Of a stretch of DNA of 64,000 nt, positions 1 to 64,000 are shown piece by piece (positions within the stretch are counted from its first letter, which is position 1; every line of letters begins with the position of its first letter). The stretch spans positions 153,390,001-153,454,000 of the forward strand of contig CM059431.1 of the NCBI GenBank assembly GCA_030390025.1, given 5' to 3'. Position numbers and translations under genes: made by a program. The DNA is from Squalus acanthias (taxonomy: Eukaryota). The notes below the pieces were generated by a model that was not told the origin of the DNA, did not search any database, and saw nothing but the letters and a program-made list of their open reading frames with translations.

Positions 1-730
1 GCCCTTTTAAAGAGGGAGTCTCACCATCAGAGACCCCTTTTAAAGAGAGAGAATCTCCCCATTAGGGATCACTTTCAAAGATGGAGTCTCACCGACAGAG
101 ACCCTTTTAAAGAGGGTGTGTCATCATCAGGGTCTCCATTTAAAGAGTGAGACTCACCATCAGGGACCCCTTGTAAAGAGGGAGTCTTTATATCAGGGAC
201 ACCTTTTAATGAGGGAGTCTCAGCATCAGGGACCCTTTTAAGGGGGAATCTTTCTCTCAGGGAGCCCTTGAAAGATGGATTATTTCTATCAGGGAGCTAC
301 TTTAATTTGAGCCTTACCATCAGGGATCCCTTTTAAAGAGGGAGTCTCACAATCAGAGACCGTTTTAAAGAGGGAGTCTTTCTCTCAGGGAGGCATTTTA
401 AAGAGGGAGTCTCACCATCAGGGCCCACTTTTAAAGAGAGAGAATCTCCCCATTAGGGATCCCTTTCAAAGAGGGAGTCTCACCGGCAGAGACCCTTTTC
501 AAGAGAGTGAGTCATCATCGGGGTCTCCTTTTAAATAGTGAGACTCACCATCAGGGACCCCTTGTAAAGCGGGAGTCTTTCTATCAGGGACCCCTTTTAA
601 AGAGGGAGTCTCAGAATCAGGGACCCCTTTTAAAGAGAGAATATCCCCATTAGGGATCCCTTTTAAAGACAATGTCGCAGCATCTTTGACACAATTTAAA
701 GTGGGTGGATCACCCTCAGGTACTCATTAT
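1..730 (+). repeat. 33-bp tandem satellite, plus orientation
   Basis: Diverged tandem copies of ATCAGGGACCCCTTTTAAAGAGGGAGTCTCACC, with a variant ending TCTTTCT. A block of about 390 bp is internally duplicated (about 1-270 vs 394-660). Confidence 0.95.
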
Positions 731-734
731 AACT

Positions 735-1977
735 TTATTATTCTCAAAACTTAACTTCGTTACATTTCCACACTTCTACTTATTTCTTAATCCATAATAT
801 CCACCAAAATCAAATACCTTGATTACCCGAGACTCAAAAGTTGTAAACTTACAGAGAATGTCTGTGAAGTTGAGAAACGCTTGTCTTCCCAGTGACTTTT
901 GACTTTTCTGTTTGAAAAGATCTATTTTTATATCTTTTTTGGGTGGTTTATCCTTTGCAGTTGTCCTGATGATGTAAGCTTAATTGTATTAAGTTATGTC
1001 TTTGGTGACTTTGTTCTATTCTTTATTGATATCTCTGTTGAATGCTTTCTGTCTTTACTCTCAATTTAGATATTGCATGCATAATTATGTCTGTACCTTA
1101 AAGGTTTCAAAAACCGTCATATAAACAAGAACAGCAATGGTTTCTCTTTGACGCAATTCTTATCAAAGTCTTTCTACTGATTTTCTAATACTACTTTAAC
1201 TGGTTATTATCAGGCGTTGTGCCTCCGTGGTATTCCATTTTCAATACAAGATCAATGTGATTGCTTGGTGTATCCATTGAAGTACTATTTTCAAAGTCGT
1301 CATGTTTGTGTACCGTTTACAACTTGTAAATTAAAACCACTTTATCTAGGGTGTTCCATACATTTCTTATTTACATCAATTGTTTTTTATCAGACAATGT
1401 GACTCCATCCTCAAGCTTAGCATTAAAACTATTTGTTCAGCAGGCGTTTCTTTTACTTGATGTCATTTCTTCAAATCCTTCTGTATGTATTATATTTACA
1501 ATATTTAAATTGAAAACACTTTAACTCAGTGTTTACTTGTTTTCTCGCGATGTGAATTGGTTGCATATTTAATCGTGTTTCCTGTTTCTAAGTTTAACAT
1601 AAAACTATTTTACGACAGGTATTTCTTACTTGATGTCATTTTTTCAAATGCACTTGTTTTTTTTAATGTCTGTGCACCTGTTCGAAGTCTTAGATTATAA
1701 CACTTTACTTGTTTTTCTCCCAAACTCAAGACATAGAGGAACCTCCCAATGGTTTGCTTCAATAGGGCATTGCCTTTGTCTCTATCCCATTCCCATATCA
1801 AAGTTTGTGTTTACAGCTTTGTGTTAACAAACCATCTTATCTCATAAGCCTGTATTCTGTTTGCAGCCTGTGTCTGCTAAGGCTTATGAATTTAAACCCA
1901 GTATGTCATTTATTAATAATTTCAGAAATCTGTTTTTATTATCGTATATTATTCTGAATCCTGGCTATTACGTCACA
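735..1977 (-). mobile_element. Foamy-like ERV LTR, long-U3 subfamily, U5 end missing
   Basis: Colinear with about 45440-46777. The sense strand begins TGTGACGTAATAGCCAGG (compare TGTGAAGGAATATCCAGG). The right flank is AGAATCTT followed by satellite. The left end is truncated and its boundary is approximate. Confidence 0.85.
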
Positions 1978-4900
1978 AGAATCTTACCATCAGGGACCTC
2001 TTTTAAAGAGTGAGAATCACCATCAGGGTTTCCTTGTAAAGAGCGAGTTATTCTATCAGGGTGTGCTTTAAAGAGGGAGACTCACCTTCAGAGACACTTT
2101 TAAAGAGGGAGTCTAACCATCAGGGACCTCTTATTTAGAGGGAGCCTCAGCATCAGGGACCCCTTTTAAACGAGAGAGACTCCCCATTAGGGAAACCTAT
2201 TAAAGAGTGGGTCTCATCATTAGGGACCCATATTAAAGAGGTTGTCTCACCATTAGGAACCCTATTAAAGAGGGAGTCTCACCATCAGGGAACCCTTTAA
2301 AAGAGGGAATCTTACCATCAGGGGCCCCTATTAAAGAGAGAGTCTTTCTATCAGGGACCACTTTTAAAGATGGAATCTTTCTAAAATGGAGCTCTTTTAA
2401 AGAATGTCTTACCATCAGCGATCCCTTTTAAAGAGGGTGTCTTTCAATCAGGAAACCCTTTTAAAGAGAGTCTTACCATCAGGGACCCCTTTTATAGAGG
2501 GAGTCTCACACTCGGGGACCCGTTTTAAAGAGGGAGTCTCACAATCAGGGTCCCCTTTTAACGAGTGAATCTCACCATCAGAGACCCTTTTAAAGAGGGA
2601 TTATTTCTTTCAATGACGCCTTTTAAAGTGAGAGTCTCCCAATAGGTACCTCTTTTAAAGAGGCTCACCATGAGGGAGCACTTTAAAAGAGAGAATCTCA
2701 CCATCAGATACGCTTTTAAAGAAGGAGTCTTTGTAGCAGGGAGACATGTTAAAGGGAGAGTCTCAAACCCAGGGACCCCTTTTAAAGCGGGAGTCTCATC
2801 ATCAGGGACACCTTTTACAAAGATAATCTCACAATCAGAGATACATTTAAAGAGGGAGTCTTTCTTTCAAGGATCCCTTTTAAAGTGAGAGTCTCCCCAT
2901 TAGGGACACCTTTTAAAGAGGCTCACCATCAGGGATCACATTTAAAAAGGGTGGTTAAGCATCAGAGTCCACTTTTACAGAAGGAGACTCACCGCCAGAG
3001 AACCTTTTAAAGAGGGAGGCTTTCTATTAGGGGCCCCTTCTAAAGAGGTTGTTTCCCCATCAGGGACCCATTTTAAAGATGGAGTCTTTCTATCAGCGAC
3101 CCCTTTTAAAGTGGGCGTCTTTCTATCATGGTACCAATTGAGAGAGAGTCTCCATATTAGGGACACCTTTTAAAGCGGCAGTCTCACCATCAGGGACACC
3201 TTTTAAAGAGGGTGTTTCAGCATCAGGGACTCGTATTAAAGAGGGAGTCTCACCATATGGGACCCATTTTAAAGAAGAAGTCTCACCATCAGAAATCCCT
3301 TTTAAAGATGGAGTCTCATCATCAGGGATCCCTTTTAAACGAGAGAGTCTCCCCATTAGGGATCCCTTTTAATGAGGTAGTCTCACCATCACTGTCCTCT
3401 TTTAAAGAGAGGGTCTCACCATCAGGGACCTCTTTTAAAGAGGGGTATCCCCTTCAGGAACCCTTTTTAATGAGAGAGTCTCTCCACGAGGGATCCATTT
3501 AAAGAGGGTGTCTCACCATCAGGGACCCCTTTTAAAGAGGGAATCTCACCATCAGGGACCCATTTTAAAGAGAGAGTCTTTCTATGAAGGACCCCTTTTA
3601 AAGAGGGCGTCTTTCTATCAGGAACACCAAAAAGAGATAGTCTCCCTCTTAGCGACACTTTAAAGATGCAGTTTCACCATCCGGGACCCGTATTGAAGAG
3701 GATGTTTCAGCATCGGGGACTCCGATTAAAGAGGGAATCTCAACATCAGGGAGCCCTGTAAAAGTGAGTCTTACCATCAGGGACCACGTTTAAAGAAGGA
3801 GTCTCACCATCAGGGAACCCTTTTAAAGAGGCAGTCTCCCGATCAGGGAGGCCTTTTAAAGAGAGAGTTTCGACATCAGGCCCCTATTCAAAGAGAGAGT
3901 TTCGCCATCAGGGACCCATTTAAAGAGAGAGTTTCGCCATCCGGGAACCCTTTTAAAGAGGGAGCCTTTTTATCGGAGTCCTTTTAAAGAGGGAGTCTCA
4001 CCAACAGGGAACCTTTTAAAGAGCGAGTCTTTCTATCAGGGAGTCCTTTTAAAGTGAGTCTTAACATCAGGGACCCGTTTTCAAGAGGGTGTCTCACTAT
4101 CAGGGACCCCTTTTCAAGAGTGAGTGTTTCTATCACGGATCCCTTTTTAAGAATGCGTCTCATCGTCAGGGACCCTTTTTAATGTGGGACTCTGACCATC
4201 AGGGACCCTTTTTAAACAGGGAGTCTCACCATCAGTGACAACTTTTAAAGGGGAGTCGCAACATCAGTGACCCATTTTAAAGAGAGAGTCTTTCTATCAG
4301 GGATCCTTTTAAAAGGGGAATCTCATCCTGGGGGACTCTTTTTAAAGAGAGAATCTTTATATTAGGATCCCCTTTAAAAGAGAGAGTCTCTTCATTTGGG
4401 AACCCTTTTAAAAAAGCTCACCATCAGAGACCCATTTTAAAGAGGTTGTCTCGCGCTCGTGGACCCATTTTAAAGAGAGAGACTAACTATCAGGGACCCC
4501 TTCAAAAGAGAGCGTCTTTCTATCAGGTACCCCTTTTAAAGAGAGATTCCCCCCAATAGGGACCACTTTTAAAAAGGCTCATTATCAGCGTCCAATTTTA
4601 ATGAGGGTGTTTCAGCATAAGGGACCCTTTTTAAAGTTGGAGTCTCACTATCAGGGTCTTATTTTAAAGAGGGAGTCTCACCATCAGGGGTCACTTTTAA
4701 GACGGAGTCTCACCATAAGGACTCCTCATAAAGAGTGAGTCTCTCCATCAGGTATCCTTTTTAAAGAGGGAGTCTTTCTATCAGGGAGCCATTTAAAAGT
4801 GAGTCTTACCTTCAGGGACCCCTTTTAAAGAGGGAGTCTTTCTATCAGGGAGCCCTTCTAAAGTGAGTCTTACATCAGGGACCCCTTTTAAAGAGTGAGT

Positions 4901-6612
4901 CTCAACATCAGAGATCCCTTTTAAACAGGTAGAGTCTACATCATGGACTTCTATTAAAGTGGGAGTCTCACCATCATGGATCCCTTTTAAAGAGAGAATC
5001 TCACCATCAGGGAACCCTTAAATAGAGGGAGTCTCAGCATCAGAGAAACTTTTAAAATGGGGGTCTTTCCATCAGGCATCACTTTTAATGAGAGCCTTAC
5101 AATCAGGGATCCCTTTTAAAGAGGGGGCCTTTCTATCAGGGACCACTTTTAAAGAGGGAGTCTCTCCATCAGGGATCCCTTTTAAAGAGAGAGTCTCACC
5201 AACAGGGACCTCGTTTAAAGAGGGAGTATCACCGTCAGGGACCCCTTTTAATTTAAGAGTCTCAAAATCAGGCATCACTTTTAAAGAGGGAGTCTTTATA
5301 TCAGGGAGACAATTTAAAGAGGGAGAGTCACCATCAGAGACACTTTTAAACTTTTAAAGAGAGAGACTTTCATTCAAGGATCTCTTTTAAAGATTGAATC
5401 TTTATATCAAGGAACCCTTTCAAAGAGCATCTTCCTGTTAGATTCACATTTTAAAGATAGAGTCTCAAAATCAGGGACCCCTTTTAAAGAGGGAGTGGCT
5501 CCATCAGGGACACATTTCAAAGAGGGTTTTTCCCAATTGCCGAACCCATTTAAAGATAGAATCTCACCATCAGGGGCCCATTTTAAAGAGGGAGTATCCA
5601 CGTTAGGGGATTCCTGTAAAAGAGAGAGTGTCTCCACCAGGGACCCCTTTTAAAGAGGGAGAATACTATCATAGCCTCCTATTAAATATGGAGTATCACC
5701 CAATAGGGACCCCTTTTAAATAGGATGTCTCACCATCAGGGACGCCTTTTAAAGAGGGAGTCTCACCATCAGTTTTTCGTTTTAATGAGAGAATTTCCAC
5801 ATAAGTGGTCCCTTTTAAAGAGGTAGTCTCACCATCAGGGATCCCTTTTAAAGAGAGATTCTCAACATCAGGGGCGCCTTTTAAATAGGGAGTCACACCA
5901 TAAGGGTCCTTTTTAAAGAGGATTTCTCACCATTAGGGTTCCCTTTTAAAGAGAGTGTCTCAGGGGCCCTTTTTAAAGAGGCAACCTCACCATCAGGGAC
6001 CCAGTTTAAAGAGGGATTCTCACCATCAGGGACCCTTTTTAAAGAGAGAGTATTTATATCAAAGATCCCTTTTAAAGAGAGTCTGCCAATTAGGGACCTA
6101 TTTTAAAGAGTGTTTCAGCATCAGGGTCTCCTATTCAAGAGAGAGTCTCACCATCAGGGAACGCTTTTAAAGAGAAAGTCTTTCTATCAAGGACACCATT
6201 TAAAGATGGAGACTTTCTATCAGGGACCCCTTTTAAAGAGAATCTTCCTAAAGGAACACCTTTTAAAGAGACTCACCATCAGTGACCCATTTGAAAGAGG
6301 GTGTCTGCACATCAGGGACACATTTTAAAGAGGGTGTTTCTCCATCAGGATAACATTTTCTAGAGGGTGTCTCACCATCAGGGTACACTTTTAAATAGGG
6401 TGTCTCAGCAACAGAGACCCCTTTTAAAGAGGGAGTCTCACCAGAAGGGACCCCATTAAAGAGGTAGTCTGAAAACAGCGACCCATTTTAACGAGATAAT
6501 CTCCCCCTTAGTATCCCTTTTAAAGAGGAAGTCGCACCATCAGAGAGTCTCCCCATTCGGGACCGCATTTGAAGAGGGAGTCTCACCATCAGGGACCACT
6601 TTTAAAGAATAA
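1978..6612 (+). repeat. 33-bp tandem satellite, plus orientation
   Basis: Same unit; it gives spurious 11-aa periodic ORFs (SGTPFKEGVSP / PDGETPSLKGV). Confidence 0.95.
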
Positions 6613-8090
6613 GGGGTAGAAATTAGGTCGCGCCCCATTTGGGGCGCAAATATCGTCTGGACGCAAATATTAGCGCCCGGCGCTAATTATCGGCACTGAC
6701 AGGAAACTTCACTTTTACCGCCCCGGGAGGTGAGTGGAGCGCTAAAGCAGGCGCTGCACACCTGTCTTAAGGCGCAAAGGCCAAGGAGTGAGGCGCTAAC
6801 TCAGCGCGCGAGCGCAGCGCAGCTGCTGCCAGTTAGCGAGGGAACACAGACACACTGGCGCCGGACACTTCTTAAAGCGGGGGGGGGGGGCACTTGCTCC
6901 CCAGCCACACCCTGCTCATTGCAGCCTTGAATCTCAGCCTGGAGAGACCTGTGAATCCATTTTGCTGCGAGTATCAGCTGTCTGTGGTCACAGACCAATT
7001 GGACATTCAAGGAATGGAACCCCTTTCTGTTCCTGAATTCCTCTGCATTCTCACGCGGAGCACACAAAGCCACATGCGTGCAGTCAATGGCGCCCTGCAC
7101 CATGGGGAAGCCCGCTACCCTCGCAAAGCCCAGAGCGCGGTCACGCTGCTTGTCTGGGGTCATAGGGAAAGAGATGAACTCTCGTCACCTTCTGAAGAGG
7201 GCATTTGTGACCTGCCGGATGCAGCGATGCACCACGAACTGGGAGATATTGGCGAGGTCCCCAACAGCAGCTTGGAATGAGCCAGTGGGGTAGAAGTTCA
7301 AAGCCACTGTGAGCTTCACTGCCACCGACAGAGACGTCCTGGACCTCAGTTAAGGCTGCAGATCTGGCTGCAGCAGGTGGCAGAGCTCAGTGACCACCTC
7401 CTTGCTGAATCGCAGCCTTCGCAAACACAGCTCCTCGGACATATGGATGTAGGAGAGCAGTTCACGAAATACCCTGGGAGGGTAAGCTCTCCTGTACATG
7501 CGCCTGATGGCCCTCCTCCGTCTGGCCATCATTGCCACTCTCTCTCTGCGTCTGTGTATCCTCCGATTCAGCTGGAGCAGGACGATGCCCCCAATCAGTG
7601 CAGCCCCCATATTCTCTTTGCCAGAAAAGTAATGAGGGACAGCAACTAAAGTAGCAACAAAGCGTTGAGTCAATGTAGAAGTCTCTCTCTCTCTCTCTCC
7701 GAATCTCTCTCTCTCTCTCAGAACGAGTGGTGCATAAATGTCGACCACAGAAAAAGACAGGAAGAGGGTCCCTTTAAATAGCGCCCCCCCCCAGCCCCAC
7801 AGCGATTGATAGCGTTCCAGTCTTCCGGTCGTTGGAAGCGCCAGGCGGTAAGGCAGGGGGCGCCACTCAATTTCCGCTCCGGGGCGCCCCAAGGGCGTTG
7901 CACCATGGAATGACGTCATAATCTGCGCGCGCAGGTGGTCGCAGCGGTAAGTTTTAGAGCCGCCGCACAATCTCAAGTTAAGTTCTCGAGCGGCGCAAAC
8001 ATCGCTGCGCCCGGGCGTTAGCGGCTTTGCGCCCCATTAGCGCCCTCTTAAGGCGCTAACGGGAGGCGCAACCAACTGAATTTTTACCCC
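6613..8090 (-). mobile_element. PIF/Harbinger transposon A, internally deleted (1.48 kb)
   Basis: Starts GGGGTAGAAAT after TAA and ends ATTTTTACCCC at 8090. The Myb-side end is joined at about 6969 to the antisense 5' half of the transposase (GAIDCTHV...[15 protein letters not shown]). About 2.8 kb is missing relative to copy B. Confidence 0.9.
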
Positions 8091-8591
8091 AGTTGGTTGC
8101 GCCTCCCGTTAGCGCCTTAAGAGGGCGCTAATGGGGCGTTAAGGCGCTAACGCCCGGGCGCAGCGCTGTTTGCGCCGCTCGAGAACTTAACTTGAGATTG
8201 TGCGGCGGCGCTAAAACTTACCGCTGCGACCACCTGCGCGCGCAGATTGTGACGTCATTCCGTGGTGCAACGCCCTTGGGGCGCCCCGGAGCGGAAATTG
8301 AGTGGCGCCCCCTGCCTTACCGCCTGGCGCTTCCAACGACCGGAAGACTGGAACGTTATCAATCGGTGTGGGGCTGGGGGGGGCGCTATTTAAAGGGGGC
8401 CTCTTCCTGTCTTTTTCTGTGGTCGACATTTATGCACCACTCGTTCTGAGAGAGAGAGAGAGATTTGGAGAGAGAGAGAGAGAGAGACTTCTACATTGAC
8501 TCAACGCTTTGTGAGGTAGTTTTGCCTAGTTCATCCTAACTTTGCTGCTACTTTAGTTGCTGTACCTCATTACTTTTCTGGCAAAGAGAAT

Positions 8592-9751
8592 ATGGGGGCT
8601 GCAATGATTGGGGGCGTCGTCCTGCTCCAGCTCAATCGGAGGATAGTGAGACGCAGACAGAGAGTGGCAATGATGGCCAGACGGAGGAGGGCCATCAGGC
8701 GCATGTACAGGAGAGCTTACCATCCCAGGGTATATCGTGAACAGCTCTCCTACATCCACATGTCCGAGGAGCTGTGTTTGCGAAGGCTGCGATTCAGCAA
8801 GGAGGTGGTCACTGAGCTCTGCCACCTGCTGCAGCCAGATCTGCAGCCTCAGCTGAGGTTCAGGACGTCTCTGTCGGTGGCAGTGAAGGTCACAGTGGCT
8901 TTGAACTTCTACGCCACTGGCTCATTCCAAGCTGCTGTTGGGGACCTCGCCAATATCTCCCAGTTTGCGGTGCATCGCTGCATCCGGCAGGTCACCAATG
9001 CCCTCTTCACAAGGAGACGAGACTTCATCTCCTTCCCTATGACCCCAGACAAGCAGCATGACCGTGCTATGGGCTTTGCGAGGGTAGCGGGCTTCCCCAT
9101 GGTGCAGAGCGCCATTGACTGCACGCATGTGGCTTTGCATGCTCCGCAAGAGAATGCAGAGGAGTTCCGGAACAGAAAGGGATCCATTCCTTGAATGTGC
9201 AGTTGGTTTGTGACCACAGACAGGTGATTCTCGCTGTCAATGCCCACTATCCGGGCAGCTGCCACGATGCTTTCATCCTGCGCCAGAGTACTGTGGCAGA
9301 AATTTTCGAGGCACCGCATCAGCCAGTTGGTTGGCTTCTGGGGGACAAGGGGTACACATTGAGCACCTGGCTGATGACACCGCTCCGTGCGCCAAACACC
9401 CCTGCTGAGCTGCGGTACCAGGAAAGCCAACAAGCAACCAGGAACATTATTGAGAGCACAATCGGCGTGCTCAAACAACGATTCCGCTGTCTGGACCATT
9501 CCGGAGGAGCCCTGCAGTACTCGCCTGAGCAAGTTTCGAAATTCGTAGTCGTGTGCTGCATGTTGCACAACATGGCCATCCTCAGGACGCAGCCAATGCC
9601 ACCAGGCCTTGCAGCACCACAAGAGGAGGAGGAGGAAGAGGAGGAACAGGACGAGGACGATGATCAGCAGCAGCACCAAGGCAGGAGGGCGGCCCACAAT
9701 GGTCAAACTGCAAGGGCCGTCCGTCAACGACTAATAGCAAGCCGCTTCTAG
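8592..9751 (+). pseudogene. Harbinger DDE transposase (HARBI1-like nuclease family), one frameshift
   Basis: ORF 8592-9194 (FYATGSFQ...AIDCTHV...NRKG) plus ORF 9191-9751 (NVQLVCD...[10 protein letters not shown]...LLGDKGY...[15 protein letters not shown]...CCMLHNM). There is a 1-bp loss near 9183 relative to copy A, which reads RKGFHSLNVQ. Confidence 0.92.
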
Positions 9752-10794
9752 GGCCCCTGCCATTGCTACAAACACGAATCAACCCAGCACGCAACCCCTA
9801 AGCCGGCCAAGGCACCAATAATTCCAACCACCAGCCATGTATATTTTGAATACAGAAACTTATTTATTGTACAAACTCTGTGTGTGTCAATTCCTCATGA
9901 CAAACTCATAGAAAAAAACACAAAAAAACAGTCAATAACATAACTGGTTCTCACAACCTGGAGATAATGTCCAAAACACTAAACAAAAGTTGGGCCATGA
10001 ACCTCGGCCTTTAATAAAAAAATGACCAGCATTTTGGCACAGCTCCTACTTTTTGCCCTTCGAGGGTGATCTCCTTCCCTTGCGCACTTCCCCCCTGCTA
10101 ACCCTACTGCTCCTCCGTAATGGGACCTCAGTGGCTGCAGCAAGGCTGGTGGAAGGCTGCTGCTCGTCAGACCCTGACACTGCAGATGCCCCTGAAGGAC
10201 GGCCTCGACCACTTCTGGGCCTGGAGGGCCCGGCTGCAGACTGCACCAACTCTGCATGGGCGGCAGCAGTCTGTCCTACAGGCGGTGGCAAGTGCAGTGG
10301 AGAAGTGACAGTGTTGGCAGCAGGAATGCTGTCATCGTGAGAGAGGACAGCAACTCCCTGCTCGCCCGACACACTGGCACTCCCACGGGGCAGCACTTCA
10401 GCATCCGGAGCAATTTGCCGGAGAACAGATTGCTGGCCTGCTGCGGCGCGGTGACAGCCCCGGGGACATGTGCACGGACCATCGAGGATGGCAGCAGTCA
10501 GTGCTCGCGTGGCCTCAATCTGAGACTGCATGAGAGCAGTCTCAGATGGGTTCCTGGCAGCCAGTGACTGAATTGCAGCACTAAGCTTTAGTGTGGCATC
10601 CGCCTGTACTACAGCGAAGTGCTCCACACTCCTTGCCAGTGCCTCAATGCATTCGGGCACCCTTCCCACTGCACCCATGAGCTCAGTGTGTATGCCCACC
10701 GCCTGGCTGTTCATTTCTGCAATCAGCCGCTCCTCCTCTGCGTCCATTGCATTAGGAGTGTCTGGCATACTCTCCCTCTGGGGAGAAGGCTCCC

Positions 10795-11054
10795 GTTCTT
10801 CCCTCCCCCCCCCCATGGCGTTGCTGCAGCCCGCTGGGTCCTGGAGCTTCACCATCATCAGCCCCTTCCCCCCTGCTCCCCCGTTCTTCCCTCCCCCCCC
10901 AATGGCGTTGCTGCAGCCCGCTGGGTCCTGGAGATTCACCATCATCAGCCCCTTCCCCCCTGCTCCCCCGTTCTTCCCTCCCCCCCCAATGGCGTTGCTG
11001 CAGCCCGCTGGGTCCTGGAGCTTCACCATTATCAGCCCCTTCCCCCCTGCTCCC
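10795..11054. repeat. 87-bp tandem repeat x3 in Myb gene exon 3
   Basis: ATGGCGTTGCTGCAGCCCGC recurs at 10815, 10902 and 10989. Confidence 0.92.
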
Positions 11055-11554
11055 ATCCGGGGAAGGCGTGTTCCCAGTGTGGCCATGGGCTTCCTCGGAA
11101 GAGGGTGGCACTGATGCTCCGGCCTCCTCTTCCTCCTCAGCTGCAGCATCACTCCCAGTGGCAGCTTCAGGGACCATCTCCTCAGCTGGTGAATCACCAT
11201 CTGAAAGCAGGGAGGTACAAGAGTGGCTTTAGCGTGAGGACAGGGTGGCAGTAAGGGAGGAATAAGTGCAGCGAGTTAGCAAGTTGGATTGAAAGTGTCA
11301 AAGGCTGGTATTGTGAGGGACAAGTGGAAGGGCAGAGGACAAAAAGGTGATGACCTTACCATTGCTGTCCACAACGGGGTCGGCGGACCCAGTGGCGACG
11401 GGACCGATCACCCGGCTTGCCACAATCCTGTGGACGCGCTCCTCCAGATCGCTGAGGGGTTGCAGCTGAAGCCGCCCTCCACCCGTCCGTTGCTGCTGTC
11501 TCCGATTATGAGCCAGCTTAGCCTGCAGGAAAAAGGACAGCATCTGAGTAAATA

Positions 11555-11665
11555 TACAGCCATGGTCTTGCCTGATGTGCCTCCCATAGGTGAATAGCTC
11601 TTACAATATGCAGCCATGGTCTTGCCTGATGTGCCTCCCATAGGTGAATAGCCCTTACTGTATGC
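11555..11665. repeat. 57-bp tandem repeat x2 in Myb gene intron 1
   Basis: CAGCCATGGTCTTGCCTGATGTGCCTCCCATAGGTGAATAGC occurs twice. The same repeat is at 14385-14517 on the other strand. Confidence 0.85.
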
Positions 11666-12403
11666 AAAGTGTGGAATGTGTGTGTGTGTTTGATGAAAGG
11701 TCCATAGGTGTTGCATGAGTGTTGTGCATTGGGGTTTTAAGACCCTCTGGCCATATAGTGAGGTTGAGATGGAGGGATGGAGAGGTATTGAGAAAAAGCC
11801 ACTCACCCTGACGACCCGAGTGAGGTCGTTGAATTTTTTACGGCACTGAATTTGGGTCCTGGGCACCATGCTCCTGGAGGAGACGCTCTGAGCCACCTCC
11901 CTCCACACTCTTCTGAACTCGCGTGGCAAAGGCCTCCTGCCACTCTCCGGGAACAGCATGCATCGTCTGCGCTCCACTGCGCCAACCAGAGCATCCAAGG
12001 CCCGCTCGGTGAAGCGATGAGCGCGTTCTCTCACCCTCTCCATGCTTGGCAGCAAAATGGATTACAGGTCTCTCCAGGCTGAGATTCAAGGCTGCAATGA
12101 GCAGGGTGTGGCTGGGGAGCAAGTGCCCCCCCCCCCCGCTTTAAGAAGTGTCCGGCGCCAGTGTGTCTGTGTTCCCTCGCTAACTGGCAGCAGCTGCGCT
12201 GCGCTCGTGCGCTGAGTTAGCGCCTCACTCCTAGGCCTTTGCGCCTTAAGAGAGGTGTGCAGCGCCTAATTTAGCGCTCCACTCACCTCCCGGGGCGGTA
12301 AAAGTGAAGTTTCCTGTCAGTGCCGATAATTAGCGCCATGCGCTAATATTTGCACGCGGACGATATTTGCGCCCCAAATGGGGCGCGACCTCATTTCTAC
12401 CCC

Positions 12404-13714
12404 TATCTCTTTAAAAGGGGTCCTTGATGGAATCACTCGCTCTTTAAAAGGCATCTCTGATGCTGAGACTCCCTCTTTAATCGGATTGCCGGATGCTAAA
12501 ACAACCTCTTTAAAGGGGACCCAGATGTCGAGACTGCCTTCTGAAATTATGTCCCTGTTGGTGAGAATCCCTCTTTAAAAATGGGACCCTGATGGCGAAA
12601 CTCTATCTTTAAAAGTGTCCCGGATAGAAAGACGCCCTCTTTATAATGGGTCCCTGATGGTGAGACTCTCTCTTTATTAGGCTTCCCTGATGGTGATGCA
12701 GCCCCGTTAAAAGGGGTCCCCGATACAAAAACTCTCTCTTTAAAAGGGGTGCATTAAGGTGAGACTCGTCTTTAAAATGGGTCCCTAATGGTGAGACACC
12801 CTCTTTAAAAGGGGTCCCTGAGTGTGAGGGTCCCTCTTTAAAATGGACCCCTGATGGTGAAAATCTCTCTTTAAAAGGGGTTCCCCAAAGAAAGACTCTC
12901 TCTTTAAAAGTGAACCCAGCTGTCAAAAATCTGTTTTTAAAAGGGGTCCATGATGGGGAGGCTGCCTCTTTAAAAGGTGTCCCTGATGGTGAGACTCCCT
13001 CTTTAACAGGGATCCCTGTTGGTTAGACTCCATCTGTAATAGTCGCCCCTCATGCTGAAACACCATCTTAAAAAGGATTCTCTGATAGAAAGACACCCTC
13101 TTTAAAAGGGATCCCTGATAGAAAGGCTCTCTCTTTATAAGGGGTCCTTGATGGTGAGACTTCCTATTTAAAAGGAATCCCCGATGGTGAGACACCCCCT
13201 TTAAAAGGGGTCACTGATAGAAAGACTCTCTCTTTAAAAGGGGTCCTTAATAATGAGACAACCTCTTTAATAGGATCCCTAATGGAGAGACTCTCTCGTT
13301 TAAAAGGGGTTACTGACGGTGAGCCTCACTCTTTGAAATGGTTCGCTGATGGTAAGACTCCCTCTTTAAAAGAGGTCCCTGATGGTGATACTCACTCTTT
13401 AAATGGAGTCCCTGATGGTAAGACTTCATTAAAGGGCACCCTGATAGAAAGACCCTCGGTTTAAAAGGGGTCCCTGATGGCGAAACTCTCTCTTTAAAAG
13501 GGTTCCCTGATGGTAAGACTACTATAAAGGGATCCCTGGTAGAAAGACCCTCGGTTTAAAAGGGGTCGCTAATGGCGAAACTCTCTCTTTAAAAGGGTTC
13601 ACTGATGATGAGACTCCCTCTTTAAAAGGGGTCCCTGATGGCGAAACACACTCTTTAAAAGGGGATCCTGATAGTGTGACTCTATATTTAAAATGTGTCC
13701 CTGATGGAGAGACT
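12404..13714 (-). repeat. 33-bp satellite, minus orientation
   Basis: Reads CCCTGATGGTGAGACTCCCTCTTTAAAAGGGGT on the + strand. Confidence 0.95.
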
Positions 13715-14517
13715 ATGGCACTAATTATCGGCACTGACAGGAAACTTCACTTTTACCGCCCCGGGAGGTGAGTGGAGCGCTAAATTAGGCGCTGCACACC
13801 TCTCTTAAGGCGCAAAGGCCTAGGAGTGAGGCGCTAACTCAGCGCACGAGCGCAGCGCAGCTGCTGCCAGTTAGCGAGGGAACACAGACACACTGGCGCC
13901 GGACACTTCTTAAAGCGGGGGGGGCCACTTGCTCCCCAGCCACACCCTGCTCATTGCAGCCTTGAATCTCAGCCTGGAGAGACCTGTAATCCATTATGCT
14001 GCCAAGCATGGAGAGGGTGAGAGAACGCGCTCATCGCTTCACCGAGCGGGCCTTGGATGCTCTGGTTGACGCAGTGGAGCGCAGACGATGCATGCTGTTC
14101 CCAGAGAGTGGCAGGAGGCCTTTGCCACGCGAGTTCAGAAGAGTGTGGAGGGAGGTGGCTCAGAGCGTCTCCTCCAGGAGCATGGTGCCCAGGACCCATG
14201 TCCAGTGCCGCAAAAAGTTCAACGACCTCACTCGGGTCGTCAGGGTGAGTGGCTTTTTCTCAATACCTCTCCATCCCTCCATCTCAACCTCACTCTATGG
14301 CCAGAGGGTCTTAAAACCCCAATGCACAACACTCATCCAACACCTATGGCCCTTTCATCAAACACACACACACATTCCACACATTGCATACAGTAAGGGC
14401 TATTCACCTATGGGAGGCACATCAGGCAAGACCATGGCTGCATACAGTAAGGGCTACTCACCTATGGGAGGCACATCAGGCAAGACCATGGCTGCATACA
14501 GTAAGGGCTATTCACCT
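13715..14517 (+). mobile_element. Harbinger fragment C (Myb-side subterminal region, exon 1, part of intron 1), no TIR
   Basis: Near-identical reverse complement of about 11560-12340 (MERVRERAHRFTERALDALV...CRKKFNDL). It is truncated at both ends into satellite. Confidence 0.9.
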
Positions 14518-15198
14518 GATGCTGAGATACCCCCTTTAAAAGGGGTCCCTGATAGAATGAGTCGCTCTTCAAAAGGGGTCCCTGATGGTGAGACTCCCTC
14601 TTTAAACGGGGTCCATGATGGTGAGACTCCGTCTTTAAAAGGGGTCCCTAATGGTGAGACACCCTCTTTAAAAGGGGTCCCTGATGGTGAGACTCTCTTT
14701 TTAATAGTGTTCCCTAATGGGGAGACTCTCTAGTTTACAAGGTGTCCCAGATGGTGATGGTCCCACAATATAAGTGGTCCCTGATGGTGAGACTCCCTCT
14801 TTAAAAGGGACTCTGATGGTGAGACCCCCTCTTTAAAAGTGTCTCTGATGGTCAGACTCCCTCTTTGAAAGGGATCCCTAATTGGGAGATTATCTCTCTT
14901 TAAAAGGGGGCCGTGATGATGAGACTCCTCTTTAAAAGTGGTCCCTGATAGAAAGTCTCTCTTTAAAATTGATTCCTGATTGTGAGACTCTCTTTTTAAA
15001 AGGGATCACTGATGGTGAAACTTCCTCTTTATAAATGTTCCCTGATGGTGAGACTCCCTCTTTAAAACATTTCCCTGATACAAATAATCCCTCTTTATAA
15101 GGATCCCTTTTGGTGAGACTCCCTGTTTAAAAGGGCTTCCTGATAGAAAGACCACATCTTTAAAATGGATCCCTGATAGTGAGACTCATTCTTTAAAA
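14518..15198 (-). repeat. 33-bp satellite, minus orientation
   Basis: Same unit, reverse orientation. Confidence 0.93.
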
Positions 15199-15333
15199 GA
15201 AAAAAACCTGTTCAAATACATTCTGTTATTAAGGAAAGAACAGTTAAAATACATATTCATTAGCCGAATGTCAATCATATTCTTAAATCTGTCTCCATAG
15301 ACAATCTCAAAAGATGGCCTGTGGGATACCGAA

Positions 15334-15681
15334 ATGGAGGAACAATACAAGTTGCATTCGTCCACTGTCTTTCAAGACCCAGCTTAGAGCACGACACAGG
15401 AATTGGATTCGATCGAATTACTGACGACGGTCAGCCAGACGGTGGCGCCGACTCCTCCCCACGATGCTTGGCAACGCCTCAGGAATTGGATTAGCAAAAA
15501 GCCACAACCGAAACAAGGAAAGGTCAACGAGTTACTTCAACGAAGGGGGAAAACAGCGCGGTTGTAGAAGGAATCAACTGAGCGCCTGGCAAGGCCTTTA
15601 CGAAAACAAGAACCTGTCCACACGCTGGATCGAAGGAACAGCGTGTCAAGCTTCAGCTATTTCCAAATGACGTCACCTTGA
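15334..15681 (+). pseudogene. Short post-pol ORF of foamy-like ERV (about 115 codons, unknown function)
   Basis: MEEQYKLHSSTVFQDPA*STTQELDSIELL...PTPPHDAWQRLRNWI... Its two internal stops are sense codons in the homologous copy at 57471-57160, and vice versa. Confidence 0.6.
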
Positions 15682-15955
15682 CTCGTATGAATAACTTACC
15701 CCTACAGAACATAGATCTGCCGTTTGGACATTCTAAGTACATGTTGTTTCGCTAATTGCATGAAAATGTACCAATACCCTTTTAAAATGTGTTAAATTTA
15801 AAATAGGGCAAAACATTGTCCTAGGATGACTTAACAGTAATTTTCATGTAGCACATGATTAGGCTCTTGTGAATCTCGTGAAATTAATGTGCTATTGTAC
15901 ACTTATTTGTAAAATGGATCAACTCTGTCTTGCTGCTCGAGCTCATTTTTTGGTC

Positions 15956-15978
15956 AAGAGGGGGGAGGGTGGGGGCGG
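15956..15978 (+). promoter_or_regulatory. Polypurine tract (plus-strand primer)
   Basis: AAGAGGGGGGAGGGTGGGGGCGG lies immediately 5' of the LTR start defined by the solo LTRs. Confidence 0.8.
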
Positions 15979-16487
15979 GGTTAAGGAATAAGCCATATAC
16001 CTATTCAGAAAAATACATCATTCTATGAAAGAATTCTGGCCTTATAAAAACATGACAAACTGGGTTTGGAAATCTAAAAACCTAACAATGGAGAAACTGT
16101 ATTGTTAACAGCATTCTGGCTATGGAGATGGGATGGTTGTTGACACTGAATCAATAACCTTATTGAAACAGAAGGTTGCAGGCTTCTGAAGGTCTGAATC
16201 TTTGGAAAGAAGATAATGGTGCATCCTGGTTATGCTGTTCTAAGTTACACTTCGTAAACAGCACATACAATTAAGAAAAATATGCCTTAATAAAAATGAC
16301 ATCAAGTAAAAGAAACACCTGCCGTCACACTGTTTTTGTGTTAAGCTTCGGACACCTAGGGAAGAGACACGTTTCTAATGCTACCAGCTGATCTGACTGT
16401 AAGAATCGCAGGAGTCAGCAGAAAAATGAATGGAGATAATTAGCTTACATCAGCAGAAAAGCTTAAAGAAATACCACTGAAAAAGAG

Positions 16488-16493
16488 TATAAA
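16488..16493 (+). promoter_or_regulatory. Candidate LTR TATA box
   Basis: TATAAA, also present at the homologous position of the 735-1977 copy. It lies about 40 bp downstream of a conserved CTTACATC motif. Confidence 0.55.
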
Positions 16494-16764
16494 TATTGAA
16501 CTTTCAAATGGGAAAATAGATTCGCTGTAAAGTGGCAAAGCGATTCTCAGGCTTCAGAAGCGGCTCTGTAAGTCTACAACTCTTTGTACCTCGGGGATCA
16601 AGGTACTGTACTACATTTGATTTTGGTGGATATCCTGGAATAAGACTTAGAACTGCTAAACTGTAGCGAAGTTAAGATCTGATAAAAAAAATTGTAAACT
16701 TTCTCTTTTTGGAACTGTTAATGTTGCGATTGAAACACCTACTGTAATTGCTGGTCGGTTCTTT

Positions 16765-16770
16765 AATAAA
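16765..16770 (+). terminator. Candidate LTR polyadenylation signal
   Basis: AATAAA, conserved as TTTATT on the + strand near 45343 in the long solo LTR. Confidence 0.6.
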
Positions 16771-17117
16771 TCTGTATATTTTTTAGAATTGTCTCACATA
16801 ATACTTCTGTATCAAACTCGCAAACTCATCTCTGTATGCTATTTGGTGAGGAGATGCAGAATTCTGGGGGAGTTTTCCGGACCCTCATAATATCTGGAAC
16901 GTTACAGTCTAGCTAAACTTAGTAAAAGTGCTATCTGGAGGACGGTAACATTTTCAGGTTGTTCCTTTCCTTTAGGGAGAGATAGTCCAGAACTTTAGAC
17001 CAAATCAAGCATTTTTAGGATTCGGCTACATCAAATTTTAGTTGAAAGTGAAAAGACTGAGGAATACGCCTGATCTGGGGCAGCCCTAAAGGATCTAGGA
17101 TTGTAATTATCCCTTCA

Positions 17118-20100
17118 CATCAGGGACCCACTTTAAAGAGGGAGTCTCACCATTGGGGACAACTTTTAAAGAGGGAGACTTACCATCAGTGTCCCATTTT
17201 AAAGAGGGAGTCTCACCGTCAGATTCACCCTTGGGGACTCTTTCTATCAGGGACCACTTTTAAAGAGAGACTCCCCATTAGGGACCCCTTTTAAAGCGGC
17301 TCACCATCAGGGAACTCTTTTGAAGAGGGAGTCACACCGTTAGGGAACCCTTTTAAAGAGGCAGTCTCCCGATCAGGGACCCCTTTTAAGGAGAGAGTTT
17401 CGCCATCAGGGACCCCTTTTAAAGAGGGAATCGTTCTGTCAGTGAACCCTTTTAAAGAGTGAGTCTCACCATCAGAGATACATTTTAAAGAGGGAGATTT
17501 TACATCAGGGACTCCTATTAAAATGGGAGTCTCACCATCAGGGACCCCGTTTAAAGGGGGAGTCTCACCATCAGGGAACTCATTTAAATAGGCAGTCTCC
17601 CGATCAGGGACACCTTTTAAAGAGAGAGTTTCGCCATCAGGTCCCCTTTTAAAGAGGGAGTATTTCTATCATGTAGCCCTTTTAAAGTGAGTCTTACCAT
17701 CAGGGACCCCGTTTAAAGAGTGAGTCTCACCATCAGAGATCCCTTTTAAAGAGGGAGATACTACATCAGCGACTCCTATTAAAGTGGGAATCTCACCATA
17801 AGGGAACCCTTTTAAAAAGGGAGTCTCACCATCAGGGAACCCTATTAAAGAGGAAGTCTCCCGATCAGGGACGCCTTTTAAAGAGTGAGTTTCGGCATCA
17901 GGTCCCCTTTTAAAGAAGGAGTCCTCTATCAGGGAGTGCTTTTAAAGAGGGAGTATCAAAATCAGAGAATGTTTTAAAGAGCGAGTCTTTCTATCAGGGA
18001 CCACTTTTAAAGAGAAAGTCTTCCCATCAGGCCCCCTTTTTAAAGATGTAATCTCAACATCAGGGACCACTTTTAAAGGGGAGTCGCAACATCAGTGACC
18101 CATTTTAAAGAGGGATTCCTTCTAACAGGGATCCCTCTTAACAATGGAATCTCACCCTCGGGGACTCTTTTTAAAGAGACAGTCTTTCTATTAGGGACCC
18201 CTTTAAAAGAGAGAGTCTCTCCATTTGAGATCCCTTATAAAGAAGCTCACAATCAGAGACTCTTTTCAAAGAGATTGTTTCAACCTCGTGGACCCATTTT
18301 AAAGAGAGAGCCGATCTGTCCGGGACCTCTTCCAAAGAAGGCGTCTTTCTATCAGGTACCCTTTTAAAGAGAGACTCCCCCATTAGGGAACACATAAAGA
18401 GCCTCACCATCAGTGACCCATTTTTGAACAGGGAGTCTCACCATCAGAGACACATTTTAAAGAGGGAGTCTCACCCTCGGGGAGTTTTTCTATCAGGGAC
18501 CACATTTAAAGAGAGAGCCTCCCCATTAGGGACACCTTTTAAAGCGGCTTACCATCAGTGATCACTTTTAAAAGGGTGTTTCAACATCAGGGACTTCTTT
18601 TAAAGAGGGAGTCTCAACATCAGGTAACCCTTTTAAGAGGCAGTCTCCCGATCAGGGACCTCTTTTAAAGAGAGAGTTTCGCAATCAGGTCCCCTTTTAA
18701 CGATGGAGGTTCGCCATCAGGGACACCTTTTAAAGAGAGAGGTTGGCCATCAGGGACCCCTTTTAAAGAGGGAATCATTTTATCAGGGAGCCCTTTAAAA
18801 GAGAGAGTCTCCCCATCAGGGACACCTTTTAAAGAGGGAGTCTTTCTATCAGGGAGCCCTTTAAAAGTGAGACTTACTTTTAAAGAGTGAGACTCAACAT
18901 CAGAAATCCCTTTTAAAGAGGGAGATTCTACATCAGGGACTCCTATTAAAATGGGAGTCTCACCATCAGGGACCACGTTTAAAGAGGGATTCTCTCCATC
19001 CGGGAACCCTTTTAACGAGGCAGTCTCCCGATCAGGGACGCCTTTGAAAGAGAGAGTTTCGTCATCAGGCCCCTATTTAAAGAGAGAGTTGCGCCATCAG
19101 GGACCCCTTTTAAAGAGGGAGTCTTTCTATCAGGGAGTCCTTTTAAAGCGGGAGTCTCACCAACAGGGAGCTTTTTAAAGAGGGAGTCTTTCTATCAGGG
19201 AGTCCTTTTAAAGTGAATCTTAACATCAGGGACCCCTTTTCAAGAGGGTGTCTCACTATCAGGGACCACTTTTAAAGAGTGAGTGTTCCTATCACGGATC
19301 CCTTTTAAAGAATGCGTCTCATCGTCAGGAACCTTTTAAAGTGGGAATCTGACCATCAGGGACCCTTTTTAAAGAGGGAGTCTCACCATCAGGGACCACT
19401 TTTAAAGGGGAGTCGCAACATCAGAGACCCATTTTAAAGAGAGAGTCTTTCTATCAGGGAGCCTCTTAAAAAGGGAATCTCACCCTCGGGGACTCTTTTT
19501 AAAGAGAACGTATTTCTATTAGGGACCCCTTTAAAAGGGAGAGTCTCTACATTTGGGATCCCATTTAAAGAAGCTCACCATCAGAGACCCCGTTTAAAGA
19601 AGTTGTCTCACACTCGTGGACCCATTTTAAAGAGAGAGAATAACTATCAGGGACCCCTTCAAAAGAGGGCGCCTTTCTATCAGGTACCCCTTTTAAAGAG
19701 AGATTTCCCACAAGAGGGACCACTTTTAAAAAGGCTCATCGTCAGCGTCCCTTTTTAATGAGGGTGTTTCAGCATCAGGGACTCATTTTAAAGGTGGAGT
19801 TTCACTATCAGGGTCTAATTTTAAAGAGGGAGTCTCAACTTTCAGGGGCCCCTTTTAAGAGGGAGTTTCACCATAAGGACCCCTCATAAAGAGTGATTTT
19901 CTCCATCAGGGATCCCTTATAAAGAGGGAGTCTTTCTATCAGGGAGCCCTTTAAAAGTGAGTCTTACCAATAGGGACCCCTTGTAAAGAGGGAGTCTCTT
20001 TCATCAGAGATAACTTTTAAACAGGCAGAGTCTACATCATGGAATTCTATTAAAGTGGGAGTCTCATCATCAGGGATCCATTTTAATGAGATAGTCTCAC

Positions 20101-23100
20101 CATCAGGGAACACTTTTAAAGAGGGAGTCTCACCATCAGGGAACACTTATAAAGAGGGAGTCTCAACATCATGTACCACTTTTAAAGATGATGTCTCAGC
20201 TTCAGGGCCACCTTTTCAAGAGGGTGTCTCATCATCAGGGCCATCTTTTAAAGAGGGAGTCTCACCCTCGGGAATCCATTTTAAAGTGAGAAGATTTCTA
20301 TCATGGACCCCTTTTAAAGATGGAGAATTTCTATCAGGGTACCCTTTTAAAGCGATCTTCCTATTAGGTACACATTTTAAAGAGGGATTCTCTCTATCAG
20401 GGACACCTTTTATAGAGGGAGTGTCTCCATCAGGGACACCTTTTAAAGTGTTTTTCCCCATCAGGAATCTCATTTAAAGAGGGTTTCTCACTATCATGAA
20501 TCACTTTTAAATAGAGAGTGTCACCATCAGAGACACTTTTAAAGAGGGAGAGTTTCTATCAGGGACCCCTTTTAAAGAGGTTGTCTCAACTACAGGTTCC
20601 ATTTTAAAGAGGGTGTCTCATCATCAGGGACATATTTTAAACAGGGAGTCTCACCCTCGGGAATCCATTTTAATGAGTGAGTCTCTCCACCATTGACCCC
20701 ATTTGAAGAGGGAGTCTCACCACCAGGGACCACTTTTAAAGATGGAGTCTGACCATCAGGGACCGCTTTTAAAGATTGAGTTTCAGCATCAGGTACCCCT
20801 TTTAAAGAGGGAGTCTCACCATAAGGATCCCTCTTAAAGAGTGAGTTTCACCATCAGGGATCCCTTTTAAAGAGGGAGTCTTTCTATCAGGGAGCCCTTT
20901 TAAAGAGGGAGACTTTCTATCAGGGAGCCCTTTTAAAGAGTGAGTCTCTCCATCAGGGATCCTTTTTAAAGAGGGTGTCTTTCTATCAGGGATCCCTTTT
21001 AAATTGAGTCTTACCATCAGGGACCCCTTTCAAAGACGGAGATTCTACATCAGGGACTCCTATTAAAATGGGGGTCTCACCATCACGGACCCCGTTTAAA
21101 GATTGAGTCTCACCATCCGTGAAGACTTTTAAAGATGGATATTATATATCAGGGACACCCATTAAAGTGGAGTCTCACCATCAGGGACCCTTTTTAAAGA
21201 GAGAGTCTCACCATCCGGGAACCCTTTTAAAGAGGCAGTCTCCCGATCAGGGATGCCTTTTAAAGAGGGAGTTTCGCCTTCAGGTCAACTTTTAAAGAGG
21301 GAGTCTTTCTTTCAGGGAGTCCTTTTAAAGTGAGTCTTAACATCAGGAACCCCTTTTCAAGAGGGTGTCTCACTATTAGGGACCCCTTTTAAAGAGTGAG
21401 TGTTTCTATCACGGACCCCTTTTAAAGAGGGCGTCTCATCGTCAGGGACCCCTTTTAGAGAGGGAGTCTGACCATCAGGGACCCTTTCTAAATAGGGAGT
21501 ATCAACATCAGGGACCACTTATAATGTGGAGTCGCAACATCAGAGACCCATTTTAAAGAGAGAGTCTTTCTATCAGGGAGCCTTTTAAAAAGGGAATCTC
21601 ACCTTCGGGGAATCTATTTTAAGAGAATGTCTTTCTATTAGAGACCCCTTTAAAAGAGAAAGTCTCTCCATTAGGGACCTCTTTTAAAACGGCTCACCAT
21701 TAGGGTTATTCTTATATTGATGGTGTTTCAGCATCAGGGATCCTTTTTAAAGGTGGAGTCTCACTATCAGGGTCTTATTTTAAAGAGGGAGTTTCACCAT
21801 CAGTGGCCCCGTTTAAAGTGGGAGTCTCACCATAAGGACCCTTCTTAAAGAGTGAGTCTCTCCATCAGGGATCCCTTTTAAAGATGTAGTCTTTCTATCA
21901 GGGAACCCTTTTAAAGTGAGTCTTACCATCAGGTACCCATTTAAAGAGTGAATCTCAACATCACAGATCCCTTTTAAAGAGGGAGCGTCTACATCAGGGA
22001 CTCCTATTCAAATGGGAGTCTCACCATCAGCAATCCCTTTTAAAGAGGGAGTCTCACCATCAGGGAAACATGTTAAAGAGGGAGTCACTCTATCAGGGAC
22101 CACTTTTAAAGAGGGAGAGTCTCCATCAGGGACACCATTTAAAGGGTGTTTCCCCATCAGGGACCTCATTTAAAGAGGGATTCACACTATCATGGACCAT
22201 TTTTAAAGAGACAGTCTTACCATCAGAGTCCCTTTTAAAGAGGGAGACTTTCTATCAGGGACCCATTTTAAAGAGGATGACTCAACTCCTTTTAAAGAGG
22301 GTGTCTCATCATCAGGGACATCTTTTAAAGAAGGAGTCTCACCATCGGGGATTCATTTTAATGAGTGGGTCTCTTCACCATTGGCCCCATTTAAAGAGGG
22401 CGTCTCACCATCAGGGACTCCTTTTAAAGATGGAGTCTGACAAACAGTGTCCCCTTTTAAATAGATAGTCTCACCATCAGGGAACTCTTTGAAAGAGGGA
22501 GTTTCACCATTAGAGACCACTTTTGAAGAGGGACTCTCGCCATAGCGTTCACTTTTAAAGAGAGACTCTCACCATCAGGGACCCCTTTTATTGAGAGAGT
22601 CTCAACATCAGGGACCATTTTAAAGGGAAAGACTTTCTACCAGGGAACACGTTTAAAGAGAGAGTCTCACCATCAGGGACCATTTTAAAGAGAGAGACTT
22701 TCCATCAGGATCACATTTACAGAGCGAATATTTCTATCACGGAACCCTTTTAAAGAGAATCTTCCTATTAGGGATACATTTTAAAGAGAGAGCCAAAACA
22801 TCAGGGACCCCTTTTAAAGAGGGAGTGGCTCCATCAGGTACACCCTTCAAAGAGGGTGTTTCCCCATCAGGGACCAGATTTAAAGATAGAATCTCACCAT
22901 CAGTGGCCCCTTTTAAAGAGGGAGTATCCCCGTCAGGGAGACCTTTTAAAGAGTGAGTGTCTCCACCAGCGACCCCTTTTAATGAGCGAGTTTCAACATC
23001 AGGCACCCTTTTGAAAGAGGGAGTTTCAGCATCATGGGCCGATGTTGCAGAGTAGGCTCTCCATCAGGGATCCCTTTTAAAGAGAGAGTCACACCAACAG

Positions 23101-26100
23101 GGACCCCTTTTAAAGAGGGTGTCTCACCATCAGATACCACTTTTAAAGAGGGCGTCTCACCATCAAGAACCCCTTTTAAAGAGGGAGTCTCACCATCAGG
23201 GAAACATTTTAAATAGGGAGTCTCTCCATCAGGGAACCCTTATAAAGAGGGATTCTCAGCATGACAGTCCCTTTTAAAGAGTGAGACTTTCCATCAGGCA
23301 GCCCTTTTATTGAGAGCCCCACAATCAGGGATCCCTATAAAGAGGTTGTCTTTCTATCAGGGAGCCATTTTAAAGTTGGAGTCTTTCTATCAGGGAGCAC
23401 TTTTGAAGAGGTAGTCTCTCCATCAAGGATCCCTTTTAAAGAGACAGTATCAGCAACAGGGACTTCGTTTAAAGAGGGAGTATCACCGTCAGGGACCCCT
23501 TTTAATGTGAGAGTCTCACCATCAGGCATCACTTTTAAAGAGGGAGTCTTTCTATCAGGGAGACCATTTAAAGAGGGAGTGTCACCATCAGAGATCCTTT
23601 TAAAGAGAGAGATTTTCCATCAAGGATCTCTTTTAAAGAGGGATCCTTTATATCACGGAACCCGTTTAAAGAGATTATTACTATTACGTACACATTTTAA
23701 AGATAGAGTCTCACCATCAGGGACTCCTTTTAAAGAGGGAGTCTCTCTATCAGGGACCTATTTTAAAGTGGGAGTTTCAACATCATGTAACGATGTTGCA
23801 GAGATAGTCTCTCCATCAGGGAACCCTTTTAAAGAGAGAGTCACACCAACAGGGACCCCTTTTAAAGAGGGTGTCTCACCATCAGATACCACTTTTAAAG
23901 AGGGTGTCTCACCATCAAGAACCCCTTTTAAAGAGGGAGTCTCAACATTAGTGACCCCTTTTAAAGAGGGTGTCTCACCATGAGGGACCCATTTTAATGA
24001 GGGAGTCTCTCTATGAGGGACCACTTTTAAAGAGGTATCCTCACCATCAGGGTCCCCTTTTAAAGAGAGAGTCTCATGATCGGGGACCCCTTTTAAAATG
24101 TATGTCTCACCATCAGGGACCCTTTTAAAGAGGGAGTCTCTCTATCAGGGACCTCTTTTAAAGTGGGAGTTTCAACATCATGTAACGATGTTGCAGAGAT
24201 AGTCTCTCCATCAGGGAACCCTATTAAAGAGAGAGTCTCAGCATCAGGTACCCCTTTTAAAAAGGGAGTCTCACCATCAAGAACACCTTTTAAAGATGGA
24301 GGCTCACCTTAAGGGACACATTTTAAAGAGAGAGAGTCTCACCATCAGACACCCTTTAAAAGGGCGAGACTTTCTATCATTGACCCCTTTTAAAGAGGGT
24401 GTCTCACCTACAGGGACACCTTTTAAAGAGGGTGTCTCATCATCAGGGACATCTATTAAAGAGGGAGTCTCACCCTCGGGAATCCATTTTAAAGTGAGAG
24501 TCTTTCTATCAAGTAACCCTTTTAAAGAGGTAATCTTCCTCTTAGGGACACATGTTAAAGAGGGAGTCTCTCTATCAGAGGCCCCTTTTAAAGAGGGAGA
24601 GTCTCCATCAGGGACACCATTTAAAGGGTGTTTCCCCATCAGGGACCTCATTTAAAGCGGGATTCTCACTATCATGACCATTTTTAAAGAGACAGTCTTA
24701 CCATCAGAGTCCCTTTAAAAGAGGGAGACTTTCTATCAGGGACCCATTTTAAAGAGGATGACTCAACTCCTTTTAAAGAGGGTATCTCATCATCAGGGAC
24801 ATCTTTTAAAGAAGGAGTCTCACCATCGGGGATTCATTTTAATGAGTGGGTCTCTTCAACATTGGCCCCATTTAAAGAGGGCGTCTCACCATCAGGGAGC
24901 CCTTTTAAAGATGGAGTCTGACAATCAGTGTCCCCTTTTAAATAGATAGTCTCACCATCAGGGAACTCTTTGAAAGAGGGTAGTTTCACCATTAGAGACC
25001 CCTTTTAAAGAGTGACTCTCGCCATCAGCGTCCACTTTTAAAGAGAGACTCTCACCATCAGGGACCCCTTTTATTGAGAGAGTCTCACCATCAGGGACCA
25101 TTTTAAAGGGAAAGACTTTCTATCAGGGACCACTTTTAAAGAGAGAGTCTCACCATCAGGGACCATTTTAAAGAGAGAGACTTTCCATCAAGGATCACAT
25201 TTACAGAGCGAATCTTTCTATCACGGAACCCTTTTAAAGAGAATCTTCCTATTAGGGATACATTTTAAAGAGAGAGCCAAAACATCAGGGACCCCTTTTA
25301 AAGAGGGAGTGGCTCCATCAGGTACACCTTTCAAAGAGGGTGTTTCCCCATCATGGACCAAATTTAAAGATAGAATCTCACCATCAGTGGCCCCTTTTAA
25401 AGAGGGAGTATCCCCGTTAGGGAGACCTTTTAAAGAGTGAGTGTCTCCACCAGCGACCCCTTTTAATGAGCGAGTTTCAACATCAGGCACCCTTTTGAAA
25501 GAGGGAGTTTCAGCATCATGGACCGATGTTGCAGAGATAGGCTCTCCATCAGGGAACCCTTTTAAAAGAGATAGTCACACCAACAGGGACCCCTTTTAAA
25601 GAGGGTGTCACACCATCAGATACCACTTTTAAAGAGGGCGTCTCACCATCAAGAACCCCTTTTAAAGAGGGTGTCTCACCATGAGGGACCCATTTTAAAG
25701 AGGGAGTCTCTCTATCAGGGACCACTTTTAAAGAGGCATCCTCACCATCAGGGTCCCCTTTTAAAGAGAGAGTCTCATGATCGGGGACCCCTTTTAAAAT
25801 GTGTGTCTCACTATCAGGGAGCCCTTTTAAAGAGGGAGTCTTTCTATCAGGGAGCACTTTTAAAGTGTGATACTCATCATCAGGGATCCCTATAAAAGTG
25901 CGAGTCTCAACATCAGGGATCACTTTTAAAGAGGGTGTCTCACCATCAGGGACCCCTTTTAAGGAGATAGTTTCCTCTTCACGGATCCCTTATAAAGATA
26001 GAGTCTCAACGTCAGAGACGTTGTCTCAACATCAGGGATCCCTTTTAAAGTGGGAGACTTTCTATCAGGGCGCACTTTTAAATGGTGAGACTCATCATCA

Positions 26101-28060
26101 GGGATCACTATTAAAGTGTGAGTCTCACCATCAGAGACCCTTTTAAAAAGTGAGTCTCACAATCAGGGATCCCTTTAAAGAGAGAGTCTCAATATCAGTG
26201 ATCCCTTTTCAAAAGGGAGTCTTTCTCTTTAGGTTCCCTTTTATAGAGGGAGACTCACCATCAAAGACCCTTTTAAAGAGGGAGCCTTTCTATCAGGGAG
26301 CTCTTTTAAAGAGAGTCTTACCATCAGGGTCCCCTTTCAAAGTGTGAGTCTCAACATCACAGCTTCTTTTAAAAAGGGAGTCTCACCAACAGGGAACCCT
26401 TTTAAAGAGGGAGTTTCACCATCAGGGACCACTTTTAAAGAGGGAGTCCCAACATCAGGGACCACTTTTAAAGAGGGAGTCTAACATTCAGGGACCATTT
26501 TTAAAGAGGGAGTCACACCATCAGGTACCACTTTTGAAGAGGGAGACTCCCCATCAGAGACCGCTTTTAAAGAGAGAGTCTCGTCATCAGGGACCACTTT
26601 TAAAGAGAGACTCTCACCAACAGGGACCCCTTTTAACGAGAGAGTCTCACCATCAGGGACCACTTTTAAAGGGAAAGTCTTCTATCAGGGACCACATTTA
26701 AAGAGAGAGTCTAACCATCAGGGAATCCTTTTATAGAGGGAGTCTCACCATCAGGGATTCCTTTTAAAGAGAGAGTCACACCATCAAGGACGCATTTTAA
26801 AGAGGTAGTCCCAACATCAGGGATCCCTTTTAAAGTGGGAGTCTCACGATCAGGGACCCCTTTTAAAGAGTGAGTCTCACTATCAGGAATTCCTTTTAAA
26901 GAGGGAGTTTTTCTATCAGGAGCACTTTTAAAGGGTGAGCCTCATCATCAGGGATCTCTTTTAAAGAGGGAGCCTTTCTATTGGTGACCCCTTTTAAATA
27001 GATAGTCTCCCTATTAGGGTCCCATTTTATAGAGGGAGTCTTACCATCAGGGACCTTTGTTAAAGAGGGCGTTTAACCATCAGGGATTCCTTTTAAAGAG
27101 AGAGTCACACCATCAGGGACGCATTTTAAAGAGGGATTCTCACCCCAGGGGACCCATTTGAAAGAGACTGTCTTTCTTTCAAGGCCACCTTTTAAAGAGG
27201 GAGGCTTTCTATCAGGGTCCCCAATTAAAGAGAATCTTTCTAGTCGGGACCCCTTTTAAAGAGGGTGTCTCACCATCAGGGACATCTTTTAAAGAGCGAG
27301 CCTTCCCATCAGGGACCCCTTTTAAAGACGGAGTCTCACCATCAGGGATCTCTTTTAAAGTGTGAGTCTCCCCATTTGGGACCCCTTTAAATAGGAAGTC
27401 TCCACCATCAGTGACCCATTTTAAAGAGAGAGTCTCACCATCAGGGCCCCCTTTTAAAAAGAGAGTCTCTTCTTCAGGGACCACTTTTAAAGAGGTTGTC
27501 TCAACATCAGCGATATCTTTTAAAGAGAGAGTCTCGCCATCAGTGACATCTTTTAAAGAGGGAGTCTCGCCATCAGGGACACTTTTAAAGGGGGAGTCTT
27601 TCTATCAAGGACCCATTTTAAAGACAGAGTCTCACCATCAGGGACCAATTTTAAAGAGGGCGTCTCATCATCAGGGAACCCTTATAAAGATGGAGTCTCC
27701 TCATCAGGGATCGCTTTTAAATAGAGTCTCACCGTCAGAGACCCCATTTAAAGAGACAATCTCACAAACAGGGATCCCTTTCAAAGATAGAGTCTGATCT
27801 ACAGAGACCCCTTTTAAAGAGGGCGTTCCATCATCAGGGACATCGTTTAAAGAGGGAGTCCTACCCACGGGAATCCATTTTAATGAGTGAGTCTCTCCAT
27901 CATTGACCCCATTTAAAGAGGGAGTGTCACCATCAGGGGCCCCTTTTAAAGAGGAAGTCTCACCAAACGGGACCCCTTTTAAAAAGGGAGTCTCACTATC
28001 AGGGATCACTTTTAAAAATGGTGTGTCACCATCAGGGACACCTTTTGAATAGGGTGTCTC
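17118..28060 (+). repeat. 33-bp satellite, plus orientation, with kb-scale higher-order duplications
   Basis: Same unit. Diagnostic variants recur at an offset of about 2.48 kb (e.g. GGATGACTCAACTCC near 22275 and 24756). Confidence 0.95.
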
Positions 28061-28075
28061 TGACGGAGAGAATCT

Positions 28076-28959
28076 GGGGGGAAAATTCAGTTGGTTGCGC
28101 CTCCCGTTAGCGCCTTAAGAGGGCGCTAATGGGGCGCAAAGCTGCTAGCGCCCGGGCGCAGCGATGTTCGCGCCGCTCGCGAAATTAATGACATTTTGCG
28201 GCGGCGCTAAACTTTATCGCCGCGATCTCCTGCGCTCGCAGATTGTGACGTCATACGAGAGTGCAATGCCCTAGTGGCGCCTCGGAGCAGAATTTCAGTG
28301 GCGCCCCCATCCTTACCGCCTGGCGCATCCAAAGACCGGAAGACTGGAACGCTAACAATCGCTGTGGGGCTGGGGTGGGCGCTATTTAAAGGTGGCCTAT
28401 TCCTGTCTTTCTCTGTGTTTGACATTTTTGCACCACTCGTTGTGAGAGAGAGAGAGAGATTCGGAGAGAGAGAAAGAGAGACTTCTGCATTGAGTCAACG
28501 CTGTGTGAGGTAGTTTTGGCTACTGATCATAACTTCGCTGGTACTTTGGTTTTTGGCCATCATAACTTTGCTTGCTAAGAGACTTGGGGGCTGCACTCTG
28601 AGCTCTTTCCCTGGGGCTCTCCATTGTTCTTTCCAGCAGATTTGATGTACAGGTCTCTTCAGGTCGAGATTCAAGGCTGCAATGAGCAGGATGTGGCTGG
28701 AGAGCAAGATCGACCCTCCCGTTTAAGAACTGGCCGGCGCCAGTGTGTCTGTGTTCCATCGCTAACTGACATCACCTGCGCTGCGCCCGCACTCTGAGTT
28801 AGCGCCTCACTCCTCGGCCTTTGCGCCTTAAGACAGGTGTGCAGCGCCTGATTTAGAGCTCCAATCACCTCCCGGGGCGTTAAAAGTCAAGTTTGCAGTC
28901 AGTTTTTGCGCCCGGCCGATAATTGCGCCCCAAATGGGGCGATACTGAATTTTTAGCCC
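28076..28959 (+). mobile_element. Non-autonomous Harbinger derivative D (884 bp)
   Basis: Termini GGGGGGAAAATTCAG ... CTGAATTTTTAGCCC. Both subterminal regions are homologous to A and B, with no transposase. It is flanked on both sides by TCT (28073-75, 28960-62). Confidence 0.88.
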
Positions 28960-31900
28960 TCTCTCTTTAAATGGAATCCCTTATGGAAAGACTCCCTCTT
29001 TAAACGGAATCCCTGATGGTGAGGCTCTCTCTTTAAAAGGGATCCCTGATGGTGAGGATCCCTCTTTAAACGGGATCCCTGATATAAAGAGTCCCTCTTC
29101 AAAATAGTATCGGTTGGTGAGAGTCACTCTTTAAAATGATTCGCAACTTGAAAGTCTCCCTCTTTGGGGTCCCTGATGGGGAGACTCCCTCTTTAGAAGT
29201 TGTCCCTGAAAGAACGACTCCATCTTTAAAATGGTCTCTGACGGCAAGAATCTCTCTTTAAAAGGGATCCCTGTTTGTGAGACTTCCTCTTTTAAAGGCC
29301 TTTCTGAAGTTGAGACTCAATCTTTAAAAGTGTTCCCTGATAGAAAGTGTCCCTCTTTAAAAGAGTCTCTGATGGTGAGAATCCCTCTTTAAAATGAGTC
29401 GCTGATAGAAAGTCGCCCTCTTTAAAAGGGATCCCTGATGGCGCGTCTCACTGTTTAAAAGTATTCCCAGATGGTAACCTCACACTTTAAAGGGGATCCC
29501 TGATGATGAGATATACTCTTTAAAAGGGCTCCCTGATAGAAAGACTTCCTCTTTAAAAGGGTCTCTGACGAACAGATAACCTCTTTAAAAGGGGTCCCTC
29601 TTTAAAAGCGTCCTTGATAATGAGACTCCCTTATTAAAAGGGGTCCCTGATAGAAAGACACCCTCTTTAACAAGGTCTCTGATGGTGAGAGTCCCTCTTT
29701 AAAATAGTCCCTGATAGAAAGACTTTCTCTTTAAAAGGGATACCTGATGGTGAGATTTCTTTTTTAAAATGGATTTCTAATGGGGAAACTCTCTCGATAA
29801 AAGGGGTCCATGTTGGTGAGACTCCCTCTTTAAAAGGGGACCCTGATGATGAGACTTCTTCATGAAAAGAGATCCCTAATGGGGAGACTCTTTCGTTAAA
29901 ACGGGTTCCTGATGATGAGTCTCCCTCTTTAAAGGAGTCCCTAATGGTGAGACTCCCTCTTTAAAGGAGTCCCTAATGGTGAGACTCCCTCTTTAAAAGG
30001 GGACCCTGACGGTGAGACTCTCTTTAAAAGGGGTCCCTGATGTTGGGACTCCCTGGTGGAAAGGGGCCCATGGTGGTGAGAATTCTGCTTTTAAAGGGAC
30101 CCCTAATGGGGAGACTCCCTCTTTAAAAGGGATCCCTGATGGTAAGACTCCCTCTTTAAAAGGGCTCCCTAATCAAAGACTCTTTCTTTAACAATGTCTC
30201 TGATGAAGAGACTCCCTCTTTAAAAAGGCTCCCTGATAGAAAGACTCCTTCTTTAAAAGCGATCCCTGATTGCGAGTCTCACTCATTAAAAATGATCCCA
30301 GATGGTAAGAATCACTCTTTAAAGGGGATCCCTGATGGTGAGACTCAATCTTTAAAAGGGGTCCCTGATAGAAAGTCTCCCTCATTAAAAGGTCTCCGGC
30401 GAGAATATCTCTGTTAAAGGACTCCCTGATGGTGAGACTCCCTCTTTGAAAGACATTTTTGATGGTGAGAATCTATTTAAAAGGAGTCCCTGATGGTAAG
30501 ACTCACTTTAAAATTGGTCCCTGAGGATGAGACTCCCTCTTTAAAAGGGGTCCCTGATAGAATGACTCTCTCCTTAAAAGAGATCCCTGATAATGGGACT
30601 CTCTCTTTCAATGGGAGACCTGATGGTGAGACTCCCTCTTTAAAAGATTCCCCTGATGATGAGGCACCCTGATGTTGAGACGCTCTCCTTAAAAGGAATT
30701 CGTAATGGTGAGACTCACTCTTTAATAGGGATCCCTGATAGAATGTCTCCCTCTTTAAAAGGGTGTCTGACGGTGAGTCGCTCTCTTTAAAAGGGGTCCC
30801 TGATGGTAAGATTCCCTCTATAAAAGAGATCCCTTTTGGTGGGACTCCCTCTTTAAAAGGGATCCCTGATGGGGAGACTCCCTCTTTAAAAGGGGTCACT
30901 GAAGGTGAGACTCATTCTTTAAAAGGGGTAATTGATAGTAAGCCTCCTCCTTTAAATGGGGTCATTGAGAAAAAGATTTCCTGTTGAAAACGGATCCCTG
31001 TTGGTGCGGCTTCCTCTTTAATATGAGTCCCGAATGTTGAAAATCCCTCTTTAAAAGGGTTCCCTGATGGTGAGACTTCTTCTTTAAAAGGTGTCCCTAA
31101 TGGGGAGACTCTCTGTTTAAAAGGGGTCACTGATAGAAAGACTCCCTCTTTAAAAGTGTTTCCTAATAGAAAGACTCTCTCTATAAAACTGGTCCCCGAG
31201 GGTGAGACTCCCTATTTAAAAGGGGTCCCTGAAATAAATACTCTTTAAAATGGGTCCCTGATAGTGAGATTCCCTCTTTAAAACGGTTACCTGATTGTGA
31301 TTGTCCCTCTTTAAAAGGGGTCCCTGATGTTGAGACTCCCTCTTTAAAATGGGTCCCTGATGGTGAGAATCTCTCTTTAAAAGGTGTCCTAATAGGAAGA
31401 TTATCTTTAAAAGGGGTCTCTGATAGAAAGACCCCCTCTATAAAAGGGGTCCTTGATAGAAAGATTCTCACTTTAGAAGGGGTCCCTGATGGTGAGACTC
31501 TCTCTTTAAAAGGGATCCCTGATGGTAAGATTCCTTCTGAAAAAAGGGATCCCTCATGGTGAGACTCCCTCTTTAAAAGGGATCCCTGCTGGGGAGACTC
31601 CCACTTTAAAAGGAGACAATGACGGTGAGACTCTCTTTAAAAGGGTTCCCTAATGATGAGACTCCCTATTTAAAAGTGCTTCCTAATGGGGAGACTCTCT
31701 CTTTAAATGGGGCCACTGATGCTGAGACGCCCGCTTTAAAAGGAGACCCTGATGGTAAAATACACTTTAAAATGGGTCCCTGATAGAAATACTCTCTCTT
31801 TAAAAGGTGTACCTAATAGGAAGATTCACTTTAAATTTGGTCCCGATAGAAAGACACCCTCTTTAAAAGTGTTCCTGATAGAATGATTTTCTCTTTAAAT

Positions 31901-32529
31901 GTGGTCCCTGATCGTGAGACTCTCTCTTTAAAATGGGTCCCTAACGGGGACATTCTCTGCTTAAAAGTGGTCACTGAGAGAAAGACTCTCCCTTTATAAG
32001 TGATTACTGATAGAAAGACTCTATCTTTAAAATGGGTCCCCGAGGGTGAGACACACTTTAAAAGGGGTCCCTGAAAGAAAGACTCTCTCTTTAAAATGGG
32101 TCCCTGATGGTAAACTCCCTCTTTAAAAATGAACCCTGATGGTGAGACTCCCTCTTTAAAAGGTGTCCCTGATTGTGAGAATCTCTCTTTAAAAGGTGTC
32201 CCTCATAGGAAGATTCTCTTTAAAAGGTGTCTCTGATAGAAAGACTCCCTCTTTAAAAGGGGTCCCTGACGGTGAGAGTCCCTCTTTAAAATGGGTCCCT
32301 CTTGGTGAGACTCCCTCTTTAATAGGAGTCCCTGATGCTGAAACACCCTCTTTAAAAGGGTCCCTGATGGTGAGACTCTCTCTTTAAATGGGATCCCTTA
32401 TGGTGAGCCTCACTCTTTAAAAGGGGTCCCTGTTGGTAAGTCTCTCTTTAAAAAGGCGTCCATGATAGAATGACTCCCTCTTTAAAAGTGTCTCTGACGG
32501 TGAAACTCCCTCTTTAAAAGGGTTCCCTG
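28960..32529 (-). repeat. 33-bp satellite, minus orientation
   Basis: Same unit, reverse orientation. Confidence 0.95.
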
Positions 32530-35068
32530 ATAGAAGCATAGAAGCATAGAAGATAGGAGCCGCAGTGGGCCATTCGGCCCTTCGAGCCTGCTCCGCCATT
32601 CATTGCAATCATGGTTGATCATCCAAGCTCAGTACGCTGTCCCTGCTTTCTCCCCATATCCCTTGATCCCCTTAGCCTTAAGAAATATATCTAACTCCTT
32701 CTTGAATATATTTAATGAATTGGACTCAACTGTCTTCTGTGGTAGAGAATTCCACAAGTTCACCACGATCTGGGTGAAGAAATTCCTCCTAATCTCAGTC
32801 CTAAATGGCTTACCCCTTATCGTTAGACTGTGACCCTTGTTTCTGGACTTCCCCGCCATCGGGAACATCCTTCCTGCATCTAGTCTTTCAAGTCCTGTTA
32901 GAATTTTATAAGTTTCAATGAGATCCCCTCTCATTCGTCTAAACTCTAGCGAATACTAGCCCAATCGAGCCAATCTCTCTTCATAAGTCATTCCTGCCAT
33001 CCCAGGTATCAGTCTGGTGAATCGTCGCTGCACTCTCTCCAGGGCAAGAACTTCCTTCTTCAGATAAGGCGACCAAAACTGCACACAATACTCAAGGTGT
33101 GGTCTCACCAAGGACCTGTACAACTGCAGCAAGACATCCTTGCTCCTGTACTCGAATCCTCTCGCTATGAAGGCCAACAAACCATTTGCCTTCTTAACCG
33201 CGTGCTGCACCTGCATGCTTACCATCAGCGACTGGTGCACAAAGACACCCAGGTCTCGTTGCACTACCCCTTTCCCAATCTATTGCCGTTTAGATAATAA
33301 TCTGCCTTCCTGTTTTTGACACCAAAGTGGATAACCTCGCTTTTATCCACATTATACTGCATTTGCCATCCTGTCCAAAATCACCCAACCTGTCCAAATC
33401 ATACTGGAGTTTCTCTGCATCCTCCTCACAGCACACACGCCCACCCAGCTTTGTGTCGTCTGCAAACTTGGAGATATTACATCTAGTTCCCTCGTCTAGA
33501 TCATTAATATATATTGTTAATAACTGGGGTCCTAGCACCGATCCCTGCGGTACCCCACTAATCACTGCCTGCCACTCAGATAAAGACCCGTTTATTCCAA
33601 CTCTTTGCTTCCTGTCTGCAAAACAGGTTTCTATCCAAGACAGTACCTTACCCCCAATCCTGTGTGCTTTAACTTTGCACTCTAATCTCTTATGCGGGAC
33701 CTTATCGAAAGCCTTCTGAAAGTCCAAATACACCACATCCACTGGTTCTCCCTTATCTATTCTATCAGTTACATCCTCAAAAAAATCCAGTAGATTAGCC
33801 AAGTATGATTTACCTTTTGTAGATCCATGTTGAATTTATCCGATCCTGTCACTGTTTTCCAAGTGCTCTGCTATTACATCTTTTATAATGGACTCTAGCA
33901 TTTTCCCCACTACCGATGTCAGGCTTACTATAATTACTATAATTCCCCATTTTCTCTCTACCACCTTTTTTAAATAGTCGAGTTACATTAGCTAACCTCC
34001 AATCCATGGGAACTGTTCCAGAGTCTATAGAATTTTTGAAGATGATCAGCAATGCATCTACTATTTCGAGGGCCACTTCCTTAAGTTCCCTAGGATGTAG
34101 ATTATCAGGCCCTAGGGATTTATCGCCCTTCAATCCCATCAATTTCCCTAACACCATTTCCCTACAAATACTGATTTCATTCAGTTCCTGCCTCTCATTA
34201 GACCCTATGTCCCCAAACATCTCTGGGAGGTTATTTGTGTCCTCCTTTGTGAAGACAGAACCAAAGTATGTATTTAATTGGTTAGCCATTTGTTTGTTCC
34301 CCATTATAAATTCCCCTGATTCTGACTGCAAGGGACCTACGCTTGACTTCACCAATCTTTTTCTCTTCACATTTCTATAGAAGCTTTTACAGTCAGTTTT
34401 TATGTTCCTGCAAGCTTACTTTAAAATCTATTTTCCCCTTCTTAATTAATCCCTTTGTCCTCATGTGCTGAATACTAAACTGCTCCCAATCCTCAGCTTT
34501 GGTGCTTTTTCTGGCCAATTTATATGTCCTCTCCTTTGGATCTTATGCTATCCCAAATTTCCCTTGTTAGCCACGTTTGAGTCACCTTTTTTGTTTTATT
34601 TTTATGCCAACAGGGATAAACAAATTCTGCAGTTCATCCCTGCAATCTTTAAATGTTTGCCATTGCCTATCCACCGTCAACCCTTTAAGTAACGTTTCCC
34701 ACTCCATCCTAGCCAACTCGCGCCTCATACCATCGTAGTTTCCTTTATTTAATTTCAGGACCCTAGTCTCTGAGTCAACTACTTCACTCTCCATCTTAAT
34801 GAAGAATTCTATCATATTATGATCGCTCCTCCCCAAGGGGCCTCGCACAACAAGATTGCGAATTAATCCTTTCTCATTACATAATACCCAGTCTAAGATG
34901 GCCTGATTTCTATTTGGTTCCTCGACACATTGCTCCAGGAAACCGATCCTGTATACACTCTAGGAATTCCTCCTCCACAGTATTGTTGCTAATTTGGTTA
35001 GCCCAATCTATATGTTGATTAAATGCACCAATGTTAACTGCTGTGCCCTTATTGCACGCGTCTCTAAT
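32530..35068 (-). mobile_element. CR1-clade LINE, 5'-truncated, degraded ORF2
   Basis: YLDFQKAFDKVPH, SGVPQGSVLGP, KFADDTKL, LVRPHLEYCVQFWSP, RGDLIETYKI, and the EN motif LGRSDHN. The 3' octamer tail reads (ATAGAAGC)n on the + strand at about 32530-32552. Confidence 0.95.
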
Positions 35069-38000
35069 GATGGTATGACTTTCTCTTATAAAGATGTCCC
35101 TGATGATGAGACACCCTCTTTAAAATGTGTCCCTGATGGTGAGACACACTCTTTAAAAGGGATCCCTGATGGTGAGACTCCCTCTTTTAAAGGGGTCCCT
35201 GATGGGGAGACTCCCTCTTTAAAAGTGGTCCCTGATGGAGAGTCTCTCTGTTTAAAAGGTTTCCCTGATGGAGACACTCCCTCTTTAAAAGTGGTCCCTG
35301 ATGGTGAAACTCTCTCTTTAAAAAGTGTTTCTAATATGGAGATTCTCTTTAAAAGTGGTCTTTGATAGAAAGACTCCCTCTTTAAAAGGGTTCCTTAATA
35401 GAAAGACTCTCTCTTTAAAATGGATCCCCGAGATGAGACTCCTTCTTTAAAAGGACCGCCTGACCGAAAGACTGCTTCTTTAAAAGTGTCTCTGATGGTG
35501 AAACCCTCTCTGTAAAAGTTGTCCCTGATTGTGATGCTCTCTCTTTAGAAGGAATCCCTGATATTGAGGCTCACTCTTTTAAAGTTATCGCTGATGGTGA
35601 GACTCACTCTTTAAAAGTGGTCGCTGATGGCGTGACACTCTGCTTAAAAGGGGTCCCTGATGGTGAGACTCCCTCTATAAAAGTGGTCCCTGATGGATAC
35701 ATTCCCTCTTTAAATACGGATCCCGCTGGAGAGACTCTCTCATTAAATGGATACCTTGACGGGAAACACCCTCTTTCAAGGTGTCCCTGATTGGGAGACA
35801 TCCTCTTTAAAAGGTTTCCCTGATGCAGACATTCCCACTTTAAAATGGGTCCCTGATGCTGAGACTCTCTCTTTAAAAGTGTCTCTGATAGTGACACTCT
35901 CTTTATAAAAGGGGTCCCTGATGGTGAGATTCGATATTTAAAAGGCATCCCTGATTGTGAGACTCACTCTTTAAAAGGAACCCTGATGGTCAGACTCACT
36001 CTTTAAATGGTGTCGCTGTTGGTAATATTCTCTTTTAAAGGGCCCCCTGACAGAAATACTCTCTCTTTAAAAGTATCTTTGAAGGTGAGACTCTCTCTTT
36101 AAAAGGGCTCCTTGATAGAAAGACTCCCTCTTCAAAATGGCTCCCGAAGGGCGAGACTCCCTCTTTAAAAGGGGTCCCTGATAGATAGACTCTCTATTTA
36201 AATGGGGTCCCTGATAGTGAGAATCCCTCATTAAATGGTGTCCCTGATAGTGAGACTAACTCTTTAAATGGGATCCTTGATGGTGAGACTCCCTCTTTAA
36301 AAAGTGTCGCTGATGGTGAGACTCTCTCTTTTAAAGATGTGCATAATAGGAAGGTTCTCTTTAAATGGGGTCCCTGATAAAAAGACTCCCTCTTTAACTG
36401 GGTCTCTGATGGTGAGTCTCTCTCTTTAAAAGGGTTTCCTGATGGTGAGACACCCTCTTTACAGTGGATCCCTATGTGTGAGAGACACTCTTTAAAAGGG
36501 GTCTCCGATGGTGAGACTCACTCTTTAAAAGGGGTCGCTGATGTAAAGATTCTGTTTGAAAGGGCTCCCTGATAGAAAGACTCCCACTTTAAAAGGATCT
36601 GTGAAGGTGAGATTCCCTCTTTAAAAGACTCCCTGATAGAAAGACTCCCTCTTCAAAATAGTTCCGGAGTTTGAAACTCACTTTTTAAAAGTGGACCCTG
36701 ATAGTCAGACTCCGTCTTTAAATGGGATCCCTGATGTTGAGACACCCTCTTTAACAGTGGTCCCTGATGGGTAGACTCCCTCTTTAAATTGGATCCCTGA
36801 TGATGAGATCCCCTCTTTAAAAGAGGTCCCTGATGGTAAGACTCCCTCTTTAATAGAACTCCCTGATGCTAAAACACAATCTTTAAAAGGTTCCCTGATG
36901 GTGACACTCGCTGTTTAAAAGGGATCACTGATGCTGAGACTCTCTATTTAAAATGAGTATTTGATGGGGAGACTCTCTCGTTAAAAGGGGTCCCTGATGG
37001 TAAGATACCCTAATTAAAAGGGATCCCTTATGGTGAGACTCCCTTTTTAAAAGGGGTCCTTGATAGAAAGATTTTCTCTTTAAAAGTAGTCCCTGATGTT
37101 GAGACTCTCTATCGGGGAGACTCTCTGTTTAAAAGTTGTCACTGATAGGAAGATTCCCTCTTCAAAAGTGGTTCCAGATAGAAAGACTCTCTCTTTAAAA
37201 TGGGTCCCTGATGGTGAGACATCCTCTTTAGAAGGGGACTCTGATGGTGAGACTCACTCTTTAAAAGGGCTCGAAGATAGAAAGACACCATCTTTCAAAT
37301 GGTCTCTGACGGTGAGTCTCTATCTTTAAAAGGTGTGCCTGATGTTGAGACAGCCTCTTTAAAAGGGGTCCCTGATGGTGAGACTCCATCTTTAATAGGA
37401 GTCCCTGATGCTGATACACCCAATTTAAAAGGGATCCCTGAGATTGCCTCTTTAAAAGGTGTCACTAATGGGGAAAATCTCTCTTTAAAAGGGGTCCCTA
37501 ATAGAAGACACCCTCTTTAAAAGGGATCCCTGATAGAAAGACTTTCCCTTTAAAATGGGTCCCCGAGGGTGAGACTCCATCTTTAAAAGGGGTCCCTGAT
37601 AGAAATAATCTCTCTTTAAAAGGTATCCCTGATGGTGATACTCCCTCTTTAAAAGGGGTCCCTGATAGTGAGACTGCCTCTTTGAAAGTGTTCCCTGATG
37701 GTGAGACTCCCTCTTTAAAAGGGTTCCCTGATGATGAGACTCCCTCTTTAAAAGGGGTCCCGAAGTGTGAGAATCTCTCTTTATAAGGCATCTCTGATGG
37801 TGAGACTCACTCTTTAAAAGGGGTCCCTGATGTTAAGACTCTCTTTAAAACGGCTCCCTGATAGAAAGATTACCTCTTTAAACGGGTCTCTGATGGTGAG
37901 AATCTCTCTTTTTAAAGGTCTCCCTGATAGATAGACTCCCTCTTTAAAAGTTATCCCTGATGATGAGACTCTCTGTTTGAAAGGGATCCCTGACGGTGAG

Positions 38001-41000
38001 TCTTCCTATTTAAAAGGGGCCCCTGTTGGAGAGAATCTCTCTTTAAAAGGTGTCCCTAAATGGAAGATTATCTTTAAAAGGTGTCCCTGATGCTGAAACA
38101 CCCTGTTTAAAATGGCTCCCTGATAGAAAGACTCCCTGTTTACAAGGGATCCCTCATGGTGAGTCTAAGACTTTTATAGGGCTCCATGGTGGCGAGACTC
38201 AGTCTTTAAATGGGCTCCCTGATAGAAAGACCCCCTATTTAAAAGGTAATCTGACGTTTAGACTCTCACTTTAAAAGTGATCCCTGATGGTGAGAGTCTC
38301 TTTAAAAGGGGTCCCTGACCGGGATTCTCCCTCTTTTAAACGGGCACCAGATGATGAGACTCTCTCTTTAAAAGGGGTCCCTAATGCAGAAACACCCTCT
38401 TTAAAAGGGGTCCCTGATCGGGAGACTACCAATTTAAAAGGTTTCCCTGATGGTGAGACTATCTCTTTAAAATGGGTCCCTGATGGAGACACACCCTCTT
38501 TAATAGGAGTCCCTGATGCTGAAACATCCTCTTTAAAAGGGGTCCCTAAAGGGGAGACTCTCTCTTTAAAAGGTGCCACTGATAGAAAGAAGCCTTCTTT
38601 AAAAGGTGTCTCTGAAAGAACGGCTCTCTCTTTGAAATGTGTCCACTTGGGTGAGACTCCCATTTTAATATGTGCCCTTGATAGAAAGACTCACTTTTAA
38701 AAGATGTCGCGGAAGGTGGGACTCCCTTTTTAAAAGGGGTTCTTGATGGCGTGACTCTCTGTTTGAAATGGTTCCTTGATGGTGAGACTCTCGCTTTAAA
38801 AGATTTCCCTGATGTTGAGACTGCCTATCTAAAAGGCGTCCCTGATGTTGAGACTCTCTCTTTAAAAGGTGTCCCTGATGGTGAGACTTTCTCTTTAAAA
38901 GGGGTCCCTGATGTTGAGACTCTCTCTTTAAAAGGCGTCCCAGATGGTGAGACTCTCTTTTTAATAGGAGTCCCTGATGGAGAGACTCCCTCTTTAGAAG
39001 GGGTCCCTGATGGTGAGACACCCTCTTTAATATAAATCGCTAATGCTGAAACACCATCTTTAAAAGGGGTCCCTAATGGTGAGAATCCCTCTTTAAACGG
39101 TGACCCTAATGGGGAGATACTCTCTTTATAAGGGGTCCCTGATTGAAAGTCTCCTTCTTTAAAAAGAGTCCCTGATGCTGAAACACCCTTGTTAAAAGGG
39201 GTCCCTGATGGTGAGCCACTTTAATAGCGGTCCCTAATGGGGAGACACTCTCTTTAAAAGGGGTCCCTAATGGTGAGACTCCCATTTAAAAGGGGTCCCT
39301 GCTAGTGAGACTCCCTCATTAAAAGTGGCCCCTAATGGTGAGACTACCTCTTTAGTAGGAGTCCCTGATGCTGAAACACACTATTTAAAACGGATCCCTG
39401 ATGGTGAGATTGCCTCTTTAAAAGGTGTCCATAATTGTGACACTCTCTCTTTAAAATTAATCCCGGATAGATAGACTCTCTCTAAAATGTGTGCCCGAGA
39501 GTGAGACTCCCTCTTTAAAAGACTTCTCTGATGGTGAGACCCCCTCTTTAAAAGGATCCCTGAAGGTGAGACTCTCTGTTTAAAACTGTCCCTGATGGAG
39601 AGACATCCTCATTAAAAGGTGTCCCTGATGTTGAGACTCTCTCTTTAAAAGGGGACCCTGATGGAGAGACTATCTCTTTAAAAGCGGTCCCTGATGCTGA
39701 AAATCCCTCTTTATAAGAAGTTCCTGATGAAGAGACTGCCTTTTTAAATGGGGTCCCTGGTGGAGAGACACTCTCTTTAAAAATGTGACTAATATTAAGA
39801 TTCTCTTGAAATGTGGTGCGTGTTAAAAATACTCTATCTTTAAAAGTGGCCCTTGAATGAAAGACACCCTCTTCAACAGGGTCTCAGATGGTGAGTGTCC
39901 CTCTTTAAAAGGGATTCCTGATGGTGAGACACCCTCTTTAAAAGGGGTCCCTAAGTGTCAGACTCTCTCTTTAAAAGTGATCTCTGATGGTGAGTTCAAG
40001 CTTCAAAACGGGTCCCTGATGGTAAGACTTCTTTAAAAGGGCTCCCTGAAAGAAAGACTCCCTCTATAAACGGGTCTCTGATGGGGTGACTGTCTCTATT
40101 TAAAGGGCTCCCTGATAGAAAGAGACCCTCTTTAAAAGGAATCCCTGATAGTGAGACTCTCTCTTTAAAATGTATATCTAATGGTGAGACAAACTCTTTT
40201 AAAGGGATCCCTGGTGGAGAAACCCTTTCATTAAAAGAGGTCCCTGATCCTGAAACACCCTCTTTAAAAGGGGTCTCTGATGGGGAGACTCTCTCTTTAA
40301 AATGGCTAACTGACAGAAAGATTCCCTTTTTAAAAGCGTTCCCTGATGGTGTGTCTCGCACTTTTATAGGGATCACTGGTGGTGAAACTCATTCTTTAAA
40401 AGGGCTACCTGATATAAAGACTCCCTCTTTAGAATGGTCTCTGACGGTGAGCCTCTCTCTTTAAAAGTGATCGCTAATTGTAAGACTCTCTCTTTAAAAT
40501 GTGTCCCTGGTGGAGAAGCTCTCTCATTAAAATGGGTCCCCGCCGTGGATACTCCCTCTTTTAAAAGTGCCCCTGATGGTGAGACTCTCTCTTTAAAATG
40601 TGTCTCTCATTGGAAGATTATCTTTAAAAGGGCTCCCTGATGGAAGGACTCCCTCTTTAAAAGTGTATCTGATGGTGAAACTCCCTCCATAGGAGGGCTC
40701 CCTGATCGTAAGACTCACTCATTAAAATGGAGCCCTGATGGTAAGACTCACTCTTTGAAAGGGCTCCCTGATAGACAGACTTACTCTTTAAACGGGTCTC
40801 TGACGGTGAGAAGTCCTTTAAACGTTTACACTGAGGGGGAGACTCCATCTTTAAATGGGGACCCTGATGTTGATTCTCCCTCTTTAATAGGAGTTCCTGA
40901 TGCTGAAACGCCCTCTTTAAAAGGGGTCCCTGCGGGAGAGACACCCACTTTAAAAGGGGTCCCTGATGGTGTGACTCCCTCTTTAAATAGGTTCCCATAT

Positions 41001-42568
41001 GGAGACACTCCCTCTTTAAAAGGGGTCGCTGATGCTGGGACTCCGTATTTAAAATGGATCCCTGATGGAGAGACACACCCTTTAAAATGTGTACCTGATA
41101 GAGACACTCCCTCTTTAAAAGGGCCCCTGATGGTGATACTCACTCTTTAAAAGATCACTCTCATTGGAAGATTAACTTTAAAAGGTCTCCCTGATAGAAA
41201 GACACACTCTTTAAAAGTGTCTCTGATGTTAAAACTCCCTCTTTAGGAGGGCTCCCTGATCGAAAGACTCCCTCTTTAAAAGGGAACCCTGATGGTGAAA
41301 CTCAGATTTTGAAACGGCTCCCTTAATGACCGACTCGCTCTTTAAACGGGTCTCTCCCTGTGAGACTCTCTTTAAAATATTTCCCTGATGGTGAGTCTCC
41401 CCTGTAAAAGGGGTCCCTGAAGGTGAAAAACCCAATTTAAAAGTGGTCCCTGATGTTGAGACTCTCTCTTTACAAGGTGTCCCTAATAGGAAGATTTTTT
41501 TTAAAATGGGTCCCTGATAGAAAGTCTCCCTCTTTAAAGCATTCCTTTAAAGAAAGGCATTCTCTTTAAAATGGGTTCTCTTTTGGTGAGACTATCTCTT
41601 TAAAATTGTTCCCTAATAGGAAGATTCTCTTTAAAAGAGGACCATGATAGAAATACTCCCTCTTCCAAAGGGGTCCATGATGGTGGGTCAATCTCATTAA
41701 AAGTGCTCAATGATGGGGAAAAACCCTCTTTAAAAGGTATCCTTGTTGGAGAGACTCTCTCATTAAAAGGGGTCCCTGACAGGGATGCTCCCTCTTTAAA
41801 AGGGGCCCCTAATGGGGAGATTCTCTCTTTTAAAGGGGATCATGTTGGAGTGACTCTCTCATTAAAAGTGGTTCGTGACAGGTAAGCTCCCTCTTTAACA
41901 GTGGCCCCTGATGTTAAGGCTCTCACTTTAAAAGTGGTCCCTGATGCTGATACAGCCTCTGTAGAATGGGTACTTGATGCTGAGACTCCCTCTTTAAAAG
42001 GGGTACTTGATGGTGAAACTATCTATTTAAAGATGTCCCTAATATGAAGATTCTCTTTAAAAGGGAGCCCTGCTGGACACCCTCTATAAAAGGGGTCCCT
42101 GATGGTGAGATTCCCTCTTTAAAACGGGTCCCAAATGGGGAGATTCTCTCTTTAAAAGGTGTCCCTGATAGAAAGACTCTCTCTTAAAAGGGGATCCTGA
42201 TGTTGAGACTCCCTTTTTTAAAGGGGTCCCTGATGGCGAGACTCTCTCTTTAAAAGGGGTCCCTCATGGGGAGACTCACTCTTTAAAATGGGTCCCTGAT
42301 GTTAAGACTCTCTTTAAAAGGACTCCCTGATAGAGAGACTCCCTCTTTAAGAGGATCTCTGATGGTGAGACTCCCTCTTTAAAGGGTCTCCCTAATAGAA
42401 AGACTCACTCTTTAACAGGGCTCCCTGATGGTGAGACTCCCTCTTTTAAAGGGTCTCTGATGGTGAGACTCCCTCTTTAAAAGGTCTCCCTGATAGAAAG
42501 ACTCCCTTTTTAAAAGTGGTCCCTGATGGCGAGACACTCTCTTTAAAAGTGATCCCTGATGGTGAGAC
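35069..42568 (-). repeat. 33-bp satellite, minus orientation
   Basis: Same unit, reverse orientation. Confidence 0.95.
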
Positions 42569-43702
42569 TGAAGGGTTAATTACTAGTCCTAGCCCCTTTA
42601 GGGCTTATCCGGAACAGGCGTATTTCTCAGACATTCACTTTCAACTAAAGTTTGAGTTAGCCGAATCGTAAAGGCGCTTAATTGTGTCTGAAGATCGGGA
42701 CTATCACTCCCGAAAGGAAAGGAACAACCTGAAAATGTTACCGTCCTCCAAATAGCACTTTTAATAAGTTTAGCTAGACTGTAACGTTCCGGATATTATG
42801 AGGATAAGGAAAAATCCCCCAGAATTCTACAACTTCTCACGAAAGTGTGTACAGAGATTGAATTTGCGAGTTTGATACAGAAGTCATATGTGAGTCAATA
42901 TAAAAAAATATATAGATAGATTAAATAACCGACATGTAATTTACAGTTGGTGTGTCAATCGCAACATTAACAGTTCCAAAAAATGAAAGATTTACAATCT
43001 TATTATCAGAGATCCTTATTCTCAAATCTTAACTTCGCTGCAGTTTTACTGTTCTTAAAGATTATTGAGGATATCCACCAAAATCAAATATAGTAACTTT
43101 GATCCCCGAGGTACAAATTCTTGTAGAATTATGGAGCCACCTCTGAAGCTGAGAATCGCTTTGCCCGTTAAAGCGTGTCTACTATCCCATTTGAGAGTTC
43201 AATATTTGCACACTTTTCCAGTGTTATTTCCTTTAAGCTTTTCTGCAGATGTAAGCTAATTATCTATATTCATTTTTCTGCAGACCCCTGCATTCCAAGT
43301 CTCCTCAGCTGGTAGTAATACAGAGTCGTGTCTCCTCTAGGTTTTCCAAGCTTACCATAAAAAACGGTGTAACATCAGGTGCCTTTCATTTGTTGTCATT
43401 TTTACTAAGACCTTCTGTTTGTGCCTCTTTACGAAGTGTAAATTAGAACACCTTGTACAGTGTTAAACTTTGTTTTGTTCCGAAAGGTTCATATTGTCGG
43501 GAGTCTTTAACCTTCGGCTTCAATCAGATTATTGATTCAGTGTCAACAACTATCTTATCTCTGTAGCCAGAATTATATCATAGCTTTAGATTGTTGAGGC
43601 TTCCAGATTTCCAAACCCAGTTTGCCATGTTTTAATACGGCCAGAATTCTTTCATACTATGGTGTGCTTTACTGAATAGGTTATATGGCTTATTCCTTCA
43701 CA
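42569..43702 (-). mobile_element. Solo LTR of foamy-like ERV, short subfamily (1134 bp), 4-bp TSD AGAC
   Basis: The + strand reads ggtg-AGAC|TGAAGGG ... TTCCTTCACA|AGAC-tccctc, with TG...CA ends. It is homologous to 15979-17117. Confidence 0.92.
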
Positions 43703-45004
43703 AGACTCCCTCTTTCAAAGTGTCTCTGAATGTGAGACTCCCTCTTAAAAAGGAATCCCTAATGGGTAGATTATCTCTTTAAAAGCGGTTCCTGATGGTG
43801 AGATTCTCTTTAAAAGGGGTCCCTGATGGGGCGTCCCTTTTTAAAAGGGGTCCCTGATCGTGAAACTTCCTCTTTAAAAGGGGGCCCTGATGGTGAGACT
43901 CATTATTTAAAATAGGTCCTTAATAGGAAGATTCTCTTTAAAAGGGGTCCCTGATAGAAAGACTCGCTCTTTCAAAGGGATCCAAGATGGTGACACTTCC
44001 TTTTTAAAAGTGCTCCCTGATGGGGAAAAACCCTCTTTAAAAGGGGTCCCTGGTGGAGATACTCTCATTAAAAGTGGTCCCCGACAGGGATACTCCCTCT
44101 TTAAAAGGGGCCCCTGATGTGCGAACATCTCTCTTTAAAGGGGGTCCCTGCTGGTGACAGATCCTCTTCAAAAGGGGTCCCGGTTGGTAAGACTCTCTCT
44201 TTAAAAGGGGCCCTGATGGAGCGACTATCTCTTTAAAAGCGGTCCCGGGTGGAGAGACATAATTTAAAAGGGTCCCTGCTGCTGAAGCTCCCCCCTTAAA
44301 AGTTGTCCTGATGGAGACACACCCTCTTTAAAAGGGGTCCCTGATGGAGATACTCCCTCTTTAAAAGGTGTCTCTAAAAGGAAGATATTCTTTAAAAGGG
44401 GGCCATGATAGAAAGACACCCTCTTTAAAAATGGTCTCTGATGGTGAGACTCCCTCTTTAAAAGGGGACCCTGGTGGAGAGACTCTCTTCTTAAAAGGGA
44501 GCCCTGAAGGGGATACTCCCTCTTTTAAAGCGTCCCCTGATGGAGAGAATATATCTTTAAAAGTGCTCCCTGATGCTGAAACACCCTCTTTAAAACGTTT
44601 CCCTGATGTTGAGACTCCCTCTTTAAAAGGGGTCCCTGTGTGTAAAAATTGTAAAAGGCTCCCTGACAGAAAGACTCCCTCTTTGAAAGTGTCTCTGATG
44701 GTGAGACTCCCCCTTTAAGATTGCTCCCTGCTTGAAAGACTACCTCTTTAAAAGGGATTCCTGATGTTGAGACACTCTCGTTAAAATGTATCTCAGATGG
44801 TAAGACTCAATCTTTAGAAGGGGTCCCAGATGCTGAAACTCCCTCTTTGAAAGGGGTCCCTGATGGGGGGACACCCACTTTAATAGTTGTCCCTGATGGA
44901 GACACTCAATTCTTTAAAAGCTGTCCCAGATGGAGAAACTCCACTTTAAAAGTTGTCTGTGATGTTGAGACACCCTCTTTAAAAGAGGTCCCTGATGGTG
45001 AGAC
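43703..45004 (-). repeat. 33-bp satellite, minus orientation
   Basis: Same unit, reverse orientation. Confidence 0.95.
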
Positions 45005-46777
45005 TGAAGGTATAATTACAAGTTCTAGCCCTTTCGGACTACCCCAGATCAGGCTTTTTCCCCATACGTTTACCTTCAACTAAAGTTTGCGGTAGCCGGA
45101 TCGCATAAGACGCTTAATTGAGCCTAATGGTCAGACTACCTCTCCCTAAAGGAAAGAAGCGGTCTAAAGATGTTACCATCCTCCAGATAGTACTTTTAAT
45201 AAGTTTAACTAGACTGTAACCTTTCGGATATTATAAGGGTCCGGAATACCCCCAGAATTTTGCAACTCCTTTGAGTGTACAGAATTTGAGTTCGCAAGAT
45301 GATACAGAAATACTCTTTGAGACTTTTCTAACAATATATAGATTTATTAACGAAAAGACATTTATATAACATTTATTATGCCAATCGCAACTTTAATCGT
45401 TCAAAATACAAATAGCTTACTTTATCTTATTCTCAGATTTGTATTCCCAAATCTTAACTTCGTTACATTTCCACACTTCTACTTATTCCTTAATCCAGAA
45501 TATCCACCAAAATCAAATAAGAGTACCTTGATCCCCGAGACTCAAAAGTTAAAATCTTACAGAGAATTTTCTGTTAAGTTGAGAAACGCTTGCCTTCTCA
45601 GCGACTTCTGACTTTTCTGTCTGAAAAGATCTATTTTTACATATTTTTTTGGGTGGTTTATCCTTTGAGAGTTTTGTGCTGATGTAAGTTTAATTGTATC
45701 AATCATTCTTTGCTGACTTTGTTCTATTCTTTATTGATATCTCTGTTGAATGCATTTTGACTTGTGTCCTGTTTAGGTGTTTCCAAAACCATCATAAAGA
45801 CAATAACAAAAAATGGTTTCGGTTTTATGCAATTCTTAGGAAGTCTTTCTATTGAATTTCTAAAATAACAACAGAAAACGCTGGAAAAACTCAGCAGGCC
45901 AGGCAACATCCGTGGAAAGAGAAACAGAGTTAACGTTTCAGGTCGAAACCCTTCGTCGGTTTCGACCTGAAACGTTAACTCTGCTTCTCTCTCCACGGAT
46001 GTTGCCTGGCCTGCTGAGTTTTTCCAGCGTTTTCTGTTGTTATTTCGGATTTTCAGCATCCGCAGTATTTTGCGATCGTATTGAATTTTTAATACTACTT
46101 CAAATGTTTTTTATCAGACGTTTTGACTTCGTGGCATTCCATGTTCAATAAAAGAACAATGTAATTGCTTGTTGCTTCCATTGAAGTAATATTTTCAAAG
46201 TCGTCTTTTTTGGGTACTTTTTACAACTTGTAAATTAAAAACACTTCTCTAGTATCATCATGCATTTCTAATTTGCTTCAATTGATTTTTACCTTGTGAC
46301 TCCACCTTTCAAGCTTAACGTTAGAACTATTTGTTCAGAAGGCATTTCTTTCACTTGATGTCATTTATTTAAAGCCTTCTGTAAGTATTATATTTACAAT
46401 ATGTTAATTGAAAATACTTTAACTAAAGTGTTCAATTGTTTTCTCGGTTTCTGAATTAGTTGCATATTTAATGATGTTTCCTTATTCTAAGTTTAACATA
46501 AATCTATTTTACGATAGGTATTTCTTACTTGATGTCATTTTTTCAAAAGCACTTTGTTTTTTTAATGTTCTGTGCACCTGTTCGACGTGTTAGATTATAA
46601 CACTTTACTTCGGTCATTCCTCTGTTTTGTCCAAAACTCTGGACATAGAGGAACCTCCCAATGGTTTGCTTCAATAGCGCATTGTCTTTGTCAATATCCC
46701 ATTCCCATATCAAAGCTTGTGTTTACGGCTTTGTGTTAGTATCGTACATTTTTCTGAATCCTGGATATTCCTTCACA
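45005..46777 (-). mobile_element. Solo LTR of foamy-like ERV, long-U3 subfamily, 4-bp TSD AGAC
   Basis: The + strand reads ggtg-AGAC|TGAAGGT ... TTCCTTCACA|AGAC-tctttc. R/U5 is homologous to the short LTRs and U3 to 735-1977. It contains a nested 216-bp insertion. Confidence 0.92.
45863..46078. mobile_element. Short Penelope-like terminal fragment forming an 88-bp-arm hairpin
   Basis: Arms 45863-45950 and 45958-46045 with loop CTTCGTC. It is absent from the homologous LTR at about 1185 and flanked by TATTGAATTT(C/T)TA on both sides. The minus strand has a degenerate hammerhead-like core, CCGACGAAGGGTTTCGACCTGAAACGTT. Confidence 0.75.
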
Positions 46778-49700
46778 AGACTCTTTCTTTAAAAGCGGTC
46801 AATGTTGGAGTGACTATCTCTTTAATAGCGGTCCCTGATGGAGAGATTCCCTCTCTAAATGTCTCCCTAATAGAAATATTCTGTTTAAAAGGGGTCCCTG
46901 ATAGAGAGACACACTCTTTAAAGGGGTCCCTGATGGTGAGACTCTCTCTTTAAAAGGGATTCCTAATGGGAAGATTCTCTCTTTTAAAGGGTCCCCTGAT
47001 GGTGAGACGCCCTCTTTAAAATGAGAACCTGACGTTGAGACTCGCTTTAAATGGGGTCTCTGTTGGTGAAACTCCCTCTTTACATGAGTCCCCGATGTTG
47101 AGACTTTCTCTTTAAAAGGTTTCCCTTATCGGAAGATGTGTTTAAAATGGGTCCCTGATAGAGAGACAACCTCTTTAAAAGGGGTCCCTGTTGGTGCTAC
47201 TCCCTCTTTAAAAGGGATCCCTAAAGGGGAGATTCTCTTTTAAAAGGGGTCCCTGATGTTGAGACTCCTGCTTTAAAAGGGGTTGGTGAGACGCCCTCTT
47301 TAAAAGGGGTCACTAACGCAGACACGCCACCTTCAAAAGTTATCCCTTATGGAGCGACTCCCTCTTTAAAAGGGGTCCCTGATGGTAAGAATCTCTCTTT
47401 AAAGATGTCCCTGATGATGAGACATCCTCTTCAAAAGGGGTCTCTGATGGTGAGATCCTCTCTCTAATAAGGGGCCCATGGTGGAGAGACACTCTCATTA
47501 AAAGGGGTCCCTGAAAGGGATAATCCCTGTTAAAAGGGGTCCCTGATGTTGAGACTCTCTCTTTAAAAGTGTTCCCTGCTGCTAAACACCCTCTTTAAAA
47601 GGGGTCCCTGATGGTGAGACGCCCTCATTAAAAGTTGACCTGTCTGTGAGACGCTCTTTAAAAGGGGTCTCTGATGTTGAAACTCCCTGTTTAAAATGGG
47701 TGGCTGATGTTGAGGCTCTCTCTTTAAAAGGGATCCCAGATGGTGAGTCTCCCTCTTTAAAAGGGGCCACTGATGTTGACACTCCACCTTTAAAAGTTTC
47801 CCTGATGGAGAGACTCCCTCTTTAAAAGGGATCCCTGATTGTAAGACTCTCTCTTTAAAAGTTGTCCCGAATAGGAAGATTTTCATTAAAAGGGGTCCCT
47901 GAAAGAAAGAATCAATCTTTAAAAGTGGTCCTTCATGGAACGACTCTTTCTTTAAAATTGGTTCCCGTGTGTTAGACTCCCTCTTTAAAAGATGCACTGA
48001 TGATGATACATCCTCTTTAAAAGGGGCCCTGATGGTGAGATTCTCTCTTTAAAAGGGGTCCCTGGTGGAGAGACTCTCTCATTAAAAGGGGTCCCTGACA
48101 GGGATACTCCCTCTTTAAAAGGGGTCCCTGATGGTGAGACTCTCTCTTTAATAGGGTTCCCTGCTGCTAAACACCCTCTTGAAACGGGGTTCTGGATGGT
48201 GAGATTCCATTTTTAAAGAGTGGTCCGTGATGGGTAGACATCCACTTTAAAAGGGTTCCCTAATGGCGAAAATCACTCTTTCAAAGTTGTCCCTGATTTA
48301 AAGACGCCCTCTTTAATACTATTCCCTGCTGCTGAAACACCTTTTTAATTGGGTCCCTGTATGTGAGCCTCTTTAAAATGGGTCCCTAATCGGGAGGCTC
48401 TCTCTTTAAAAATGTTAACTGATTGAAATACTCTCTTTTTAAAAGGTGTCCCTGATGGTGAGACTCCCTTTTTAAAAGGGGTCCCTGATGATCAGACTCC
48501 CTCTTTAATGGGAATCCCTAATGCTGAAACTCTCTCTTTAAAGGTGTTCCCTGATGGTGAAACTCCCTTTTCAAAAGGGGCCCCTGTTGCTGAAACTTCC
48601 TCTTTAAAAGTGGTCCCTGCTTGCAAGATTATCTCTTTAAATGGGGTCCCTGTTGCTGAAACTTCTTCTTTAAAAGGGGTCCCTGATCGCAAGATTCTCT
48701 CTTTAAATGGGGTCCCTGATGGTGAAACTTCCTCTTTAAAAGGGGTCCCTGATCGCGAGATTCTCTCTTTAAAAGGGGTCCCTGATGGAGGCACACCCTC
48801 TTTAAAATGTGTCCCTGATTGTGAGACTCTCACTTTAAAAGGTATCCCTAATAGGAAGATTCTCTTTAAAATGGGTCCCTGATGGTGAGACTCTCTTTAA
48901 CAGGGGTCACTGAAGGGGAGACTCCATCTTTAAAAGGGATCCATGATGGTGAGACACTAATTTTAAAAGGGGTCCCTGATGGTGAGACTTCCTCTTTGAA
49001 ATGGGTCCCTGGTGGAGAGACTCCCTCATTAAAAGGGGCCCCTGCCAGGTATACTCCCTCATTAACAGAGGACACTGATGGTGAGACTCTCTCTGTAATA
49101 CGGGTCCCTGATGCCGAAACACCCTCTTTAAAAGTAGTCCATGATGGCGAGACTCGCTCTTTAACAGGAGTCACTGATGGGGAGAGTCCATCTTTAAAAG
49201 GGGTCCCTGATGGTGAGACTACCTCTTTAAAAGGGATCCCTAATGGAGAGATTGTCTATTTAAAAGGGTCCCTGATGGTAAAACTCCCTCTTTAAATGGG
49301 GTCCTTTATGGTGAGACACCCTATTTAAAAGGGGTCCCTGATGGAGGGAGTATCTCTTTAAAAGTGATCCGTGATGATGAATCCCCCTTGAAAAGTTGAC
49401 CCTAATAGGAAGATTATCTTTAAAAAGGGTCCCTGATAGAATTACACCCCATTTAAAAGTGGTCCCTAATGCGGAGATTCTTTATTTAAAAGGGGTCCCT
49501 GATATTGAGACACCCTCTTTATAGGGTGTCCCTGAGTGTGCGACACTCTCTTTAAAAGTGATCTCAGAAGTTAATACTCACTCTTTAAAAGGGAATCCTG
49601 ATGGTGAGACACACTCTTTAAAAGGTCTCCCTGATAGAAAGACTCCCTCTTTAAAAGGGTCTCGGACGGTGAGAATCTCTCTTTAAAGAGGGCCCCTGCT

Positions 49701-50049
49701 CGTGAAACACCCTACAAAAATGCGTCTCTGATGGGGTGAATCTCTATTTAAAAGAGTTCCCTGATAACAAGGTGTCCCTGATGGTGATACTCCCTCTTTA
49801 AAAGGGGTCCCTGATGGAGACACACCCTCTTTAAAATGTGTCCCTGATGGTGACACTTTCTTTAAAAGTGTCCCTAATAGGAATAACCTTTTTACGATCG
49901 GTCCTTGATAGAAATACTTTCTCTTTAAAAGTGGTCGCTGAAGCTGAAACAACCTCTTTAAAAATGGTCCCTGATGGTGAGACTACCTCTTTAAAAAGGA
50001 CCCCTGCACGTGAAAATTCCTCTTTCAAAGGGGTCCCTGATGGTGAGAC
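46778..50049 (-). repeat. 33-bp satellite, minus orientation
   Basis: Same unit. The array ends at the LTR junction at 50049/50050. Confidence 0.95.
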
Positions 50050-50835
50050 TGAAATAATTATTACCAGTCCTAGCCCTTTTCTGGCTACCCCGGATCAGGC
50101 ATATTCCCCAGAAGTTCACCTTTAACTGAAGTTAGAGTTAGCTGAATCCTAATGACGCTTAATTTCTCTCCCGAAAGGAACGGAACGACCTGAAGATGTT
50201 ACCGTGCTCCAGATAGCACTTTTAATAAGTTTAGCTAGACTGTAACCTTCCGGTTATTATGAGGGTTCGGAAAACTCCTCCAGAATTCAGCAACTCATCA
50301 CCAAAGAGTGTACAGAGATTAATTATGCGAGTTTGATACAGAGGTACTATTTGAGACAATTCTAAAAAAACATAGATGTATTAAAGATTCGACATGTATT
50401 TACAGTTGTTGATTCAATCGTAACTTTAACAGTTCAAAATACAAAAAAACGTACAATTCTTATCAGAGATCCTTATTCTCAAATCTGAACTTCGTTACAT
50501 TTTTACATTTCTTACTTAGTCTTAGTCCAGAATATCCACCAAAATCAAATAAAAGGAACTTTGATCCCCGAGACTTAACGAGTTGAAAATTTTTACAGAG
50601 CTTCCCTCTGAAGTCTGAGAATCGCTTTGCCCCTTCCAGCGAATTCTGTCTTCCTATTTTTAAATACAATCTTTTATGCTCTTTCTCAGTGGTATATCCT
50701 TTGAAGTTTTCTGCTGATGTAAGCTAATTATTTCTAGTCATTCTCCTGTTGACCCCTGCTTTTCTTACAATTAGTTCAGCTTGTAGTTTGTAGAATAATG
50801 CCTGCTCTGTAAGTGTTCGAATCTTATCATAACAT
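50050..50835 (-). mobile_element. LTR (U5, R, part of U3), probable 3' LTR of the provirus at 57159-62743
   Basis: The + strand reads ggtg-AGAC|TGAAAT... It is colinear with 42569-43360, on the same strand as gag-pol, and cut off by CR1 sequence at about 50836. Confidence 0.85.
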
Positions 50836-51394
50836 TCCATTGGCATTCTTAATCACTTGCTGCAGCTGCATACTAACCTTTTGAGTTTCGTGCACCAGGA
50901 CCCCCAGATCCCTTTGTAGTTCAGTACTTTCAAGTTTCTTGCCATCAAGATAATAACTTTCTCTACTATTTTTCCTGCCAAAGTGCATAACCTCACACTT
51001 TCCAGTATTGTATTACATCTGCCAAATCTCTACCCACTTACTTAGCCTGTCTATGTCCCCTTGCAGATATTTTATGTCCTCCTCACTCACTACTTTCCCT
51101 CCGATCTTAGTATCAACTGCAAACTTTGATATGTTGCACTCGGTCACCTCCTCCAAATCGTTAATATAGATTGTAAAGAGTTGGGGACCCAACACTGACC
51201 CCTGCGGAACACCACTAGTTACTGATTGCCAGTCTGAGAATGAGCAATTTATCCCAACTCTCTGCCTTCTGTTAAATAGCCAATCCTCTATCCATGCCAG
51301 AATATTACCCCCAATCCCGTAATTTTTTATCTTAAGCAATAAACTTTTGTGTGGCACCTTGTCAAATGCCTTTTGGAAGTCTAAATACACCACA

Positions 51395-52442
51395 TGGCAG
51401 GCAGTAACAAGTGGGGTACCACAGGGATCTGTCCTGGGTCCCCAGCTGTTCACAATTTACATTAATGACCTGGATCAGGGAGTCGGATGCAGCATTTCCA
51501 AATTTGCAGACGACACTAAACTAGGAGGGGGGGTGGGCTCAGAGGAGGAGACCAGGAAGCTCCAGAGCGATTTGGACAGACTGGGTGATTGGGCGGATAA
51601 ATGGCAGATGCACTATAATGTGGACAAGTGCGAAGTTATCCACCTTGGGTGCAGGAACGGGAGGGCAAATTATTATTTAAATGGCAATAAAGTGGGAGAG
51701 GGGGAAGTACAGAGAGACCTGGGTGTTCTTGTACACCAGTCACTGAAGGCGAGCATGCAGGTGCAACAGGCGATCAAGAAGGCAAATGGTATGCTGGCCT
51801 TCATAGCAAAAGGGTTGGAATACAGGAACAGGGATACCTTGCTGCAGCTGTACAGGGCACTGGTGAGACCACACCTCGAGTACTGTGTACAGTTTTGGTC
51901 GCCTCATCTGAGGAAAGATGTTCTTGCCATGGAGGGGGTGCAGCGGCGATTCACCAGGCTGATACCAGGAATGGCGGGATTGACCTATGAGGAGAGACTA
52001 TGTAGTTTAGGGATGTACACACTGGAGTTTAGAAGATTGAGAGGGGACCTCATAGAAGTGTATAAAATTCTGACAGGTCGAGACAGACTAGATGCAGAAG
52101 GAATGTTTCCCTTGGTGGGTGAGAACAGAACTAGAGGACATAATTTAAGGATAAGGGCTAAACCATTTAGGACAGAAATGAGGGGGAATTTCTTCACTCA
52201 GAGGGTGGTGAACCTGTGGAACTCATTGCCACAGAGGGCAGTGTACGCCAGCTCATTAAATATATTTAAGAGGGAATTAGATATATTTCTACAGGCAAAA
52301 GGGGTTAAGGGTTACGGAGAGAAGGCGGGGACGGGATACTGAATTGGAGGATCAGCCATGATCTCATTAAATGGCGGAGCAGGCTCGAAGGGCCGGATGG
52401 CCTACTCCTGCTCCTATCTTCTATGTATCTATGTATCTATGT
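51395..52442 (+). mobile_element. CR1 LINE 3' fragment nested in the minus-strand CR1
   Basis: Uninterrupted RT C-terminal frame to 52342, a 3'UTR and a (CTATGTAT)n tail. Host sequence TACACCACAT|CCACTGC rejoins across it with ACAT on both sides. Confidence 0.93.
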
Positions 52443-53995
52443 ACATCCACTGCTTCACCCTTATCCACCCTGTATGTTACTTCCTCAAAGAACTCCAGCA
52501 AATTTGTCAAACATGACTTCCCGTTCATAAAACCATGGTGACTTTGTCTTATTAAATTATGATTATCCAAATGTCCCGTTACTGTCTCCTTAATAATAGA
52601 CTCCAAAATTTTACCTACCACAGATGTTAAGCTAACCGGTCTATAGTTTCCAGCGATCTGTCTACTGCCTTTTTTAAATAAGGGTCTTACATTAGCAGTT
52701 TTCCAGTCTGCCGTGATCTTTGCTAATCCAGGGAGTTTTGGAAAATGATTTCCAATGAATCCACAGTCCCTACCGCCACTTCCCTCAAGACCCTAGGATG
52801 TTAACCATTAGGTCCAGGTGTTTTATCCGCCTTGAGTCCCATTATTTTACCGAGTACCACTTCATTTGTGATTTTGATCGTGTTTAGCTCCTCCCCCCAT
52901 ATAGCCCCTTTTTGTCCAGTGTTGGGATATTCTTAGTGTCCTCTACTGTAAAGACTGATACAAAATATTGATTCAGTGTTTTTGCCATCTCCATATTTCC
53001 GACCATTAATTTCCCGGTCTCATCCTCTAAGGGACCAACATTTACTTTAGCCACCCTTTTTCTTTTTATATAACTATAAAAACTCTTACTATCTGTTTTT
53101 ATATTTTTTGCTAATTTACTTTAATAATCTATCTTTCCTTTGTTAATCAATCTTTTTTTATTTTTTGCTGTCTTTTAAAGTTTTCCCAATCCTCTATCCT
53201 CCCACTAGATTTGCCTACCTTAATAGCCCTTGATTTTGGTCCAATACTAATTTTAATTTCTTTACTTAGCCACGGATGACTGTCTTTTCTTTTACACCCT
53301 TTTCTTCATAGTGGAATATATTTTTTTGGAAGTTGTGAAATAACTCCTTAAATGTACACCACTGATCATGTATCGTCTTACCCTTTAATTTATTTTCCCA
53401 ATCCACTCTACTCAATTCCGCTCGCATACCTTCATAGTCTCCTTTATTCAAGCTTAGCACGCTTGTTTGAGATCCAACCTTCTCACCCTCTAATTGAATA
53501 TGGAATTCAACCATGTTATGGTCACTCATTCCAAGGGGATCCTTTACTACCATTTTTAATTAATCCTGTCTCGTTACACAGGACCAGTTCTAAGGTTGCT
53601 TGCCCACTGGTCGGTTCAATAACATACTGCTCAAGAAACCCATCCCTAATACACTCAATCAACTCATCCTCAAGGCAGCCCTGCCCAATCTGATTTGTCC
53701 AATTACATGATAGTTAAAATCCACCATAATTATAGATGTTCCCTTATTACAAGCCTCAACTATTTCCTGATTGATACTCCGTCCAACAGAGGTGCAACTG
53801 TTCGGAGGCCTATAGTCTACCCCCACTAGTGTTTTTTTCCCCCTTATTATTCCTTATCTCCACCCAAAATGTTTCATTATCCTGATCTTTTAACCCATAT
53901 CATGTCTCTGTATTACGGTGATTACTTCCTTTATTAACATAGCCACCCCACCTCCCATTCCTTCAGTGCCTGTCCTTCCTGATTGTTAAATAACC

Positions 53996-54172
53996 TTGAG
54001 AAGTCGCACAACACCAGGTTATAGTCCAACAGTTTTATTTGAAATCACAAGCTTGAAGGAGCAGTAACTCCGAAAGCTTGTGATTTCAAATAAATCTGTT
54101 GGACTATAACCTGGTGTTGTGCGACTTCTCAATTTTGTCCACCCCAGTCCAACACCGGCATCTCCGCATCAT
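53996..54172. mobile_element. Short Penelope-like pseudo-LTR hairpin, same family as 62744-64000
   Basis: Inverted arms TTGAGAAGTCGCACAACACCAGG ... CCTGGTGTTGTGCGACTTCTCAA. The tail is identical to 63535-63575 and ends at the ORF ATG. It is flanked by TGTTA(A/T)ATAACCT. Confidence 0.85.
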
Positions 54173-55002
54173 GTTATATAACCTGGTATGTTTAATTCCG
54201 AGGCATTGTCACCCTGCAGCCATGTTTCTGTAATGCCCACAAATCATACCCATAAGTAGTTATTTGTGCCATTAACTCGTCTATTTTGTTATGAATGCTA
54301 CGTGCATTCAGATAGAGAACTTTCAAATATGTTTTTTGACACTTATGTTCCTGCTTTTGCCCTTTTTATTACTTTACCTTTTACTCCATACCTTCTGCCC
54401 CTTCCTGACACACTCTGGTTTTTAATTTCCCCACTGCTACCTAAGTCTATGACCTTCTCTATTTTCATTTTTATTATTTGCTCTCCAGGAACCTCCCCCC
54501 CACCCCCCACTAGATAGTTTAAGGCCCTCTCTACAGCCCTAGTTATCTGATCCGCCAGCTCTCCAGTCCCAGCACTGGCCAAGTGAAGCCCGTCCCAATG
54601 GAACAGCACCCTCCAGCCCCAACACTGGTGCCAGTGTCCTAGGAAGCAAAACCCATTTCTACCACACCAGACTTTATCCACTCATTTAACTCTCTAATTT
54701 TATTTGTCCTAGCCAAATTCGCTCGTGGCTCAGGTAATAATCCAGAGATTATTACCCTTGAGGTTCTGTTTTTTTTTTAATTTGACCCCTAGCTGCTCAT
54801 ACCCCTTTAACAGAACCGGCTTCCTTGTCCTATCGATGTCGTTTGTACCAACATGGACCACGACAACTGGATCCACCCCCTCCCAGTGCAAGTGTCTTTC
54901 CAGCCCAGATGAGTTGTCCTTAACCCTGCCACCGGGCAGGCAACACAGCCTAAGGGACTCTAACACTCGGCTGCAGATAACTCTATCTATTCCCCTAATA
55001 AT

Positions 55003-56098
55003 TGGAGGAAGGGACCAAGTGTAACATATCAAAATTTGCAGATGATACAAAGATGGAAGGGAAAGTAGTGAGTGAGGAGGACATAAAAAACCTGCAAGGG
55101 GACATAGAAAGGCTAAGTAAGTGGGCAGAGATTTGGCAGATGGAATACAACACTGGAAAGTGTGAGGTGATGCACTTTGGCAGGAAAAATCCTAGAGCAA
55201 TTTATTATCTTAATGGCAAGAAACTGGAGAGTACTGAAGTGCAAAGCGATCTGGGGGTCCTGGTGCACGAAACTCAAAAGGTTAGTATGCAGGTGCAGCA
55301 AGTGATTAAGAAGGCAAATGGAATGTTGGCTTTCATTGCTAGGGGGATAGAATATAAAAATAGGGAGGTATTGCTTCAGTTGTACAAGGTATTGATGAGA
55401 CCGCACCTGGAATACTGCATACAGTTTTGGTGTCCTTACTTAAGGAAATACATCCTTACTCTCGAGGCAGTGCAAAAAATGTTCACTCGGTTAATCCCGG
55501 GGATGAGGGGGTGGTCATATGAGGAGAGGTTGTGTAGATTGGGACTCTACTCATTGGAGTTCAGAAGAATGAGAGGCGATCTTATTGAAACATATAAGAT
55601 TGTGAAGGGGTTGGATCGGGTGGATGCGGGGAGGATGTTCCCGATGACGGGTGAAACTAGAACTAGGGGACATAGTCTTAGAATAAGGGGCTGCTCTTTT
55701 AAAACTGAGATGAGGAGGAACTACTTCACTCAGAGGGTGGTAGGTCCATGGAATATGCTGCCACAAAAAGCTGTAGAAGCTACATCATTAAATAAATTTA
55801 AAACAGAAATAGAAAGTTTCCTAGAAGTAAAGGGCATTAAGGGTTACGGGGAGCGGGCAGGAATTTGGACATGAGTCTTTGTTCGGATCGGTCATGGCCC
55901 TGTGGGTAATGGAGCGGGCCCAGGGACCGTGTAGCCTGATTCTGCTCCTATTTCGTGTGTGCAATTCTGTTAGATGCAGGAGATGGTTCTGTGATAGTAG
56001 ATTGGCGGTTAGGATCAGATCAGCAATGATCTTATTGAATGGCGGAGCAGGCTCGAGGGGCCGATTGGCCTACTCCTGCTCCTATTTCTTATGTTCTT
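55003..56098 (+). mobile_element. CR1 LINE 3' fragment nested in ORF1 of the minus-strand CR1
   Basis: Open RT C-terminal frame to 55874, a 3'UTR and tail TTCTTATGTTCTT. ATAAT occurs on both sides (54998-55002, 56099-56103). Confidence 0.92.
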
Positions 56099-57489
56099 AT
56101 AATACTATCCCCTACCACTACAACATTTCTATTTACTCCCCCCTCTTTAATGGCCCCCCTTTCCACGGTGCTGTGGCCAGGTTGCTTATCCTCCCTGCAG
56201 TCCCTGCTCCTGTCCCCACAGGGAGTAAGAACCTCGAACCTGTTGGACTACAGCAAGGGCTGAGGCTCCTCCAACACTACCTCCTGGATCCCCGTACCTG
56301 CCTCACACGTCGTCACACCGTCCTGTCCCTGACCATGGGCTACATCTGAATTAATTAACTTCATAGGTGTGACCACCTCCTGAAACACAGAGTCCAGGTA
56401 CTTCTCCCCATCACTGATGTGTCGCAGTGTCTGAAGCTCAGACTCCAGCTCATCAACACGGAGCTGGAGTTCCTGTAGCAGCAGACACTTATCACAAATG
56501 TAATCACCGTGAGCCTCAATGGGGTCCACCGGCTCCCACATCTCGCAACAGTAAGACATCACCTGCTCCATCCTATGTAATTAATTAATTTGTTTTATTG
56601 TTAGATTTGGACACTCTCTGCCCGATTATAGATGGTAGTACCCCTCTAATTAATTGGATTTAAATTAAATCAATCCCTCTAAATTACACCAGTTAAATTG
56701 TTTACCAACAGTCACTCTGCACCAGAAAAGCTTTATTAACTACAACCCACAGAGTTAAAGTTTGAAAAGAGCAACCTACACCCCACTCACCCGAACTTAC
56801 AATTACCCAAACTCAGCACTCTCTGCTGACTCGCACTCAGTGCTTGCTCGCACTAGCACTGGTCTTTTTATACTGTGTGTTTGTTTACAGCCAAATGAGT
56901 CACCCCTGCTGGTTGATTAGAAAACTGTTTTCCACTGCCTGCTGTGCCAATGTACATCTACAGCAGTGTAAACTTGTTTTACTCTTCTTAAATCAACATA
57001 ATCCCAAATATTTAACTGTTACCCTTCACTTAAACTGCTTAAGTACTCTTATCAAGACTGATTTAAAGAGAACTAACAATTAAAGAACTCTCACACTTAC
57101 CCAAACTCAGCACTCTCTGCTGACTCGCACTCAGTGCTTGCTCGCACTAGCACTGGTCACACACTGTTCCTTCGATCCGGTGTGTGTACTGATTCTTGTT
57201 TTCATAAAGGTCTTGCCAGGCACTCAGTTGATTCCATCTTTCTCCACGATGTCTTCCTTCTTCGTTGAAGCAACTCTTTAATCTTTCCTTGTTTCAGTTG
57301 TTGCTTTTCGCAAATCCAAATCCTGAGGCTTTGCCAAGCATCATGTGGAGGAGTCGGCGACTCCGTCTGACTGAGTTTCATCAGTAGTTCGATCGCATCC
57401 ATTTCCTTTGTCATGCTCCAAGCTGGGTCTTGAAAGACAGTGTACGACTGCACCTTGTATTATTCCTCCATTTCGGTATCCCGCAGGAC

Positions 57490-60400
57490 ATCTTTTGAGA
57501 TTGTCTATGGAGACAGTTTTAAGAATATGCTTGCCATTCGGTTAATTAATATGTATTTGAACTGTTCTTTCGTTAATAACAGAATGTATTTGAACAGGTT
57601 TTTTCCACTTCGGTCTTAAACTAGGTTTTTGCTCGAACCTCTTTTCCTGTACCCATTCTCCTACTAGGGGTTTCCATGCTTTGTTTGTCAATCGTTTCTG
57701 TTTTTTTGCTTCCCTTATCATCTGATCAATTTGATGAATCTCCTCTTTTACTTCTTTTTTTAATTCTAATTGTCGCTGTCGGGTCAAGGACTCAGAGAGT
57801 GCAGAGGCAATAAAATAACAAGGGGTAAGTGTTGTATTCATCTCAACTCCACACATCAGATAATCTGATGCAGATGCGGGCAGATTATTAAGTGATAGCT
57901 GCACCTCCGGAATAACGGTGGTCCACTTATTTCCCCTGAATCTCAACAGTTTGACCAATAGCTGTTTTACTTTCTGGTTTTCCGTTCCACCAGCCCCTCT
58001 GGTAGCGGATGACGTGGCGTGCATGTGCTCTAACCCAATCCCCCTTTGTTTGCAGTAGTCTTCGAAGACCTTGGAGACAAAGGCTCTGCCTTGATCGGAG
58101 TGTAAGATTTTGGGTGCACCAGCTTAAGTAATTATGTTAGAAATAGCCTTAGCTAGTGCGTTTTCTGAAACAATTTTTGTGGGGACCAGCCAGCAGAAGA
58201 AAGTGCATCCACCTACACAAACGAGAACATGTCTGTATCCCAAAGACGGGGGAAGTGGTCCAATAAAGTCAATAAAGCATGTTCCCCATTGACTCATCAG
58301 CTTTCACAGGAGCCAATGGTGGTGGCTTAATTGGTGATGAATTATTAGTTAACCAGCATGGCTCACAATTTGCCACGTATGTTTTACAGGCATTAAGCAT
58401 GCTTGGCCACCAATATAAGGAGGTAAATTTGCAGAATGTTGTTCTGGCACCACAATGTGCTTGACTTATGTCCTCTTGAGCTCCTTTTACAAGCTGTTCT
58501 CGTTTGTGTCTCGGGGGTAACCCTCGGTTTCCCTTGGGCAAATTAGCTAGCACAATACCCGCACGGGTTCCGAGTAAAAGTATTTGGTGGATATCCTGGT
58601 GGTTTCTCTCTTGTTGGGTCTAATATCTGAATCAGTTCCTCATCCTGATTAGCTGCCCGTTCTGCACCAGTGATAACATTAATATTGGCAGGCCCCTCTC
58701 GAGGGGATGTCAAGCAGACTAAAGGTTTCGGTTGTTCGTCTGCAACACTGTTTCCTTTTGTGAGTACTGTCCCAGTGGAATGCCCGTTCACATGAATCAC
58801 CTGACAATTCTGTTTCTCCATTCTCGAAAGGAAAATGTCTTCCCACATTGACTTAAGTTTTATGGGTTTACACTTATGATTGGTAAAATGTGTTTGTTCC
58901 CAGAAAACTAGATCTTTGTTATCTCCTCTGTTATGGTAGTCACTATCCATACAGATTCGTGTGGGTTTAATAAAGTCTGCCTTTTCTAAAGCATACCGTA
59001 GTGCTGCAGCTTCATCATACTGCGCTGTCTTATGGCCAAAGGGTATGGACAGTAATTCTTCTGTATAAAAAGAATAGGAATCTCGAAAGGTCCCTACTTC
59101 TATCTCCATCCCAGCTGAGGATTGTTGGGATGTCCCTTGTTTAATCGTCATTAACGATCCATCACAGTAAATGACTTGATGGTATTATGTAAGCGGTCTC
59201 ATAGGTATTTGTCTCATTCGCTGCCCCGTATCCTCATTCTCCATGATGGCGATAAGCTCTGTCCATTTCCGGGGAGTGGAATTTAATGATGAGTGTTGGA
59301 TCATTCAAGTAAGCTTTCCCATTTATCATATCAGATCTGGGTGGCTCTTTTTTCATCAGAGGCCATCCTCAATACTGAACTTAAATCGGTAATTTCAGTA
59401 GAGATGGTAATGGGGTATTTCCCAGAAGGGTTCGTGCCTTGATGAGGCATTGGACTACCATAGTCATGAACCTTTCTTTTTTAATGTACCTCCTTTCGAC
59501 ATTGAAAAAGTTATACAAATGGAACTGAATGGGCACTATGTTCTTTTCATTATAGAAAACTGCAACTGCCATTTTAGGTAATGACCTGAGATGAATATTG
59601 AGGGGAACTTGTAGGACCATCTGCTCCACGTCTATGGCTTTTCGTACCTCTCGGCATAATTGTTGCAATTTTGTGTAATCCTCTGGTGAAAATATGAATG
59701 GTCCTTTTATGCTTCGCCCACTCTAGCATACAGGGTTGCTGAGAGCTCGGCAAAGGTTGGCGTAACGGATCGAGCAAAATTCAGGAGTCCTAAACTTGCT
59801 TGCAGATTTTTCAGAATTTTAGGATATTGAATGGTGAATAATTTTTATTTATAGGATTGAGTTAATCCTCTACCGAATCCAGTTATTCGCAGGCACTGAA
59901 AATCTACCTCTTCCCTAACTAGTTGACTCTTTTTTATGTTGATTAATTACCCAGCAGTTGTAAGTCTGGATAAAAAACTATCAATGGCTTTCAAGTGCTC
60001 TTGGAGATTGTCATGTGACAGAGATATATCGTCCACATAAGAATTGACGTTAGGTAGGTATTTTAAATGGTCTATTTTGTGGACTGAAAAGAGAACGGGG
60101 CTGTTTTGAAATTCCTGGGACAATCTGGCCCAGCAGTACTGATAATCATTGGGTCCAGTCATCGCTGTTTTTGGCCAATCAGTTTTTTCGATTGGATGTG
60201 ACCAGAAGCCGTTTGCAGGACCAATACAAGATTTATATTTTTCCCTCGTGATTCCAGAGAGAAGGGCTGTGGAATTTAGCTGTTGTGCAGTATGTGGGGC
60301 TGTTATCTTATTTAAGGCTGTATAATCGACTAATAATCTCCAACTCCCATCTGGTTTAGAAACACCAAACAATGGTGAATTAGTTCTAGATGCCATTTTG

Positions 60401-60990
60401 ATTAAGACACCTTATTCTGTTAGTTCTTTGAGCGTTGTTAGAAGATCTATTTTTCCTTTGTGGTCCTGAATAGGCACTGTTTTTTAGGTTTGTTCCAGCC
60501 AGCATCAAGTGGGTGTGGTTTGATGTTTATCTTTCCACGTTGATTTGGATGTCGTTGTAGATAAGGGTAGAATCTATTAATGAGTTGCTCGAGGTCTTTG
60601 CCTCCCCCCTCTAGGCAAATTCGATTAAGCTGTGTCCGAACATGTTTTTCCCTGTTATCCTGGTCTGCGGATGCTTCTACAGATCTGGTTGAAATTTTAA
60701 GGTAATGTTTCATGTCTGGTTGTCCTATAATGAGGGAACCGGACAATTGTGGCATCGGTCGGACATCGAGGGTCACCGTGATTCCATATATGGTAATAGG
60801 TATTTTGTAACAATTAATAATTTTGGTTTGGTCTTGTGTGAATCCCCCTAATGGTATTTTACAAATTGGGCTTCCCAAATCTGTGCTGTTAGATTTTATA
60901 ATTGCAGGATCTATTACAGTGTAATCAGCTCCCGTATCAAACAGGGCCTTCACTTGTGTGTTTGTGGTTAAGTTTGCCAGGGCATAGGGG
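57490..60990 (-). pseudogene. pol: Foamy-like pol (PR-RT-RNase H-IN)
   Basis: PR: ALFDTGADYTVI. RT: KPDGSWRLLVDY...ANGFWSHPI...QYCWARLSQEFQNSP...YVDDISLSHD. RNase H: YCDGS...IPFGHKTAQYDE...MDSDY...GNSVAD. IN: AHCG...YWWPSM...CEPC, FIDFIGPLPPSLGY, LHSDQGRAF, WKPLVGEWVQE...SLRPKWKKP, TVSIDNLK. Confidence 0.93.
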
Positions 60991-62590
60991 AATTCAAGAG
61001 GCGCTGGCTGGATGCCAGGCCTTGAATCCTGGGACTGTCCATACTCAGGATCCTGAGTTTTATTTGGTACTTTGTCTTTAATTATTTTAACTGATTTGTG
61101 TTCCTCGCTCTTGGGGGAATCATGTTTTCCAGATTCCTTTGGTAGTTTGTCGGACCGTTTATTATCTTGACGATCCTCCTGTTGGGGTGGACGTTGGTTC
61201 TGCTGGGAGTAGTTTTGATCCCCATTTCGGATTTCCCGGTAGCCCCCCATGGCTCTCTGATAGTTTTGGCCAGTGTAAAAGCTATCCCCATAGGGAGTCC
61301 ACTGTCCTTCACTTTCGTTTTGAGGTCTTGCCCGTCTTCTATCCTATCTTTCCGGGGAGAAATCTTCCTCGTATTGTGGGCGAGTTGGGGGTGTAAACCT
61401 TCTGGAATACCCTCTTGGGGGTTCCCGAGCCACGAGCTTGTGTCTGGGCGGGGTGGAATTGAGACTTGGGTCTAAACAGACCTTGTTTCTGAGTACTAAA
61501 GGTACCTTCTCCGGTTTTTATATCCCTAGTTTCTGATCACATTATAGGTTTAGTTTGGGGTAGACCTTAGAGGTAATGATTTAATTGGATAATGCGATTG
61601 AAATTTTCCCATATTTGTTGGTTATTTCGATAATCGTTTAAAACCCCCTGACAGGCAAGTTTGAGGGCTGTATTTTGGTATTTATTGGACAGGCAACCAT
61701 GGACAATGCCTCAGTTATCCTGTGTAAGTACATTGCCTAATCTGTAGGCAGCTACCAGCCCTTTAGTTGTGGCGGTATTAGTGAGTATTTCCTTGATGGA
61801 ACCCATTACATGCACTCCCTGATTTGCCGTGAGAACATAGGCGTATATTTAAACCCATTTGTTAATGGGGGAATTAAGTCTGAACTTAGTATCATTTGCA
61901 GTAGTTGCCTCAGGTGTGGGGCATTTTAATCTTGGCAAGAGGTTTCCAATTTATCAAGGTTTGTTAGAATCCAGCAGGTTTTTTTCCGGCTGGTGTTTCC
62001 CGGCTTACCACATATTGTGCAGATAGAGCTTAGGTTTACTTGTCCTTGGGGAGCAATGTGTGGTTGCTGGGTTTGGCTTACTGGACCAGTAAGCATTGCC
62101 CCACCAGCATTTAGATATGATTGAGCTAGTGCCTGTCGACATTGATTATAATGGATTCTAAGCTGTCTATATTTTTCTTGAAGATTCTGCTCATTTATTT
62201 CATCATGAACTTCCACTTCAACCGGAATCCATGTCCCCCGGGAGCTTAGGCAGCTCCTGGTCCTACTTTTCTGCCATGGTTGCCACCACCATGTTTGGCA
62301 CCATTCATTAGCCCTCCCAATTGTGCATTTGTGCACGTTATCATTAAGGAATTCAGTGGATTTGGAATATCTGTTTCAATATCCTACTGGATATTCTGTA
62401 TCAACTGATTCTGGGGATCAACATCAATCGTGCCATGAGTTCTAACTGCTCCATCGGCTTCACAGTCTCCTATTTCAAAAACTATCACTTGGTTTTGTGA
62501 AGGTAAAGGAATAGAATTATTTCCCCTAATAATGCAATCGTTTGAATTTCCTAATAAAAAGTATTGGCCAATTACGACAGGGTTTGCCAT
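60991..62590 (-). pseudogene. gag: Foamy-like gag
   Basis: ATG at 62590. The central segment VNLSSICTICGKPG...WILTNLDKLE and IKEILTNTATTKGLVAAYRLGNVLTQDN resembles the foamy Gag capsid-like domain. The tail is low-complexity and R/Q/P-rich, with no Cys-His knuckle seen. Confidence 0.75.
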
Positions 62591-62798
62591 TTCTTAAGGA
62601 CCTAATCTCGGTTAGGTTTTAACATGAAATGTATAAGAAATTTCTCGTCCTCAATGGTATATTGAGGGCGTTCTGATTTAAGTTGTACATGGCCTGATCA
62701 GGGACTTGCTGTCTCTAGAGACTTAAGTCTGGGTCATATTACCACAAAATTGAGAGGTCGCACAACACCAGGTTATAGTCCAACAGTTTTATTTGAAA

Positions 62799-62836
62799 TC
62801 ACAAGCTTTCGGAGCTATCGCTCCTTCCTCAGGTGA
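62799..62836 (-). ncRNA. Minimal type I hammerhead ribozyme motif
   Basis: Minus strand TCAC-CTGAGGA-A-GGAGC-GATA-GCTCC-GAAAGCTT-GTGA: stem I TCAC/GTGA, CUGANGA core, stem II, GAAA, and a short palindromic helix III. Confidence 0.7.
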
Positions 62837-63447
62837 AGTAAATTGGATACAGAATCGCCAGAGCATATATAGATGGAAAACAAAGCATGTGTACTTTACA
62901 ATTGCAGACCAATAAATTAAATCATCCGGACTATCTGCCGAGGTGTGATAAAGTTAATTAAGTCAGCCAGGAAGGTACCACATCAAAAGACATAGCAAGA
63001 TACAACTGAGACAATGAGGTGTAGTCGCAGGGGTTCTAACGTGTCAAAAGCTGCCGTCTGTATGTAAAACGAAAAGCTTTAAAAAAAATTACTTTTTCAC
63101 CCGGGATCTTGGGTTTATGTCACGATACATGACGTGATCCGGACTCGAGTCGTCGTTGGCTTGTTCACAGATGTGATTCCCAGTAAAAAAGTAAAAATTT
63201 TAAAGTTAATCGTTTTACATACAGACGGCAGCTTTTGGCACGTTAGACCCCATGCGACTCCACCTCATTGTCTCAGTTGTATCTTGCTATGTCTTTGATG
63301 TGGTACCTTCCTGGCTGACCTGATTAACTTTATCACACCTCGGCAGATAAACAGTCAGGATGATTGAATTTATTTGTCTGCAATTGTAAGTTACACATGC
63401 ATTGTTCTCTATCTATATATGCTTTGACGATTCTGTATCTCCTCACT

Positions 63448-63485
63448 TCACCCGACGAAGGAGTTGTAACTCCGAAAGCTTGGGA
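63448..63485 (+). ncRNA. Degenerate minimal hammerhead ribozyme motif
   Basis: TCAC-CCGACGA-A-GGAGT-TGTA-ACTCC-GAAAGCTT-GGGA. It has a U>C change in the core and a stem I mismatch. Confidence 0.5.
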
Positions 63486-63572
63486 TTTAAAATAAAACTG
63501 TTGGACTATAACCTGGTGTTGTGCGACCTCTCAATTTTGTCCACCCCAGTCCAACACCGGCATCTCCGCATC

Positions 63573-64000
63573 ATGACCACTATCGACACCACAAACTGCC
63601 GGCTCAAAGTGGAGAGAATCGCCAAGAAGATCGCGCATATCGACACCGACATCAAGTATCTACAAAGATGCAAGAAAGCAGACAAGAGCCCGAAAGGACT
63701 ACAGATCACGAACCCACTCAAGTCGACATACAACAGAGACTACGCTGAGAGACTCTGTCGTCGTACCTCTCGCACACTCCTCAACAATCTCGTACACCAG
63801 CTCTACAGCAAAAGCCACAACCTCGAAACCAAGATAGAGTCCATGCTCTCAGCCTGTGCTCAGGACACAGCAGACCAGTTACGAGACACCGCCAAACAGA
63901 CGAGGCAACGGAACTACGCTGCCTACATGCGCATCAAAAACAGGAAGCTTGAGAAACTCGGCATCACCACCAGCAGCAACCAAGCCTCCCCCGGTACCAC
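63573..64000 (+). CDS. Penelope-like element ORF, N-terminal part (incomplete)
   Basis: Stop-free frame MTTIDTTNCRLKVERIAKKIAHIDTDIKYLQRCKKADKSPKGLQI... The (F/Y)LxxC...PKGL pattern is typical of PLE N-termini. RT and GIY-YIG domains would lie beyond the window. Confidence 0.7.
   Translation, partial: MTTIDTTNCRLKVERIAKKIAHIDTDIKYLQRCKKADKSPKGLQITNPLKSTYNRDYAERLCRRTSRTLLNNLVHQLYSKSHNLETKIESMLSACAQDTADQLRDTAKQTRQRNYAAYMRIKNRKLEKLGITTSSNQASPGT

Follow-up and report, generated by a model that had tools for sequence, protein, structure and literature searches.

Can a foamy virus lose its envelope gene and persist in a germ line as a retrotransposon that moves only within its own cell? This question is raised by an LTR element of Squalus acanthias, found in a stretch of 64,000 nucleotides of contig CM059431.1 (the window, to which all coordinates refer). 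In the copy that retains the 3' end of the element (copy 1), the integrase motif SVSIDNLK, which extends to 15311, is followed after 644 nt by the purine tract AAGAGGGGGGAGGG, which begins at 15956; this spacing is close to the 650 bp or so given in a preliminary description of the locus, whereas the distance from SIDNLK to the LTR in simian foamy genomes is 4295-4364 nt (nine of nine). That description offered two readings, a foamy-like lineage that lost env and became an intracellular retrotransposon, or a primitively env-less relative of retroviruses. Copy 1 is itself truncated on its 5' side at 15200, where the orientation of the surrounding satellite switches; the window alone is therefore unable to exclude a deletion private to this copy, and contigs of other copies are needed.

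The foamy-like character proposed for the element is supported by its RT, integrase, Gag central domain, A9 protease and RT tree. In a second, decayed copy (copy 2), the RT matches foamy RT with an E of 3e-61, versus 3e-20 for the best non-foamy RT, and the integrase gives matches down to E 2e-37, all eight of them belonging to one group, the PFV integrase and its pieces. The copy 2 counterpart of 15201-15311 aligns to PFV integrase 314-384 (E 9e-10) and also to SH3_11. Despite its decay, Pol shares 35-37% identity with 10 simian foamy Pols, the tether and the RNase H both aligning, and the element is 25% identical to gypsy-like Pol versus 42-44% to foamy RT, which speaks against membership of Ty3/Gypsy. 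Gag_FV_central (PF20672; 35.8 bits, Pfam cut-off 30) and Spuma_A9PTase (PF03539; 22.4 bits, Pfam cut-off 21) are both recognized, and a gag HMM matches with E 1e-9. No canonical CCHC box was found in three frames of gag, with a single loose CxxC motif ahead of the central domain, and the Gag N-terminus resembles the foamy Gag Env-binding domain at 2.5 bits, a score reached by 3 of 1000 shuffles and not significant window-wide. A G/Q/R-rich, Gag-tail-like stretch and the protease share one open frame in copy 2 (60447-61343, minus strand; one copy only), which could be a Gag-Pol fusion or an artefact of decay; foamy viruses make Pol separately, from a spliced RNA.

In an RT tree of 43 rows (17 of 18 foamy loci, 14 of 20 and 10 of 63 from two further sets, P0004, and the element), the element falls on the foamy side with support 83/97 and a long branch, and its placement within the mammalian foamy viruses is regarded as an artefact of that long branch. 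A tree placement had been proposed in the preliminary description, and the part of it obtained here is the grouping with foamy viruses as against Ty3/Gypsy-type elements, the rows holding no fish, amphibian, loki or Odin elements. One sequence (L041) was dropped from the tree for a stop, and two more (L026 and L039) were excluded, their foamy- and gamma-type RT motif matches in viral-collection contigs of 53 kb and 30 kb being probably due to chance. Protein searches with the integrase (longer, E of at most 1e-20) and with the RT (near) gave no relatives and are weak negatives; the longer search with the RT gave two of 959 candidates, one a simian foamy Pol and the other a gypsy-like protein. 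The element's own RT and integrase, scanned against viral and metagenome sets, had no match.

The claim that the element has no env is borne out. An env HMM built from nine simian foamy genomes has no match better than E 2.8 in the six-frame translation of the window, whereas pol, the control in the same search, reaches E values down to 1e-89. The profile search proposed earlier for the interval between pol and the LTR was thus carried out with a positive control and found nothing; the six frames of the interval contain no Pfam family at an E of at most 1, and no membrane-spanning or env-like sequence was found in it. By HMM, Pfam, hydropathy and shuffle comparison, no env gene with a WxxW leader, SU and TM was found in the element. 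As for accessory genes of the tas/bel kind, 19 simian accessory ORFs give a best E of 0.29, and the interval has no room for them; in addition, no third-position excess was found between two LTRs, and there is no sign of a coding U3. Judged by sequence, the element appears to be, and is filed as, an env-less derivative of foamy viruses and not an ordinary member of the group.

The interval itself can be divided into several parts (Table 1). The integrase had been described as ending at SVSIDNLK, which holds for the motif, and the pol frame runs 60 codons further, to a stop at 15492-15494; in foamy genomes, the pol tail after SIDNLK is 14-43 codons long in 16 of 17 and 92 in one. A short +1 frame, overlooked by the earlier reading, overlaps this tail, and together they leave a clearly non-coding part of only about 275 nt. 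At the other end, the LTR had been said to follow the polypurine tract directly. The element does have a GGG|TG junction, and simian foamy genomes read GAG(G/C)AGAGGG|TG at the same place, but about nine additional G-rich bases separate this junction in copy 1 from the start of the homology with a solo LTR, which is 79% over 1165 aligned nt.

Table 1. Parts of the element and its relatives in the window.
Feature	Position	Strand	Basis or remark
Copy 1, end of integrase C-terminal SH3 domain, to SIDNLK	15201..15311	+	One private in-frame stop
Pol-frame tail, 60 codons past SIDNLK	15312..15494	+	ORF reading and comparison with 17 foamy genomes
Short +1 frame, 115 codons, hydrophilic, basic, two stops	15334..15681	+	ATG 22 nt after SIDNLK
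Non-coding AT-rich 3' region, common to other family copies	15682..15955	+	Covered in four of four sequencing runs
Polypurine tract (15956-15969), foamy-type GGG|TG junction and a few extra G-rich bases	15956..15979	+	Sequence and simian foamy comparison
3' LTR, about 1.14 kb, CA end, then 33-bp satellite	15980..17117	+	Homology to other LTRs
Copy 2: decayed gag, protease, RT, tether, RNase H, integrase and first 104 codons of the short frame	57159..62743	-	
Nested non-LTR LINE pieces, presumably CR1-type, interrupting copy 2	50833..57158	.	RVT_1; likeness to other LINE pieces
Same-family LTR remnant, probably the 3' LTR of copy 2	50050..50832	-	75% to 16336-17129; ends CA|GTCT
Solo LTR, TG...CA, 4-bp GTCT target duplication in satellite	42569..43702	-	
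Longer, more diverged solo LTR, TG...CA, 4-bp GTCT target duplication	45005..46777	-	
Partial LTR, 3' end lost, orientation opposite to satellite	729..1977	-	

The position of the short frame recalls that of env. In foamy genomes, the env ATG lies 13 to 25 nt after SIDNLK in 16 of 17 and always (17 of 17) uses the +1 frame, and the ATG of the short frame, itself in the +1 frame, falls on the same aligned NG dipeptide as the foamy env start; the probability of meeting an ATG by chance at five such sites is 0.08. This position points toward env loss. The frame is common to copies 1 and 2 over 104 codons with 69% identity, each copy having two private stops, and no stop is common to both (P 0.025), the other two frames having just one each. 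On the other hand, the changes between the two copies, 11 synonymous and 32 non-synonymous, show no sign of selection on the frame, and comparison with foamy Env or Env leaders reveals no detectable likeness (222-795 of 1000 shuffles score equally high). The frame has neither a WxxW pair nor a hydrophobic stretch, and its best 19-residue hydropathy is 0.34, compared with 3.1-3.4 in foamy Env leaders. No homologue was found among 1.84 billion representatives or in Pfam, and PDB matches are at chance level, with E of at least 1. One metagenome match of 17 residues (L010) was rejected as chance: its likeness at the nucleotide level is limited to a GA repeat, and it looks bacterial or phage-like. 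The frame is either an env stump, as judged by position only, or a small accessory gene, possibly comparable to the ORFs that teleost foamy-like elements carry between pol and env (PMC5210030, in the part available), and the indications that it is coding are weak.

Copy 2 aligns ungapped to copy 1 over 15201-15646, with 87% identity (389 of 446 nt), and reaches 335 nt past the motif before a LINE interrupts it, much as the preliminary description had it when it gave colinearity for about 330 bp. The LINE, which we take to be CR1-type, is cut at about 50833 and joined by deletion to the LTR remnant that matches 16336 onward, and cuts also affect the 5' LTR and the leader of this copy. Positions 15647-15979 have no second copy anywhere in the 64-kb window; copy 2 has lost them and therefore cannot test for env. 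Of the five LTR copies in the window, two are complete solo LTRs, and both of these have an intact 4-bp duplication; LTRs of the family differ by about 17-28%. The two members of the longer subtype (45005-46777 and 729-1977) are 84% alike over 667 nt; this subtype has an internal U3 duplication and is only about 70% like the LTR of copy 1, and the LTRs accordingly fall into at least two subfamilies.

The window consists of a 33-bp satellite with LINEs, Harbinger-type transposons and pieces of one LTR element. The satellite array flips its orientation repeatedly (15200, 28061, 12403); every switch coincides with a transposon or a piece of provirus, a pattern suggestive of inversions. The LTR insertions (42569-43702, 45005-46777, 50050, 17117 and 1977) lie at one phase of the satellite unit, with 729-1977 reversed. 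A Harbinger-type transposon with DDE_Tnp_4 and a Myb-like gene occupies 6609-14513 as an inverted duplication (6967-9234 palindrome, 92%), and further pieces of this type lie at 13715-14513 and 28061-28958. Palindromic inserts are found at 62744-63540 (about 800 bp), where the leader of copy 2 is cut, at 53996-54173 (140-180 bp), a related palindrome inside the LINE, and at 45863-46045 (183 bp).

Other copies of the element can be followed in contigs from four of 23 listed sequencing runs (three organisms, four studies), which were aligned to 15201-16350 at 80% likeness. All 30 bins of this stretch are covered in each of the four runs, with 1281-3719 contigs per run (not a copy count). Among the contigs listed, to which 10235 further pieces are to be added, non-self contigs, divergent by about 10-17%, bridge 15248-15931 without a break, reaching at least 31 nt in both directions by manual count; only at 15742-15755 does the link depend on an overlap of 35 nt between two pieces. 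Some examples are the contigs at 15382-15696 in run X3, 15422-15763 in X5, and 15738-15899 and 15778-15962 in X6. The junction between the polypurine tract and the LTR is crossed by other contigs as well (row 15982; joint 15908-16007), and no single contig among those listed spans the whole interval. Among the best 24 of 657 rows, one loose end lies inside the interval, and 23 of its 29 letters match, by eye, sequence upstream in the window; the share of pieces that run into unlike sequence is 0-0.01, a value probably dominated by the LTR. Relative to integrase depth, the depth after the short frame is 0.78 in X3, 0.62 in X5, 0.82 in X6 and 0.15 in X1, a run of which 55% was read; depth of this kind is not fit for ranking parts. 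These contigs support a short pol-to-LTR gap common to other copies in three organisms, and the absence of env across the family is strongly favoured. Copies carrying an env of about 3 kb, the case that the preliminary description had set against its own reading, were not seen in the contigs of the four runs.

One place within the interval could still hide an env-bearing subset. Depth at 15773-15787 is down to about 1-2% of that in the flanks, and three of the listed pieces carry 23-37 unaligned letters there. A helper-dependent family would account for this: env-bearing members, possibly the majority, would have env near 15780 behind a small ORF of the teleost style, and the deleted form would be co-packaged and enveloped in trans. 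The clipped pieces and collapsed depth at 15772-15788 and the depth step in X1 fit such a family, loose ends are known from the best 24 of 657 rows, and the part of PMC5210030 available describes ORFs between pol and env in teleost foamy-like ERVs. Nevertheless, contigs in all four runs cross 15773-15787 colinearly, the bulk of the copies not being shown to do so, and copy 1 differs from the crossing contigs at six positions within 22 nt, a cluster that would explain the dip, as copy 1 divergence explains the comparable one at 15916-15921. Moreover, no loose end occurs at 15772 or 15788 among the best 24 of 657 rows, although a lower-depth row of the interval is among them, and the depth step is absent in three of the four runs. 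A helper-dependent subfamily is on balance unlikely, though likelier than the other alternatives. A deletion confined to copy 1 would be in keeping with the rearranged 5' end of that copy and with a copy 2 that cannot test the region, but the non-self contigs from three organisms, which among those listed bridge essentially every position of the interval, make it the least probable of the explanations considered. One dead, env-deleted provirus might also have been carried passively to many copies, through expansion of the satellite or through segmental duplication, as every copy in the window sits in rearranged satellite. Each of the two complete solo LTRs has its own duplication, however, and both the divergence among the LTRs and their 5' flanks, which in run X5 continue into varied sequence (70 records, agreement 0.44), make passive multiplication improbable. 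The same varied flanks leave unsupported the earlier link between env loss and an evolved target specificity.

The element could alternatively be primitively env-less, in the manner of Odin elements, and in the extreme form of this explanation it would stand for a never-enveloped root of the foamy viruses. No trace of env is seen by sequence; Odin elements lack env and possess a dual RNase H (PMC9040795, as far as available), and the elephant shark FLERVs are represented by pol only, with shark FLERVs branching outside the clade of tetrapods and coelacanth (PMC5512871, in part). In contrast, the foamy-specific Gag central and A9 domains are present in the element, the Gags of env-bearing teleost FLERVs have no foamy Gag likeness detectable according to the available part of PMC5210030, and the element therefore probably lies inside the env-bearing radiation, which makes loss the simpler explanation. 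An ATG is found where env would begin, the Gag N-terminus has a weak likeness to the Env-binding domain that is not significant window-wide, and Odin is described as sister to lokiretroviruses and not to foamy viruses (PMC9040795, same part). Together with the grouping in the RT tree, these points render this second reading of the preliminary description very improbable.

The best explanation, and the first of the two readings offered earlier, is that env was lost once, in an ancestor, and that the family then probably spread inside cells as an LTR retrotransposon. A foamy-virus lineage, itself presumably env-bearing, would have entered the germ line, and an ancestral copy would have lost env and the accessory block (about 3.7 kb), leaving a stump frame where env had begun, followed by a short untranslated stretch, the polypurine tract and the LTR. 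Foamy budding requires the Env leader bound to Gag (PMC7828637, in part), and foamy reverse transcription occurs late (PMC3814592, in part). Since cytoplasmic capsids are unable to bud without Env, and the producer cell is where the late reverse transcription takes place, a gag-pol copy devoid of env would have only its own cell to re-integrate into, and its LTRs would have to be active without a Tas-like gene. The family would then multiply as an intracellular LTR retrotransposon, giving rise to numerous internal copies and to solo LTRs in far greater number. The copy number is high and the insertions are separate, as seen from the contigs per run and the LTR copies in the window. Primate foamy virus retrotransposes intracellularly, whereas feline foamy virus does not do so efficiently (PMC3705263, in part), and env-less ERVs can reach high copy number as superspreaders (PMC10536682, in part). 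A bolder and tentative version is that a foamy virus became an autonomous LTR retrotransposon, independent of Env and Tas and high-copy across several related fish species, keeping a small env-start protein that has taken on another function, for example in transactivation or in binding the capsid.

The exogenous foamy viruses (Spumaretrovirinae, 17 genomes) and the element share the Gag central domain, the A9 protease, the order RT-tether-RNase H-integrase, SIDNLK, the GGG|TG junction, the 4-bp duplication and a +1-frame ATG just past SIDNLK. Unlike these viruses, which have an env of about 985 codons and tas/bel2, the element has neither, is about 3.7 kb shorter from integrase to LTR, and is endogenous and high-copy. 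ERV-L elements are only distantly related to foamy viruses. Among env-less ERVs, IAP (PMC10536682) and MuERV-L (PMC5930517) also combine gag-pol without env, high copy number and presumed intracellular spread, as described in the parts available; they are beta-type or ERV-L, whereas the Gag and protease domains of the element are foamy-specific. Odin shares gag-pol, a dual RNase H and the lack of env, but it is a cnidarian, low-copy element, sister to lokiretroviruses, and is set apart from the present one by description only (PMC9040795, in part).

Foamy viruses rarely endogenise in mammals (PMC10581153, in part). Endogenous foamy and foamy-like viruses of fish and amphibians have in common with the element a foamy-type pol in the fish germ line, the 4-bp duplication and the GGGTG junction (PMC5210030, PMC5512871, PMC10699275 and bioRxiv 2020.12.18.423569, all in part), and the motif and the duplication are described for foamy and foamy-like viruses in the available part of PMC5210030. 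In these sources, so far as they were available, the full-length amphibian, teleost, coelacanth and avian elements carry env, and the fish and amphibian ones also carry accessory genes, unlike the element, while the elephant shark FLERVs are known from pol alone, the absence of the rest being unexplained there (PMC5512871). Env-less ERVs are a known kind, and a foamy example is apparently new within the literature covered, in which, for the parts available, no env-less foamy lineage was found described; a 2023 study of cartilaginous-fish EFVs (Wang, Chen and Cui) may already cover the family, and the supplementary catshark maps of PMC10699275 also bear on its novelty.

Beta-type and ERV-L elements are known to have lost env and then spread within cells, and foamy capsids are those of the most Env-dependent group. 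The element raises the question of how a foamy LTR functions without room for tas. If the loss of env took place as proposed, env-based mining, as in PMC6955096 (in part), would miss such lineages, and a possible explanation would be at hand for the shark foamy-like elements that were found by pol alone (PMC5512871, in part). Retrotransposition within the cell, as observed in culture for primate foamy virus, could then become a lasting lifestyle.

Follow-up and report, generated by a model that had tools for sequence, protein, structure and literature searches.

Retroelements that insert at one defined place, such as R1/R2 in rDNA, Ty3 at Pol III start sites, and centromere-targeting chromoviruses, have most of their copies at the target and are equipped with an endonuclease or targeting domain for the purpose. 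Retroviral integrases that favor particular positions have also been described. For prototype foamy virus (PFV), the target consensus is (-3)KWK\VYRBMWM(+6), and its base preferences are reported to be largely independent of chromatin (PMC4422553). The K258R mutant of HIV-1 integrase has preferred positions inside alpha-satellite monomers (PMC8933506), and foamy-like endogenous retroviruses (FLERVs) have been reported from fish, sharks, and amphibians (PMC5512871, PMC5210030, PMC4422223). Here we compare with these systems a locus in which LTRs of a foamy-like family sit in a 33-bp satellite, several of them at the same position of the unit.

The window (the whole 64,000-nucleotide stretch of DNA that was analysed) contains 33.9 kb of this satellite. 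The block that was the target of LTR1, LTR2, and LTR3 is in forward orientation on the plus strand (35068–50049), as are further blocks at 12407–15199 and 28959–32535; reverse-oriented blocks lie at 1–669, 1982–6608, and 17118–28060. The satellite consensus, taken from 45 in-phase units, is CCCTGATGGTGAGACTCCCTCTTTAAAAGGGGT. Units match each other at about 67–74% according to TRF, which also reported higher-order periods of 161–164 bp. The satellite’s share of the genome was bounded at 0.18–4.6 Mb, the bounds being wide because arrays differ greatly in homogeneity.

We examined the LTRs inserted in these arrays. Two are solo LTRs on the minus strand, LTR1 (42569–43702, 1134 bp, subfamily A) and LTR2 (45005–46777, 1773 bp, subfamily B). 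The sequence-only reading of this DNA had reported that a 4-bp duplication, AGAC, brackets both and that a third LTR shows the same junction, and direct reading of the window letters confirmed it. The duplicated copies are at 42565–42568 and 43703–43706 for LTR1 and at 45001–45004 and 46778–46781 for LTR2. The flank GGTGAGAC followed by TG marks the LTR start at 42569, 45005, and 50050, and at the other end TTCACA meets AGAC at 43702/43703 in LTR1 and at 46777/46778 in LTR2. Removing either LTR together with one AGAC exactly recovers a normal 33-bp unit, which rules out the satellite being part of the element. LTR2 additionally carries a palindromic insertion (45863–46045) that is later than LTR2 itself; LTR5 and most B copies are without it. 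LTR3 (50050–50832, minus strand, subfamily C) belongs to a minus-strand provirus, of whose 3' LTR it represents the outer, U5-side part, with its AGAC at 50046–50049. LINE pieces interrupt it at ~50832, leaving a single junction and one side of its target site duplication (TSD).

The other LTRs lie at other junctions. LTR4 (15980–17117, plus strand) is the 3' LTR of a 5'-truncated provirus, preceded by an internal fragment from the polypurine-tract side (15200–15979) that matches 57159–57604 in part. Its outer junction, CCCTGATG adjoining TG, is at 17117/17118 and recurs in four other copies elsewhere in the genome. Since the three of these copies that were fetched share flank variants with LTR4 and fall in one clade with it, we treat the LTR4-junction copies as one event, later duplicated. 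The sequence-only reading had made this junction compatible with the AGAC site by supposing that 7 nt were lost afterwards, which may or may not have happened in this truncated provirus. LTR5 (~739–1977, minus strand) is a truncated B-type LTR in reverse-oriented satellite; its junction, CACA adjoining AGAATCTTACCATCAGGG, is at register CTCC, with the relative orientation reversed. A matching junction is found in four further copies elsewhere, of which the one fetched (L075) is 94% identical to LTR5. This LTR was absent from the list in the sequence-only reading. A sixth, LTR6, lies just outside the window at yet another register and is unrelated to the window provirus.

The window provirus has a decayed internal region (57159–62745, minus strand) with several frame breaks, its extent being set by matches to dispersed copies. 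Along the minus strand it comprises a leader (62475–62745), gag remnants (61926–62375), the Gag C-end plus protease (60447–61343), RT (59381–60411), RNase H (58543–59184), and integrase (57542–58619). Nested CR1-like LINE fragments fill the interval between LTR3 and the integrase end (approximate limits 50833–56100). They show RVT_1 matches in ORFs of both strands, are similar to the LINE at 32536–35067, and replace or interrupt the env side of the provirus. No 5' LTR of this provirus was found in the window, in the next 8 kb, or among the best 40 genome matches of LTR3.

Several features identify the element. Pfam searches of the provirus ORFs returned Spuma_A9PTase (22.4 bits, slightly over the cut-off of 21), RVT_1, RNase_H, Integrase_H2C2, rve, and SH3_11. 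Against PDB, the RT fragment matched foamy PR-RT best (E 5e-38, compared with 3e-13 for Ty3 and near 1e-7 for HIV), RNase H matched foamy virus (3e-20), and the integrase fragment matched foamy integrases only (PFV 3e-26). The PBS side of five dispersed copies (L008, L020, L023, L028, L032), adjoining the LTR, is the reverse complement of TGGCGCCCAACGTG, with 1–2 differences in some; in the human foamy virus PBS, TGGCGCCCAACGTG makes up the initial 14 nt (PMC3386198). The PBS of the dispersed copies is of the Lys1,2 type, and a PBS search within the window gave no match above chance. Judged by Pol similarity, the Lys1,2-type PBS, and 4-bp TSDs, the element is a foamy-like endogenous retrovirus, as had been proposed. 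The family to which it belongs is large and old, comprises three or more LTR subfamilies in a cartilaginous-fish-type genome, and has given rise to abundant internally deleted derivatives. The PBS adjoins the 'TGAAGG' end of the LTR and the polypurine tract the 'TTCACA' end, which reverses the sense strand assigned by the sequence-only reading. Its statement that LTR1 and LTR2 have different U3 regions holds, the ends at which the two differ being U3.

A shared junction could arise if a single ancestral insertion had been copied along with the array and the copies had then diverged. Duplication of the array carrying LTRs is real, and it multiplied some insertions. LTR1 has a duplicate 86 kb upstream (L002, 98% identical), where window positions 41007–47329 are repeated at 93–95% identity; LTR3 has a 97% identical duplicate at C7:153351803; and junctions of the LTR4, L066, L070, and LTR5 types recur 4–6 times each with common flank variants. 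Between LTR1, LTR2, and LTR3, however, mutual identity is only 74–76%, and each is nearer to dispersed copies of a different subfamily than to the other two. LTR1 is 85–89% identical to dispersed subfamily A copies and is placed within the A clade, LTR2 is 86–92% identical to 39 dispersed copies and is nested in the B radiation, and LTR3 is 85–89% identical to dispersed subfamily C copies. The three form separate lineages in a tree of 72 rows, and constraining the AGAC-site copies to one clade cost 288 lnL, rejecting a one-clade origin (p-AU 3.6e-5). The 198-nt flanks of these copies show no excess similarity, being as alike as random in-register satellite (null fraction 0.13–0.89). LTR1, LTR2, and LTR3 are independent insertions, in agreement with the earlier argument against a single insertion having been copied along with the array at the AGAC site. 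A single ancestral insertion is extremely improbable as the source of these three, refuted as it is by the tree, the subfamily identities, and the flanks; it remains true of the near-identical duplicates.

Independent insertions at one register could instead mean that the family homes to one position of the satellite unit and uses it as a safe-harbour landing pad, as the sequence-only reading concluded. Its expectation of register clustering was borne out: five of 12 independent in-satellite events are at AGAC (P = 6.4e-4 under a uniform model). Homing would also account for 4–5 independent AGAC events with four in the same orientation, for the reappearance of the AGAC register in two of seven out-of-window events (P about 0.02 against 1/33, hand-calculated), and for five LTR events in the window’s 34 kb of satellite. 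The genome-wide distribution of the family contradicts it. The exact 15-nt LTR end had 4,716 matches in the genome, compared with six for a control pattern, and only 17 of the 4,716 adjoined satellite, an undercount because the search anchor is intact in only 41% of satellite units. All 57 of the fetched LTR1 and LTR2 relatives sit in non-satellite DNA. Of the 57, 38 are flanked by a 4-bp TSD whose two copies differ at one base or none, 26 of them perfect, and the TSD sequences vary widely. These results uphold the earlier claim of 4-bp duplications and refute that of satellite-specific targeting, for which the sequence-only reading had itself named mostly non-satellite copies with varied TSDs as the refuting outcome.

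Inside the satellite, too, the position is not fixed. Grouping duplicates by flank and LTR lineage, on which the counts depend, gave about 13 events in seven registers and both orientations, most of them known from one junction, with both junctions confirmed for LTR1 and LTR2 only. The registers besides AGAC are GTGA (used by three separate LTR lineages), CTCC, GATG, GGTG, ATGG, and CCCT; in a tally of 12 events, AGAC holds five, GTGA three, and four others one each. The decayed copy shows only the usual integrase domains (Integrase_H2C2, rve, and SH3_11), although a small targeting module could escape detection in a broken copy. Homing to the satellite is very improbable, and the favored registers were moreover predictable from non-satellite sites alone.

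This prediction came from a weight matrix of 37 non-satellite insertion sites. In the matrix, position -2 favors T and its mirror position A (39/74 symmetrised), -3 and -4 favor C/G, and the TSD seldom begins with T or ends with A. It agrees with the PFV consensus and with what has been described for viruses that leave 4-bp TSDs (PMC4422553). When the satellite consensus was scored with it, the best of the 33 registers was AGAC, followed by GTGA, and insertions in the satellite use these two registers most. Control matrices made from pseudo-sites placed AGAC on top in 16 of 500 cases and both AGAC and GTGA on top in six of 500. Bootstraps of the matrix, which holds 37 sites only, ranked AGAC first in 58.5% and among the top three in 93%. 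The 12 events fit the matrix model (P = 0.15, log2 likelihood -42.7) better than the uniform model (P = 5.5e-5, log2 likelihood -60.5). The fit is partial: four events are at registers with poor matrix scores, and the well-scored registers CCTG, GTCC, and CCCT hold one event in total, LTR6. A symmetric matrix also predicts random orientation, and the observed split was four same to one opposite at AGAC and zero to three at GTGA (Fisher p about 0.07, hand-calculated).

Because a matrix drawn from outside the satellite ranks the two most-used registers first and second, we attribute the hot spot to a generic preference of the integrase that met a target present in many repeats. Ordinary weak preference multiplied by target repetition, not homing to the satellite, is the likely explanation of the shared register. 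The family integrated throughout the genome with 4-bp duplications, and its integrase would have had the usual weak palindromic preference and a 4-bp stagger, roughly S-S-T-N [R-N-N-Y] N-A-S-S, a shape like that of the PFV consensus. A tandem satellite offers such an integrase 33 candidate positions thousands of times over. Because the same candidates are repeated in this way, even a weak preference would steer separate insertions to the one or two positions that fit best, here GGTG[AGAC]TCCC first and GATG[GTGA]GACT second. Segmental duplication of the array afterwards multiplied some of the insertions. By analogy with PFV, the preference would be located in the contact between integrase and DNA.

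Generic preference does not address how many insertions the region holds. The five events in the window’s 34 kb of satellite, compared with ~1.3 exact LTR ends per Mb genome-wide, suggest some regional excess. A regional, chromatin-level bias on top of the sequence preference could produce one, through more frequent access to heterochromatic satellite or better retention there, and phased nucleosomes could at the same time shape the register within the unit (5 × 33 = 165 bp; the TRF higher-order periods of 161–164 bp are in keeping with this). About 0.36% of exact LTR ends (17/4,716, itself an undercount) are in satellite that makes up at most ~0.12% of the genome, six LTR events fall within 72 kb, and PFV Gag mutants without chromatin tethering show massive integration into centromeres (PMC6282019, PMC12125541). 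Several points count against such a bias. The satellite’s genome share is poorly bounded, segmental duplication inflates the copy counts, and seven raw events against an upper-bound expectation of ~6 are a small surplus. LTR elements are expected to accumulate in low-recombination repeats without any targeting, and the base preferences of PFV are, as stated above, largely chromatin-independent. We regard the regional bias as fairly unlikely. That a shark-type foamy-like lineage is truly biased to a subterminal or centromere-like satellite domain, with integrase preference then picking the register, is in our judgment doubtful. If regional bias were real, the lineage would parallel in nature the PFV Gag mutants that are defective in chromatin tethering and integrate into centromeres, and the density of six events in 72 kb would stem from delivery to the region as well as retention.

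We compared the family with published systems; in a limited literature search, which cannot prove absence, no report of foamy-like ERVs inserted into satellites came up. Like the FLERVs described from fish, sharks, and amphibians (PMC5512871, PMC5210030, PMC4422223), the family has a Pol nearest to foamy PR-RT and integrase, a Lys-type PBS, long LTRs (here 1.1–1.8 kb), and 4-bp TSDs, and its copies are numerous, decayed, and nested with transposons; the Pol likeness comes from similarity searches, and any kinship to the published shark FLERVs is putative. Set against those descriptions, its LTR copy number is very high (at least 4,716 exact ends), its LTR subfamilies number three or more, and internally deleted derivatives are abundant. 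The locus documents a foamy-like family that is very abundant in a cartilaginous-fish-type genome and comprises several LTR subfamilies as well as deleted forms.

Like the target preference described for PFV (PMC4422553), that of the family has a 4-bp stagger and two-fold symmetry, pairs T at -2 with A at its mirror position, and disfavors a TSD that starts with T or ends with A. It differs in that C/G at -3 and -4 is stronger here and a central YR step is not evident in this small sample of 37 sites; the central step of AGAC is GA. If the resemblance were confirmed on thousands of sites, it would suggest that the shape of the preference is ancient in the lineage. As with HIV-1 K258R (PMC8933506), a couple of spots in the monomer are favored and other positions are used too. 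That case is an experimental mutant lentivirus with strong redirection to centromeres, whereas the insertions here are germline fossils of a foamy-like element, with no redirection shown.

Identical junctions and TSDs in a satellite alone prove neither targeting nor a single insertion. Like R1/R2, Ty3, and the centromere-targeting chromoviruses, this family has repeatedly used one position of a repeated target. In contrast to them, it has less than 1% of its copies at this target, and no targeting domain was detected in its decayed copy. On the probable reading given above, it would offer a natural example of how, on a tandemly repeated target, weak, generic integrase preference can pass for site-specific homing.

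A satellite of degenerate 33-bp units, about 67-74% alike, makes up about 33.9 kb of the window and changes orientation several times. Its forward array (35068-50049) is broken by three LTR-like insertions of identical orientation: LTR1 (42569-43702), LTR2 (45005-46777) and LTR3 (starting at 50050). In all three, the initial TG directly follows GGTGAGAC. In LTR1 and LTR2, the only in-satellite copies for which both junctions were seen, AGAC comes after the terminal CA and thus flanks the LTR on either side as a duplication; deleting either LTR together with one AGAC restores the satellite unit. The AGAC junctions described in the sequence-only reading are thus borne out, with LTR3 sharing the left junction. 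BLAST within the window gave two further copies: LTR4 (15980-17117), on the strand opposite to LTR1-3, with CCCTGATG directly before its TG, and the truncated LTR5 (~739-1977), in opposite orientation relative to the satellite, with a junction (CACA/AGAATCTTACC) three bases from the mirrored AGAC site. A sixth local LTR, found in the 8 kb examined beyond the window, uses register CCCT, a register being the insertion position within the 33-bp unit, named by its 4-bp target.

Every switch of satellite orientation in the window and next to it (6600-6610, 15199-17118, 28060-28959 and L079 2452) coincides with a transposon or LTR, suggestive of inversion events or of recombination among the inserted elements. 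Copies of a Harbinger-type transposon (Pfam DDE_Tnp_4, Myb_DNA-bind_5) also break the satellite at 6609-12406, 13715-14514 and 28061-28958, the first block containing two inverted copies ~92% alike. A 54-bp repeat forms short arrays at the edges of these copies (11551-11666 and 14385-14517), and an 87-bp tandem repeat (three copies, 97% matches, 10792-11054) sits within the Harbinger-associated block, in a long ORF rich in proline and glycine. On another chromosome (G000:C5:167.35-170.96 Mb), much more homogeneous arrays of the 33-bp satellite carry one exact 18-mer in almost all units of 31-33 bp, against about one unit in 25 in the window arrays.

The label "foamy-like" holds for this element. 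Broken ORFs on the minus strand (57542-61343) contain the Pfam domains Spuma_A9PTase, RVT_1, RNase_H, Integrase_H2C2, rve and SH3_11. Among solved structures, the RT piece matched foamy PR-RT (5e-38; runner-up Ty3, 3e-13), the integrase piece matched foamy integrases only (PFV, 3e-26), and the RNase H piece matched foamy (3e-20). Upstream of the protease, the first ~60 residues of the minus-strand frame at 60447-61343 are Gly/Arg/Gln-rich with a "GGY...R" stretch, which may resemble the foamy Gag chromatin-binding sequence. In dispersed copies retaining internal sequence, the "TTCACA" LTR end adjoins a purine tract and next to the "TGAAGG" end stands TGGCGCCCAACGTG in reverse complement; TGGCGCCCAACGTG equals the initial 14 bases of the PBS that PMC3386198 quotes for human foamy virus. 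The element's sense strand is therefore the reverse of the orientation first assumed, and LTR3 forms the 3' LTR of a provirus on the minus strand, which reaches at least 62745 and is interrupted at ~50832 by CR1-like LINE pieces. Foamy-like ERVs have already been described in sharks, bony fish and amphibians (PMC5512871).

The family is widely dispersed. Relatives of LTR1 (85-89% identical) occur on many chromosomes; those of the first 858 bases of LTR2 are 86-92% identical and those of LTR3 85-89%. Exact matches to the 15-base LTR end number 4,716 in the 3.7-Gb genome, versus 6 for a control pattern. The 57 relatives of LTR1 and LTR2 that were examined are all located outside the satellite. 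In thirty-eight, the 4-bp TSD is perfect or has a single mismatch, with widely varied sequence; nine have three or four mismatches, eight of them next to internal sequence of the PBS or PPT side, marking them as LTRs of longer elements; for the other ten, the second LTR end was not found within the stretch examined. Copies mostly outside the satellite with varied TSDs are the outcome that the sequence-only reading had itself named as refuting site-specific targeting. Seemingly "full-length" elements of subfamily A (L008/L013 at C9:71014748-71019719, L021/L023 on C15, L020, L022, L028) are internally deleted and non-autonomous, with a leader of ~270 bp fused straight to the RNase H/integrase part and without gag, protease, RT or env.

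The AGAC copies in the window do not descend from one insertion copied with the array. Identity among LTR1, LTR2 and LTR3 is just 74-76%, whereas their much closer relatives are found in three different dispersed subfamilies (A, B and C, respectively). In a tree of 72 rows over a shared 600 bases, LTR1 belongs to clade A, LTR2 branches from within B, LTR3 takes a basal position on the A side, and L061/L062, an AGAC-site pair from unplaced contigs, form their own lineage; constraining the AGAC-site copies to one clade lowers the log-likelihood by 288 units (p-AU 3.6e-5). The 198-nt flanks of LTR1-3 resemble one another no more than do satellite segments drawn at random in register. Together, these results uphold the sequence-only argument for separate insertions. 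In the same tree, terminal branches of in-satellite LTRs are ~3-5 times longer than those of dispersed copies of the same subfamily (LTR1, ~0.10 versus 0.01-0.03), reflecting either older copies or faster mutation in the array.

Array copying is also real: a second copy of 41007-47329, lying 86 kb upstream, is 93-95% identical but for a deletion of 2.2 kb, and LTR3 has a 97% twin there. The segmental duplication spans at least ~9.7 kb of satellite with LTR1-LTR3 (41007-50762 versus G000:C7:153344983-153352515, 86-88 kb upstream, 93-98% identity). In L002, the upstream duplicate, this deletion stops at the edge of a 183-bp palindromic MITE-like insertion inside LTR2 (45863-46045; arms 94% complementary), which is missing in LTR5 and most subfamily-B copies and has a similar piece in L043.

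We took a census of LTR-satellite junctions with four pattern searches combining a conserved LTR end and a satellite anchor (gap 0-30, both orientations). Satellite flanks were present in 37 of the 93 matches; 18 of these loci were examined as 700-base stretches, and copies were grouped into events by common flank variants and LTR lineage. In the same relative orientation, four events used AGAC (LTR1/L002, LTR2, LTR3 and L061/62), one had its junction after CCCTGATG (LTR4 and four duplicates) and one after CCCTGATGAT(G/C). In the opposite orientation, one event used the AGAC site (four duplicates), three used GTGA (L070, L071 and L072, from three LTR lineages that share only ~73% identity or differ in subfamily), one used CTCC (LTR5 type) and one ATGG. 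Left out of the count were the U3-side AGAC group L063-65 and L074, possible other ends of L061/62 and of the LTR5 type, respectively, L078 and the remaining matches with non-satellite flanks; the sixth local LTR also lies outside the set. The 12 events fall 5, 3, 1, 1, 1, 1 by register. Under a uniform model over 33 registers, this clustering has P = 5.5e-5, and five events at one register P = 6.4e-4, so the hot spot is real. It is not the proposed single fixed position: several registers and both orientations are used.

A symmetrised weight matrix built from 37 distinct non-satellite insertion sites favours T at -2 with A at the mirror position (39/74) and C/G at -3 and -4, with T scarce at the first TSD base and A at the last. 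Applied to the satellite consensus, it gives the highest score among the 33 registers to AGAC (3.62 bits) and the next highest to GTGA (2.58 bits), the two most used by the observed events. The observed clustering is unremarkable under this matrix (P = 0.15), which makes the 12-event data 17.8 bits likelier than the uniform model does. AGAC came first in 58.5% of matrix bootstraps and third or better in 93%; among 500 control matrices from pseudo-sites at the same loci, it came first in 16, and AGAC and GTGA were both on top in 6. With a dispersed family, several registers and a matrix from non-satellite sites predicting AGAC and GTGA, site-specific use of the satellite as a safe harbour is unsupported. 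The best reading is an ordinary preference of the integrase at work on a repeated target, which would yield independent insertions at favoured registers that array duplication would then copy.

A symmetric preference does not predict the split in orientation (same:opposite 4:1 at AGAC, 0:3 at GTGA), though this is not significant (Fisher p ~0.07). Seventeen of the 4,716 exact LTR ends (0.36%) were found in satellite that is at most ~0.12% of the genome, and the anchor used in the search survives in only 41% of units, so a regional excess is possible. It could come from duplication, better retention in heterochromatin or a real delivery bias. For the last, PFV Gag mutants without nucleosome tethering are described as integrating massively into centromeres (PMC6282019, PMC12125541), but we give such a bias of this foamy-like element towards the satellite a low probability. 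An HIV-1 integrase mutant is reported to have preferred spots inside alpha-satellite monomers (PMC8933506). Our matrix has the shape described in PMC4422553 for PFV, with its target consensus (-3)KWK\VYRBMWM(+6), as well as for other viruses that make 4-bp TSDs.
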